The position numbers were made by a program, and so were the translations under genes. Shown here piece by piece: positions 1-64,000 of a stretch of 64,000 bases of DNA. The stretch lies in the NCBI RefSeq assembly GCF_000150275.1, contig NW_002060957.1:62001-126000 (forward strand). The letters run 5' to 3'. The notes beneath the pieces were generated by a model. The model had not been told where the DNA came from. It was given only the letters and a program-made list of their open reading frames with translations, and ran no database searches. Every line of letters starts with the position of its first letter. The first letter of the stretch is position 1. The stretch is from Trichoplax adhaerens. Its lineage: Eukaryota; Animalia; Placozoa.

Positions 1-1
1 A

Positions 2-2870
2 TGTGAGGCTCGAGATAGAGGAAGCAGCAAGTGTCGCCTTAATCATGAGATAGTTGCATTACTGGGTAGCAATATTAGGATCGGCAGCTTCTTAAAAATA
101 CAAAGTGATCAATGTTCCTTCTTATGTTCGGTTTGGCCTACGAGAAATTCGCAGAATACGATTCTGATCGATCCTATCATGATGTGTGATCGAACGCCAC
201 AGCGTTGTACAAATTCACCCTACGATTTTAATGTTTTCAACAGAAAATTATCGATCCCCTGTACCGGCATCAGTTTAATCGAAAGTAGCCCTGCTGAATG
301 GGTAAAGATAGTAATAATCATGTCGAAAAAGCAGTTAAAAAAGCGTTCTTCTGTCAGCGATGATGCTATCCAGAAGTTGATTCATTACTTATTACTGGAT
401 AAAGTGATTACAATTGGTACTGTCATGGATTGTCAACATTGGCCTATATCGAAACAGACTATGAAATATATCGAAATTGTCGAGGTCGAGCCTTCATCAA
501 AATTTGCATTAGTTAATGGCCAGACAAAAATTCTGATATCATCATGCGTTAGACTTCCATCGCAAGTTGAAAGGATTAATATTGGTGGCCTAGACAGTGT
601 AGGATCAATGCTAAAGGATTTAGCTAAAGTTAACTTTCAACATTGTCACGAATTTAAAAAGTTAGGCTTACCCTGTGTAAAAGCTGTAATGTTGCATGGC
701 CCTTCTGGGGTTGGTAAAACTTTACTAGTTAGAAAACTAGCTCTAGATCTCGATACTGCGTTGGTAAGACTAAACGGTGCAGATATATATGCAGCATATG
801 AAGGGGAGAGCGAAAAAAATTTGCAGAAATATTTTGATAAAGCTCGCCAAATTGCAAAAAAAGAATGCTGCATACTATTTATCGATGAAGTTGATGCTCT
901 ATGTCCAGGTCAAGATAACGACAGCGAGAACGCGAGTGAGGAATATCAGGTGGTGTCTCTTCTGGCTTCTTTATTAGAAGCGGTAAAACGCGAAAATTTG
1001 CTATTCATCATAGGAGCAACAAATCGACCGGAAGCCATTTCTCCATGTTTATATGGTCCGTGTAAATTCGAACAAGAAGTAAGAATGTGATACAAGTAAT
1101 TATCTGCACGATTCTTAAAATGTAATTACTGTATGGGATTCTGAATTTTACTACTTGCTACTTTTTCTAGATTTATATTGGCATTCCCAATGTCAGCCAA
1201 AGAGAATCGATATTGCAGCTATATACAAGAGATTTGCACTTAGATGCAGATGTCAATTTAAAGGATCTAGCTGAGATGTCGTGTGGGTATGTCGGCGCTG
1301 ACTTGAAATTACTTTGTAAAGAAGCCATGTTTATGGGACTGGAAAGAATGGGCAAGACTACAGCTACTATCGATCAGGAGAGTTGTCAGTTATGTGCTAA
1401 GGATTTTATTAACGCTATTCATCGAATAGTCCCATCAAGTAGGAGAGCTGCAATTGGAACCGTAGAGCTTAAAAAGATTAGTTGGGATGATATTGGTGGA
1501 TTAGAAAACATCAAGTTAAAAATTCAGCAGGTAATCTTAAATATCTTAAACATTTAATACCTCTGAATAACGTTGAAATAATATATTGTTTGCTGAATTT
1601 TAAAATTGAAGGCTATAGAATGGCCATTAAAATATCCCCAAGCGTTTGCTAGGCTTGGGCTTCCTAGGCCAAGAGGTGTGCTTTTATTTGGCCCTCCAGG
1701 TTGTAGTAAAACTACTTTAGTCCGTGCAGCTGCCAGTAGTTGCCACGTCACATTCCTTTCATTAAGTGGTGCCCAATTATATTCTCCATACATTGGCGAT
1801 TCCGAGCGTGCCATCCGTCAGGTAAACAAAAAGTTATCCCTCAACTATTTCTATGGATTACTGAAGCTCTAAAACTTTGTATGAGGCTGTCAGACAACTG
1901 TTTAAGTCTCGTTGTTAGAATGGAAAATGTAGTTGCTTTATTCCTGTGCTCTCCTATATTATGTAGGCATTTCTGCAAGCACGGACTAGCTCGCCTTGCA
2001 TTCTTTTCTTGGACGAAATTGATACCATTGTAAGTCGAAGGCTTAAGAACAGCAAAAATAGCGTACAAGACCGTGTTCTCTCTACCCTATTAAACGAAAT
2101 GGATGGTATTTCGACAGCACGCTCCTATCATGGTTAGAACTATCTGCTTTATGAAGCACCCAACATATTGTTAAAAATAATATACTTACAACGCATAATT
2201 TTGTATTTGTTAGCAATACCTGAGAAGAAAATGAAGGAAACTGAGCCTACCTTATCAAATGTAAAGGATGAAAGTAGACCTCTAGCGACAGCTATTTCTT
2301 CCACAAAGAAATCGAACTATCAAATAGATGATGGTGTCATTGTTGTATGTGCTACAAATAGACCGGATATGTTGGACGATGCTTTATTAAGGCCAGGGAG
2401 AATGGATCGTATTATTTATGTTCCTCCGCCAGAACGAGACGAAAGATTAAAAATTCTCAAAGTTCATACACGCTGTATGCCATTAGAGAGCAACGTTGAT
2501 CTAGCTACGATTGCAGATACAACAAACATGTATAGTGGAGCAGACTTGGAAAATGTCTGCAGAGAGGTATAGCTTCAGAATTTTAAATTCTTACATCACC
2601 ATTAATAGTGTTAATGTAGTAGTATCAATAGCTGGCCGACAAGTGTATTTAGTTTTTTGATGCAATAATGTAAGAATTTCTCCAAATTGTATTGATTGAT
2701 ATCATTCTATTTAGGCTGCCATGGAAGCAATGAGACACAACGGGGTATCCGTAGAAAAAGTTAATAATCAAAATTTTATTCAAGCTGCGCGAATTATAAA
2801 TGCTAGTTTATCGATTCCGCAACTCAATGAATATGAAAAATTCTGCCAACGCAAATTACATACAAAGTGA
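2..2870 (+). CDS. SPATA5L1: SPATA5L1/AFG2B double-AAA ATPase, 5' end outside window. Exons about <2-1078, 1171-1530, 1612-1821, 1967-2132, 2214-2566, 2715-2870
   Basis: Frame is open from base 2 ([13 protein letters not shown]...FLCSVWP...IDP), resembling the SPATA5L1 N-terminus. D1 has GPSGVGKT and ILFIDEVD; D2 has [22 protein letters not shown] and [24 protein letters not shown] introns join in frame; TGA at 2868-2870. Confidence 0.9.
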
Positions 2871-3578
2871 AATATTTATTTAAAATATAGCCTTAAAAGT
2901 TGTAATTTTATATCCAAATTTACCAATTGTATATGTTGTACAAAAGAAGTGGACACCCTACATTATCGATTGCGATGTTCTACCTGTATGGTAGTATGAC
3001 AGACTATTTTAGTTTTCATCTGTTCTATCCATTTGCAAATACAACAACGAAAATCGCAAGTGATTACGAAAAACGTGAAATAGACACGATAAAATCGATT
3101 TAAAATTTTCACAACGTACAGTAAATACGTTTTACTTTCTATATATATACACATTGTACAAGATAATATTATAGGAACTAACTAATAAATAAATAAATAC
3201 CGCGATCTTTTGGCTTGCTTTTTCAGCAACTTTGTTACAACGATCTACGGTTAATTTGAAACAGTAGCTATAGCTGAACATATAGATTATGACTTACTGC
3301 CTATCTGTTTACATGAGTAATTGAGTAGTTAATACGAGTACACACACGCCAATGATTTGAGAGTAACTCGAGACAGATCGAAATTTGCTATCAGTCTACT
3401 TAATAAAGTTATGATTGCGTAACTAGACTAAGCAAGGTAACATGCTCAGCAATGAGTATTTGCATATACTATTCTAATGTATGAACAGCATGTAGCTGAA
3501 ATAGGATTAGCAAAAAATCAATTTCAAAACTGTAGCACGACGTATGTGCAATTTTATAATTTCAACTGGTTGATATAA

Positions 3579-4265
3579 TTATATCCACCTTTGCATTTCC
3601 TGGTAAAATTCAAATGCTGAAGTGACTGATTCCTCCGCTGAGGATATTTTGTTAGTCATTGGTTGAAAATCGAACGGAGAAACTTCAGAAAAATAATCAT
3701 TTGGTAAACAATCATCAATATGAGTAATTGGTTCAGTGCTCTTGCGGATATATTTTGTCTTGGTAGCTGGAACAGTTTTCAGCACAAGTGCGGAATCTTC
3801 GCCTTCCAGAGGTAGCAAAGAGTGATATCGTTGCTGATTTCTGCCAGTGTTTAAGGCATGGCTTGCTTTACTGTTGACACTTGCTTTGATTTCATCAGTT
3901 AAAATAACGTCCGGTATATCAGAATTCTCTAATTGTTTTAACGTATTCCTAATCACTTTCGTCGAATTCAATCGAGGTTGACTGAGTAGAACTTGCCGAT
4001 GTTGCAATAAATTTCCATTAGTTTCTCCATTATCACTACTCTTTTCTTTGCGTTGGGCAGGAATTTTTGTCGGGATACGGCTACCATTCTTTTCAGTTTT
4101 AAGGCTATCATTAGCAAAATTGACATGTTTCTTATTTTCATTGTCATGGCGTGTTACCTGGACACGAATTGGAGTATCTTGACGGTTTACATCTTTAAAT
4201 TGTTGAATAGGTGCTGGTGGGGATCTAATTTGCGGTCGTTTATTAAGGTAATCGCCTGTTGCCAT
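3579..4265 (-). CDS. PPP1R35: PPP1R35-like centriolar PP1-interacting protein, single coding exon (ATG 4265; alternative in-frame ATG 4280)
   Basis: RVxF-type motif KHVNF, then QPRLNST, ALNTGRNQQRYHSLLPLE and C-terminal AFEFYQEMQRWI. These resemble, from memory, the PPP1R35 C-terminal blocks LNVPRSKRLFRDLVSL and FDLFLKLRQW. Confidence 0.7.
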   Translation of the reverse strand: MATGDYLNKRPQIRSPPAPIQQFKDVNRQDTPIRVQVTRHDNENKKHVNFANDSLKTEKNGSRIPTKIPAQRKEKSSDNGETNGNLLQHRQVLLSQPRLNSTKVIRNTLKQLENSDIPDVILTDEIKASVNSKASHALNTGRNQQRYHSLLPLEGEDSALVLKTVPATKTKYIRKSTEPITHIDDCLPNDYFSEVSPFDFQPMTNKISSAEESVTSAFEFYQEMQRWI

Positions 4266-5212
4266 TGCAGAGGTCTTCATTAAAAATAATTCAATGAATG
4301 GAGAAACGGGTTGCAGTAAGAAAAAACTACTACTAGAAGGAATGATTAATGAGTACAACGAGATGCGATGGCAATTAGCAGACCAGGATAATGATAACGT
4401 TGAGCTGGAGAGTCTGTCTTGAGGAATGAAATGACCATCAAGCCACGGACATGATTGGAAACATTTAACGATACTTGTCTCTTGTAAGAATATCGAATTC
4501 AGAGAAGATAGAAGAGATTCAAGGTGACTAGGAGCCAATTTGTGCACTATGCCGTAAACGGAATATCAGGCTTTCTCCAGCTCATTAATCTTTGGAATCT
4601 TGAAGGTTACGTTTTCTAGACCCTTGGCCTCCAAGTTTGATTTATCATCGCTTTCTTTCGTTTAAAATTTCCCGCGTAGTAGTAGACTGTACTGAAAGGT
4701 ATCAAAAGCTGGATTGGAAAGCTAGATACCAAGCAAATGGAAGAATCTCACACTATTACTGGCTTTCTACTTAGTCTCTTTCAATAGAATGCGACCAGCA
4801 CCTTTCGCAAAATCACTTAAAGCCAAGCAAATCGGCTGACAAAGATTTTCATAGACTGGCAAAGTAAAACTGTCGAGATAGGCAGAGGTTAAGTAAACTT
4901 AATTCAAAATCAATTTCAGTCTACTGTCGAATGTAGTCGAGAGTGTTGCATACTGAGCTCTACAACTACCGTAGAGTACGACAACCCTGTATGGCATCAA
5001 CACTGGGGGATAGCCAAGTTGCCAGGATCGCGCAGGTACCTCCGGCAGCTTTAAATCTCAGTTTTCCTTGCAAGTCAAAACGATACAAATTGCTGTATCC
5101 AAATGACTTGTTGCGGTACTGTGGCACATCCACTATCCATCATACAAGTTTCTACACGAATCGCATCCATCGACTATCCAATTTCATAATAATCCGCCCA
5201 GTAGGCAGTTTA

Positions 5213-5698
5213 CTAATCGTATCCATCTACTAATCCAATTTGATAATAATACATGCAGTAAGCTTTGCCTTTGGTAAGCCTATGTTAGTGTTGATCTTCA
5301 TCTACCTACATTAATCGTATTCATCTACGATCCAATTTGATAATAATACATGCAGTAAGCTTTGCCTTTGGTAAGCCTATGTTGGAGTTGATCTTCATCT
5401 ACCTACACTAATCGTATCCATCTACTATCCAATTTGATAATAATACATGCAGTAAGCTTTGCCTTTGGTAAGCCTATGTCGGTGTTGATCTTCATTTACC
5501 TACACTAATCGTATCCATCTACTATCCAATTTGATAATCATACATGGAGTAAGCTTTGCCTTTGGTAAGCCTATGTTGGTGTTGATCTTCATTTACCTAC
5601 ACTAATCGTATCAATCTACTAATCCAATTTGATAATAATACATGGAGTAGGCCTTTGCCTATGGTATACATGAGTTGGTGTTGATCTTCATCTACCTA
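5213..5698. repeat. Tandem repeat, 97-98 bp unit x5, plus a degenerate partial copy at ~5157-5212
   Basis: taatcgtatccatctac...gtaagctttgcctttggtaagcctatg...gatcttcatctacctac starts at 5214, 5312, 5409, 5506 and 5603. Confidence 0.95.
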
Positions 5699-5919
5699 TT
5701 GGAAATCTTGCATATTTAATCCTACTTCTGTCGGCAGCTGAATATTCGAAAGAACTGTAAGTACCGAGTGCACGAGCAGTAGCTTATACTCCTACTGGTT
5801 GATTAGCATGAGTACTTTTACTAGAATAGCACGCCAAATCAAGTTCATCCACTTTCCTCAACTACAAATAGATTAATAGTTTAGTCCGGTAATAAACCGG
5901 GTACTATCACGCCCAACCA

Positions 5920-6740
5920 TGCTAGTCGATCCTCGAATCTTGGAAGATAGATATCGTTTAATTCGAATCTAATCTGTAAAGATAGATATACTTCTAATCT
6001 AGCCAGTAAAGATAGATATTCTTCTAATCTAGCCAGTAAAGATAGATATATTACTAATCTAGTCAGTAAAGATAGATGTACTTGAATTCTAATCGAATCC
6101 GTAAACATACGCATGCCTAAATTCGAATAAGTCAAGATACGATTCGAAATGCTTGATTTCTAATCTACCAAGTCATTATAGACATGTTTGAATCCTAATC
6201 GAGTAAGTGTAGATAGATGTATTATTCTCATCTAGTCAGCGAAGATAGATACTCGTTTACGTTAACCCTAATCTAATCGATGAAGACAAATACGCTTCGT
6301 TCTAATTTAATAAGTAAAGATACTCGTAGATAGACGCGAAGATGCTTTAATCCTAATCTAGTAAGTAAACGTACAAATAAGTAGGTTGTGATTCTAATCT
6401 AATCAGTGAAAGATCGACATGCTTCAATTATTCCTAATCGAGTTGGTGTTCCTTTTCTCATTTTACGTCTATGATTCTGATGTAGTCTGTAGTAAAAGAT
6501 AGATTTTAATCTCAATCTAATAGGTGGCGATAGATACGCTTTTACTTTAACCTACAGTAATAATAAAGTGAAGATATAGTAGGCTTGTTTTAATTTTAAT
6601 TTAGTAAGTAAAGATAAATATCAATGCTCTTTAATTCTAGCCTAGTAAGTGAAGATATACGTATACATATACTTATTATAATCCAGGAAATGCAGATAGA
6701 ATATACTTTACTCCAGATCTAGTCAGTGTGTAAGATATAC
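5920..6740. repeat. Minisatellite of ~30 bp (ttctaatctagccagtaaagatagatata), near-perfect at 5990-6080 and degenerate outwards
   Basis: Near-identical copies at ~5992, 6022 and 6052; ctaatctag...gtaaagata variants recur to ~6740. Confidence 0.85.
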
Positions 6741-6849
6741 TGCTGTAGGCACTCTTTAAATTATAGCTTTAAAATGCTATTTCAACTCGTTTTATAGTTA
6801 ATCGATGGTACGTAACCTTAACTAAACAACTTTTCTTGACTAGGAGAAC

Positions 6850-8079
6850 ATGATATCCGCTGGACATTTTGATATTGCCATTATTGGTCCTGGTTGCTTT
6901 GGTTCAGCATGTGCATACCACTTAACAAAATTATGCAACAAGAAAGTTTGCCTCATCGGCCCTAATGAACCCCAAGGTCCTCGCAGTGATAGTAAAAATT
7001 CCGTGTTTGCATCACATTACGATACCGGCAGAATAACTTGCTGCTCTGGAACCAACCCAGTCTCACCTCGTTTAAATCAGAGATCAATCAATCGATACCG
7101 TGAAATAGAATCAGAAAGTGGTATCTCATTTTTTAATCCTGTAGGATTTATTGCAATCGGTACAAAGGATAGCGAATTTATTCGAGTTACGGAAAAATGC
7201 CTTGATCAATTTAAAATTGAAGCTGAAATATTAGACAGTAATCAACTAACGGATAAATTTCCTTATTTAACCATACCAAGTAATTACGTAGGTATCTATC
7301 AACCAGAAAAAGCTGGTTATATTGATATTCGTCGCTGCGTGCAAGCTCAAATTAAAGTAGCCCAACTACAAGGTTGCATTCGTATCGCAGAAATTGTTGA
7401 ATCAATTGTGGAAAACAAAGATGGTAAATTAAAAATTTCTACAGAAACTGGTCGCTACATTACTGCTGATAAAATTGTTCTAGCAACCGGTGCCTTTACT
7501 AAGTGTAAGGATCTAATGGCAAGCTGGAATCGAAAATTAGATTTAGATGTAAGAAGAGAAACAACGGTCAAACTGCAAGTTAATGCCAAAGGCTTACAAG
7601 ACCTAAGTACAATGCCATCCTTAATTTATGCCGATGCCACTGAACCACGCCATGTGTGCTATATTTTGCCACCTATTAAATACAATGATGACGGTGTTTA
7701 TTATCTCAAGATAGGCCACGGGTTACATTATAGTAAAAAAATCGATCCTGAAAATCTTGTTCAATGGTATCATGGCTCGGGTGATCCTGACGCTGAGACT
7801 TCTCTGAAACAGATATTAAAAAAATTGATACCTCACGACTACTTTACAGCTTCCAAGTGTGATAGTTGTGCTATTGCTCGTACACCTCATCGTTCTCCTA
7901 TGATTGATAAAGTTGGCAACAATGTTACTATCTTAGTTGGAGGTAATGGTGGATCTGCAAAATCATGCAACGAAATTGGCTACATAGGTGCATTGAATGT
8001 TTTACACCGCAAATGGCATTACGATATACCGGCGTCAGTATTTCAGGTTTGTTATGAAGAAAACGAATCAAAGCTTTAA
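6850..8079 (+). CDS. FAD-dependent oxidoreductase, DAO/monomeric sarcosine oxidase-like family, paralog 1; intronless; C-terminal PTS1 SKL
   Basis: 409 aa ORF with Rossmann motif IIGPGCFGS, HYDTGRIT, VLATGAF, YLKIGH, DSCAIART and GGNGGSAKS; ends ESKL. Confidence 0.9.
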   Translation: MISAGHFDIAIIGPGCFGSACAYHLTKLCNKKVCLIGPNEPQGPRSDSKNSVFASHYDTGRITCCSGTNPVSPRLNQRSINRYREIESESGISFFNPVGFIAIGTKDSEFIRVTEKCLDQFKIEAEILDSNQLTDKFPYLTIPSNYVGIYQPEKAGYIDIRRCVQAQIKVAQLQGCIRIAEIVESIVENKDGKLKISTETGRYITADKIVLATGAFTKCKDLMASWNRKLDLDVRRETTVKLQVNAKGLQDLSTMPSLIYADATEPRHVCYILPPIKYNDDGVYYLKIGHGLHYSKKIDPENLVQWYHGSGDPDAETSLKQILKKLIPHDYFTASKCDSCAIARTPHRSPMIDKVGNNVTILVGGNGGSAKSCNEIGYIGALNVLHRKWHYDIPASVFQVCYEENESKL

Positions 8080-8788
8080 GGTGGTAGTCCCTATAGCTTA
8101 CTGTAAAAATATCAACAACGCAACGATATTTTCATTATTCTGTTATTAAGTAACGCTGATTAAGCTATGATTAAAAAAAGGAATCCTTCCAATATTTCGA
8201 GGATATCCAACTTGCTCTACACATCCAGAACGCCAACAGTCAATACGATATTGGATGAAATTGCTATATCAAATGTGTTGTCTACTAACTCATTTATACA
8301 GTATTATGCGCAAAAATATTAACTTATAGCACTTATTGATCAACCATAAGGTATCAGTGCAAGAAAAATAGCCACTACGCTATTTTGGTATTATTTATTA
8401 CTGGCATAAAAATCTTGATCATAAACCGACACGGTCGTGTTACACATTAAGAGCGCCAAATATTACCATGTGATTTTATAGTCTGTTAACAATTTAAGTT
8501 ACCCTATGTTAAAATTAGCACTTGATGAAGATATCTTATCAGAAAATTTAATTAAATACTTTATCAATAAACTCATCCATCTTTTGATATGCCACGTTCT
8601 ATGAATTTAAACAACCTGTGCAAAATACTGGTTCTTTATTTTAGTGAATATATAATATTTCAATAAGGATAATACCTAAGTGATTACATTTGATTATGTT
8701 GTCGCTTCGTTATCATCTTTAATGCCAACTGTTGATAGAGAACAATACTTTGTACTGTCCTTTTAAGATGTAAAATAATGTGATGCAA

Positions 8789-10012
8789 TTAATTCTGCTT
8801 AAAATAAACGGAAAATTCACTCTTTGGAATATCGTAAGACCAATCATTACTTAATGCTGTTAAAGCACCCAAATGCCCAATTTCGTCTGCTGATTTAGCC
8901 GCATGAGAACAACCGCCAGTTAACACAGTAACTCCTTCGTTAACTTCACCAATCATGACATGATTGCTAGGAGTGTGAGTGGAAACGCAATGGTCAGTAA
9001 CTACAGAGCCATATTCAAATGTTGGCATTAATCGATTTATTGTTTTTACCAAGACCTCCACAAGATTGTCAGATTCAACATTGCGATACCACTCAATAAC
9101 TTGCTGATGATCATCTAGTTTATCAGAACCAGTCAAGCCATGACCAATCTTAATATAAAATTTTCCATCATCATAACGAATTGGTGGTAGGATATAGCAA
9201 TCGTAACGAGCATCTTTGCCAGTGAAATAGATGACAGCTGGCATTGACTTCATATCTCGCAAATCCTTATCTTTAACTTGTAGTTTAACTACTGTTTCTT
9301 TCATCAATTCAATATCCAATTGCTTTGGGGGATCTGGTAACAACTTTTTAAAGGGCGTAAAAGCACCTGTAGCAAGAATCACTTTACCACTATATAAATA
9401 ATTTCCCTTTTCAGTGACAATTTTAAATTGGCCACGATCATCTCGATCGACCCTATCAACAATTTCTTTAATTAATGTACATCCTTGTTTTTGAGCTATC
9501 GTCATTTGTGCAATAACATGTTGACGAATATTAATGTAGCCACCTTGACTTGGTTGATAAATACCAACGCATGAGGGAGGAAAAGAAAAATAAGGAAATT
9601 TCGATTTGAGCTGCTGATGATCAAGCAATTCAAATTCGACTTGCAAAAGTTTGGCACATTCCTTTACTTTATCAATATAGCTAGTTCCTTCTTCAACGAC
9701 ACCTAAATATCCAGATGGAGTATAAAATTGCATATTTGATTTTTCTTCTACTTCTACATAGCGTGGTATGGAACGTTGAGCTAACTTGGCCCATACAAGA
9801 TCAGGATCTAGAATTCGTGTAATTCTGCCAGCATCGTAATGAGCTCCATACACACTGCGCTCAGTATCTTGTGATCTTGGATGATCGGGTTCATCCGGTC
9901 CTATCAAGCAAATTTTCTTCTCACAAAGTTGACTTAAATGTCGTGCACAAGCAGATCCAATGCAACCAGCACCTATGATAGTAATATCGAAAGAGCCCAA
10001 ATCTGTCCCCAT
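8789..10012 (-). CDS. FAD-dependent sarcosine-oxidase-like oxidoreductase, paralog 2; intronless; no PTS1
   Basis: 407 aa ORF with IIGAGCIGS, HYDAGRITR, ILATGAF, YIKIGH, DHCVSTHT and GGCSHAAKS; ends FKQN. Confidence 0.9.
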   Translation of the reverse strand: MGTDLGSFDITIIGAGCIGSACARHLSQLCEKKICLIGPDEPDHPRSQDTERSVYGAHYDAGRITRILDPDLVWAKLAQRSIPRYVEVEEKSNMQFYTPSGYLGVVEEGTSYIDKVKECAKLLQVEFELLDHQQLKSKFPYFSFPPSCVGIYQPSQGGYINIRQHVIAQMTIAQKQGCTLIKEIVDRVDRDDRGQFKIVTEKGNYLYSGKVILATGAFTPFKKLLPDPPKQLDIELMKETVVKLQVKDKDLRDMKSMPAVIYFTGKDARYDCYILPPIRYDDGKFYIKIGHGLTGSDKLDDHQQVIEWYRNVESDNLVEVLVKTINRLMPTFEYGSVVTDHCVSTHTPSNHVMIGEVNEGVTVLTGGCSHAAKSADEIGHLGALTALSNDWSYDIPKSEFSVYFKQN

Positions 10013-11040
10013 ATTGATTTTAGAAGCGATTCTACAGAGTCTATATTAATGTGTGTATCGTATAGTACTACAAATAACGGTTACAATAATCGTTGCAGCA
10101 CCATAAAATTGAAAACTTTAGATAAGATTATACGTTACAACACAGCACAGTAGTATCAATTTTTGATCCGATTATTTGTTTACAGCACTGCAAAAGTACC
10201 GATTTAATATCCGATTTTGTAGATTGCACTATTATACGGGCACAATAGCAATAAAAATACTGTAATATTCACAATTATTGTTGCAACAGTGTTCTTAAAA
10301 TTAAACAGCTAAATCTTAATAACACGTAGTCACCCGACGATCATTCGATTGCAAGTATTCGAGCTTCGCAAGATTGAAATTTGATGAATCTTCAGTCAGC
10401 AGCTACTATCCAGTACTGTAGGTTAATTATTAGCTCAAGTACTGATACTTAGCACTATTCCATTCAATTTACTTGCTAATATCAAATTATTCTAGAAACG
10501 ATGAGCATCCAGATGATAATTAATTAATCGATTCCAGAGATTAAAAGTAATCTATACGAGTACAACTAGATAACGTGATGGACTATATGCTGCAGTATGC
10601 TCGCGTATGCACGATAGAGATTGCTATATACAGTATATTGCCACTCAGTACTATACCGTAATATCAATTTGTATGAGTACTGTAAGTTTACTTAATTTAT
10701 GCAGTAAACAAATCAATTCATCGCGATAAACTAACGGATTTAAGAGTACTAGAACAGCAAGTAAAAGTAATAGAACGAAAGCCATGGAACGAGTAAGGGC
10801 TATTCTAGCTTTATAAAATAACTCATGTGCTTAAGTTATGTTCCTATAAGATTGGTTGGAAATGCTTGCACAGATTAAGCTGATTTAATGTGAATAAGAT
10901 ACGAGAATTAGCATTTCGTAACAGTCTAGATAGTACAAGAGATTTATTAAGATATTTCTTGTATCCAATCCAAATTATCATAAAATTGTTATGTGTATGA
11001 TTGATTGAATAGAAGTACTAGTATAGTGCATAGACGGAAG

Positions 11041-12270
11041 ATGGAAAAAAATGAAGAGAATAGCTATGATGTTGCAGTGATTGGAGCTGGGTGCATGGGA
11101 TCTGCTTGTGCACGCCATTTAGCCGAATGTTACAAGGGAATGAAAGTTTGCCTTATTGGCCCTGATGAGCCCACTTTACCTCGTAGTCAAAGCGGTCGCA
11201 GCGTTTTCGCTGCTTATTATGACCAAGGAAGAATTACACGACGTTTAGATACTGATCCTGTTTGGTCAAGAATAGCAGATCGCTCCATTTCACGTTATCC
11301 ATATCTGCAAGAATCAACCGGTATTCAATATTATAGTGAAGTTGGATCGATCATCATTGGACCCAAACAGGATATCATTTGGGGAAAAATCGAAAAGTGT
11401 GCTAAAGACTTGCAAATTAATTACAATCGATTAAATAATAAGGACTTAAAGTCTAGATTCCCTTATCTTCATCTCGCCGATGATTATATCGGATTTTATG
11501 AAGCCAATTCTGCAGGTTATATTTCTCCTCGAGGTCAAGTCAAGGCAGAAATAAAAGCTGCTATGGATAATGGATGCCAATTAATCAGAGATATTGTTTA
11601 TCAAGTTCAACGAAGTCAAGATGGAAAATTTATTATTACAACGGAATCCAATCGGGTTATAAGCAGCCAAAAGATTGTAGTCGCAACAGGTGCTTTTACA
11701 TTATTTAAAGACATCATACCAACCGATATTCGTAAAAAGTTGGCTATTACATGTGGTACTCAAACTGTAGTAAAATTACAAGTAAGCGAAGAAGAGTTAA
11801 AAGATTATACTGGTATGCCATGTATTCTACACCGCAACTCTAGTCAACAGAATGGAGATTGGTACTTGTTGCCACCAATTCTTTATCCTAATGGCAAATA
11901 TTACATTAAAATTGGTCATAGCAAAGATTTTATTCGCGAAATAAACACTTATGAGCATGTATTAGAATGGTTTCATGGCACTGGTGATATTGAAGCAAAA
12001 AACACTTTAGTCGACATCATAAATCACTTTCTGCCCCACTTTAAGCCAGTTTCTATAGAATCAGATTGTTGTGCTTATACTCTTACCCCTCATAATCATG
12101 TTATGATTGGTAACATCGCAGAAGGTATGGTGTTACTAACTGGTGGTAATGGTCATGCAGCTAAATCAGCAGATGAACTTGGCAGAATTGGTGCTTTAAC
12201 AATCATGAATGAATCGTGGAATTATGATATTTCCAGTGAAGAGTTTAAATTATGCTTGAACTCATCATGA
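11041..12270 (+). CDS. FAD-dependent sarcosine-oxidase-like oxidoreductase, paralog 3; intronless; no PTS1
   Basis: First ATG at 11041 (the ORF track starts at a TTG). Motifs VIGAGCMGS, YYDQGRITR, DCCAYTLT and GGNGHAAKS; ends LNSS. Confidence 0.9.
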   Translation: MEKNEENSYDVAVIGAGCMGSACARHLAECYKGMKVCLIGPDEPTLPRSQSGRSVFAAYYDQGRITRRLDTDPVWSRIADRSISRYPYLQESTGIQYYSEVGSIIIGPKQDIIWGKIEKCAKDLQINYNRLNNKDLKSRFPYLHLADDYIGFYEANSAGYISPRGQVKAEIKAAMDNGCQLIRDIVYQVQRSQDGKFIITTESNRVISSQKIVVATGAFTLFKDIIPTDIRKKLAITCGTQTVVKLQVSEEELKDYTGMPCILHRNSSQQNGDWYLLPPILYPNGKYYIKIGHSKDFIREINTYEHVLEWFHGTGDIEAKNTLVDIINHFLPHFKPVSIESDCCAYTLTPHNHVMIGNIAEGMVLLTGGNGHAAKSADELGRIGALTIMNESWNYDISSEEFKLCLNSS

Positions 12271-12830
12271 TGTGTTGCATATAAGTATTTTCTCTTAATT
12301 TGTCATCTTCTTGTAGGATTATAATAGATAATCGATAAAGATTATTGAACCTTGGATTTGCTCACTTTACCAACTTTAGCTATCGTTAAATTGATTGCCT
12401 AATTTAACCTTAAGTTATCATCAATGACTCTTGGAATTACGACATTTCTAGCGAGGAGTAGTAATTATACTTGAAAGCATGATGTGTTGTGTATTACTTT
12501 TTTAATAGGTCATCTTTTTATAGGGTTATAATATGGTAATTGATAAATATAGATTAAATTACTCTAATTTATCAACCATAATTATCATTAAATTGACTAC
12601 CTAATTTAACCTTAAGTAATCATGAATAAATCTTGGATTTCGAAATTTACGGTAAACAATTTAAATTATACTTGAAACTATCATACTGTGTAGTGTTGTA
12701 TATGATTATTCTTTAAATCTCTTTGCAGGATTGTAATATGATAATTATATAATTGATAACTAAATAATGCTTTAATTATTTTTATCAACTTTAGCTATCG
12801 TTAGATTGACTAAATACTTTAGCCTCCAGT
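12200..12830. repeat. ~210 bp tandem repeat x3 made from the last ~70 coding bases plus 3' flank of paralog 3; further copies at ~17845-18270
   Basis: The gene end atcatgaatgaatcgtggaattatgatatttccagtgaagagtttaaattatgcttgaa recurs in degenerate form at ~12417, 12619, 17932 and 18135. Confidence 0.8.
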
Positions 12831-13799
12831 TAATAAAGTACAGCGATGCATTAATAATTGATCAATGCTATTTAAATTAGTTATCTTAATTTAACCTACG
12901 GTAATGAGCTTAGTACCCTTTTACTAAAGCACAAATACGCGTTGTATTTCGCGGACTATGATATTCGTGCGTAAGTCATCAGTTCGTCTCTAAATTTGTC
13001 AATTTAATGTTCCTATTTTCTCATGATCCATTTAAGTAGCCAAAAATAATGGATACGCGGTAATTTACAAGATGCCGTTGTAGTGATGTGCCCCATATTT
13101 GATTATAAGGATAGCTATATTTGATTGTGTTAATTGCTATATTTGATGCAGTTAGGTTACTAAGAATAGATATTATCGTAAAGCTAATATTAGACGATTG
13201 ATAACTACTGTATTCGAAATTTCTGATGACTAATATTAGCCAGTTGACTATTCATATGACTAGAACACTGTCATTGTGAAGATGCCCAACACCGAAAGGT
13301 GCTGGACATTGATAGAAGAGCAGTGATATCTTAAGTAGAATGCTTCAGTTTGGAGAAGATAATGATGTTCTATTTCAAGAAAAGTATTCTATTTGATGAC
13401 TCATGTCTGATTGTAGATTAATTAAGTTGTCATAAATGGGTTTAGTGAAATTATTTCAGAACTGCAGAGATAAACTCACGGAGAGAGAAGAGACTTTACT
13501 TCACTTTCGGCTCGGAATACTTTAGATTTTAGATTAGATTCTTGTAGTAATCAATTATTGCTCTACTATTTCTAAAACGTTGTACTAAAAGCTTTTAGAA
13601 AATACCATTGACTAAGACAAGTTATTGTGAGACACATTTATTACAGCTGTACGGATGATTTTGGCTCATATGAAGGATGTTTGGGCAAGAATGATAGTCT
13701 CTGATAATAATTGTAATCCATCGAATCTGCAACTAGGTGTATGGAATAAATTAAAATTAGGAGCGTCAAAGCTATCGGCTAATGTTATTGGATTAAGAC

Positions 13800-14645
13800 T
13801 TTAATACGACTTTAATTAACAGACAAAATTCCGGAGAATATGATATCGCCGTGGCTGATTCATCTACAGTTTAAAAGCAGCTGTAGGTAATGAAAATATG
13901 AGCTGAACCTGATCTACAAATTCTATACAGCGCTTTCGTATTGGAAGGCTGATAAAGAGTCCAAGCAGTTCGTTTTTAAGCCGTAGCGACTCTTAAGGCA
14001 CAAATGCCGAAGAAAATGATATCGTCATAATGAATCGATGAATAATCTACAGTTTAAAAGCAGCTTTAGGTAGTAAATTATGACCTGAAGCTGATCAACC
14101 AATTACAGGATTAATTATAGGAGCCTTAACTAACATATTACTACAGCATTGGAAGTCTGGTAAGAGTTTGGGCAGTTCTTAAGCCATAACGACTTTAACA
14201 TCCAATTATCGGAGAAAATGATGTCATCATAACTGATCGATGATTAATCTACTAATTAAGAGCAATCCTAAAGTAGTAAAATAGGAGCTGAACCTGATCA
14301 ATCAATTATGAGAGTCTTCACTACAACTTCTGCATTGGAAGGCTGAAATGCAGGAGAAAATAATCTTGTCATAACTGATCGATGATTAATCTACAGTTTT
14401 TTAAGAGCAGCTCTAGGCAATAAAATACGAACTGAACCTGATTCAACCAATTTATATAATTATAGGAGTTTCAACTACAATTTTTTACATTGGAAGGTCA
14501 CTAAGGGTTCAGGTAATTAGTTTTTAAGCCATATCGAATATAACACACAAATGCCAAAGAAAATAATATCGTTATAACTGATCGATGACTAATCTACAGT
14601 TTAAGAGCCGCTCTAGGTAGTAAAATACGAGTTGAACCTGATTCG
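13800..14645. repeat. Degenerate ~180 bp tandem repeat x~5; homologous array x~4 at ~18270-18965
   Basis: Recurrent ggagaaaatgatatcgtcataactgatcgatgattaatctacagtttaagagcagctctaggtagtaaaatatgagctgaacctgatc. Confidence 0.9.
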
Positions 14646-15546
14646 ATCTGAGTATCTAGCTGCAGTAGTAGCTAATCCTGTACTCTACCCCTGCAATGCA
14701 AAGCTAATCATAATGCTACCGTGTTTATTCAAAAATCGCTAGGCATTTTACAAAATCATTAAATAAAATAACTCATTCTTAATTGACATCTTTCAGTTGG
14801 TTTATTCCTGCATAGTAATTTATTCATTTGGAGCTACGTATTGAATATTTCACATTCAGTTCAATACTTTTCATGATTTGCATAGTGCTTTAATTAATTT
14901 GCATAGTGCTTTCATTAAAACATAGAGTGCACTCTATTATCCCTTATTTGCAATACATTGCATAGGGACCAAGCATTCGTTTCTTCCATACGTTTTATTA
15001 TATTATGCAGTAAACACCCATAAATGATTAGTATAATACCGTACGGATTTCATCATTTTAGCTGTTCTAGAAATAGACAGCTATTACTGTTCTATCGCTA
15101 GACTTGGTAGCATTAGGCTTGCTGAAACATTGCTTCGACTTCTTCTTCAAGTGGTTGCTACAAGACGGTGTCGATAGCTAGGCATAGCTAACATCGTTGA
15201 GCTACGCCAAGTATTACAGTATTCAGTGACAGTAAACTGTTGTCGAAGTGGCGTTGGGCTTGGTGAGAAACTTCTTCAAGCGGTTACAACTAACGTTGGG
15301 ACAATTGCCTATCGGAGACAACAACTTGAACAACACAGCGAACATTGTAGAAGTACAGCAAGCATTTCTTACTCAGTTACACTAGACTGTTGTCCTAGTA
15401 GCGCTTAGCTTGTTCAGCTATTTCTCCTTCAATTGTTGCTACAAGTGTGGTAGAAACGGTGATTATTAGTCTCCATTTTACCATCTATTGACAGTGTCTG
15501 ACAGCAAGCATTAATTTAAAATTAAACCCTGGACCACTTAATCAAA

Positions 15547-16788
15547 ATGGGAGATCGTCACAACACACTTGGTCACTACGATATCACTGTCATTGGTGCT
15601 GGATCCATGGGATCTGCTTGTGCACGCCATTTAACCCAAATTTACAAGGGTAAAATATGCCTTGTCGGCCCTGATGAGCCAACAGTACCACGCCATCAGA
15701 GTGGTCGAAGTGTTTTCGCTGCATATTATGATCAAGGTAGAATTACTAGACATCTCGATGCAGATCCGGTATGGTGCCAATTAGCTAATCGATCGATACC
15801 ACGTTATCGACAATTGGAGAAAGCTACTGGTGTCCAATACTATCATGAACGTGGATTTCTTGTCCTTGGATCCAAAGATGATCCTAAAATTGCTCAAATC
15901 AACAAAGTAGCAGAAATGATTGGGTTTAACTACGAGCAATTAAGTTATACTGAGTTAAAACGACGATTCCCTTACTTACAAGTTCCTCATGACTTTATTG
16001 GATTATATGAGTCCACTGATGCTGGTTATATCTCTCCTCGTGGCCAAGTAGAAGCGGAAATAAAAGCAGCTACCGATAATGGCTGTACTCTCGTTCGAGA
16101 GATTGTCAATAAGGTCAGTAGAAATAACGACGGCGATTATATAATCATCACCGAAACCAATAAAGTTATCACCAGTCGTAAAATCGTAGTAGCAACGGGA
16201 GCCTTTACCTTATTTAAAGAAATTATACCGGATGACATTCGCCAACGGTTAGACATTCAATGTGGCACACAAACTGTAGTTAAATTACAAGTCAATGCTG
16301 CTGACAGACAACGTTATAGCAACATGCCATGTATGGTATATCTATGCCCAGAAGATCCGATGGAATACTGGTATTCATTGCCTCCAGTTCTTTATCCAGA
16401 CGGTCAATATTATCTAAAAATCGGTCATGGCGGTGATTTAATTAAAATAATGCCTACTCATAAGGACGTACTTAAGTGGTTTCATGGCCACGGTGATCCT
16501 AAAACTACAGATATATTAACTAAAGCAATGCTCAGTGTTCTACCTGGATTTAAGCCAGTATCCATAAAACCTGATGGTTGTGCTTATACAATCACACCAC
16601 ATAGCCATGTCATGATTGATAAAATTACTGAAAATATGGTGTTATTAAGTGGTGGCAATGGATATGCTGCAAAATCTTCTGATGAAATAGGTCGAGTTGG
16701 AGCACTGACGATTACCCATGACAACTGGCATTATGACATACCACAGGAAGCTTTCAAGTTATGCTTTAAACTGACTCCAAAACTGTAA
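15547..16788 (+). CDS. FAD-dependent sarcosine-oxidase-like oxidoreductase, paralog 4; intronless; C-terminal PKL (PTS1 variant)
   Basis: 413 aa ORF with VIGAGSMGS, YYDQGRITR, YLKIGH, DGCAYTIT and GGNGYAAKS; ends TPKL. Confidence 0.9.
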   Translation: MGDRHNTLGHYDITVIGAGSMGSACARHLTQIYKGKICLVGPDEPTVPRHQSGRSVFAAYYDQGRITRHLDADPVWCQLANRSIPRYRQLEKATGVQYYHERGFLVLGSKDDPKIAQINKVAEMIGFNYEQLSYTELKRRFPYLQVPHDFIGLYESTDAGYISPRGQVEAEIKAATDNGCTLVREIVNKVSRNNDGDYIIITETNKVITSRKIVVATGAFTLFKEIIPDDIRQRLDIQCGTQTVVKLQVNAADRQRYSNMPCMVYLCPEDPMEYWYSLPPVLYPDGQYYLKIGHGGDLIKIMPTHKDVLKWFHGHGDPKTTDILTKAMLSVLPGFKPVSIKPDGCAYTITPHSHVMIDKITENMVLLSGGNGYAAKSSDEIGRVGALTITHDNWHYDIPQEAFKLCFKLTPKL

Positions 16789-19700
16789 CCTATTCATAGC
16801 GTTCTAACTTGTGCTCAATCTGGATTGCCTTATTTTCCTTCATATTCAAGTATACTGTACAGCATGAGCTTAGTTCTACTTCATTTGAGTAATACTATAC
16901 TATAGACAAAAGTTAATTTTATAATGGATGGAAGACATATACTGTACATTCTTGATGTATTAGGATAGCTAATCATAAGGCCTTAGCACTCAATAGATTA
17001 TTCGCAATTGTGTTTGAAAATGTATCCATTTTTCAATGCCTCTGTATGCATTTCTTGCAGATTCTTCAATGTTTTACTACGATGTAAAACTGTTGTTTAA
17101 AGCTACGAAAATGTATTCAATAGCCTTCACAAGTAAACGCCTTACGCTTGTATATTAGGTTAGCTCATTAATTAAGCGACCGTAGTCAATGTTGTCTTAA
17201 ATGCTCTCAATTCAGTAACATTTTTGTAAGTCAATAGGGAATGTATGTAACTAAAAAATACACGTACAATCCAAGTCCTGAATCCACTATTAACAGCTAC
17301 AATCATGGATAGATTGATAATAACAACGCCAACTCATTCATTAAACATTGGCTACAGTTAGCCATGTACGAGATATCTCGTATAATATTATAGCATCTTT
17401 ATGCCTTTTTCTAGTAACGGTGTGAACTTGCTTTTCTATCCAAATTTTGAACCTCTGGTTTATTAAATTATGAATTAGATCGTACAAAAACAAATCTAAT
17501 AAGATTCTCTTAGCTATGTCGGTGCTCTTTTATCGTAGTTGGCAACACGAAATCTGTAATTCTACCAATGTGCCATGCAGTAGATTTAGTCAAGAATTTC
17601 TTACTACAAAATAATAATTCGAATTGTTTGAAGTTCATGAAATTTCACAATCTACGAACTATTTATTTAAGAATCAATAACTAACTGAAATAAGAGGCAG
17701 GAAATTACAACCTTTGTAATGATCAATACTCAGTTTTTAGTTGATAGACCATTTTTGTCTGTAACATATATTCTTAATTGAACACCAGAGCAGAAACAAG
17801 GAAACGGTTAGCTTCATGGAGATTGGAGGATAAATGTAACAAATAATCGATAAAGGTTATTGAACCTTGGATTTGCTCACTTTATCAACTTTAGCTATCG
17901 TTAGATTGATCATCTAATTTAATATTAAGTTATCATCAATGAATCTTGAAATTACGGCATTTCCAGCGATGAATTTAAATTATACTTGAAGGCATGATGT
18001 GCTGTGTATTACTTTTTTAATATAGCATGTTTTTTACAGGATTACAATAGGGTAACTGATCAATGTTGATTAAATTACTTTAATGTATCAACTAGAACCA
18101 TTGTTAAATTGACTACCTAAATTAACCTTAAGTTATGAATAAATCTTGAATTTCAATATTTCCAGTGACGAATTTAAAATTACACTTGAATTTATCAAAC
18201 AGTCTTCTGTTGTGTATATATTTATTTTCAATCTCTTTACACGATTATATGATAATTATACGTATAAAATTGATCAGTAAATAATGATGATTAATTTACA
18301 GTTTCAGAGCAGCTTTAAGTAATAAAACATGAGCTACTATAGACCGGATCAATGAATTACAGTATACAGTATATTATAATTATGAAAGTCTTAACTATAA
18401 TACCACAGTAGTTTCATTATTGAAATTTGGAAGGCTGACAAGGGTTCGGGTAGTTCATTTTTAACTCATAGAGACTTTATCAGACAAAATGCCGGAGAAA
18501 ATGATATCGTCACAACTGATCGATGATTAATCTACAGTTTAATAGCAGCTCTAGGTAGTAGAATATGAGTTGAACCTGATCAACTAATTACTGTATAAGA
18601 GTCTTAACTAAAATACTACTTCTGCATTGGAAGGCTGGTAAGGGTCCGGGTAGTTTTTTTAGACTATAACGACTTTAACACACAAATTTCCAAATATCGT
18701 CATAATTGATCGATAATTAATCCACAGTTTAAGAGCAGTTCTAGACAGTAAAATATGAATTAAACCTGATCAATCAATTATAATTATAGGAGCCTTAACC
18801 ACAATTTCTGTATTGGAAAGTTGATAGAGATCCGGGTACTTTTTAAGCCATAACAACTCGAATACATAGATATCGGAGAAAATGATGTCATTCTAATTGA
18901 TCGATGATTAATCTACAGTTTAAGAGCAGCTTTAGGTAGTAAAATAAGAGCTAAACCCAATTAAATCATAATAATCTAGCTGCAATTGTAGCTGATCCTG
19001 TCCACTACTTCTACACTGCAAGGCTAATAGGGGTCCGTCTGACCTACTATCGTAGTCCAAATAGAGCAAAGTAATTCATTATCAAATGACATCTTTCAGC
19101 TGGTTTATTCCTAAATAGTAATTAATTTATTCATTGGAGCTACGTATTGAATCACTATTTTACATTTAATTCCTTACCTTTCATGGTTTGCATAGTGCTT
19201 TCATGAAAGCATCGAGTGCAGTATTGTCTTTTAATATTTGCAATTAGCTTATGATACTTATGCGGTAAGCACTCGTCAATGGCATAATATAATACCGTAC
19301 AGATGATATCATTTTAGCCTTTATTGCCGCCACAGTTGGTAGCATCTTTTTAGGCTTGCTGAAATATTGCTTCTACTTCTTCTTCAAGTGATTGCTATAA
19401 GTAGCAAAGCGACAGTGACTGCAGACGGTATCGACAACAAGACAAAGCTAACATTATAGAGCTACGCCAAGTATTACAGTATTCAGTAACAGTAAACTGT
19501 TGTCGAAGTGGCGTTGGGCTTGGTGAGAAACTTCTTCAAGCGGTTACAACTAACGTTGGGACAATTGCCTATCAGACAACAACCTGAACAACACAGCGAA
19601 CATTGTAGAAGTACAGCAAGCATTTCTTACTCAGCTGCACTAGACTGTTGTCCTAGTAGCGCTTAGCTTGTTTAGCTATTTCTCCTTCAATTGTTGCTAC

Positions 19701-19805
19701 AAACGTGGTAGGAACGGTGATTACTAGCCTCCTTTTTACCATCTATTGACAGTGTCTGACAGCAAGCATTAATTTAAAATTAAACCCTGGACTCACTTAA
19801 TCAAA

Positions 19806-21047
19806 ATGGGAGATCGTCACAACACACTTGGTCACTACGATATCACTGTCATTGGTGCTGGATCCATGGGATCTGCTTGTGCACGCCATTTAACCCAAAT
19901 TTACAAGGGTAAAATATGCCTTGTCGGCCCTGATGAGCCAACAGTACCACGCCATCAGAGTGGTCGAAGTGTTTTCGCTGCATATTATGATCAAGGTAGA
20001 ATTACTAGACATCTCGATGCAGATCCGGTATGGTGCCAATTAGCTAATCGATCGATACCACGTTATCGACAATTGGAGAAAGCTACTGGTGTCCAATACT
20101 ATCATGAACGTGGATTTCTTGTCCTTGGATCCAAAGATGATCCTAAAATTGCTCAAATCAACAAAGTAGCAGAAATGATTGGGTTTAACTACGAACAATT
20201 AAGTTATACTGAGTTAAAACGACGATTTCCTTACTTACAAGTTCCTCATGACTTTATTGGATTATATGAGTCCACTGATGCTGGTTATATCTCTCCTCGT
20301 GGCCAAGTAGAAGCGGAAATCAAAGCAGCTACTGATAATGGCTGTACTCTCGTTCGAGAGATTGTCAATAAGGTCAGTAGAAATAACAACGGCGATTATA
20401 CAATCATCACCGAAACCAATAAAGTTATCACCAGTCGTAAAATCGTAGTAGCAACGGGAGCCTTTACCTTATTTAAAGAAATTATACCGGATGACATTCG
20501 CCAACGGTTAGACATTCAATGTGGCACACAAACTGTAGTTAAATTACAAGTCAATGCTGCTGACAGACAACGTTATAGCAACATGCCATGTATGGTGTAT
20601 CTATACCCAGAAGATCCGATGGAATTCTGGTATTCATTGCCTCCAGTTCTTTATCCAGACGGTCAATATTATCTAAAAATCGGTCATGGCGGTGATTTAA
20701 TTAAAATAATGCCTACTCATAAGGACGTACTTAAGTGGTTTCATGGCCACGGTGATCCTAAAACTACAGATATATTAACTAAAGCAATGCTCAGTGTTCT
20801 ACCCGGATTTAAGCCAGTATCCATAAAACCTGATGGTTGTGCTTATACAATTACACCACATAGCCATGTCATGATTGATAAAATAACTGAAAATATGGTG
20901 TTATTAAGTGGTGGCAATGGATGTGCTGCAAAATCTTCTGATGAAATAGGTCGAGTTGGAGCACTGACGATTACCCATGACAACTGGCATTATGATATAC
21001 CACAGGAAGCTTTCAAGTTATGCTTTAAACTGACACCAAAACTGTAA
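19806..21047 (+). CDS. FAD-dependent sarcosine-oxidase-like oxidoreductase, paralog 5; near-identical to paralog 4
   Basis: 413 aa ORF with five amino-acid differences from 15547..16788; ends TPKL. Confidence 0.9.
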   Translation: MGDRHNTLGHYDITVIGAGSMGSACARHLTQIYKGKICLVGPDEPTVPRHQSGRSVFAAYYDQGRITRHLDADPVWCQLANRSIPRYRQLEKATGVQYYHERGFLVLGSKDDPKIAQINKVAEMIGFNYEQLSYTELKRRFPYLQVPHDFIGLYESTDAGYISPRGQVEAEIKAATDNGCTLVREIVNKVSRNNNGDYTIITETNKVITSRKIVVATGAFTLFKEIIPDDIRQRLDIQCGTQTVVKLQVNAADRQRYSNMPCMVYLYPEDPMEFWYSLPPVLYPDGQYYLKIGHGGDLIKIMPTHKDVLKWFHGHGDPKTTDILTKAMLSVLPGFKPVSIKPDGCAYTITPHSHVMIDKITENMVLLSGGNGCAAKSSDEIGRVGALTITHDNWHYDIPQEAFKLCFKLTPKL

Positions 21048-21770
21048 CCTGTTAATAGCGTTCTAACTTGTGCTCAATCTGGATTGCCTTATTTTCCTTC
21101 ATATTCAAGTATACTGTACAGCATGAGCTTAGTCCTACTTCATATGAGTAAAACAATACCATAGACTAACTTAAATAATTTTATATTGCATGGAAGATAT
21201 GTCTATTCCATTCCATATGCAATAAGATAGCTAATCATAAGGTCTTGTCATCCAAGAGATCATTCGCAATCATGTTTGAAAACTTATCAATTTTTTAATC
21301 CCTACGTATGCATTTCTTGTAGGTTCTTCAAGGTTCTACTACAATGTAAAACTGTTATTTTAAGCTATAAAAATATATTCAAAAGCCGCTTTTCAATGTG
21401 TAACATCTGAAATAGACCAAGATAATGTATATCGAGAACATTTGCTATGTCGTTGATGATCACAAGCAACCGCCTTACACTTGCATATTAGGTTAGTTCA
21501 TTAGACGACCATTGTCAATGCTGTCATAAATGCACTCAATTCAGCAGCTTTTTGGTAAGCAAATAATGATTGTATACAACTAAAAATACACATACACGTA
21601 TAATCTAAGTCCTGAATCCACAGTTACAGCTATAATCATGACTATATTAATAATAACAACGGCAACCCAGTCATTAAAAATTGGCTACAGTTAGGCATGT
21701 ACGAGATCTCTCGTATGGTATCATAATATGTTCGTATTTATGCATTTTTTCTAATAACGGTGTGAGCTTA

Positions 21771-21810
21771 TTATATTTATTATTATTATTATTATTATTA
21801 TTTATTATTC
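21771..21810. repeat. (TTA)n microsatellite
   Basis: ttatatttattattattattattattattatttattattc; absent at the paralogous site (~17430). Confidence 0.9.
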
Positions 21811-23628
21811 TATCCAAATTATTAACCTCTGGTTTTTTAAATTATGAATTAGATCGTAATAAAATAAATCCATTAAGATTCTCTTAGCTAGAATGTCATC
21901 TATTACAGGAAGAAATAAAATTGGGAACCCATGGCAGCGCCCTTTCGTCGTTGTTAAAAACACGAGAATATGTAACGCCATCTATGTGCTATGTGGTAGA
22001 TGGACTCAAGAATTCTTATTGCAGGATAATAATTCTAAGTGTTCGATGTTTATGAAGGGTTTTCACATTCTACAGAATACTTTTTTAAGAATGAATAACT
22101 AAGAGAAATGAGAGACAGGAAATTACAACCTCTATAAATGATCAATCATCAGTAATTTAGTTGATAGACTATTTATACGATTCATTTATCTGCAATATAA
22201 ATTCCGAATTGAACACTAGAGCAGAAACAAGGATCAGTTAGCTTAACTGAGATTGAAAGATAAATGTTCAGGTATTTGAGAAAAATAAATCTTACACACT
22301 ATGCGATGCCCAAAGGACTTTAATTGCAGGTTACCACTATATTACCTTTCGGCTGTAGAGTTAAAACATAACACTTTACACGTATGCGTCTGCTTTTCTA
22401 ATTACTATTTTGCCATTAATTAGTATTGCTAAGCAGCTATTTCTTATTCATTAAAATGAATAAAGAGAGCCTATAGCATAATAGCTAAGATTGAATGCAA
22501 GGACTAAGCAATATTAATTATCTGCAATATGAAGTATTATTCTATAAAAAGAAGACTTCCTAATTAACATGGAAGAATATCATTAGATCAAAGGACAACT
22601 ATAACGTTCTTTAACCTAATCATCTTCCTAATATCGCGTAAAAGATGATTTATTAACATTAGGTTTCCAAAACTTGGTTAAAAACTTTCAACTCTACCCA
22701 GTTATGTTAGCTACAATTTATCAATAAGAATATAACAAGGCAAATCATGAATATTCAATAGATGCATTGCTGGTTTAAATCTCCTCCAATATTCCATGGT
22801 CTAGTTTATATTCATCAGCTTATTAATAGTCGAGAATATAGATTATTTAATTATAACCATGAATTCAAATGAAATAGGCGTTATCCTTTTGCGTACAGGA
22901 AACCATTGTCATGATTCCATTATCCGTACCCATATAGCAAAATATAGCTATAATGGATTTCCAGCAGCGTTACATTTTCATCAGTGTTGGTGGTCTTCTT
23001 TTAAAACAATTCAATACTATCTATCCTGGCAAAGAATTAAATTATAAAAGGTTGGAATGTTATTATTGATATCCTACTGAATGGCAATCCAGTACTAGAA
23101 GTCTAGTCCGTTCTTAACTGATTTAGTTCTATTTAAAATTGGTAATGCTAATTATTTCCATCGGTTTAATGACTATTTAATATGTAGCCTAACTAAATTA
23201 TTCCTTTATACAGTATTTCATTAATCAGCCGCTATACCAAGAAATACTTAAGCAAGCACTATATATGAACATTAACTAAGTTGAAATAAAGTTACACGAT
23301 TTTCATTTTCTTGCTGGGCAGAAGAGTAAGATATTTCTATCATATGGTATACGTCGAATTCATTCGTTGCCATGTCGAAAGATTTTAAGCAATTCCCTTC
23401 AAACTAGAAGCCACATAGAGCACAAAATTAGTACACCATCTCTACTTTTATTCGCTTTAGTATTGGATCTAATGAATTGAATGGATTATCGCTAGATGAT
23501 CATAAAGATTTTTCATCCTCGAATTCAATATCAGAAATTTGGACCTTGATAAGGTCTTCCAATAATTACAAATGAATCTTTAACTACTGTAGCCTCACTA
23601 GCCCAACCCTGTTAAAAGAGAAGCCAAC

Positions 23629-26600
23629 ATGGGCTTAAGTCCATACCTTGAAAAAGTCATTGAAAATAATTATTATAAACTTTTAGCAAGAGTACCGATG
23701 AACGAATTATTCTCCGATCTAAAGTCCAAGCAGATTTTAACCGACGATCAAGTGAATGATTTGAAATATTATATTCGAAGGAAAGATCGAATAGACACCT
23801 TTATTAAAGCAATGAAAACTAGAGATGATGAAGATTTCTACCAATTCTGTCAAATATTACAGCAACATCAAGCTGCTACAGTGCGCAACTTAGGCAAAGC
23901 CTTGCGTGAAGAAGCTAAATCAATTTACGATATCCAATGTGGTAAGTTGCTTATTAATGAACTTTCTTTACGCTATGTAACTTTGGCATCCATTAGTCAT
24001 TTCCGATCCTATCCAACCACAAAATTAGTTATTAGATTATGGTATTGCTGTTTTTATTTAATTTGGATTGCAGAATAGCCCTGACTTAAGCACAATGTAG
24101 TCATCTACACAATCTAGCCTATGGACTAGTCACCAAATTGGGAACGTTACTATTTTTTTAATTTAGTTATGGAAATAATCCAAGCAATAAGTTAGTTGCA
24201 CAGATATCCTGTTTCTGTCGTTAACTTTATTCTAGACTGTAGATAGAGCTGAACTAATACAGTAGAATCATCTTTACTGTCTGAGCAGTAAATTAGCTAC
24301 AAAAGGCTGTGCTTCCTTTTTAAGTTTGATCGTGGAAACAGTGGAAAAGTGCTCACTTAAGAATGATATGCAATCATCTACCATGTCCAAGTCATGAAAT
24401 GATTGCTAAGATAGCAAGTTTCTGCCTTGAAATCATGGAAATCGAACAGCGCTTACTATTCGCGATACAATTATTCCTCACTTATTCCGTAGGCTGTTAA
24501 TGTCATGACATTATTCTAATCCTATAAATATAAATGATTTTTTTACTTTATTTGCCTTCATCATCTGCAACATTGGAGCAATAAAGTACTTACTAAGATA
24601 TTATGTTTCTGTCTTGAAGCTATAGAAATAGAATAGCGCTTAATAAGCATAATATAGTCTACCCCGATTATCCTATAGAGTATTGATATCATACAATTAA
24701 TTTAAGTCGGTGATGTCTTATAAATTATCCTTTTACTTTATTTGCTTTCGTCATTTGCAACATCAAAGTAATATAGTACTCTCTAAGATATTGTGCTTCT
24801 GCCTTGAAGTTATAGAAATAGAATAGCGCTTATTAATAAGCACGATATAGTCATTTCCACTTGTCTTTTAGAGTAATGATGCCATCAAATTATTCTAATT
24901 TGGTAATGTGCATATAAGTTATCCTTTTACTTTATTTTTCTTTCATTAGGTCGAGCCCCTCAAGCAGAATATTCAACACAAGGTACCTATAGGCTTACCA
25001 AGAGATTCTCATACGAGCATTATTCTTAAGTAGAATTAACAACTTTAGAAGCCGCTTCCTAATTTATAAACGTAGCTATTAAATACTACGATCAGAATGC
25101 TATGAAATAATAGCAAATTATGTCATTAAATTAATCTCATGAATAACTATTTGTACGATAAATGTGCGAATAGCTCAACAATATATCGATGTGGTTATTC
25201 TGCTAGAAATATATAAGTCAAGAATCTAAACACCAGTTTCATACATTAAACTATAATTAGCAGTAGTTTTGCTACATTATTCTTTGTAGAAGAGGTAGAT
25301 AGCTCTAGTAGTTCATATTCAATATCTACACAATATTAATTTTATCTTTTCACGTTAATAAAACTAGATTATGGCTTTTTCATTTTTTCTGTAAACAGTA
25401 TAGCACTATTAAAATAGTCAGATAGATGGAGAAGCTCATGTACGAGAAGTAATATACTAATTTTCCATTATAGATTTACTACACAATGTCCCGCAATTGC
25501 CCGAAAATCGCTATATCATACGTGAAGACTTTATTGACACTATTTGTAGTTATCTTGAAGATCTTAACTCCAGTAACGGTCATGTCTTGATTTATGGAAT
25601 ATCTGGCTGCGGAAAGACAACAAGCGTAGCTCAATCAGTCAAATTAATGATCGAAGAGCAAGATTGCTTTAAGCCACATGGTGTCTATTGGGTAAAAATA
25701 GGTACATACTTTAAGAATTTACAATAAAAAGTAATTTATAAATCCTAGATAGATCAAGATCTAACTATGAGTATTTTATAACGAGTTTCCCATAAGTAGT
25801 TGGATATAAAATGTTTACATTCGTCTAACTTTTCATGTAGTCGGAAAGCTAATGCATAGTGGTCATTTATTTCTTCCATAATGATGTAGGCGATATTCAG
25901 GAAGATGAATTACTCTACATATTGATAAATCTATGTCATCAACTGGATATTCAGTGGGATCGCCAGCCACAAAGCTTAAAAGAAATGGATGCTTATTTAA
26001 GACGCTATTTTCGAGGTAAGAAATTATTTTTGGTGGGCATATTTTTCGAAGTAAATTCTTGATATTAGCGTACAACAATCGATTAGCACTTTCAATCTAG
26101 AGTACTGACTAATTACTGTATTGACTGAAATTGAATATACTTTAAATGGACGTTATGTTCTAGGCCATAAAAGCCAATCGGAAATTATCTTTGTCTTTGA
26201 CGATGTCCGAAACGGAATATTCTTCGATTATTTAGCATTTGCAAATAAATCCATTGTTATTACTCCATTACTTTATCCCCAAACCCGAGAAAATTACGAT
26301 CATATTAAAGCTCCGGTAATTATAGTAATCGACTTGCTAATATAACTTGAAATTGAAATAGAATCATTAATTAATCAACACTTCAATTACAAAAATACAT
26401 TACATTAATGGCATTTAACTTGACCTTATAAACTACAAATTTATAAATGTACTATATCTATTTAAAGTATCATGGCTTATCAGGTCTAAAGTAGGACTAT
26501 GAAAAGTTCCGAAATCTGTCAATATATTATGAAATCTGCTTATTCGGATCAAATTGATTATACTTTACATAATTAACATAAGATGAGAGAGATATAAATA

Positions 26601-29600
26601 CTATAAGATTGTCATATCTATTAAAGAAGTTTATTTTACAACCAAATTGTCATAGTACAAGATAAAAAGTTATCTTCTGACCATAGTAAACTGGCGATAC
26701 AAAATATTTTTTAGCTACTACTGGTATAGTTTCTGACAATATCTCTCTACAACTAGGAGCAATTTACCTATCAAGAAGCTATACAAGTATTGGCTTTATA
26801 TCAAAATAAAAGATATACTAAGAAATTACGCCAAAATGAATTAGTCAAACAAATCCTAGAAAATATTCGATATTTACCTCTGGCAGTTGTCATTCTAGCT
26901 GGTTTGCGTCTCAAAACAGATCAAGAATGGCAAGAAGTACTGGCCAAGACTGAAGTTCAAGATAGTAGTTTTAAACTAAAATTTGTGGAATATAGATTTA
27001 ATTTATTTGAGATCATCACCATATGTATTAATAAATTAGATATTAAGAAAAGGGATTTATTTAGACAACTTGGGGTCTTTAAAAGAGTTAAGATTCCAAT
27101 CCATTCCATCATGTGCTTATGGCAATGCAATCAAAATGAAGCTGTAGGCCTATTGGAAGAATTAGATAGCAGATGTTTACTGAAATATCATTGCAATAAA
27201 AACAACGAACGGTATGAAGATTTATATAATATCTGTATCTTTTAAGCCAGATTTTTATTCGACGCTTAGAATAGCGTCATATCTTCAAATGTACTAATGT
27301 AAATAGAAAGAAATTTAATGGTTTATTCAAAATCCTAACTTCTGTATTAGCTCTAGAAAGATATTTGTTTAGATTAGCAATCGGCATGATTCTATGGATA
27401 GGTTCATCATTGTGCAGTACCAGTATTTATTCTATTTGCACATTTCTCTATTTCCATCTGCAATATTTCAAACAAATTAAAGTTTTATTCCAATCGCTAA
27501 TATCTACATTTGCTACCTTGCCTTAGTCAGCATCTTCTTTAACACATATAGAAATCGATACGCTTTGTAATAATATTAACTTAATCTTTTCCAACTTGCA
27601 ACAAACCTATTCTAGCAACGTATATTCTTGTCATCCTTCTCAGATCTTCCCTATTTTACTTCTGTTGCCAGAAACTACTGTATATTACATGAGAAAATCA
27701 TAGACTATTTGCAGCAGCCAATCGATTCGCAGCAATCACAACAATCTTACGTGAAGAAACTGCATCAAACACTGATCGATTCTTATGTTAAGCTGTACGA
27801 CGGGAAATGGTCTACCTATCCGGATGATGGCTATTTCTATCAATATATCATCTATCATGCCATTCAAGCCGATGATGATAGCATTTTAGCAACATTAATG
27901 ACCGATTTCAACTGGATGATGAATAAATTGAAAAAATTTAAATCATTGAGCAACCTACGCTTAGATCTAATAGATTATATCAACTATCTTAAGTTGAAGA
28001 ATAAGGTCAGTTTATGGAAATAAATTGATGCTAATTATTTATTGCAACTATAACTGTATTCGATCCTGCCTTTTTATTATAATTTGATACACCATAATCT
28101 TTTTAATAGAATCCTGATTCATTCGAAGAATTGCTTGATCTATTACAACAACACGAATTTTACCTAGACAAAGAATCAATGAATTTAATCCAATTTTTGT
28201 TATATTGTGCCAAGAAAGACAGTTGGATTGTTAGTAAAGCTACACAAATAGCAAATAAGAAAGTGAATATGGGTAAATACTGGACGATTACAAAGTAAGT
28301 TGTTGTAAATATCTTATAAACACTGTTATCAACTAGTAATGGTAGTTTAAAGCGGATTTTTATTTGAATTAATGCTATGATATATTATGGTTTAGATATC
28401 CCCAAAATAAAACCGACGATAGTCCTTGGATTGAGTCCAAAACTATAGATACCAACAGTGGCTTGATATTGCCAAAGTGTTCAAGGCCTCGAAATGGAGA
28501 CATAAAAATAATCTACGCTAACAATAATAGATGGAGAAAAGATTGTACTATCGTTGTAAGTCTATACGGTACTGCATATAAAAATTGAGTTAAGATTTAG
28601 CCTCTAAATCAGTCACGATTGTTATAGCGCTGGTCTAAAGTTCTCTAATCACGATAACATAAAAGTATTGTAAGATCCTTCCTACATTTAGCAAATATCT
28701 TATAACTGTATCATGTCGTATTACTAGGTTTCCGATTATGAAACATCCAAAATCAAAGTAAAATTCAGCCTTCCTAAAACCTATGTCTTTGAAGTCAGAA
28801 TATCATCTGATGCGAATATTATTGCTTACTTAATGTCCAGAGATCGAGTAAGTTTCCTTTAATTTTACTTCATTGTCTTACAGTAACATTTTATAGCAAC
28901 TATTTATTTCTTTTAAAATGGGAGATTATTAATTAAATATCTATAGATAATTGTTGGTAATTAGCATTAGTAAATTTAAACTAATTTTTCGTATCATTAT
29001 TTAAGAATGTCGAACAAAATTTCAAGATTGTATGCCAATCACAATTCCCTGATAAATCCATTTTAAAATAATATAAATGAAGATTGCTGATTACCGATTA
29101 GGATATATCGGCTTTGCACTACACATCTGCTACAATTCAATAGCAGAAATAGGGTTGCAATAATACTATGACACCATGCTTATAATTCTATATAATATAA
29201 CTAGAATCTCATCTAGATAGAAGTAGCTGCATAACAACTACTTCTGTATCACAGTGTGATGGAGGGTTCGAAGAGTCAGATAATGTGGTTTTAGTTGCCA
29301 TGTAGAGAATTGCACAAGGAGCTTAAGAAAAGAGGATACTTTATTGTAGACAGTAGTTAGGTACAATGTGATAATTACAGTAGGTCAGCGTGGTAGCTGC
29401 CGTGAGTAAAGTGTGAATACTAACTGTGACTAATAATGCAACTTAAGAAGTCTAAGGTAGAAAACGGCGGTATTTATAGCTATGGCATTAGAACACATGC
29501 AGAGAACATGATTGTAGGATCAGATACAACATATACCATAACAGGTTATAGAATAGCAGATGATTGTACTGTAGAAAATAGCGAGGACTGTAATAACTAA

Positions 29601-32600
29601 ATGTAGTAAGCCACATTTGAATGTAGAGCGAACGGACTGTAGATATGTCTAAATATAAGATCAAAACAGCATGTCTATATTTAAGAGTAGAATATAGTTA
29701 CAGTATATTCTAAATACACTACACATAGCCAATGTAAATATGGGCAGTATTTTATATTGTCTAGGAAACAGAAATAGATGAGGAATAGATTAAAAGTGTA
29801 AAATATAGAAAACAATCGAGCTATATTTAATGAGCTAAAGAAATGTACAATCTATAATATTTAAAGCCCGCAAAATTATGTAAAATCGAACAAAAACCTA
29901 AAACTATAAAGCAGGACTGCCCTAATAATATCAGGGATACTATTCTCATTATGTGTTATTTTATTTCATATCGTATTATCTAATACTCTATTAATGTATC
30001 TTTAGCGAGAGGAATGGGAAATTCATAATATTGGTACTAGACAACGTCTACAAGCTATTAAGCAAGATGGTTCCAAAATACCTGTCTTAGATTGGAAAAA
30101 ATTAGAATTCTGCCCAATTATACCTGGTTATCCTGTAGCAATGACCGTGTCAAGAGACCGTAAAGATATCGCTGTAAGTTATTTCTAAAATTAAAGTAAT
30201 AAGAGAAGTGAGGCAAATAAGTTTGCCATAACCTCTAAATTTAATTTAAACCTGTAAAGTTCTGTAACAGATATGCGATATTAAATACTACTTATCACCA
30301 TTTTGATAACTTAATAAAATAATTGTTGGCAGATATGGAAAATCCAAGGAAGAGAAATGAAGCATACTGGCAAATCTATTTCCTATCTTCACCAAATTGA
30401 ACGATGCGAATTTGTTCAGAATAGCAGTAAGATATTGATTTGGTGGCGAAAATATAATAGCTATCGGCTTCGCTTACAAGATGATAACAGCTGGATCAAT
30501 GAATGTCAGATCGAGGTAAGTAAATAATTAGGACTTCCGTTTAACTAATCATAGTAAGAGTAACATCAGTTGTATATTGTTAGGTTTGGGATATCCAAGA
30601 TTGGAATCATTATCAATCATTTGAAGTTCCAGGATTTATCCAATATGATCATGGGCAATTTACTGCTGGCAAAAGTACTCTTAGCTGTTTAGAATTAGCA
30701 ACAGTAAAATATATCGATCTTGAATGTACATCCATTATAGCATCCTACGGCGATACTCTATTACAGCTCTTCTCAAATGGAAATGAGGATAAAAGAATTA
30801 GTAATTCCAATCGAGATCTAACCAATTCTCTTAAAGTTATCTATCAAAGCGAGAAATACATTGCAGATATTGTCATATCTGATGATCATCTACTAATTGC
30901 TGTTCGAATGCATCTAGAACCAAATATCATGGTATAGTAAATACTATAGCATTCTATAATATCAAGGTTCATTTTTGTACATAATTTGATGTCTATTACT
31001 TTGATTTTGCAGATCTTCAAGATGGAAAAGAATGCTATTAACTCTTATTCAACTATTCATTGCGTCCAAGACGCAAAAACCGATTTAGTCGATGGTAATC
31101 TTCATTTGATATTCATTCCAGGCAGCCATGACCTCTTAGTTTATAACCAATATCCAATGTATTGCTTATATCGCTATAATCTAGAAGGTTAGCAACAAAT
31201 ATGGAAATCATACTATGTAACTATGTCGCCCTGTTTAAATATTAAAATAGAAGATAGTGATGCCCTTATAATTTTAAATAGCTACCAATTTGGATTGGCA
31301 ATCTGCAGAAGAAGCGATATTAAGTGATCGTCAAACCTCCATTGATAAATGTAATTCTGTTATTATCGATTCAAGCCATGCATTTGTCCATGATATTCCC
31401 ATTATAGCTAAATTGGTGGTTAATAAGCAGGATGGCAGCTGCAGATTAAAGGTAAAAAATTTAGAATTTTATATTTTAAACTATAATAGCAAATGGAATG
31501 ATAAAGCTAAATCATTGATATCGATTTTGGCCAATAAGACTAACGACTACTGTAATGAACTCTAGGTTTACCAGGGTGAAGGATTAGAGCAAATTGCAGA
31601 TTATAAATTAGCTCAGCCCTATCAGCGATGTTTCCTATATGATGATTGCGATTTTCTTATCCTGGTGACGATGCATACATGTCACAAGAAGCAATGCGTT
31701 AATGGTCACTTAGAATCTCATCATTGGCATATTATTATTACCCAGGTAAGATTACTGAGTAACTGATTCGCAATTATGTAGTGCCCTCTATAGCCAGAAA
31801 TGGAGGCTAACGCATATTTTTAGCTAACCTTAGCATTTGAATAATTTTCTTCTTGAAATTCTCCCATATTTGCACCTTGTATTAAAGGTTTACTAGCTTA
31901 CAAACATGCTAAAGAGCACCAAATCGTTAACTATAAGCATCTGTCTTCTCAATAGTTATATCACTCAAGAGGCAACTTGCAGCAGAAACAGCAAATTAAT
32001 CATACGTTAAGAGACGATCCAGAACGTCTCATTCTGAAGGAATCGAAACATAGAATATCCGATAATACTTTAATTTTTGTCTTTTATGCAGAGGTAAAAC
32101 ATTTACCAAGCATAGCACTGGATTAACGTAAAGATGAATAACAGAGTTGCTATTAATAAATATTGTAATGCTAACTTACTGTAGAATGGGCTCAAAATTT
32201 TTAATAAGCTTCTTTAGACAGTTAAATATCGATAGTTGTGATCTAAATCAATTCCGTATGTCGTTAGGATTATGTTTCTCACTAAAAATAAGTTTTCTTT
32301 TCTTTTATTGCGTATAGTACGAAGATGAAAGTCGGCCATGGATTGTTATGATGGTCAATCATGTCAGCGGAGATTCTATGATTTATTTTGATGATGATTA
32401 TCCCCTATATGAAGATATGAAGATCGTATTTTGCAATAATTACAATCTGGTGACCTATCAGAAGATTAGAAACAGTCAAGAACTAGCTATCGAGGTAATT
32501 ACAGCACGTATTTTATTATTGCATACTCAAAAAATGAATTATAATATCCTTTTTGCAATAGTGGTATAAATTGGGCGATGGCATAAATATTAAGCACTTT

Positions 32601-33338
32601 AAAACCTACAGCTATCATATTCAAGATCAATTAGCCTGTAAAATTGTTGTTCCTATAAGCAAAAGAGCAGACGATCTTGAGATAGGACTACTACCATGGA
32701 ATCGTTTAAGGCAAATTATGGCAGGTGCAAGATACGATTCCATGTCGTAAGTTTACTACGTAATATAAACGGATAAATTGATCTCTACCATTAAATCTTA
32801 TGTATTTATGACCTTAAAACGTGCCTTATATTCTCTATATTTTGAACAACTCGGCAGATTGGAAAGGCCATTTAAGCGAGAAATTAAAGTTACACAATCG
32901 GCTAGAGCTAATGAATGTTTCGTTATCGAAAAGGGAAACGTAATGTCGGTAAGAATAAGTTTAGATTGCAGTTTATTGCGATCTATCAATGAAAGAATCC
33001 TTCGATATTTAATATTAATGACTATGTCATAATAATTATCTTAGATGTTTTACTTGGACGATGAATTATTAGTAAAAAGCTACAAGGATGCTAGAAGAAG
33101 ACAACTGGATATCGAGATTGCTGATGTAGATAATTTGTGGACTGATAAATATTTAGTAGAAAAACGTAATGATCATATTTACTTTTACGATAAAACAACT
33201 CTTCAACTCATGCATGTTTTACAATCGCCACACATCAAATGTAAAAGAATCAAGGGTAATCGGCAACAATCTTTATTTATATGCCAAGATGATGAACGCC
33301 AATATAGTATAATCAAAAGAATTGAGGGAAATAAATGA
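23629..33338 (+). CDS. Apaf-1-like STAND protein (CARD, NB-ARC, helical domain, divergent WD40-like propeller), 21 exons, ~1400 aa. Exons about 23629-23941, 24950-24982, 25474-25701, 25890-26015, 26164-26315, 26757-27211, 27672-28005, 28110-28294, 28396-28555, 28728-28847, 30006-30173, 30333-30515, 30584-30931, 31013-31187, 31282-31451, 31566-31745, 31956-32093, 32318-32494, 32562-32746, 32858-32948, 33045-33338
   Basis: CARD-like exon 1 (LKSKQILTDDQ...FYQFCQIL), VPQLPE, Walker A GISGCGKT, VYWVKIG, Walker B FVFDDV, YLPLAV, LHE and DGYFYQYIIYHAIQA...DFNWMMNKL. All exons join by GT-AG in one open frame. Confidence 0.85.
24410..24949. repeat. ~188 bp tandem repeat x3 in intron 1 of the Apaf-1-like gene
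   Basis: ttctgccttgaa...gaaatagaatagcgctta at ~24420, 24607 and 24797. Confidence 0.85.
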
Positions 33339-35034
33339 ATTGATCATTTGATATTCAACGATGATAGAAGATAGAAAAAGTAAATACTGGCTATCAACGG
33401 AAGGCTACTTCAGCATTCCAATTGTAGAGATAGGAATATTAAGAAAGTGGTCATTGCTATACTACGAAACTGTCGATTGATGGCATTTACTACTAACTTA
33501 ATTGAGGAATAATGAATGATATTGGTATAAAATTTTCCCTAAATGCAAAGCCATCACTGAACTTATCTAAATAGTCAAGAGCAACCTTCAAATCAAATTT
33601 GATGGTAATGGGCTTGGGCCAATAAAATTGTCATTAAAAACCTGGTAGCCTATTATGTGGTAAAATAATAACGGCGGCTATCATGCATCCTGCAATAGCC
33701 CACCAGACTAACTTAAGTAGATTAATATGGATCTTATAAGAAAACGAAGCTGACTTTTTTATTGTCAATATTGGACGATGTCTATCACTTAATAAAGTGA
33801 ATTCAATGCTAGCTTCTATATCATAATTAAGATTGTAAAATATGAACTGAGAGCGCTTATAATAAGACAAAATTTAAGTTTTAGGTAGATACTTATACCG
33901 ATTGGATTATCTGTACAATCGCAATTACCTTGGTAATGGAGTAATATTTAATTATGCGAATTATTTAAACTAATCAGACTTATTTTAAGAATTCAAATAA
34001 ATTCATCTTACAGAATAAACCAATCTGATTATGATCGAAAGTAAACGCAATGTTGTATGATAATGGTATTATTAATATTACAGTTGATTAGCTGGATTAA
34101 TGCACGTTTGTGTAATTATGCTTGCAGAGACTACAGAATTTCGAATGTGGAAGTTAGCTTTAATAGTAGCGTACCGCACTAAAACTTATCCATCCTATTA
34201 GCTATGTTTAAGCTTAGATCTAGAGAATGATATTGTATCCAATAGTCTAGTTAATCTTCTTAGATTGAGTATCTTAATGCGAAAGTATTCATCACTATTC
34301 CACTAACGTACATGCAATTGTAGATTAACTTTCGTTTAATAAATTTCGAAACTTTCGTAATTGATTTGTAATTGCGAATGTTGCTCGTTAGTAACTGATT
34401 TTGTAGTTTTCATGAGTAAATAGCGTTGGTCGCATTAGTCGAGATAAAGTAAAAGCAGCTCGACGTTGTAAATGTTTGTCTGTGCGACTGCAGTCTAGAA
34501 GGGTAATTCTAGGTCGAAACTGAAAATAGTAGTTGATAGTACCAACTTAGAAGAGCAGAATACTTTACTTTGTCCTTTATTAGGAGCGTAGTTCGTGACA
34601 AGTGAAGATATTATCCTAATTCTCATCTTCGGTTTAAAAATAAGGACAATAATTCTACTCTTCCCGCCTATTCAAATAAATATCGTTTAGTTAATACATT
34701 CCCTTAATAATTATGTCAATTATGATAGTTGCTATTGCAATTTATAAGATGATACAAGTAATATCGCTAGAAATAAATAATTGAATGTATAATATAAATC
34801 TTAAGCTACTAAAAAATTTTTCATTTTCTGAAGTGATAAAAGTCATCACTTAAAAATCATTATGATCTACTGCCTGACTGACACCAAAACGATATATAAA
34901 AATGACGATTCTCTGTCTTATAGTAACAATCATATTATATATTTCGATAATTGCAATCACGTTATTAGTCAGACATTGCTCGATGACTGGAACCGCTACG
35001 TAGTTAAGGTAAAATGATATCAACTTCTCTAGAC

Positions 35035-36115
35035 GAAGTAAATACAAATGAGGACCTTTCAATAAAATTTATCAACAATGGACCGATTAAGGAACTAAAT
35101 TTGCAACTTATTAAATAGGTCATGAAAATATTGCAATATAAAAATGCAATTGTAGTTACTTAGTATCCCAAGTTTAGCTCAAATGCAGCACTTCATCTCG
35201 GCATTTTCATCAACGCATCAAGTTAGCCTATCAAGAGAAATAGGTGACGCTTACTACCGTGTATTTTAAATAAAAATAACTTGTAAAATCATTTACTGTT
35301 TACCGCTCCACGAATGTTATAGTATCAAATATGAATCAGTAAAAGATTATCATTATTGCATGTGGATAAAATCTATAAAGTCAATCTCGCTATATTTTAT
35401 AAATCTCTACCGGCATCTTTAATATACGTATAAAATCCATTTAAGGAAAAATTTGCATTATTTCGTCCTGATATTTTCGAACGTACTCGCTGCAAGAACA
35501 AATTGAATGTTATGACAGTTAAATAGGTTCAATGCATAACAAATAGGGTCAAAAATCTATTTCATGAATCATTTATTAAATATTGCAGGATGATATATTT
35601 CATTCTGAAGGCAGGTATACATTAAAGACTTCCGATTATAAAATCCACTATCCCTAATAATATAATTTGAGATGCAGGGCTGCCGGAGAGAGAGCGAAGG
35701 GAGATTGATCGTAGTAAATCTCATAATTTCTTTTTAAAAACTACACCTCTATCACTATAACATTCATTAGGTCCCAGTACAAAAAGGAAAGACAGAGAGC
35801 TCATGTAACTAATAGTACTTAGTTAATGATGTTTGAGATAGCAAGTTCTAAACTAATAATTATAAGAGATTTAACTGCGTATTGATAACTGAGAGACTAC
35901 AAAAAGATAGACATATCAAGCTAGTTTGATAACTGTCAAAGTAAATACAAACGAGACACCATTTTATAAAGCTTACCAACAATGGATCGATTGAGGAACT
36001 AAATTTTGCAATTTATTAATAGATCATGAAAATATTGCAATATAAAATGGCAAGAGTATTCATTTTGTATCACCGAGTTTAACCGTAAGAACAACACATC
36101 CTCTAGGCATTCGTT
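35035..36115. repeat. Dispersed direct repeat of ~175 bp (35035-35210 and 35940-36115)
   Basis: Shared caacaatggaycgattraggaactaaattt..gcaa...catgaaaatattgcaatataaaa. Confidence 0.8.
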
Positions 36116-36722
36116 TATCTTAACATAATAAATCTGGTCAGAAATTCTAAAAGATATGATTCAGGTGATAACTTAGCAGAAATAAAGCAGTGACTGTATC
36201 TAAACATACCAGATATTTCCCAGACTGGTCCATTTATTATTGGTTTAAATGTAAAAACAAAACATAAAAACAGTTGATGATTATAAATTATTTCGATCAA
36301 ATACAGCTAACACGACAAATTCAGATTTTTTACTCTAGCGATGGCACTTTCAATGAAATGGGAAGCACTTCCTGCATTTATGGATCCCCTTATTAAGTCT
36401 TAGAGTAAAACGTTTAAATCTTTGATAGTTAATTAACTCCGTGAAACCAAGCCATGCATCCAGTTGCTGTAACTGCTATAATGCTATAATGTACTACACC
36501 AAGCAATAATGATATATCATGAATTGCCAACATTCACATTTTGATGTTAGCACGCTACAAATCTCCTGCATTTCATCAAGAAAAATTTTTAAACGAACAA
36601 AAAACTGATTATCACCTATTCGATAATTGTACTCTTCAGGAAGTTACTTATTAACCTAACATTACCAATGATTCTGTATGGTATAGAATTCCATTTCGTC
36701 GTGTTAGATAAACTAAGATAAT

Positions 36723-39700
36723 TTAATTGCATGTACTTTCAAAAGCGACATTATATACGTCATTATAAGTTTCTGCGAAGTGAATATCTAATCCTTCGGT
36801 GACGCTACTATGCAATTCTTTGAACTCCTTGTTGTTTCCAGCCGGAAGGACAATACAATCAACACCAGCTCGGCGAGCCTGAAATTAGTAAAGAAAGTAT
36901 CCATTACATCGAATTCTAATTCTAATTCATAAGCAAATCACATTTCGTTTATTAAAAGATTTCTTGTAAAGATTTTCTTGAAGCTAGATATGTTTAAAAC
37001 GTACCGCAATGAGCTTCTCTTTAATTCCACCAACAGGCAAAACCTAAAGTAATAAAAGTGATCACATTACCCAAACACAAACAGAGAAGTTAATAATATT
37101 TCATCCTAAACAATTGTAACCATAAAAATGACAGTGTTCTTTCATTCTAGCTACCTTGCCCGTTAGCGATATTTCTCCAGTCATTGCAAAATTTTGTCTA
37201 ACCGGTTTATCGATAGCTAAAGAAATTAACGCAGTTGTAATTGTGCAACCAGCCGATGGACCATCTTTTGGAGTTGCTCCCTTCGTTACAAAATTATTAT
37301 TTTAAGAAACTTTTATAAGTGGGTTCTAATAATGATATTGGTAATGAATCGATAACAGGAGATATCTTAGACAAATATATTGTTAAGATGATGTTAATTT
37401 CAATACCTCCGGCACATGCAGATGAATGCCAGCACGAGAAAACAATCTATTGTCTTCATCAATCTTACTTACAAAATGCTATAAAATAAGTAAACGTTTG
37501 CAAGATTAATTCGCTGTCAAGACTTTATAACATAGAGTAGCTATGCATTCAAAATACCTTAGCATAAGTATATGCTATCCTTGAACTCTCCTTCATAACA
37601 TCGCCTAATTGGCCAGTTAACTCTATTCCCGATTGGCTTTTGCTATCATTCTCATATACAGTGTTGGATACTGTTTCTATGTACAGCGTTGATCCTCCTA
37701 GGAATTTCGAAGCAAATACTGCTTAATCGAGATAAGGACGATTTATCATACTACTACAATTTTACCTAAGGCCGTCCAGGCTAATCCCATAACAACGCCA
37801 GGTGGAGTTGATTCATAAATTTTGTCGCTTTTAAACACAGGCTGTCCAACGAAATCTTCTAAATTGTTATTGTCTACTGTTATTTCGTCAGTTCCTTGGA
37901 CAATTTTAAGCGCCGCTTTACGAAATATCTGAGTTTAAAATTACAGTATATATAAGACTATGTCTTGATAAAAGAAATTTTACAGAATGAACGTAAAATG
38001 TACGTAAAATACGCCATAGAGTACTATTAGGTACACAACTGCCTAACCTTTTCTATGTGCTTCTGCAAATTTCTTACGCCGCTTTCTCTACAGTATGATT
38101 CTACCAAAGCACGCACTGCATCTTCTGATAATGAAACGTTCCTATCTTGAATTCCGCAAGAGTTTTGGGCAACTGGAATTAAATGACGCTATATGCAAAG
38201 AAATAAACTCCGTTAAAGCACTGATGACAGCAAAATATTAAATACAGAGCTTTTAACAACCTTAGCAATTGCGATTTTTTCATTGGATATATAGCCTGAT
38301 ACATTAATAACTTCCATACGATCTTGCAATGGTCCAGGAATAGTCTCCAACACATTTGCCGTACAAATAAATAGCACCTGAAAAAGTATTAATGTTTACA
38401 TTATGCAAAAAATTTGAGAACATATACTTGAGAAAAATTTCAAATTTTGGCAAGACTTACATTAGATAAATCAACAGGAACATCCAAATAGTGATCGAGG
38501 AAACTGACATTTTGTTCGGGATCTAATACTTCTAATAATGCTGATGAGGGATCTCCTCGGTAGCTCGTACTAATTTTATCAACTTCGTCTATTAAAATGA
38601 CTGGATTCGAAGTATTGGTCTTTTTAAAACATTGAATCACTTTGCCTGGCATTGCTCCAACATAGGTCCTCCTACGAAGGACATTATTAGAAATTATGCG
38701 TTAAAAGGAATCTTACTTTGATACAGCTTATTCATTTTCGAACATTTCAGTAAATTAAATAAAATTTTCATTACCTGTGACCCTTTATTTCTGCAACATT
38801 AGTCATTCCACCAACACTAAAACGAAAAAACTGTAAAAATAGATAATTAAACACCTATTAGGACGCAAAAGCGTTACCCTGAAGCAGTGCAATAGCCATA
38901 AAATACTAGTATAGATGAAATGATTACTTCTCTATTCAAGGCTCGAGCAATTGATTTTCCGATACTCGTTTTACCGACACCTGGAGGGCCTACGAAACAA
39001 ATAATTTTGCCATGAACCGATTTTTTCAGCTGTCCTACAGCTATAAATTCCTGCAATATCATTAACGTGTAGAACAGCTGGTCAATATCGATGCTAGGAT
39101 GTTTACGCAGCACATTTGGTGCATCGGTATTCCAGTGAACACCATCTTATAATTAAAATACTGACGAGAATTCGATCTTTAATATCGTCTAGACCATAAT
39201 GATCTTCATTCAAAATTTGTTTAGCTTTATTAATTTCTAAATTTTCAGTGCTATATTGTCCCCACGGCATAATTGTCAACCAATCGAGATAATTTCTTAT
39301 TACCCTGTGAATTTTATTTATTGTTAATGGTAGCGATATTTCAGTTTCATGGAATATAATGATTAAAATGATTTTAAGCAAAATATACCCAAATTCTTGC
39401 GAATGACTATCTAAGACAGAAAGTCTGCTTAGCTCTTCATCAATTGCTTTTTGGGCATCTTCTGGAACAGTTTTATCCTACAGATTTAATTATTACGATT
39501 CCAGAGGGCATTCAGAAATTAAATAGTAAAACTTTTTAATTTTTAATGTTAGCAAATTTTAATTTAGCATACCTTTAATCTCTCTCTATATTTCTCCATT
39601 ATTGCGTCTTTGTCATCTTTCTACAGCAGAATTAGTTATGAAAGTTATTATTTATGGGATACAATCATCATAATACAACTAAAGGTCGTGTACAATAAAT

Positions 39701-41979
39701 TTACCTCAATTCCTAATTCTCTTTTAATAATTTTTAACTGCTCTTGAAGTAAATATTTCCGCTGCATATTAACATTTTTTTCTTCAACCTAATGAATCAA
39801 TAATACCGTAATATCAAATTGACATCACAATTACAGTAAGTATAGATTGGTAAAATATGTACTTCTTTCCCGATTTGGTGCTGCAACTCTGCTAGGGCAC
39901 ATTCTTTTTTCAATAATTCCAAAGATAACAGCAGTCGAGCACGAATCTATATGAATGTCAGTCATTTTTATGCTTATAAATGTCTAGATCAACAGTAAGG
40001 TAAACAAACCATCATGATGCACTTACGTCCTGTTCTGCTAATACTGCTTGCAACTCTTCGGGTTCAGAAGTGGTTAACGATGCAGCTGAATATATTCAAA
40101 ATTGTATAGTATAAGTTGCTATTAAATTGAGTGTCCACATAGAAATTAATTTATAATTACCAAAATCAGCCAAGTGGTTTGGATCTTCTACCATCTTTCT
40201 ATTTGCTTCAATTAAATGCTGCAGCGATTCACTGCAAAAAGTATGTTGCGTTATCAACACCTTAGATTAGTATATACTATTTTGCAACATACACCTTAAA
40301 TTTACTAAGAGGACTCCAGATCCTTCGATTCGTCTTTTATCATGCATAGCTGGAATACACGTATATTCACTAGACCTTTATATATCAACCTAGCTAGTAT
40401 ACCAGCGAAAATGATACAGCAATACTGTATAAACTTACTAATACACAGGGTTTAATTTAATCAGCTTTCTGACAGTATCCATGATTTCTTGGGATATTGC
40501 CTATCAAATAATGTTGCAATAGCATCGTAAGATTGCTTACTTACTATTAAAAGAGTCATGTACATCGTTCTAGTAGACTAGGAATAAACCTTAATGGTGG
40601 TCTTGAGTTCTGGATCTTTATCATATGGTAAATGTGCCCAATTTTCAGATGTTATCATTAGTAGTGGCTCCTGTTTACCAGAATCACTTTCAACGGTCTG
40701 TTCTTCATCTTGTTTCGTTATTGTTTCCTCTACTTGGCTTTCCTTTGATTGACTTTTAATAATAACCGTTTCTCCAGTTTCGTTTTCTGTGATAATCTCA
40801 GCCGGTTGTCCTTCAATGATCTCTTCTGTGTTGCCTTCTTCTTCATCTAATTCCAAGCGGTCAATCAGTCGTATTCTATACGAATACAAATTATGACTTT
40901 ATTACTAGTATACGTAGCAAAGGAGTGAACAACATTAAGACTGAACGTAGGTGAATCCTAATGTACGCATAAGGTTCCTAATGACAAGTCAAAACTTCTA
41001 CCCTAATCATCTACGTATCATGGAGACCCTAGTATCGTATATACAATCATGATTCACTGATGTCGCTCATGATTACCGATTTAGTCAAAATGGAATCAAT
41101 TCTATCTTTGCATTGACACTTACCTCCGATGTCCTTGCACAAACATTCTTAACTTATCACCGGTGATTGCATAATCTCCAACCTTGACAAAAGTACCAAT
41201 GGGATAGATTTCATCTAGTGAATGGACGACGTCCGAAGTATTTTTCTTATCTTTTTTCAAGAAGACACCAGCATAAGGCTGTCCAATCTTGAACCGACGA
41301 AGCAGTAATTGTATTAACTCTTTGTTAGTCACCTATAGCATACGAATGAGAAAGTGGAAGAGTTCACATCTTAATGATTAGCAGTGATGTACAACTCCAA
41401 GTCGGTATCCATCATGAGTTGAAACAACGATGTAAAGCAGTAGCATGATAGCAACAAGTACTGTATTGAATAGAAATATGTCTCTACACTATTACAGATG
41501 TGCTAAAATGAACAATAATGATCTTAACATGTTTCCCTATTATGAAAGAAGGATTAACTTGGCATAATTCGTTCACAACTTACTTCGATGACTTTGACAA
41601 ATAGTGGATAAACCGGACTACGTGATACAGTTAAGCATGGCACTTCAGGAAAGTAATCTGGAACAATCACTTGAGCAGGGACATTAGCCGTTGTAGCACC
41701 TTTACCCCCTACAATCTTCACTTTAATGTCGTTATCGTTCTTGTCTTTAGGATCTCCATTAGGTGGTTTTGCTGCACATAACCATCTTGCATGAATCAAT
41801 CGAGGAGACCATGGGTTAAGCCTTGCATTGATTCGATCATTTGGCCGGCCAAGAAGCCTGCCAGGACGATGACGCTGCACAAGTTTGCCTACAGCATTTC
41901 GATCATGGATTCGGCTGTAATGGCGAACGATAGCTTGTAAACGAATCACCGGATTGCGAATGGATCTGGTAGCAAGCAT
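36723..41979 (-). CDS. LONP1: Mitochondrial Lon protease, ~22 exons
   Basis: Arg-rich presequence [14 protein letters not shown]; [11 protein letters not shown]; [21 protein letters not shown]; GPPGVGKT; ILIDEVDK; catalytic [11 protein letters not shown] and VGGIKEK; ends AFESTCN, with no PTS1 (so not LONP2). Confidence 0.95.
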
Positions 41980-42624
41980 ATCCAAGATTCTATCTTTCAA
42001 ATAGATCAGGAGACTTTCAAGAATAGCTCTTGCTCTGACTACTAATAATAATATTAATTTTAATTAATGTCTGGCTGGAGCGGATTGCATCAGATGCTGT
42101 GGCCCAGACTTTCTGAGCTTGGATGAGGATATGAACTGCGCAGGTCCAGTGGTGGATGATTTGGTGTGGGCTATCAGCTTCTGTCCGGCTGTCCATGAGA
42201 GCAGACAGATAGACGTCCTCTGATACACTCTGCTACAGATGTGCCCTACTGCCGCGATGGATTTGATCGTACTCTATACCGTACTATATATCGCCAATGA
42301 CTGTTACATACGGTATACTAGATCCAATGTCGGCCTGATCGCTCCACCAAAATGGATGCTTGCCGCTTCTATAGGACTAGAAGGGCCTCAAAATCTTCAG
42401 CTATGTAGTGCAGCCCCCCAAAATAGCTTAGCAGACTGTAGGAAATCATTAAATGATATGCAAAAGTGTAAGACTGATACTGTATGTACGAGATTGTAAT
42501 AACTGGAATCTCAAGATTGTATTAAGCTTGCATCCGTGCTAAATAGTTCAAGTAAATATTGTAGCTTTGATTAGGAATATTTTTACTTAGGCCAAAGGCA
42601 AATTGATACAAATAGAAATACCTT

Positions 42625-42790
42625 GCTAGCCTATCCATTTCAATTGCAATAGCGTGTCGATTCATATGGCTAAATCTAATTGCAATAAGCCCATCCATTT
42701 TAATCGTAATTGCCGGCTAATTTATACAATTACATCCCATTGTAAATAGCTCATCTATTTCAATCGAAATGGCCCGTTAATAGATGCTAG
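42625..42790. repeat. Degenerate ~60 bp tandem repeat x3 with a solo copy at ~44061-44096
   Basis: gctcatctatttcaatcg-like core at ~42630, 42689, 42749 and 44061. Confidence 0.65.
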
Positions 42791-45260
42791 CAAATCATAT
42801 ATAAACTATAACTTTGTAAATACTATTTAGAAATACGTATATAGAAATAGAGAGAAAACTAACTATACAGAAAGATATGAAAAATTTTATTAACTATAAA
42901 TTATTCAGCCCAATTTATAATTGTCTCTTAAATCTAGTTACTGGACAATTCTCTCTCTAATATTTATTTAACAACCTAATTGTCACCCACTCCAATAATG
43001 CTAGCTTGATATATCATCAAAGTAAAATGAAAAAATATACAATTCACAATAGTCAGTGGAAATACATCGATACGTTGTCAGTAAAATAGCTAGTGCTATT
43101 TTTTTCTCTGATGTACCTTTCATTCATAAACTGTATACTTTTTCGCTCTTATCCAGGCTTTTTCAACGCTCCACAAATATCGCTAAATACTTCTTGGCGT
43201 TTGATATAATTTTCAGGCACTTCAGGAAGATTATGCAGGAAGATTAAAGTATGGAACAAGGATTAAAGCATAGCAATCATGGTAGCTAACTTACTTACAG
43301 TCTGTTATTACAGAATTTAAGTCATATTATGCAGTTGATATTATACGATATCCAAAAATATCAAAAATTTTCAAATAAAACATTAAAAATCGTTCCTAGC
43401 TATAGCTATGTATTATAAATGGATATAACCATCTTTCTACTATATCTCTAACTAGCACATAAAAGAACACCAGTGACAATGTCAATAATTAATTATATAT
43501 CATTAACCATAATTATAGAGATTATCAATCATCTGAGACCCTTCAATTTTTACTGAGGATGAGTTTACATAAACTGCTGTTTTTTCGTTTTAAATATAGT
43601 ATACAATTTATACGGTATGCACTGACAACTAAATGTTAATATCAAAACGTGATTGTAAATAATATTGAGCGAGACGACGAATGCGAAGCTTGTACAATTG
43701 TTAAACAGCTGGAGAATTGTACTGCATATTACTTAGCAATTAGAACTAAGCTACTATTGCCATTTACTGTATGTATCCTATAATCAACAGCATATTTACT
43801 CAACCATAGACAACAAAAATCATAATATCTAGCAAAAAATGGTCGGTTAATTGATACAATTTAATGGCATGGAAAGTATTGAAATTGATATTTTACTGTA
43901 TAATAATAATCATTAATTTGATATCATTTTACAAATACAGTAGCTCTTATCCTACATGCAGTTTAATAAGCAATATATTAACCAGACTATATTTAACAGA
44001 GCTAATACCAGAATTAAAATTTTCACTGTTAATTAATAAAAACAAATCGCCTTACAAGAAGCTCATCTATTTCAATCGCAATAGCAGATTAATTTGTAAG
44101 ACTAGATCAATCAATCAATTTTTGCTAGTTGAGAGCATAAAAGATATATAATTTAGTGCATTTATCCTTGCCCTGCTACTTTTTGTACTCAGGAACAAGC
44201 TATGAACGTAATACCTACGATAATCAATTTATTTCTGACAGTAAAGACTAAGAAAATATGAAATTATATAATGACATCAAAGTCTTAAGCTGATTTTATA
44301 CCCTACAATATTTGTATAGTTGAAGAGAGTTCAACAAGCCCTCCCTAAGCTTTAAATTGATATTCCTAAATTATCGATATTGCATGTCTACCTCATTTTC
44401 GTTTTCTTTTCTGATCAAGTTGAAAATTAATTATTAAATAATTTTGCCATGATATTAATATTATAAATGCTACGAATAGATTTCATATATTTTTTTAATA
44501 GAAATTATATCATTTTCATGAAATACAGGCAAAAAATGATTTAAGAATGAAGTAATTATACACTATCTACTTGATTAGTCACGAATTTGGGAACAGCTTA
44601 ATCCTAGTCTTCTAACTTCATAGTGACTTGAACTACTAAACTACTACACTACACCACGTTTTATAGGCTACACAGAGCAGGTAGCAGTAGCGATTACCAA
44701 ATTGTCGCTCTAAATTACTTTAAATGAAAATAACAATTAAACCAATATGATAAGATGAATTATATCCTAGATTCCCGAATATTACTAATTAATAATAATC
44801 GTTATTCAACTACAAGTTGTATCTTTCTACGATATATAGCACGTAAGTATTAAAAAACACTACGACAGACCAACAATTTTAAATTAGAACCCAAATCAAA
44901 ACGTTTGGATTCACTCTATATTCTATCAAAGTAACATAACATGACTTATGCCGCATTTATGATCAAAATTAAATATAAGTTTTTATAATAATCAAAGTAT
45001 AAATATTATACTAACTGAATGCATCACTTAAGTTACAGTCTAGTATTGTATAATTTTTAACACAATTTGTGACTGCATATTGTTAAATTCTATGTCGAAT
45101 AAAGTAGTTGGATTCACAATATAATAAGATAATAAGTAAAACCTACTGTAGTTAAACCAAATAAGTTATCTTTTAATTATAATATAAAACCTGAAGGAGA
45201 ATTTTTTAAATTAACCCCATTACAATGAATTAGAAGAAAATTTTAAATCTGCTTTGATCT

Positions 45261-48200
45261 TTAATCCATTTTAGATTTATCTATTAAATTACTGTTATAC
45301 AACTTGCCCATGATTCTAATGCATGCTAGATAAACCAAATAACTGCTAATTATACCCACAACTAAGATATCTAAATTGTAATACTCGTAGAAGTAGAGTT
45401 TTTCACCATCTACTTTGAGATGATGAGCACCGTTAGTTCTCATAACATATTCGACCCAATCTACAACAATATCAGTAGACGATCGAGGCTTGCTTTTCAG
45501 TATCGAGGAAACCCTTTTTATGTTCGTGGAATATCTAATAATTAATATTAATAAAAATCGATTTAGTTAGAGAGAAACAATATACATCTTATCTAGAGTA
45601 CAGTCGATTTCATCGCCAAATAGCTAAATTAAGAGGAAAAGAATCACTTACTTTCTCTTAGTAGTCACTTCCTCTATAGCATGCACCAAATCGCTAGCTT
45701 GAAAATTAAAATAATCAACTACCACTCCTATACCAGCACGGATAATTCTAGCTGCATTACTTTTCTGTTCAGCCATTGATGGCATACCTATCATTGGAAC
45801 TGCATGATAAGCGCTTTCATAGAGACCATGACAGCCGCAATGGGTAATAAAAGCTACAGTCCTATTATGGCCTAGGATATCATTTTGCGGTATCCAATCG
45901 ACGGTTTTAATATTATCGGGTATTCTAGTAATATTATGTAAAGTTCTCCAAATTATCCTGTAGGGTACCTGACTTAAAGCTTGGAGCATTTTAGGTACAT
46001 CTTTTTCCATTAATTCTAGCTCAGTACCAAACGATACTAAAATAACACCTCGATACTTACTATCATTGAAAAATTCGTCCCATGTTACTGGCAAAGGATC
46101 AGGAGAGCGTACAGAAATTGGGCCAACTGCTTGCATATAAGGTGGTAAGGGTCGTGGATACTCAAGAACAAAATCAGTAGTGGATAAAATCATGGAGAAT
46201 TTCCATCGTAATTCAGATAAGGCTAAATGAGTGCTAATATTATGTTTCCATCTTAATGCGTTGATTGCTCGAGAGGACACACTATCCATCATGTATCCAA
46301 AAACACTTCCCCAGATTAGATTCGATGCTCGTTTGATAAAGGTCATGGGTAGGTAATATATCGGATATCCTAGGCTTGGAATATAACTAATTGGCTCATA
46401 GATAGATAGTGTCGAATGAGGACCGAAAAAACTTGCATGGAACGACATTAATACATAAGGTTTAAGGACTACTTCCGGTAAAAGAACTCCACAAACGTAG
46501 GCGCTATCGGTAATGATAATATCAACATGATGCAACAATCGTAATAAAGTTTTATTGGAAACAGTTGCATCACAATATCGACTTTGTACTTCATATAAAG
46601 TACTGATAAAATCTTGAGTCCCTCCATTAGTAAACATTTTATGTGTTTCTTGCGCGTTTGTTAAATTATTAACTTGGTAGAGTAACCATGGAGAAGGTTT
46701 TAATTTTCTCAACTGTGTTGGATCATTTGGAAACACAGTTACAGTCTACGTAGTAAAAATTTTAAAAATTATTGGAAATAAGCAAAGCATCGAATAGCAA
46801 CATATGCACATAATTTTGGATGATAGACTATCGTAATTATCCATTTAAAGTAAATCATCTATGAAATGTTGAAATATCCGGGTAGTTATGACTTTTGTAC
46901 ATTCGCTAAAATTAAAACTATAAAGTTGATAGTTAACTTAGAGCTATTTACTAACATAGACATATAATTTTGGATTATAGACTATCATTCATTTAAGGCA
47001 CAACTATCTATGAAATAAATAGAAGAAATTGATGATTTCTGTGGATAAAATTAAAATAATTGAAATCATACTTTTCTTTAAATGAAAGCATTCTCATAGA
47101 TGCGGATTATTATCATTCATTTAAAACAAAACTATTCTATAATATGTCGGAAATACGATTAAAGTCTACGTAGCTATAAAGTAAAACAAACTAGTTATAG
47201 TCTAGAAACTTATACAAATATTTTGGGAATTATAGACTATCAGTCGGTTACGGTAGACAATATCATCGATTAACTGTCCTGCTATTCGATACAATGGTTA
47301 TATTAAGATTGGATATAAAGTATAGGTGTAGCAAAGCTATTGCATCTATTCAGTTACATTATTTATTGACGATTCTAACTAATCCTTAGATCTTGGTTTA
47401 GAAAACTTTCTCACTCTACGAGGATTATATTGTAGTCGTTTACAAGATGAATGAAATAAGGAAATATTAAGAATATGTTTAATTCATTCCATATCCTTGC
47501 GCTTTCTTTTTCTCAAGTCATTTGTTTAATCCATTTGTAGAGACAATTTAAAATTAAATCGATAGGATAATTTTTACTCCACAGGTAATGAAATAACATT
47601 TGCACTGTAGCAAATTTTGCGATAGACACCATAATAGCATGGACTATCCTGAATCAATATGTTGTAGCTTTATTACATGTAGAGAAAATCTTATACCAAT
47701 ACCGTATGAACTTGAAAAATTTTGTTGTCGCTTATTTAATCAAAACATCTTGAATTATTCTAGTTTTTAAAATTACTTACAGTTTATTGAACTCTTATCA
47801 CTGTATGATCGAATAAATTCAAGTTTAATTATAACAACCATGTTACTGTAACTAAGTTGATCTAAATATATTTAAGAACTATAAATATAAGTTCATGATT
47901 CCTCCAGGTTTAGGACGTTTTATATTCTTGTTAATAGTTAATTACTCAACCCTTACCATTTTAAAAATCTTTCAAAATTTTGACTATTATTCTGTGAGAG
48001 CTGGATTGCTTTTAGATTAGATAGAATAGTTGGACGCTTTTTACGAAATATATTAGATAATAAGATGAACTACCTTAAATGGATATGTCATAACGTTTTT
48101 CTATTTAAAATAGCTTTACATCTATACTACATATAGATTTCTTAAGAATTTTGTTGTCAATTCAGCAAACTTGTTGAATTATTTTAATTCTTCAATTGCA

Positions 48201-48417
48201 GTTGATGATCATTTCAACTATTTAACTACAATTTAGTAATAATCATTAGTGTCTTTACCTGATGTCCTCTTTTGATTAATTGATGGGTAATAGTATCCAT
48301 AGTATGTGTATGGCTACCACCAATGAACGGTATTATTGCTACTTTCAATAAGGATACTTGAGGCAATAAGGCCACCAGAAATAAGGTCGATGTTAATAGA
48401 GTCAGTAAAGGAGTCAT
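45261..48417 (-). CDS. ER-type UDP-glycosyltransferase (GT1, animal UGT family). Exons about 48417-48259, 46745-45652, 45534-45261
   Basis: Signal peptide; GGSH catalytic His; LEYPRPLPP; UGT signature WIPQNDILGHNRTVAFITHCGCHGLYESAYHAVPMIGMPSMAEQ; C-terminal TM helix and dilysine-type tail KSKMD. Confidence 0.92.
46800..47260. repeat. Degenerate ~130-150 bp tandem repeat x4 in UGT intron 1
   Basis: ataattttggattatagactatc...catttaa variants at ~46810, 46963, 47100 and 47218. Confidence 0.7.
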
Positions 48418-50760
48418 CACAATACCGCATTAAGTTCTTTTTCAAACCAACGAAGTAACTAATTTAAAAGTAATTATCGAGAGTTAAAAATTAAAAATAG
48501 CTTACAATCAGTAGAATATTTCCCAAAGAGTATCGAGAAGAATAGTAAAGAATAGCGGAAAAAGTCAATCGTTTCAATAGGCGGGATGAATCATGGCTCG
48601 TATGCCCCATTAAGTATAGTGCTAATGCTTTATAGATATTTAATTTATGCTATACCACATCTTAGTCATTATGAATTTGTTACTTCACTATGGAAGATCA
48701 TAATTGGAGTAATAAGCTAAGTTTTAATTCATAAATCTTCCTGAAGATAATTGTATAAAATAAATACTATAATCCAAGATAGATTAAGTAAAATAGATTG
48801 AACCAATTGCGATATTTTGCTATTGAATATACGTGAATGCTACTTTCGTACCGTAGGAGTACTTCTCAGATTCAATATTTCCATAGAATTTCTATCGAAT
48901 TTAAACTTAAAAGTCAATCATTCTGATTATGAATGTCCGATTGATGCGAATTAAAATATCTTTTAGCGACGTAAATTAGTTCTTATCATACTAGAACATA
49001 AATCGCTAACTGTTACATTTAATGCAGCCTATATATTATCATATTGTAATTTAGTAGTCAAGCTCATTTAGTCAGTTATCAAATTAGCTCTATTTCCTTA
49101 CCAAATTCAGTTTGTATAATATAAAAATCAAGCAGTAATATATCGGAATTAGCTGTATAGTATTCTGTTACTCAGCTCAGCTTGTATATTATAGTATCAC
49201 ATTTTAATCTATACGCTTTAATGTCTGTAAAGAAAGATATCGACGTAAACCATAAAGTTCTTTACTAAGAAATTATATATCTTCTACTACTACATATATA
49301 ACATAAGTTTTTAATTAATATAAGTACGATATCCTTTGAGCAATTGACTGTACCTTAAGAAAATCAAATCGTTGATTGATTAAAATTCCTTCCCAGCAGA
49401 AGCTTTTGATTAAAAACTTTTATAATTTTTCTCCACTTTTATTTAGGATCTATCTTAATTTTGGATCGGACTTTGACATTGATGCAAATAGTGAGGATAT
49501 CTATTTTTATGGTGTCAACTTTCCAAAAAAGTCTTAGTCTCAGAAACTGATGCGTTCCATTAAAATAACGAGGTTAAAGTAATTTATTTGTATAGTAGCA
49601 CATTCATTAATATAAAAGTAGGACAAATATATTTAAGTGAATCATCAATCTAGTTAGCGTTCGATTGAACGTGTAGTTCTAGTTAAGGCAAGAAATGAGA
49701 TAGAGCGTAGTAAAGATAATCTTTTTGATTTATTTTACTACACCATATAGTCTTAAGTACAACAGCATGATATAAAGTCAATAAAATATTGAAGTAATAA
49801 AGACAAAGGATAAAATAGAATAACAGTATCAATCTATAGTAGAATCAGTATAACTCCAATAAACTATTACAGTAGGAACAAAGACAGGAAACACCACAGT
49901 AGGAGGTTTACATCGAGAACAAAACATTTAAAAATTTTATAAAAGCTGCTGGCATAATTGGGTTTGTCTGACAATTATATGATAAAGTTGAAACACAAGT
50001 ATGTCATGATTGTTAATAGAAAAGAATGAAATAGAACGATAGCTTATGGTAATAAATCAACAATTTCGTGAAAAGTAGTTTAAGAACTGTGGAGTCCAAG
50101 ATAGCTTTAAAATAATCTAGGCTACAAATACCATAAGGTGATCATCAATTTATAGTCCAAACTAAAAATTTTGTAAAAGTAATAGGCTTAAATAGGTATG
50201 GTATATATTGATATATAAGATAAAATAACAAAGTAAATACATCAGAACATTGTTAAAGTAAAGAAATAAATTAAAGAAATAGTCTATTAAATAAAATAGC
50301 AATTTTACGAACAGTGGTATTACAATGAAGGAATCTAATGAAATAATATAATAATAATAAAGGCTAGGAATAATAATAGAAGACAATCATCAGTCATTGG
50401 TTAAGAAATGGAAAGAAATATATAAAATTTCCATCTATATCATACTTGCTATAAAATCATGTAGCAACTGCATAAACTTTTCCGTAATGAAGTTAAGGAA
50501 TAAACCGAAATGAAAATTGATCAAATGAATATCTACAAGTTATGAAGATCATCATGTAAACTAGCCCCATCATGAGTGGGGAATATCAAAGTATATGTCA
50601 TAGGCGCCAACACAACCTATTCTATTGAATATGGATATAACAAAACCGATGAATAAATGGAATGATGGATTGCGTCAATAACAATTTCAACATCATTCTA
50701 CCCATGTGTATGTCTTATCAATAATTCATGAATAAGAATCCTGTAAAACATTTAATATAC

Positions 50761-50880
50761 CCTAGAGATTTCACTATATAATGAATGACCAGACTATTAT
50801 TTCGAAATGGCGTAATTTCCCCTAGAGATTTCCCTATATAATGCATGACCAGATTATTATTTCGATATGGCGTAATTTCT
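50761..50880. repeat. 60 bp tandem duplication x2
   Basis: cctagagatttc.ctatataatg.atgaccaga.tattatttcga.atggcgtaatttc at 50761 and 50821. Confidence 0.95.
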
Positions 50881-52529
50881 CTTAAATCTGATAAAAGCCG
50901 CATTTTTCAATCAATCAATTATGAAGAAATCATCTCATAATTTCAATAGCATAGTGGATAGTTTTATGGAGGCGCTATCCATCCGATAGGCATTGATTTA
51001 AGCAGAAGTAGTAGCAATGTATAGCGAATTGAATATTAAAAGATTGGTACAGAAATAATATTCCAGGAATTTAATATTAGTTATTGTCGCGGACGACTGG
51101 CTTTAACAAAATTGCTTTATTGCCTTAGTAGTCGTTTAAACAATTATTTTATAGACAACATTATTCATTTGCTATTTGAAATCATCAATTAGTCTATCAT
51201 GTGTATTATCCACGTAATGAATGAGTTTAACTTATAACCTACAATTACTTTATTGAGTATAACTGGTTACTCTACATCATATTCCGATACTACTTTACAG
51301 TACATTATTATTGTTATTATTAATATACTTTTTAAGTATATCGCTAAAGTAATCAGCTGAAAACATTACTGCTATTCGTAATTAGAAGTGATTAAAATGG
51401 CTTCGGCATTTCAATTAACAAATAAGATAGTGTAACATTTAGAAATGCGTGTTGTTTGTATAATGGATCATCCATGTAACATTATTTATACCGTACAATA
51501 TCTATCTTCTTTCCTTCAAGCTTACATGTTTTGTTTTAACTCGACATCAACTAAAGCAATTTGGATATCCTGACGCTTTCATACTTGCTAATTATTTCAC
51601 AGTTTATACAAATCTGTGTACGGTATATCAGTTGACGATTTTTAATTTAATGAGCAAAGCTATATCTGAAAATCGGTGCTTCGTTTCTAACGTAATATTT
51701 GTAAGGATATTCTTGAAAAATTGTTAAATGTAGAAATATTGGAAGAGGTCCAAACATTTCGGATACATAAATCCTGCTTCACATTATACTACTACTAAGT
51801 CAACGGTATATGACCATACGAGCGCATATATCGAAAAACAATACCGTAAGTGTAACGACGATATTTAGCACTGCTAATTTCACATTCAATGGCAACATCT
51901 ATTCCATTACTCAACCTACTCTTATCATAAGAATTTTCATACTATTGCATAAATAATAAAGTTGTTCCAAAAGGATAAATACAAAAGAGTGTCAAATATT
52001 TTGAGAAAAAGTTGTACAAAATGTCTACTAGTACACATGTATAAGATGAAATATCATTAATATCAACTTAATAAAGTTAAAAATAGTTTATTTTTATTTA
52101 TTTAATTAATTAATTATAAGGATTAGTAATAACATAATGGACATGCATATATATATATATATGTATACACATATTATTTGTGTGAATACTCGTAAATACC
52201 TATAATAACACAATTAAGTAATGTTTTGAAGATTACGCAAGTAGAAAACTAGCAACAGGTGTCGCTACAGATTTATTTACGGCTGCATTAAAAGTAATCA
52301 GATCGCTATAAAGGAAACGGAATCACTTATAACACTTTAGCGTCAGGGGTCTCTGAAAATAACCTGATAATAGTCAACACTTATAATTAGTGGATTAACG
52401 TAATACCAAAAGCAAAGAAATGCTATTATTCATATAACCTAAAGTCTATATTTTATAACTACACGCTTTTACGAAAATGCTAAAATCGGCAAAAAGACCA
52501 TTGCCAGTATCATAAGCTAAAATCAATGA

Positions 52530-55500
52530 TTATGGCTTGCAGCGCTCAATAAAGCGAGGGTAAAACGTAACATCTCTAATGTGTGGCCTGTTCAAAAGCC
52601 AAGTTAAATAACGTTCCATTCCCAAGCCGTAGCCACCGTGGGGACAGGTACCGTATTTTCGCTAAAATGATAAAAATCAGTATGATAAACAAACAAGAGG
52701 CAATTGTAAAGCATCAACTATATTAGCAAATAGATAGTCTCCTTTAGACTTACTTGGTCAAGATACCAGTAATATGGTGTTGGATCAATTCCCGATCGTT
52801 TATACCCTTCCATTAAATCCTCCTAAACATCGTAACGATAATACAATAAAAGTCAGACAGACACTATGCAAAATCGCCTGTGGCTTATACGCTAACCATA
52901 CCAAGACGTGAGTTCTCATAGATCCACCAACAATTTCACCGACATTTGGCATTAGTAAGTCCACCTTCATACAATTAAGACCATTAACAATCAATATCTA
53001 TTAAAAATTTGGTTATTATAGTCCAATACAACGGTATCAGAGTAAGAACATACGGATTGCGTAACACGTCTATTTTCAGGACATCGTGGCATGTAGAAGG
53101 ATTTTATCTCCGCAGGAAATCGGCAAAGCATAATTGGCTAAATTCCCAAATTTTTTACATTAAGAATGTTTCTCAGTTGCTAAATTTGTCCATCACAAGA
53201 TTGCAAACCTCATTGATTTGATCAGTCATTTTTCGTTCTGGAGCTTCGGGAATATCCTTAAATGAAATCAGTATTCAATTTATTTAAAAGCCTTTTAACA
53301 TTCAATGCCAATACTATATTTTTTAAATCTATCTTACTTCTCCATATTCATAGAAAGTTCCATCGTCTTTCGTGATGTTATGTTCTTTTAAATAAACAAT
53401 CGCCTCACCGTAATCCATCCGCCTAAGTAGAAAGTTTTTTATGACTATCAACTACTAACGAAATTACTTTAAATCAGAACTTTACCTGAAAGGTTTTTGA
53501 GGAACTTTGAAGTCCTTGTAGATACAGTAATAAAGAAGCGATAAATATATTAGTATTGAGACAAATACTTTATAATCGCCTTAATATTTTATTTACAGGG
53601 TTCATTTCCAACAACATTTCACGAAGTGGTGACTGCATGATTCTCTCAGCAACATCAACGACCTGCAAATTAGTATATTAGCAATAAAAATGAACACTGC
53701 TTATCCAAGTAAAATATTCAACTAATTGTACGTATCCCTTACCAAATCTTCGATCTTGTCCAACATGTCTTCGAACGTTACAAATGGGCATTCAGCTTCA
53801 ATATGAGTATATCTGCAAATGGATATATGCAATAGTTCCACGTTAATTATGGCACAGGTCAAGTTACGCAGATTGTGACACACTACTAACTCAGCTAGAT
53901 GTCTTCTTGTACGAGATTGCTCTGCTCTATACGACTGGGCAATACAATAAACATCGCCCATTGATGGTAGGACGGTTTCCAAATATAATTGAGATGATTG
54001 TGTTAGGAAGGCCTATATGAATGGAAGTTAAGGTTTACTTCACCAATAATAGTTACCCCAAATTAATTTAACTATGTTTAATCCATATTCATTAAATTCT
54101 GAAACGATACCCACTTGTTCACCGAAATAGTCTAATTTAAATAGAGTTGCACCCCCTTCGACTTGCGTTTGAACCAATGTTGGTGGTGTAAGCTGCAATG
54201 AACAATATCGCAATTTAGCGATATAAATAGAAAATTTAGAATGGTGATAATGTACCTCCTAGATATACGTATGATATTAATGCACCTTAAAATACCCTCG
54301 GTCATAAAAGTGGTCATTGAAGCTACGAAATAGAGCATTTCAGTTATTATTATAATAATTAAAAAAAATATTTAAAATTCAAAATTGCAATAAAATATTG
54401 ATATTTTCTTACGCTTTTTCAGTTATAGATCTAATCTTCATTATTTTGGATAGCTACACAAGCATAATAATAGCAAATAATAAAAATGAAATATAGAGAG
54501 CTGCCAAATACAATTCATGCGTAAGCTATTAGTATCAAACACTTTTGAAAATGTACTAACCGTATCACCTCTTAGCATCATATGTCGGTAATCTAGCTGG
54601 ACATCGACATTAGAATCCTATTCATATAATTATAAAAATAAATACACTGCAAAGGATAAATTTGAATCCAATTGATCTAATACGATACTAATAGAATAGG
54701 ACAATTTAGTAGGAATGTAGTCTCGGCAGCTTCTACTGTAATTTTCTATTAACAGAATTGAATTACTTCGTTAACTAGACTGTCATGTCCACCAGGTGGC
54801 GCAGAACCAACAACCTCCCAGAAATCGACAATTAGCTCATGACCTCCAGGTGCCTATTGGTAGATTTCCCATTAAACGTAGCAACATTAGTACATTAAGT
54901 ATAAATCATAACTGCACGTTACGTAGATGACTTTTAAAGGATTGAAAACAAATGACGTACTACATACCGTCTTGCCCTCTGGTAGTGGTTCAATTATACC
55001 ATAAACAGCAATTGAGTACTCGGTAGTTAGGGTAAGCGCATCATAAGTATGGCACTATAATTTAGATTATCATTCAAAGTTGATTAATGTTCATTTCATT
55101 TTCATATTATTGCCAAATAATTACATTAAGATTTGAAACTATGAGTACAAAAGCATAAATACTCGTATTATGTTTGAAAGAAAAATTTAGTTCTAGGATA
55201 ACCAGTATCTTACCAGTTTGTCATTAAAAACGCATTGAATGTAACCTGTTCCATCTCTTAATAAGACAAATATTAAGTTCTTTCCTATCATCAAATAGAA
55301 TAAAATGCAATAGCATTAGTTATAGCTCTTCGTACATAATCTACATCAATAAATATATGTAATGTCAATACTACAATTTTCTTGAACAACATTATAGAGC
55401 GTATGATATGAATTGTTGGGTGTTTTCATTGATAAAAGTAGATATGTATTTCAATACCTTGTCTTCTAAGCCTATGGACCCAGCCATAAATTTTAACTCT

Positions 55501-56953
55501 CTTTTGCCTATGGCTAGTTGCGTCGCGTAATTTGATCTATTCATAGTTGAGTAAGTAAAAGAGTTTATTGAGCTATTCATTTTTTGACAAATACACGACG
55601 TTTAGATTTATCATAAAGTGGAAATATTTACAGTTCATTTATTGGCATGCAAGTAAAGTTGAAATCTTATAGAGAAGGTCTATCAATATGATATTATTAG
55701 GGTCAACCTGAATGGGTTTAGGCAAAGATTCATCAGCTTCAATTACAATTTTCTTGGCTTCTTCTAAATTTTTTTCACGTCGAGCAGCGTCTTCTGCCTA
55801 TGAGTAGACAATAGAAAGATAGATTTATAACGAAATTGCTGTTTGATATGGAAAGTAGTCGTAAAAATATTCTTGATAGTATAGCGTAAGCCATGCTATG
55901 TTGTTGGTAAATACGTGATTATTACTATAATACTCGTATACTATAATTGACTACTTGAAGAAGAGTAGTTTTACGGAGAAACGAGTAACGTTGGCATGCA
56001 ATGTTTGTATCCCAATCATTCTATAGGACTACGAAAGAAAGTGCAATTGACTTCTGACTAGATAAGATCTGTAGATGATTTTTGATATCAATATTTTCGC
56101 TGATATATTACCTCACGTTTTTCGATTTCCTGGCTTTTTCGACACTCTCGATACCAGATTTTTAAGACTTTTTTCGATTGACTCAAGGAAACCGATGCCC
56201 ACCGCTATTATGATGATAAACCATCATAACCAATTCAAGAATTCAATATCGTACTATTTGATATTATAGTCCAATGTTGCTATGACTCCATTTTGACCAT
56301 CTTGATTGATAATGTAACTTGTTGATGGTTATTAAGAAAGATACATGTTGCGCTTACCTGGCCCTCTTCCTTACTGTCAACATAAATGACTGGAAAAGGT
56401 TCTTTTCCATAACTCCTATAGGCCTAACATTGATTAAGATAAGCATATATAAAAATAAATCCATCATTTCAAGTCGATACATTGTACAATCTGGATTAAA
56501 ATGTCTGTGTACAAGAGTAGACTCTATGTTGATGATCCTATTTGTTATCGCTAATGAAACCTACTTGCAATAATGTCTGAAATGGTTTGGCTTGGCTGCC
56601 ATCGCCATTTTCATCACTTCCTTCCTTTTCAGAAGTATAAATCGGAGGTAATTCTATCATCAAGAAGAAAGGTATAGATCGATCATCCAATACATACATA
56701 TCCCATTTAATAAATTCAAACGAATGAGGAATAGGAATAAAATAATGGTGCTGGCCAATTTAGCTATATTCCTCTACGAGCAAAGATGATGATGACATGA
56801 GATGATATTATGGATGGCATCACATGGACGAGTCTTGCAAGATACACCACATTCCATTGTATCTCGTTGTGTTTTTTTTTCCATCCCATTCCTTATAAAA
56901 TAAAGTTAAATAAAGTTAAATAAGGCATTACCTTGGCTTTCTTTTTCGGCCAT
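52530..56953 (-). CDS. NARS1: Cytoplasmic asparaginyl-tRNA synthetase with many small exons (first coding exon 56953-56932, MAEKESQ)
   Basis: [21 protein letters not shown] eukaryotic N-domain; [10 protein letters not shown]; [10 protein letters not shown]; [15 protein letters not shown]; [23 protein letters not shown]...RCKP then stop. Confidence 0.95.
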
Positions 56954-57010
56954 AATTCTGTACGATCTTAACGGCACGGAGAATTAGGCAAGAGTAGCAA
57001 ATAGACAATT

Positions 57011-57060
57011 NNNNNNNNNNNNNNNNNNNNNNNNNNNNNNNNNNNNNNNNNNNNNNNNNN
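57011..57060. other. Assembly gap (50 N)
   Basis: Run of N just upstream of NARS1. Confidence 1.
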
Positions 57061-57234
57061 CAGGCCGGCGTGCCGTCTTGTGCTCGCCACAGTCTACAGT
57101 CTCTCCAACGTACCGTACACCCGAACAATATACTGTAGGGCATTTGGACTCTCTATAGTAATCCATGAGAGTACAGTACTTTGACTACAGTGGCAAGACT
57201 GTACTCACAACTTAGCACTTCCTCATCAAGAAAG

Positions 57235-58190
57235 AGTAGAAGAAACGGGAATTTCCTCCGCTAGCAATCGTTTTGATGATACAAATAGTTGTGTCTTCCT
57301 CCGCTAGTAATCGTTTTGATGATACAAATAGTAATGTCTTCCTGCGCAAGCAATCGTTTTGATGATACAAATAGTAATGTCTTGAAGAATAATGCTTCTA
57401 CTGTATTCAGTATCTCTATACCATGAGTCATTGTGGACGGCTTGGATGATGCAAGACTTTTCTAATGTGAGATCATTCTACCATGACTAATTTCATCACA
57501 CATAAAGGTGTCCACTGCAGCCTTGATGATTCAAGACTTGTGAACTAGATTGCTAGAAATGGCTACTGTACTTATTTATTGAATGAGTGTACTACCTAGT
57601 ACTACCCATAGAGATAAAAGAAACGGGAATTTCCTCCGCTAGCAATCGTTTCGATGATACAAATAGTAATGTCTGGAAGAAAAATGCTTCTACTGTATTC
57701 AGTATCTTTCTATGCCATAAGTCATTGTGGTCGGCTTGAATGATGCAAGACTTTTCCGACATGAGATCATTCTACCATGACTAATTTCATCACACATAAA
57801 AGGGCACACTGCAGCCTTGATGATTCAAGACTTGTGAACTAGATTGCTAGAAATGGCTACTGTACTTATTTATTGAATGAGTGTACTACCTACTGTACCT
57901 ACTACCCATAGAGATAGAAGAAACGGGAATTTCCTCAACTTTCCATGTTTTTGATAATGAATTAATACAAACATTATTAGAAAAATGCTCCTACCGTAAT
58001 GTATACAGTATCTCTATGGCACTAGCCACTAGTTATTGTGATCGACTTGAATGATACATTACGAAGACTTTTCCAACATGAGATCATTCTATCACGACTA
58101 ATTTCATCACATAAAAAAAGGGCACACTGTAACCTTGATGATTCGAGACTTGTGCCATGGACTACTGGAAATGACTACTGTAGTCATTTC
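57235..58190. repeat. ~290-300 bp tandem repeat x3; the first copy has an internal 45 bp unit x3 (~57256-57385)
   Basis: agaaacgggaatttcctc at 57241, 57619 and 57919; gcaatcgttttgatgatacaaatag repeated at 45 bp spacing. Confidence 0.92.
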
Positions 58191-58546
58191 TAGTTGTCCA
58201 TGCTTGTTGTGCTGCTTAGCATCAGTGATATCCTATATTGCAGGCTATCGACTGGCCCTGTTGACATCCTCCTAAAATCATGATAATGAATAGTGTAGAC
58301 ACAAAACCAAGTACAGTACAGTATGGATTCTGTCAACAACTTGAAACGTAGTATCCATGTCTTGTATTGTATTCAAGACCTTGGAGTAGTCCATGGCCAT
58401 CACTGCTTGCTAGTTCCACTTGAACCAATCGTTCTCTTTGATAAATAGGCCCCCAAAAGTAAGCAAACAGTCTGTGATCTAGCATCTACAATGGCTAACT
58501 GGCCATCTTGCTACTGTATCCAACTAAAATACCTGCTCTGACAAGC

Positions 58547-58606
58547 CATGCAATACTGGAAAAAGGTCTTTTTGAGGAATCCAAGACCTTTTTTCAGTAG
58601 TCCATG
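58547..58606. repeat. Inverted repeat/hairpin with 24 bp arms (21/24 matched) and a 12 nt loop
   Basis: catgcaatactggaaaaaggtctt - tttgaggaatcc - aagaccttttttcagtagtccatg. Confidence 0.85.
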
Positions 58607-60321
58607 CCATTTTCTAACAGTCTATGGACAAACACAGTCTCTTCTATCGTTAATTAACCAGGAATTCTACAATTAGAGCTGAAATTAAACGCCAGCCAAC
58701 TACTCAAGGAGTGTTGCAGGATCGTCTAGGATTGAGGAAGTCCGCGTTACGAGTGCTTAGTACGGTATACCCTACCGTACTGTGTACTGTAAATGTGTTA
58801 TGAAGGCTTCGTTGGCACCATGGTTACCGCAATGGCTGGCAGGAGAATGTTGGAGAAATTAGGTCAGCATTGCATATTGCATTGACTGTCCTTACAGAAC
58901 TAGATTATCCATAGTAAGACTTAGATGTATACTACAGCCTAGATGATATTGATGGTACAATAAAATAATCAACAAAGAGTCAATATAGCACTAAAATCGA
59001 TCAAGTTGATGCATCATTTCTAGCCTGATGATGCACAAGATACTTGGTACTGTAGCATAAGGTTCAATATGAAATAGCTCCTTCTTCCAGGTTCATCTCT
59101 ATTTGGACAACTCTTGAAAGTGCTCCAGCAGCTACAACGCACCGCCTATCGTTGACTAAAGTATTAATAATAAATCAAGATAGAATTAACAGTAACTTCA
59201 AGTCCACAATTTTTGCAGCGCTCACTAGGGATGAAAGCAGTAATCCAATCGAAGCATGACCTGGCAGGCTAAGCGTCGCTTTGCCTACTTGTCCATCTCT
59301 ACCTTTTAAATCACTTCTAGAGTCTAGATCTAGAATCTGCAAGGTCAATATTAATTAACGTCTATTGTAGCCTATTGGAAATTAAAGAATCAGCTTTAGC
59401 AAAATGCCTCTGCAACATAGCCTTTCTAGATTGCCTAGCTCAATCGATTAAATTGTGCTATTGATATTGCAATCGATCCGGTAAACGCAATCTTATGCAT
59501 ACCGCACTTACAAAAGGTAAACATCATGCTATGTTGCAGATGGATAGTTGTAATAGAATAAGGCATCAATGTGGCAGTTCAATCGCTATTGCCAACCATC
59601 ATGTTCTGTTGTGATTATCATTCATCAATTGTTTTTGCTTTTCGTAAAGGGAACCTTTGCACCTTCTCTGATCCTTGACTGTAAAACTAGTGTAGACCGT
59701 ATGTTGACAGCCACCTGTTTATCACACGTAAAGCTGATAGTCCACTTTGGACTGCAGCCATGCAGTAGTTTATACCTCCATCTCCACCAGATGTACCTTG
59801 GAGCAGGGACTTCTTACCAGTCCGTGCTTTGAAGTATAACTAACCCTGGTATGAATCAACGAAACTAACCGTAAACAGTTAGTTACACATTGTCAGCCGA
59901 AAAATGATCCTTCAATAGAAATCTCCTCTATCCATTGCTGTTTTGTACTAGATTGCAAACAGAGTAACGCGTGATAATGAAGCCAAGTCACCAATAGCTC
60001 ATCATCTTGTTAGCGGACACATTTCTCACATCACTATCGTTATACTGTCGAGCAATGACATGAATTAGTGGCTCCAATAATCCCTGACAGCGTTAAGAAC
60101 TTACTGTATATACAGACAACTGTCGTGGAAATTAGTATCGTTTATCCTTGTGCTACAGTAATTGCACAAGAGTAGATACGTAAACTGAAAATGATATGCC
60201 AAATACAAGTCGTACTGCCCAATGTCTAATTTGAATGCACTCCGTTGACAGCAAATCATTATCTTATACGCGTGCTTCCATTCTATTCTCATCTATTATA
60301 GCTACTAATCATGCAAAGACA

Positions 60322-63300
60322 ATGACAATGTGGAGAGCCATCTTCAAATCAGCAAGGTCACCGACCTTTGTATACATACGGAAAAGATTTTACTGCCAAC
60401 ATAGAGAACATCGTGTCAATGCTATTAATATTCAAATGCTATCTGATACGCTGCATCGGCAAATATTTCGTCGTGGTAATGATCAAAATGCCTCCAATGC
60501 TCACGATCAATACATTGATGGCGAATTGTTGGAAAAAATTAAGAATCATCTACAGCAGCATGACCTAGCCGATAAACAAACTTCAAAACAAGAGGACGTC
60601 GCCTTTCAGTTACCCGAATTACATGGTTCTAACATTGATGAACATTTTCGGTACATTGCTAATCAGCAAATTGCCCATTATAAGATATTAATCGATCGAT
60701 TAATTGACGCTACGTTGCCGTCTAAACCGTTAACTTGGGAATGCCGACCTGGTTGGACCCGGTATGATGGTAATCAAGCAACAAGCGTTGAATTCCCTGG
60801 TAGGTAGAGTTGTATTTCTTGCCATCTCCAGCTACACTAATCAACATAAGTAGCTACAGTATTCGAGCTATACTAAAGCAGTAAGCAGATTAATTGGCTT
60901 TCATAAACTGCTTCTAAGTGATACTGTTTTATTCAGTAATGCATCACCAAGTGTCCGAGCTTTAATCTTCTATTAGTCTTTGCTCCTTATTCTTTATATC
61001 AACCTAAATCTATCCTATAAGTAATAAAGGTTATCATGCAGTAACTATCTATCTGTCTACTCCATGCAGATGAGGAAGCCCTAGTATTTGATGTAGAAAC
61101 TTCAGTAATGAACGGTAGAATACCTGTTATGGCCACGGCTGTATCACCAACTCATTGGTACTCTTGGGTTAGTCATCATTTAATTCTTGATGACTTAAGA
61201 CTAGGCTGGAAGCACGATAATACTTTGAAAGATTTAATACCCATGGAAGCGAATCAAAAGGGACATAATAGTCAGAAAAAGAACCATCTGAAAAAATTAA
61301 TTGTTGGACATAATATTGGCTACGATAGATCTTATATTCGTGAACAGTACAATATTGAGGTACGTGTGACTATGCATACACCTTATGCTGTCAATAAATA
61401 ATGCTATCGATAAATTAATTTATGTAACATGCATTTTTAATATTAATATTAATAAAGTAGAACATTACTTCTTTTAAATTAATATCGTAGCAAAAAATAG
61501 AAACGACGAATAGAGAAAGTTGTAAAACTAGAGTATACAACAATATTTCTGATAATCAATGCTCTTATAGTCTGGTAATACAGTATTCCTCGACACAATG
61601 AGCTTACATAATTGTGTTGGAGGATTAACAAGTATCCAAAGGGGTAACTGGAAGAAAATGAATAATGGCGATCATGATGCCAACGGCGACACAAATAAAG
61701 AAGCATTTTGGGCAAAACTTAGCTGTCCTAGTAGTTTAGCTGATATTTACACTCTATATACAAATAATACGTTAGACAAATCGCCAGTAGACATTCTTAT
61801 TAAAGGAAGCATGAGAGATATCAAAGATAATTTTCAGGTAAAACTTTCTGGTTATGTTCATGTTAGCGCTGTGGTATATTCACTAGTTTTCATCATTTTA
61901 ATAAATTTCATTCAACGTTCAATAAAATTGTCAATTCGTATTCGTACTGTAGACTTTGATGGAATATTGTGCAACTGACGTCTATGCTACACACGTTGTA
62001 TTAAAAAATGTCTACAAACTATTCCTCCTACGATGTCCGCATCCAGTCTCATTTGCTGGCATGCTGGAAATGAGTTCGATATTTTTACCGGTAGATGAAA
62101 GTTGGCAATACTATTTGAATACTGTCGAATATACCTATCAGGACTTAGAAAACGAATTGAATACGCTGTTGAAACATTTAGCTGATGATGCTTGTCATTT
62201 ACTCCGGAACGATAGGTAAGCTACTGAACATGCAGAGACTGTAGCTTTTTATAAATAGCTTGGATTGTACAAGTTCTGTACGTGTATATTTAATTTGTAA
62301 CGGCATATGTTTAAAAATGTTGGAATTTGTTTAAAAGAAGAGACGATGATATACCTTTCTATAGAATTGCACTCATTCTCCAATAAAAAATTGGACTCCA
62401 AAGGATTGATGATAACCTTCAAATTTTAAATATCGTCTAGTTATTACTTTTTGATCTTTATGTGGTATCAACTACTTGTAATATCGATACTAACTTTATA
62501 TCGCAAATGATTCATGCCTGTAAATATGTACTTTAACTTAAATATTAGTAATAAAAATGTCTTAATCTCTCATACTACTAGATTCCGCGATGATCCTTGG
62601 CTATGGAGCTTAAACTGGAATATTAAACGTAACAGTTTAAAGAGTTTATCTAATATTTCAAAAAAACTACTAAAAACTATAACGGGAGAGTTAACAGAAA
62701 ATATTGATGATAAAATACTGGAGGAACGACTAAAGTTACAGAAAGAAAGATTGCATGCGAAAAGGGGATCGCAAAAAAGTGGCTACCCAGAGTAAGCTTA
62801 AAGTTAATACTGTAAATGGCACTACATTGTGTACCAAATGTTAACATTGTTATCGTATCCCTAGTTGGTACGCAGATTTATGCCCTCCATTATATATCAA
62901 ATCAGAACTAAATTCTAAATGGAGATCTTCACCTGTCAACATCAGCCCAACTAAACGTATCGTACCTTTACTACTACGTTTAGCTTACAACAATAATCCT
63001 GTATATTATGATAAAAAGTATGGTTGGGGTTATTTAGTATTACGCCAAGATGCAATAGCAGGTTTGTAATCATTAATCAAATCATAGTTTAATATTAAGA
63101 CATACTGACTCTTTATCTGATAAGCAAGTGTTGATATTTGTCTTTCTACAGATGAAACGTTATACGGGACATCACATAAGGAAAAATGCGGTAACGGAGA
63201 TACCGACGAGCAAAAGTTACAATTCCCTGTCAGGTAACATACCCTAAATGATATTGTTTCGAATATAAGCATGAAATTGTGATGATTAAATTTTCTATAA

Positions 63301-64000
63301 AAACAATATCGTTACTGTCCTGATTTAATAGATCTTGGTTAAAAATACTCAAAGAGCGCAAAAATAATAGCCATGATGGCCAAGCATGTATTAAAGCATT
63401 AGATACTAGTCAAGTTGACTATTTTAATCCAATAGACGTCGAACTTGAACCAAGGCGTAACTTATCACAAGGAGATAAATTACTGGGACCCTATACGATC
63501 GATATTCCTGGTGTCGATTTCTACAAAATACCTCATAAGGTTTGCATAGATTATGATTAGCTCAATTACTATCACTGTATGTTAGTTTTATGGTATTAAA
63601 GTATAAAACTTTTCACAATATCTTTAGGATGGTTCTCACTTAAGATGTGGAAGCCCATTATCAAAGGATTACCTTAAACAATACGAGGATGGCACAATTA
63701 CTTCGTTTGGAAGTGATATTGCTAAGCGTACAGTTGAACTTAAATTAATGCTTAGTTACTGGAAGAATGCTCATGATCGAGTCAGAAACCAATTTGTCGT
63801 ATATTACAAACATGATGAAATTGCCGATTCTATTCGAAAGTAGCTGCCAAAAATATTCTTCTTACTATGAACTCTTTGTATTGTTTCGGTAGTATTATAT
63901 TTAAGTATCTACACTTACTATTAAATTGTTCTAGCCATTCTCAATTCAAGCCACTCCAAAAATACGGTGCTATTCTACCACCGGTTGCACCGGCAGGGAC
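60322..64000 (+). CDS. POLG: Mitochondrial DNA polymerase gamma catalytic subunit, 3' end outside window. Exons about 60322-60799, 61070-61359, 61571-61837, 61953-62215, 62582-62791, 62865-63061, 63152-63233, 63332-63539, 63628-63840, 63935->64000
   Basis: Presequence MTMWRAIFKSARS; NAINIQMLS; ExoI FDVE; ExoII VGHNIGYDR; FLDTMSLH; ExoIII YCATDV; RCPHPVSFAGMLEM; DDPWLWSLNW; YKIPHKDG; SYWKNAHDRV. Confidence 0.95.

What the first reader, a model, noticed from the sequence alone, without database searches (positions are those of the whole stretch)
6850..21047. Five-gene array of intronless sarcosine-oxidase-fold flavoenzymes: candidate uncharacterised amine-oxidation system, possibly of bacterial origin
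Seen: five 407-413 aa single-exon CDSs in 14 kb, whereas LONP1, NARS1, POLG and the Apaf-1-like gene are heavily intron-split. All five share LIGPxEP...(H/Y)YDxGRIT, Y(I/L/S)LPP, KIGH, a conserved Cys in DxCxxxxTP and GGxxxxAKS. Established: in monomeric sarcosine oxidase the equivalent Cys (CMYT, C315) binds FAD covalently and K265 (LKLG) activates O2. Inference: these are covalent-flavin, H2O2-producing amine oxidases or N-demethylases. The GPDEP/HYDxGRITR signature is not the HxxGSSHGxSR of animal PIPOX, and I recall it mainly from uncharacterised marine proteobacterial proteins. Old horizontal acquisition followed by local expansion is therefore plausible, for example to handle N-methylated compounds from algal or biofilm food.
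Basis: partly seen in the sequence, partly recalled or inferred. Interest (0 to 1): 0.8.

Follow-up and report, generated by a model that had tools for sequence, protein, structure and literature searches.

The report
Intronless amine-oxidase gene array in Trichoplax
Five neighbouring intron-free genes in a placozoan genome encode sarcosine-oxidase-like flavoenzymes. They belong to a little-studied, probably peroxisomal enzyme family shared with many invertebrates, so they are not a recent bacterial import into this animal.

Summary
There are five intact single-exon ORFs of 407-413 aa (one on the minus strand) in 14 kb, and all are Pfam DAO. The closest solved relatives are monomeric sarcosine oxidase (MSOX) and N-methyl-L-tryptophan oxidase (MTOX). 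The flavin-linking Cys, the O2-activating Lys and the carboxylate-binding Arg and Lys all align. They score far below the NCBIfam cut-offs for MTOX and for MSOX/PIPOX, so they form a separate subfamily.

The genome is Trichoplax: three copies are 99% identical to Trichoplax sp. H2 proteins, in the same gene order.

- The family occurs in amphioxus, hemichordates, echinoderms, bivalves, a chiton, an annelid and spiders.
- All six bilaterian genes I examined have introns. Four positions are identical in column and phase across the six species (five phyla).
- Half of the animal proteins end in a peroxisomal SKL-type signal, against none of 125 bacterial relatives.
- Bacterial relatives form their own clade. 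The placozoan copies are not nested in it, and a single animal clade is not rejected (p-AU 0.39).

Two points stay open. I cannot say whether the placozoan founder lost all introns (a retrocopy) or never had them. I also cannot say whether the family reached stem animals from bacteria. The substrate is unknown.

The parts
6850..8079 (+). Copy 1 (409 aa). It ends in -SKL, a canonical PTS1. The carboxylate-binding Arg (MSOX R52 / MTOX R51) is replaced by Cys.
   Evidence: ORF; DAO E 7.9e-29; 99% identical to Trichoplax sp. H2 P0008; residue mapping; C-terminus
8789..10012 (-). Copy 2 (407 aa), head-to-head with copy 3. It ends in -KQN, with no PTS1.
   Evidence: ORF; DAO E 4.6e-31; 99.5% identical to H2 P0006. 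The same head-to-head pair of intronless orthologs (72% and 74% identity) lies on contig L028 from another sample.
11041..12270 (+). Copy 3 (409 aa from the ATG at 11041; the open frame reaches back to a TTG at 11005). It ends in -NSS, with no PTS1.
   Evidence: ORF; DAO E 6.1e-30; residues 13-421 of the TTG ORF are 99.3% identical to the whole of H2 P0005
15547..16788 (+). Copy 4 (413 aa). It ends in -PKL, a PTS1-like tripeptide. It was used as the query and for the structure model.
   Evidence: ORF; DAO E 7.2e-30; MSOX E 4.4e-15 over residues 10-392; AF2 pLDDT 94.9; Foldseek best matches MSOX and MTOX, TM 0.77-0.85
19806..21047 (+). Copy 5 (413 aa, ends in -PKL), a recent duplicate of copy 4.
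   Evidence: 15 nucleotide differences in 1242 (10 synonymous, 5 non-synonymous: D195N, I199T, C267Y, Y274F, Y373C)
15163..17125 (+). First unit of the recent tandem duplication (about 4.26 kb spacing). It pairs with 19423-21387.
   Evidence: blastn 95.3% over 1968 nt; direct repeats D4, D6, D7, D10 at 4258-4262 nt spacing
19423..21387 (+). Second unit of the recent tandem duplication.

Best explanation
The region is a tandem array of five intact, intron-free paralogs in Trichoplax. They belong to a family of MSOX/MTOX-like flavin amine oxidases found in placozoans and many bilaterians.

Inferred mechanism: each enzyme carries FAD bound covalently to the conserved Cys of DxCxxxxTP. It binds the carboxylate of an N-alkylated or cyclic amino acid with the conserved Arg and Lys. 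It oxidises the C-N bond and passes the electrons to O2 at the conserved KIGH Lys, which produces H2O2. Copies 1, 4 and 5 carry SKL or PKL C-termini, like most animal relatives, and are probably imported into peroxisomes. Copies 2 and 3 lack the signal and probably act in the cytosol.

The array grew by local duplication within placozoans, most recently by a 4.26-kb tandem duplication. The genes descend from the same ancestral animal gene as the bilaterian ones and are not a separate bacterial import. The lack of introns is a placozoan peculiarity. Either the founder was a processed retrocopy that lost all four or more old introns, or the introns arose later in the bilaterian stem.

Shown here: the ORFs, the fold, the residue conservation, the phyletic spread, the introns and the C-termini. 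Inferred: covalent flavinylation, oxidase activity, substrate class, localisation and the route to intronlessness.
For: - ORFs and family.
- MSOX, MTOX and NikD are the nearest solved relatives by sequence and by fold.
- In MTOX numbering, R48, K259, C308 and K341 are conserved in all copies and in nearly all 63 aligned family members.
- The genome is Trichoplax, with synteny to H2.
- A profile search ranks about 80 animal proteins from seven further phyla or classes above the bacterial ones.
- Each animal phylum forms one group in the tree, and the placozoan copies form one clade with 100 support.
- A single animal clade is not rejected (delta lnL 1.63, p-AU 0.389).
- Placozoan copies share with bilaterians a 2-residue insertion after the LLP motif, extra residues after GPxEP, and the Cys of (V/I)CL(I/V)GP. 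The insertion is absent from all 28 bacterial-clade rows and from MTOX. The extra residues after GPxEP vary among animals, and the Cys occurs in one bacterial row (P0095).
- A strict PTS1 occurs in 41 of 82 animal-clade proteins and in 0 of 125 bacterial-clade proteins.
- Four intron positions are identical in column and phase in Branchiostoma, Mytilus, Saccoglossus, Strongylocentrotus, Argiope and Owenia.
- The tandem duplication is documented.
Against: - The best mixture-model tree (a short search only) places placozoans as sister to the bacterial clade (SH-aLRT 83), with an unresolved backbone. FastTree places them next to the MTOX outgroup. Animal monophyly is therefore allowed, not demonstrated.
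- All Trichoplax copies lack introns, as a transferred bacterial gene would.
- PTS1 is only three residues and could arise by convergence. Two of the five copies lack it, and PKL is not a canonical signal.
- The shared indels are short and lie in variable loops.
- No cnidarian, sponge or ctenophore member was seen, so vertical descent needs losses.
- Nothing here tests activity, flavin linkage, expression or localisation.
Confidence: 0.7

Rival explanations
1. One reading: placozoans acquired the gene from a bacterium independently of the bilaterian family, and the copies then expanded locally.
For: All five copies are intronless in an intron-rich neighbourhood. The short-search IQ-TREE C20 tree puts Placozoa sister to the bacterial clade, SH-aLRT 83. 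Identity to the best bacterial proteins (35-38%) is about the same as to bivalve proteins (36-40%).
Against: - Placozoans are sister to the whole sampled bacterial clade (99-100 support) and are not nested inside it.
- Holding the animals together is not rejected (p-AU 0.389).
- Placozoan copies share indels and the CL(I/V)GP Cys with bilaterians against bacteria and the outgroup.
- SKL or PKL termini occur as in bilaterians and in 0 of 125 bacterial proteins.
- This reading needs a second, separate origin for the intron-bearing bilaterian family.
- GC content is host-like, and the array is conserved with 72-74% identical orthologs in a more distant placozoan-like sample.
Confidence: 0.12
2. 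Ultimate origin by ancient transfer: a bacterium passed the gene to the animal stem lineage before placozoans and bilaterians split. It entered without introns, stayed so in placozoans, and gained four or more introns and a PTS1 early in animals. This agrees with the best explanation on what the genes are. It differs only on why they lack introns.
For: Among the best 120 hits of two searches I saw only animals and bacteria, and no fungi, plants, protists, cnidarians or sponges. The bacterial sister family is large and spread over Chloroflexota, Rhizobiaceae, Rhodobacteraceae, Gammaproteobacteria, Tectomicrobia and a cyanobacterium. The wider MSOX/MTOX group is mostly bacterial (established knowledge).
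Against: Animals are not nested inside the sampled bacterial diversity. The two clades are reciprocal, so the direction is open. Absence from other eukaryotes rests on ranked top-120 lists, not on an exhaustive search. An equally simple alternative is an old eukaryotic gene with many losses plus a retrocopy in placozoans.
Confidence: 0.35
3. The copies are decaying or functionless duplicates, or bacterial contamination mis-assembled into the scaffold.
For: Copy 1 has the longest branch and has lost the carboxylate-binding Arg. Its H2 counterpart has a disturbed N-terminal frame.
Against: All five frames are intact over 407-413 codons, with the catalytic residues conserved. Copies 4 and 5 differ by 10 synonymous and 5 non-synonymous changes, and their coding sequence is more similar (98.8%) than the whole duplicated block (95.3%). 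The array lies between intron-split animal genes, has host-like GC, and recurs in a second assembly (H2) and on a haplotype contig.
Confidence: 0.03

Closest known systems
Monomeric sarcosine oxidase (MSOX, Bacillus; PDB 1EL5, 1L9C, 1ZOV)
   Same: Same two-domain fold (Foldseek E 1e-30, TM 0.77-0.84). Full-length sequence match at E 4e-15. The flavin-linking Cys315, Lys265, Arg49, Arg52 and Lys348 all have aligned counterparts, and Tyr317 does in copies 3-5.
   Different: Only about 22% identity. TIGR01377 scores 83-115 bits against a cut-off of 479.65. His45 is Tyr here, and His269 is Gly or Ser with a His one position earlier. These are animal genes with peroxisomal-type C-termini. The substrate is unknown.
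N-methyl-L-tryptophan oxidase (MTOX/SolA, E. coli; PDB 2UZZ)
   Same: Best-scoring NCBIfam model (NF008425, 110-140 bits). Fold match with TM 0.77/0.85. C308, K259, R48 and K341 are conserved. Database annotators call the Trichoplax H2 orthologs 'N-methyl-L-tryptophan oxidase'.
   Different: The scores are about half the equivalog cut-off of 257, so these are not MTOX orthologs. MTOX sits on a very long branch outside the whole family (branch length 1.6-2.7).
Peroxisomal sarcosine / L-pipecolate oxidase (PIPOX) of animals
   Same: An animal, PTS1-bearing, MSOX-like covalent flavoenzyme that produces H2O2 in peroxisomes (established knowledge). Some amphioxus members of this family are auto-annotated 'PIPOX'.
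   Different: The family model that, to my knowledge, covers MSOX and PIPOX (TIGR01377) is missed by a wide margin. The motif after the Rossmann fold is (H/Y)YDxGRIT rather than the PIPOX/MSOX type. I had no PIPOX sequence to hand, so I made no direct tree. A separate intron-split MSOX-like candidate exists elsewhere in this genome.
Uncharacterised bacterial 'FAD-dependent oxidoreductase / sarcosine oxidase' family (Entotheonella, Chloroflexota, Rhizobiaceae, Rhodobacteraceae)
   Same: 35-38% identity over the full length. Same motifs (GPDEP, HYDEGR, LPP, KIG, C..TP, AKS) and same catalytic residues.
   Different: Forms its own clade (99-100 support). Lacks the animal indels and any PTS1. Gene neighbourhoods differ between lineages and give no common substrate clue.

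Membership tests
Pfam DAO (PF01266), FAD-dependent oxidoreductase | Full-length match above the gathering score of 27.9 bits | tested here: met
   102-109 bits, E 1e-29 to 1e-31, profile positions 1-349 of 353 in all five copies
MSOX/MTOX/NikD structural group | Two-domain MSOX fold, with these enzymes as nearest structural neighbours | tested here: met
   AF2 model of copy 4, pLDDT 94.9, pTM 0.93. The top 31 Foldseek PDB hits are MSOX, MTOX, T. roseum sarcosine oxidase and NikD, E 1e-27 to 1e-30. DMGDH and the amadoriases follow at E 1e-21.
MSOX/MTOX/NikD structural group | Cys at the 8-alpha-S-cysteinyl-FAD position (MSOX C315 / MTOX C308) | tested here: met
   Aligned Cys in all five copies and in 59 of the 60 family rows aligned besides MTOX. 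Covalent attachment itself cannot be tested with these tools.
MSOX/MTOX/NikD structural group | Lys at the O2-activation site (MSOX K265 / MTOX K259), and Arg and Lys that bind the substrate carboxylate (MSOX R52 and K348) | tested here: met
   The K259 and K341 equivalents are conserved in all five copies. The R51 equivalent is conserved in copies 2-5 but is Cys in copy 1.
NCBIfam NF008425, N-methyl-L-tryptophan oxidase (equivalog) | Score at or above the curated cut-off of 257 bits | tested here: not met
   110-140 bits
NCBIfam TIGR01377, soxA_mon (monomeric sarcosine oxidase / PIPOX subfamily) | Score at or above the curated cut-off of 479.65 bits | tested here: not met
   83-115 bits
Peroxisomal matrix proteins (PTS1 class) | C-terminal tripeptide (S/A/C)-(K/R/H)-(L/M) | tested here: inconclusive
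   Copy 1 ends -SKL (met). Copies 4 and 5 end -PKL (non-canonical). Copies 2 and 3 end -KQN and -NSS (not met). 41 of 82 animal relatives meet it, against 0 of 125 bacterial relatives. Import was not tested.
Horizontally acquired bacterial gene in an animal | Nested within bacterial sequences in a tree, to the exclusion of other animals | tested here: not met
   The bacterial clade excludes the placozoans (99-100 support). Animal monophyly is not rejected, p-AU 0.389.
Horizontally acquired bacterial gene in an animal | No orthologs, or only sporadic ones, in related animals | tested here: not met
   Orthologs occur in seven further animal phyla or classes, with conserved introns

The most novel reading that the evidence does not exclude
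The array descends from one processed retrocopy of an ancient animal gene for a peroxisomal amine oxidase, so it lost all four or more ancestral introns at once. It then diversified in placozoans into enzymes with different compartments (peroxisome or cytosol) and different substrate pockets. Copy 1 even lost the carboxylate-binding Arg. The family as a whole would be an uncharacterised animal oxidase class. It was not seen among the best hits from vertebrates, insects or nematodes, and may itself stem from a bacterial gift to stem animals.
Probability: 0.3. Interest if true: 0.5.

Novelty: new member of a known kind. Interest (0 to 1): 0.3.

Why it matters
The result removes an apparent case of bacterial gene transfer into an early-branching animal. 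It replaces that reading with a clearer picture: an MSOX/MTOX-like, probably peroxisomal oxidase family that many marine invertebrates and spiders keep. I found no paper on it in Trichoplax or other invertebrates, and no vertebrate, insect or nematode member among the best hits.

The contrast between four deeply conserved bilaterian introns and none in any placozoan copy makes a neat test case for retrocopy origin against late intron gain. The paralogs differ in targeting signal and in pocket residues, so they form a natural panel for working out what these enzymes oxidise. Candidates include N-methyl amino acids or cyclic imino acids from food.

The biochemistry itself is of a well-known kind, so the wider impact is modest.

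Tried and rejected
- The 'careful' IQ-TREE run (C20 PMSF, 1000 bootstraps, 63 rows) did not finish in two 300-s slots. I used the short-search tree plus an AU test instead, so the backbone support values are SH-aLRT only.
- Searching with E. coli SolA to collect MSOX and PIPOX outgroups returned only enterobacterial MTOX. The trees are therefore rooted on MTOX alone, a long branch.
- I looked for a common gene neighbourhood in bacteria as a substrate clue. The Entotheonella homolog follows gcvT-gcvH-lplA. None of 80 other bacterial loci has these genes nearby, and the ten neighbours I scanned are unrelated to each other. The Rhizobium copy sits beside the cell-wall (dcw) cluster. I dropped this line.
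- I looked for a canonical PIPOX in this genome. One weak candidate is a DAO+GcvT gene, so it is of the SARDH/DMGDH type (L029). Another (L030) is a weak intron-split match to the ends of the MTOX and soxA_mon models. I searched its exons one by one by reference and did not join them, so it stays unresolved.
- Cluster look-up of unnamed relatives added only one name, the bivalve Tegillarca. The organism behind the 71-74% identical placozoan-like contigs is not named.
- Literature searches found nothing on this family in Trichoplax or other invertebrates.
- I did not run the large representative-protein search or the complex prediction, because no claim here needed them.

Full report
**1. What is in the sequence**

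The window holds five intact ORFs:
- 6850-8079 (+, 409 aa)
- 8789-10012 (-, 407 aa)
- 11005-12270 (+)
- 15547-16788 (+, 413 aa)
- 19806-21047 (+, 413 aa)

The third ORF is 421 aa from a TTG. Its ATG at 11041 gives 409 aa and coincides with the start of the Trichoplax sp. H2 ortholog. All five are full-length Pfam DAO proteins (E 1e-29 to 1e-31). No ORF of 70 aa or more lies in the two long spacers, 12271-15546 and 16789-19805.

The flanks are intron-split animal genes. AAA-ATPase pieces lie at 179-2572, and Apaf-1-like CARD, WHD and helical-domain exons lie at 23629-28023. GC content is uniform and host-like. The one omission is that copy 2 lies on the minus strand, head-to-head with copy 3.

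**2. Whose genome**

Copies 1, 2 and 3 are 98.9%, 99.5% and 99.3% identical to three Trichoplax sp. H2 proteins. Those three proteins lie in the same order behind the same AAA-ATPase gene, on a contig that ends before copies 4 and 5. The assembly has 105.6 Mb in 1414 contigs. The window therefore comes from a Trichoplax genome.

The whole genome contains only these five copies. Three more sit on a 10-kb contig, C1247, which looks like the alternative haplotype.

**3. What the proteins are**

By sequence, the nearest solved structures are monomeric sarcosine oxidase (E 4e-15 over residues 10-392), MTOX and NikD. An AlphaFold model of copy 4 is confident (pLDDT 94.9, pTM 0.93). Its best structural matches are again MSOX, MTOX, Thermomicrobium sarcosine oxidase and NikD (TM 0.74-0.85). 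DMGDH and the amadoriases come well behind.

The HMMER alignment places the Cys of DGCAYTITP on MSOX C315. It places the Lys of LKIGH on K265, and the two Arg of GRITR on R49 and R52. It places the Lys of AAKS on K348.

In a 63-row family alignment, the equivalents of MTOX R48, K259, C308 and K341 are present in all copies and in almost every relative. The R51 position (MSOX R52, a carboxylate binder) is Cys in copy 1 only. The MSOX Y317 position reads I, S, Y, Y, Y in copies 1-5.

The proteins miss the curated cut-offs for MTOX (110-140 bits against 257) and for the MSOX/PIPOX subfamily (83-115 bits against 480). They work like MSOX and MTOX but are not members of those orthologous groups.

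From these residues I infer the following:
- a covalently flavinylated oxidase;
- a substrate that is an N-substituted or cyclic amino acid bearing a carboxylate;
- release of H2O2.

None of this was tested biochemically.

**4. Relatives and the transfer question**

A first search gave placozoan, amphioxus and bivalve proteins, then many bacterial ones at similar identity of 35-40%. This is the pattern that suggested transfer.

A profile built from animal sequences changed the picture. About 80 animal proteins rank above the first bacteria (Entotheonella). They come from:
- Branchiostoma (several species);
- hemichordates (Glandiceps, Ptychodera, Saccoglossus);
- echinoderms (sea urchins, starfish, a brittle star, a sea cucumber);
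- many bivalves and a chiton;
- the annelid Owenia;
- spiders.

I saw no vertebrate, insect, nematode, cnidarian, sponge or non-animal eukaryote in the top 120. This is a limited negative, because only ranked lists are shown.

**5. Introns**

All six bilaterian genes I fetched span 4.4-16.7 kb for about 410 codons. I mapped their exons exactly, with GT/AG junctions that reproduce the database protein.

Four introns fall in the same alignment column and phase in all six species: Branchiostoma, Mytilus, Saccoglossus, Strongylocentrotus, Argiope and Owenia. In copy 4 numbering they are after residue 46 (phase 0), 94 (phase 1), 285 (phase 1) and 333 (phase 1). The first one is shifted by two columns in the sea urchin. 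A fifth intron (residue 257, phase 2) is shared by the three protostomes.

The bilaterian ancestor therefore already had a gene with at least four introns. None of the Trichoplax copies has any.

A genomic contig from another, more distant placozoan-like sample carries the orthologs of copies 2 and 3 (72% and 74% identity). They are in the same head-to-head arrangement and are also intron-free. Both the array and its intronless state are therefore old within placozoans.

**6. Trees**

In a 216-row FastTree, the bacterial relatives form one clade (support 99) and the bilaterians another (97). Hemichordata, Echinodermata, Cephalochordata and Arachnida are each monophyletic. The placozoan sequences form one clade.

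A 63-row IQ-TREE analysis (LG+C20 PMSF, short search) gives Bacteria 100 and Placozoa 100, with an unresolved backbone. Placozoa comes out as sister to Bacteria at SH-aLRT 83, and the MTOX root falls among the bilaterians. The two methods disagree on where the placozoans attach.

An AU test shows that forcing all animals into one clade costs only 1.63 log-likelihood units (p = 0.389). The trees therefore do not nest Trichoplax inside the bacteria, and they do not reject a single animal clade. They do not prove one either.

**7. Characters outside the tree**

Placozoan and bilaterian proteins share a two-residue insertion after the LLP motif and one or two extra residues after GPxEP. The insertion is absent from all 28 bacterial-clade rows and from MTOX. 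The extra residues after GPxEP vary among animals: amphioxus and one unnamed animal row have the short form. Placozoans and bilaterians also share the Cys of (V/I)CL(I/V)GP, which occurs in only one bacterial row. The only indels that unite placozoans with bacteria are also shared with the outgroup, so they are ancestral states.

A strict peroxisomal signal, [SAC][KRH][LM] at the C-terminus, is present in 41 of 82 animal-clade proteins and in 0 of 125 bacterial-clade proteins. Within the animals it occurs in all five amphioxus proteins, 10 of 13 hemichordate proteins, 18 of 32 bivalve proteins and both Owenia proteins.

Copy 1 ends in SKL, and copies 4 and 5 in PKL, as does the chiton protein. 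Copies 2 and 3 have no such ending.

These characters favour common descent of the placozoan and bilaterian genes. They also point to a peroxisomal location for part of the array.

**8. How the array grew**

All placozoan sequences form one clade. The duplications therefore happened after the split from bilaterians and from a single founder.

The youngest event is a tandem duplication with about 4.26 kb spacing. Block 15163-17125 matches 19423-21387 at 95.3%, while the two coding sequences are 98.8% identical (10 synonymous and 5 non-synonymous differences). This fits purifying selection, gene conversion, or both.

**9. Substrate clues from bacteria**

The Entotheonella homolog lies directly behind gcvT, gcvH and lplA, which would suit a glycine-yielding demethylation. 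However, none of 80 further bacterial loci has these genes nearby. The other neighbourhoods are unrelated to one another. I draw no conclusion on substrate.

**10. Verdict**

The assignment to covalent-flavin, MSOX/MTOX-like amine oxidases is well supported by sequence and fold.

The idea of a bacterial acquisition in this lineage is not supported. The family is widespread in animals, it has anciently conserved introns in bilaterians, and it carries a shared peroxisomal signal.

Two points remain open. The first is why the placozoan genes have no introns: a retrocopy founder, or introns gained only in the bilaterian stem. The second is whether the animal family as a whole came from bacteria before placozoans and bilaterians diverged.

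No paper in the library deals with this family in Trichoplax or invertebrates. Databases already label the H2 orthologs as MTOX or MSOX by similarity.

I rate this a new member of a known kind, of modest interest.

No contig here was taken for human. I submitted no spliced model as a joined sequence. The exons of the candidate MSOX-like gene at G000:C1414 were searched one by one by reference.

Noticed in passing
window 179-2572 (+): The upstream intron-split gene carries two AAA plus AAA_lid_3 modules. In Trichoplax sp. H2 it is a 784-aa protein with the same domains. It therefore looks like an NVL/SPATA5/PEX-type double-ring AAA ATPase and not a Lon protease.
   Followed up: partly
window 5212-5698: A tandem array of 5.0 copies of a 97-nt unit (92% matches) lies just upstream of copy 1. 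A 30-nt repeat with 4 copies lies at 5962-6083.
   Followed up: no
window 12313-12833, 13955-14658, 17837-18136, 18440-18977: The spacers between copies 3, 4 and 5 share several short repeat families (62-87% identity). One is a 191-nt tandem repeat at 18493-18957. These are possibly remnants of older duplication units or of a small mobile element.
   Followed up: no
G000:C1247:981-10336 (L002, L005, L007): A 10-kb contig carries near-identical versions of copies 4, 3 and 2 in the same relative order. The gap between copies 3 and 4 is about 4.6 kb, against 3.3 kb in the window. This is probably the other haplotype with an indel. The contig starts too close to copy 4 to show whether it also has the 4/5 duplication.
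   Followed up: partly
L019:4800-6400 (Trichoplax sp. H2 contig NOWV01000291.1): In H2 the ortholog of copy 1 has a disturbed N-terminal reading frame. The open frame begins upstream of GPNEPQG without the GxGxxG motif, and the database model is 379 aa with a short 'intron'. This is either an assembly error or a lesion in that strain.
   Followed up: partly
G000:C1414:6551505-6554200 (L030) and G000:C1412:1031259-1032584 (L029): These are two further intron-split DAO-family genes. L029 has DAO plus GcvT-type pieces, so it is of the SARDH/DMGDH type. L030 has weak exon matches to the N- and C-terminal ends of the MTOX and soxA_mon models and may be the canonical PIPOX-like gene.
   Followed up: partly
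L032:5577-9194 (Candidatus Entotheonella factor): In this sponge-symbiont genome the family member is the fourth gene of a tight same-strand run, gcvT-gcvH-lplA-oxidase. The arrangement was not seen in 80 other bacterial loci.
   Followed up: yes
L018:18476-20000 (Mytilus trossulus) and one search hits: Bilaterians also expand this family locally. A second DAO gene lies 4.5 kb downstream of the Mytilus gene. Seven Glandiceps paralogs map to one 24.8-Mb record.
   Followed up: no
window 3579-4547 (-): A 322-aa single ORF with a weak match to PPP1R35_C (E 2e-4, below the cut-off). The H2 annotation has a 233-aa gene without a domain at the matching place.
   Followed up: no
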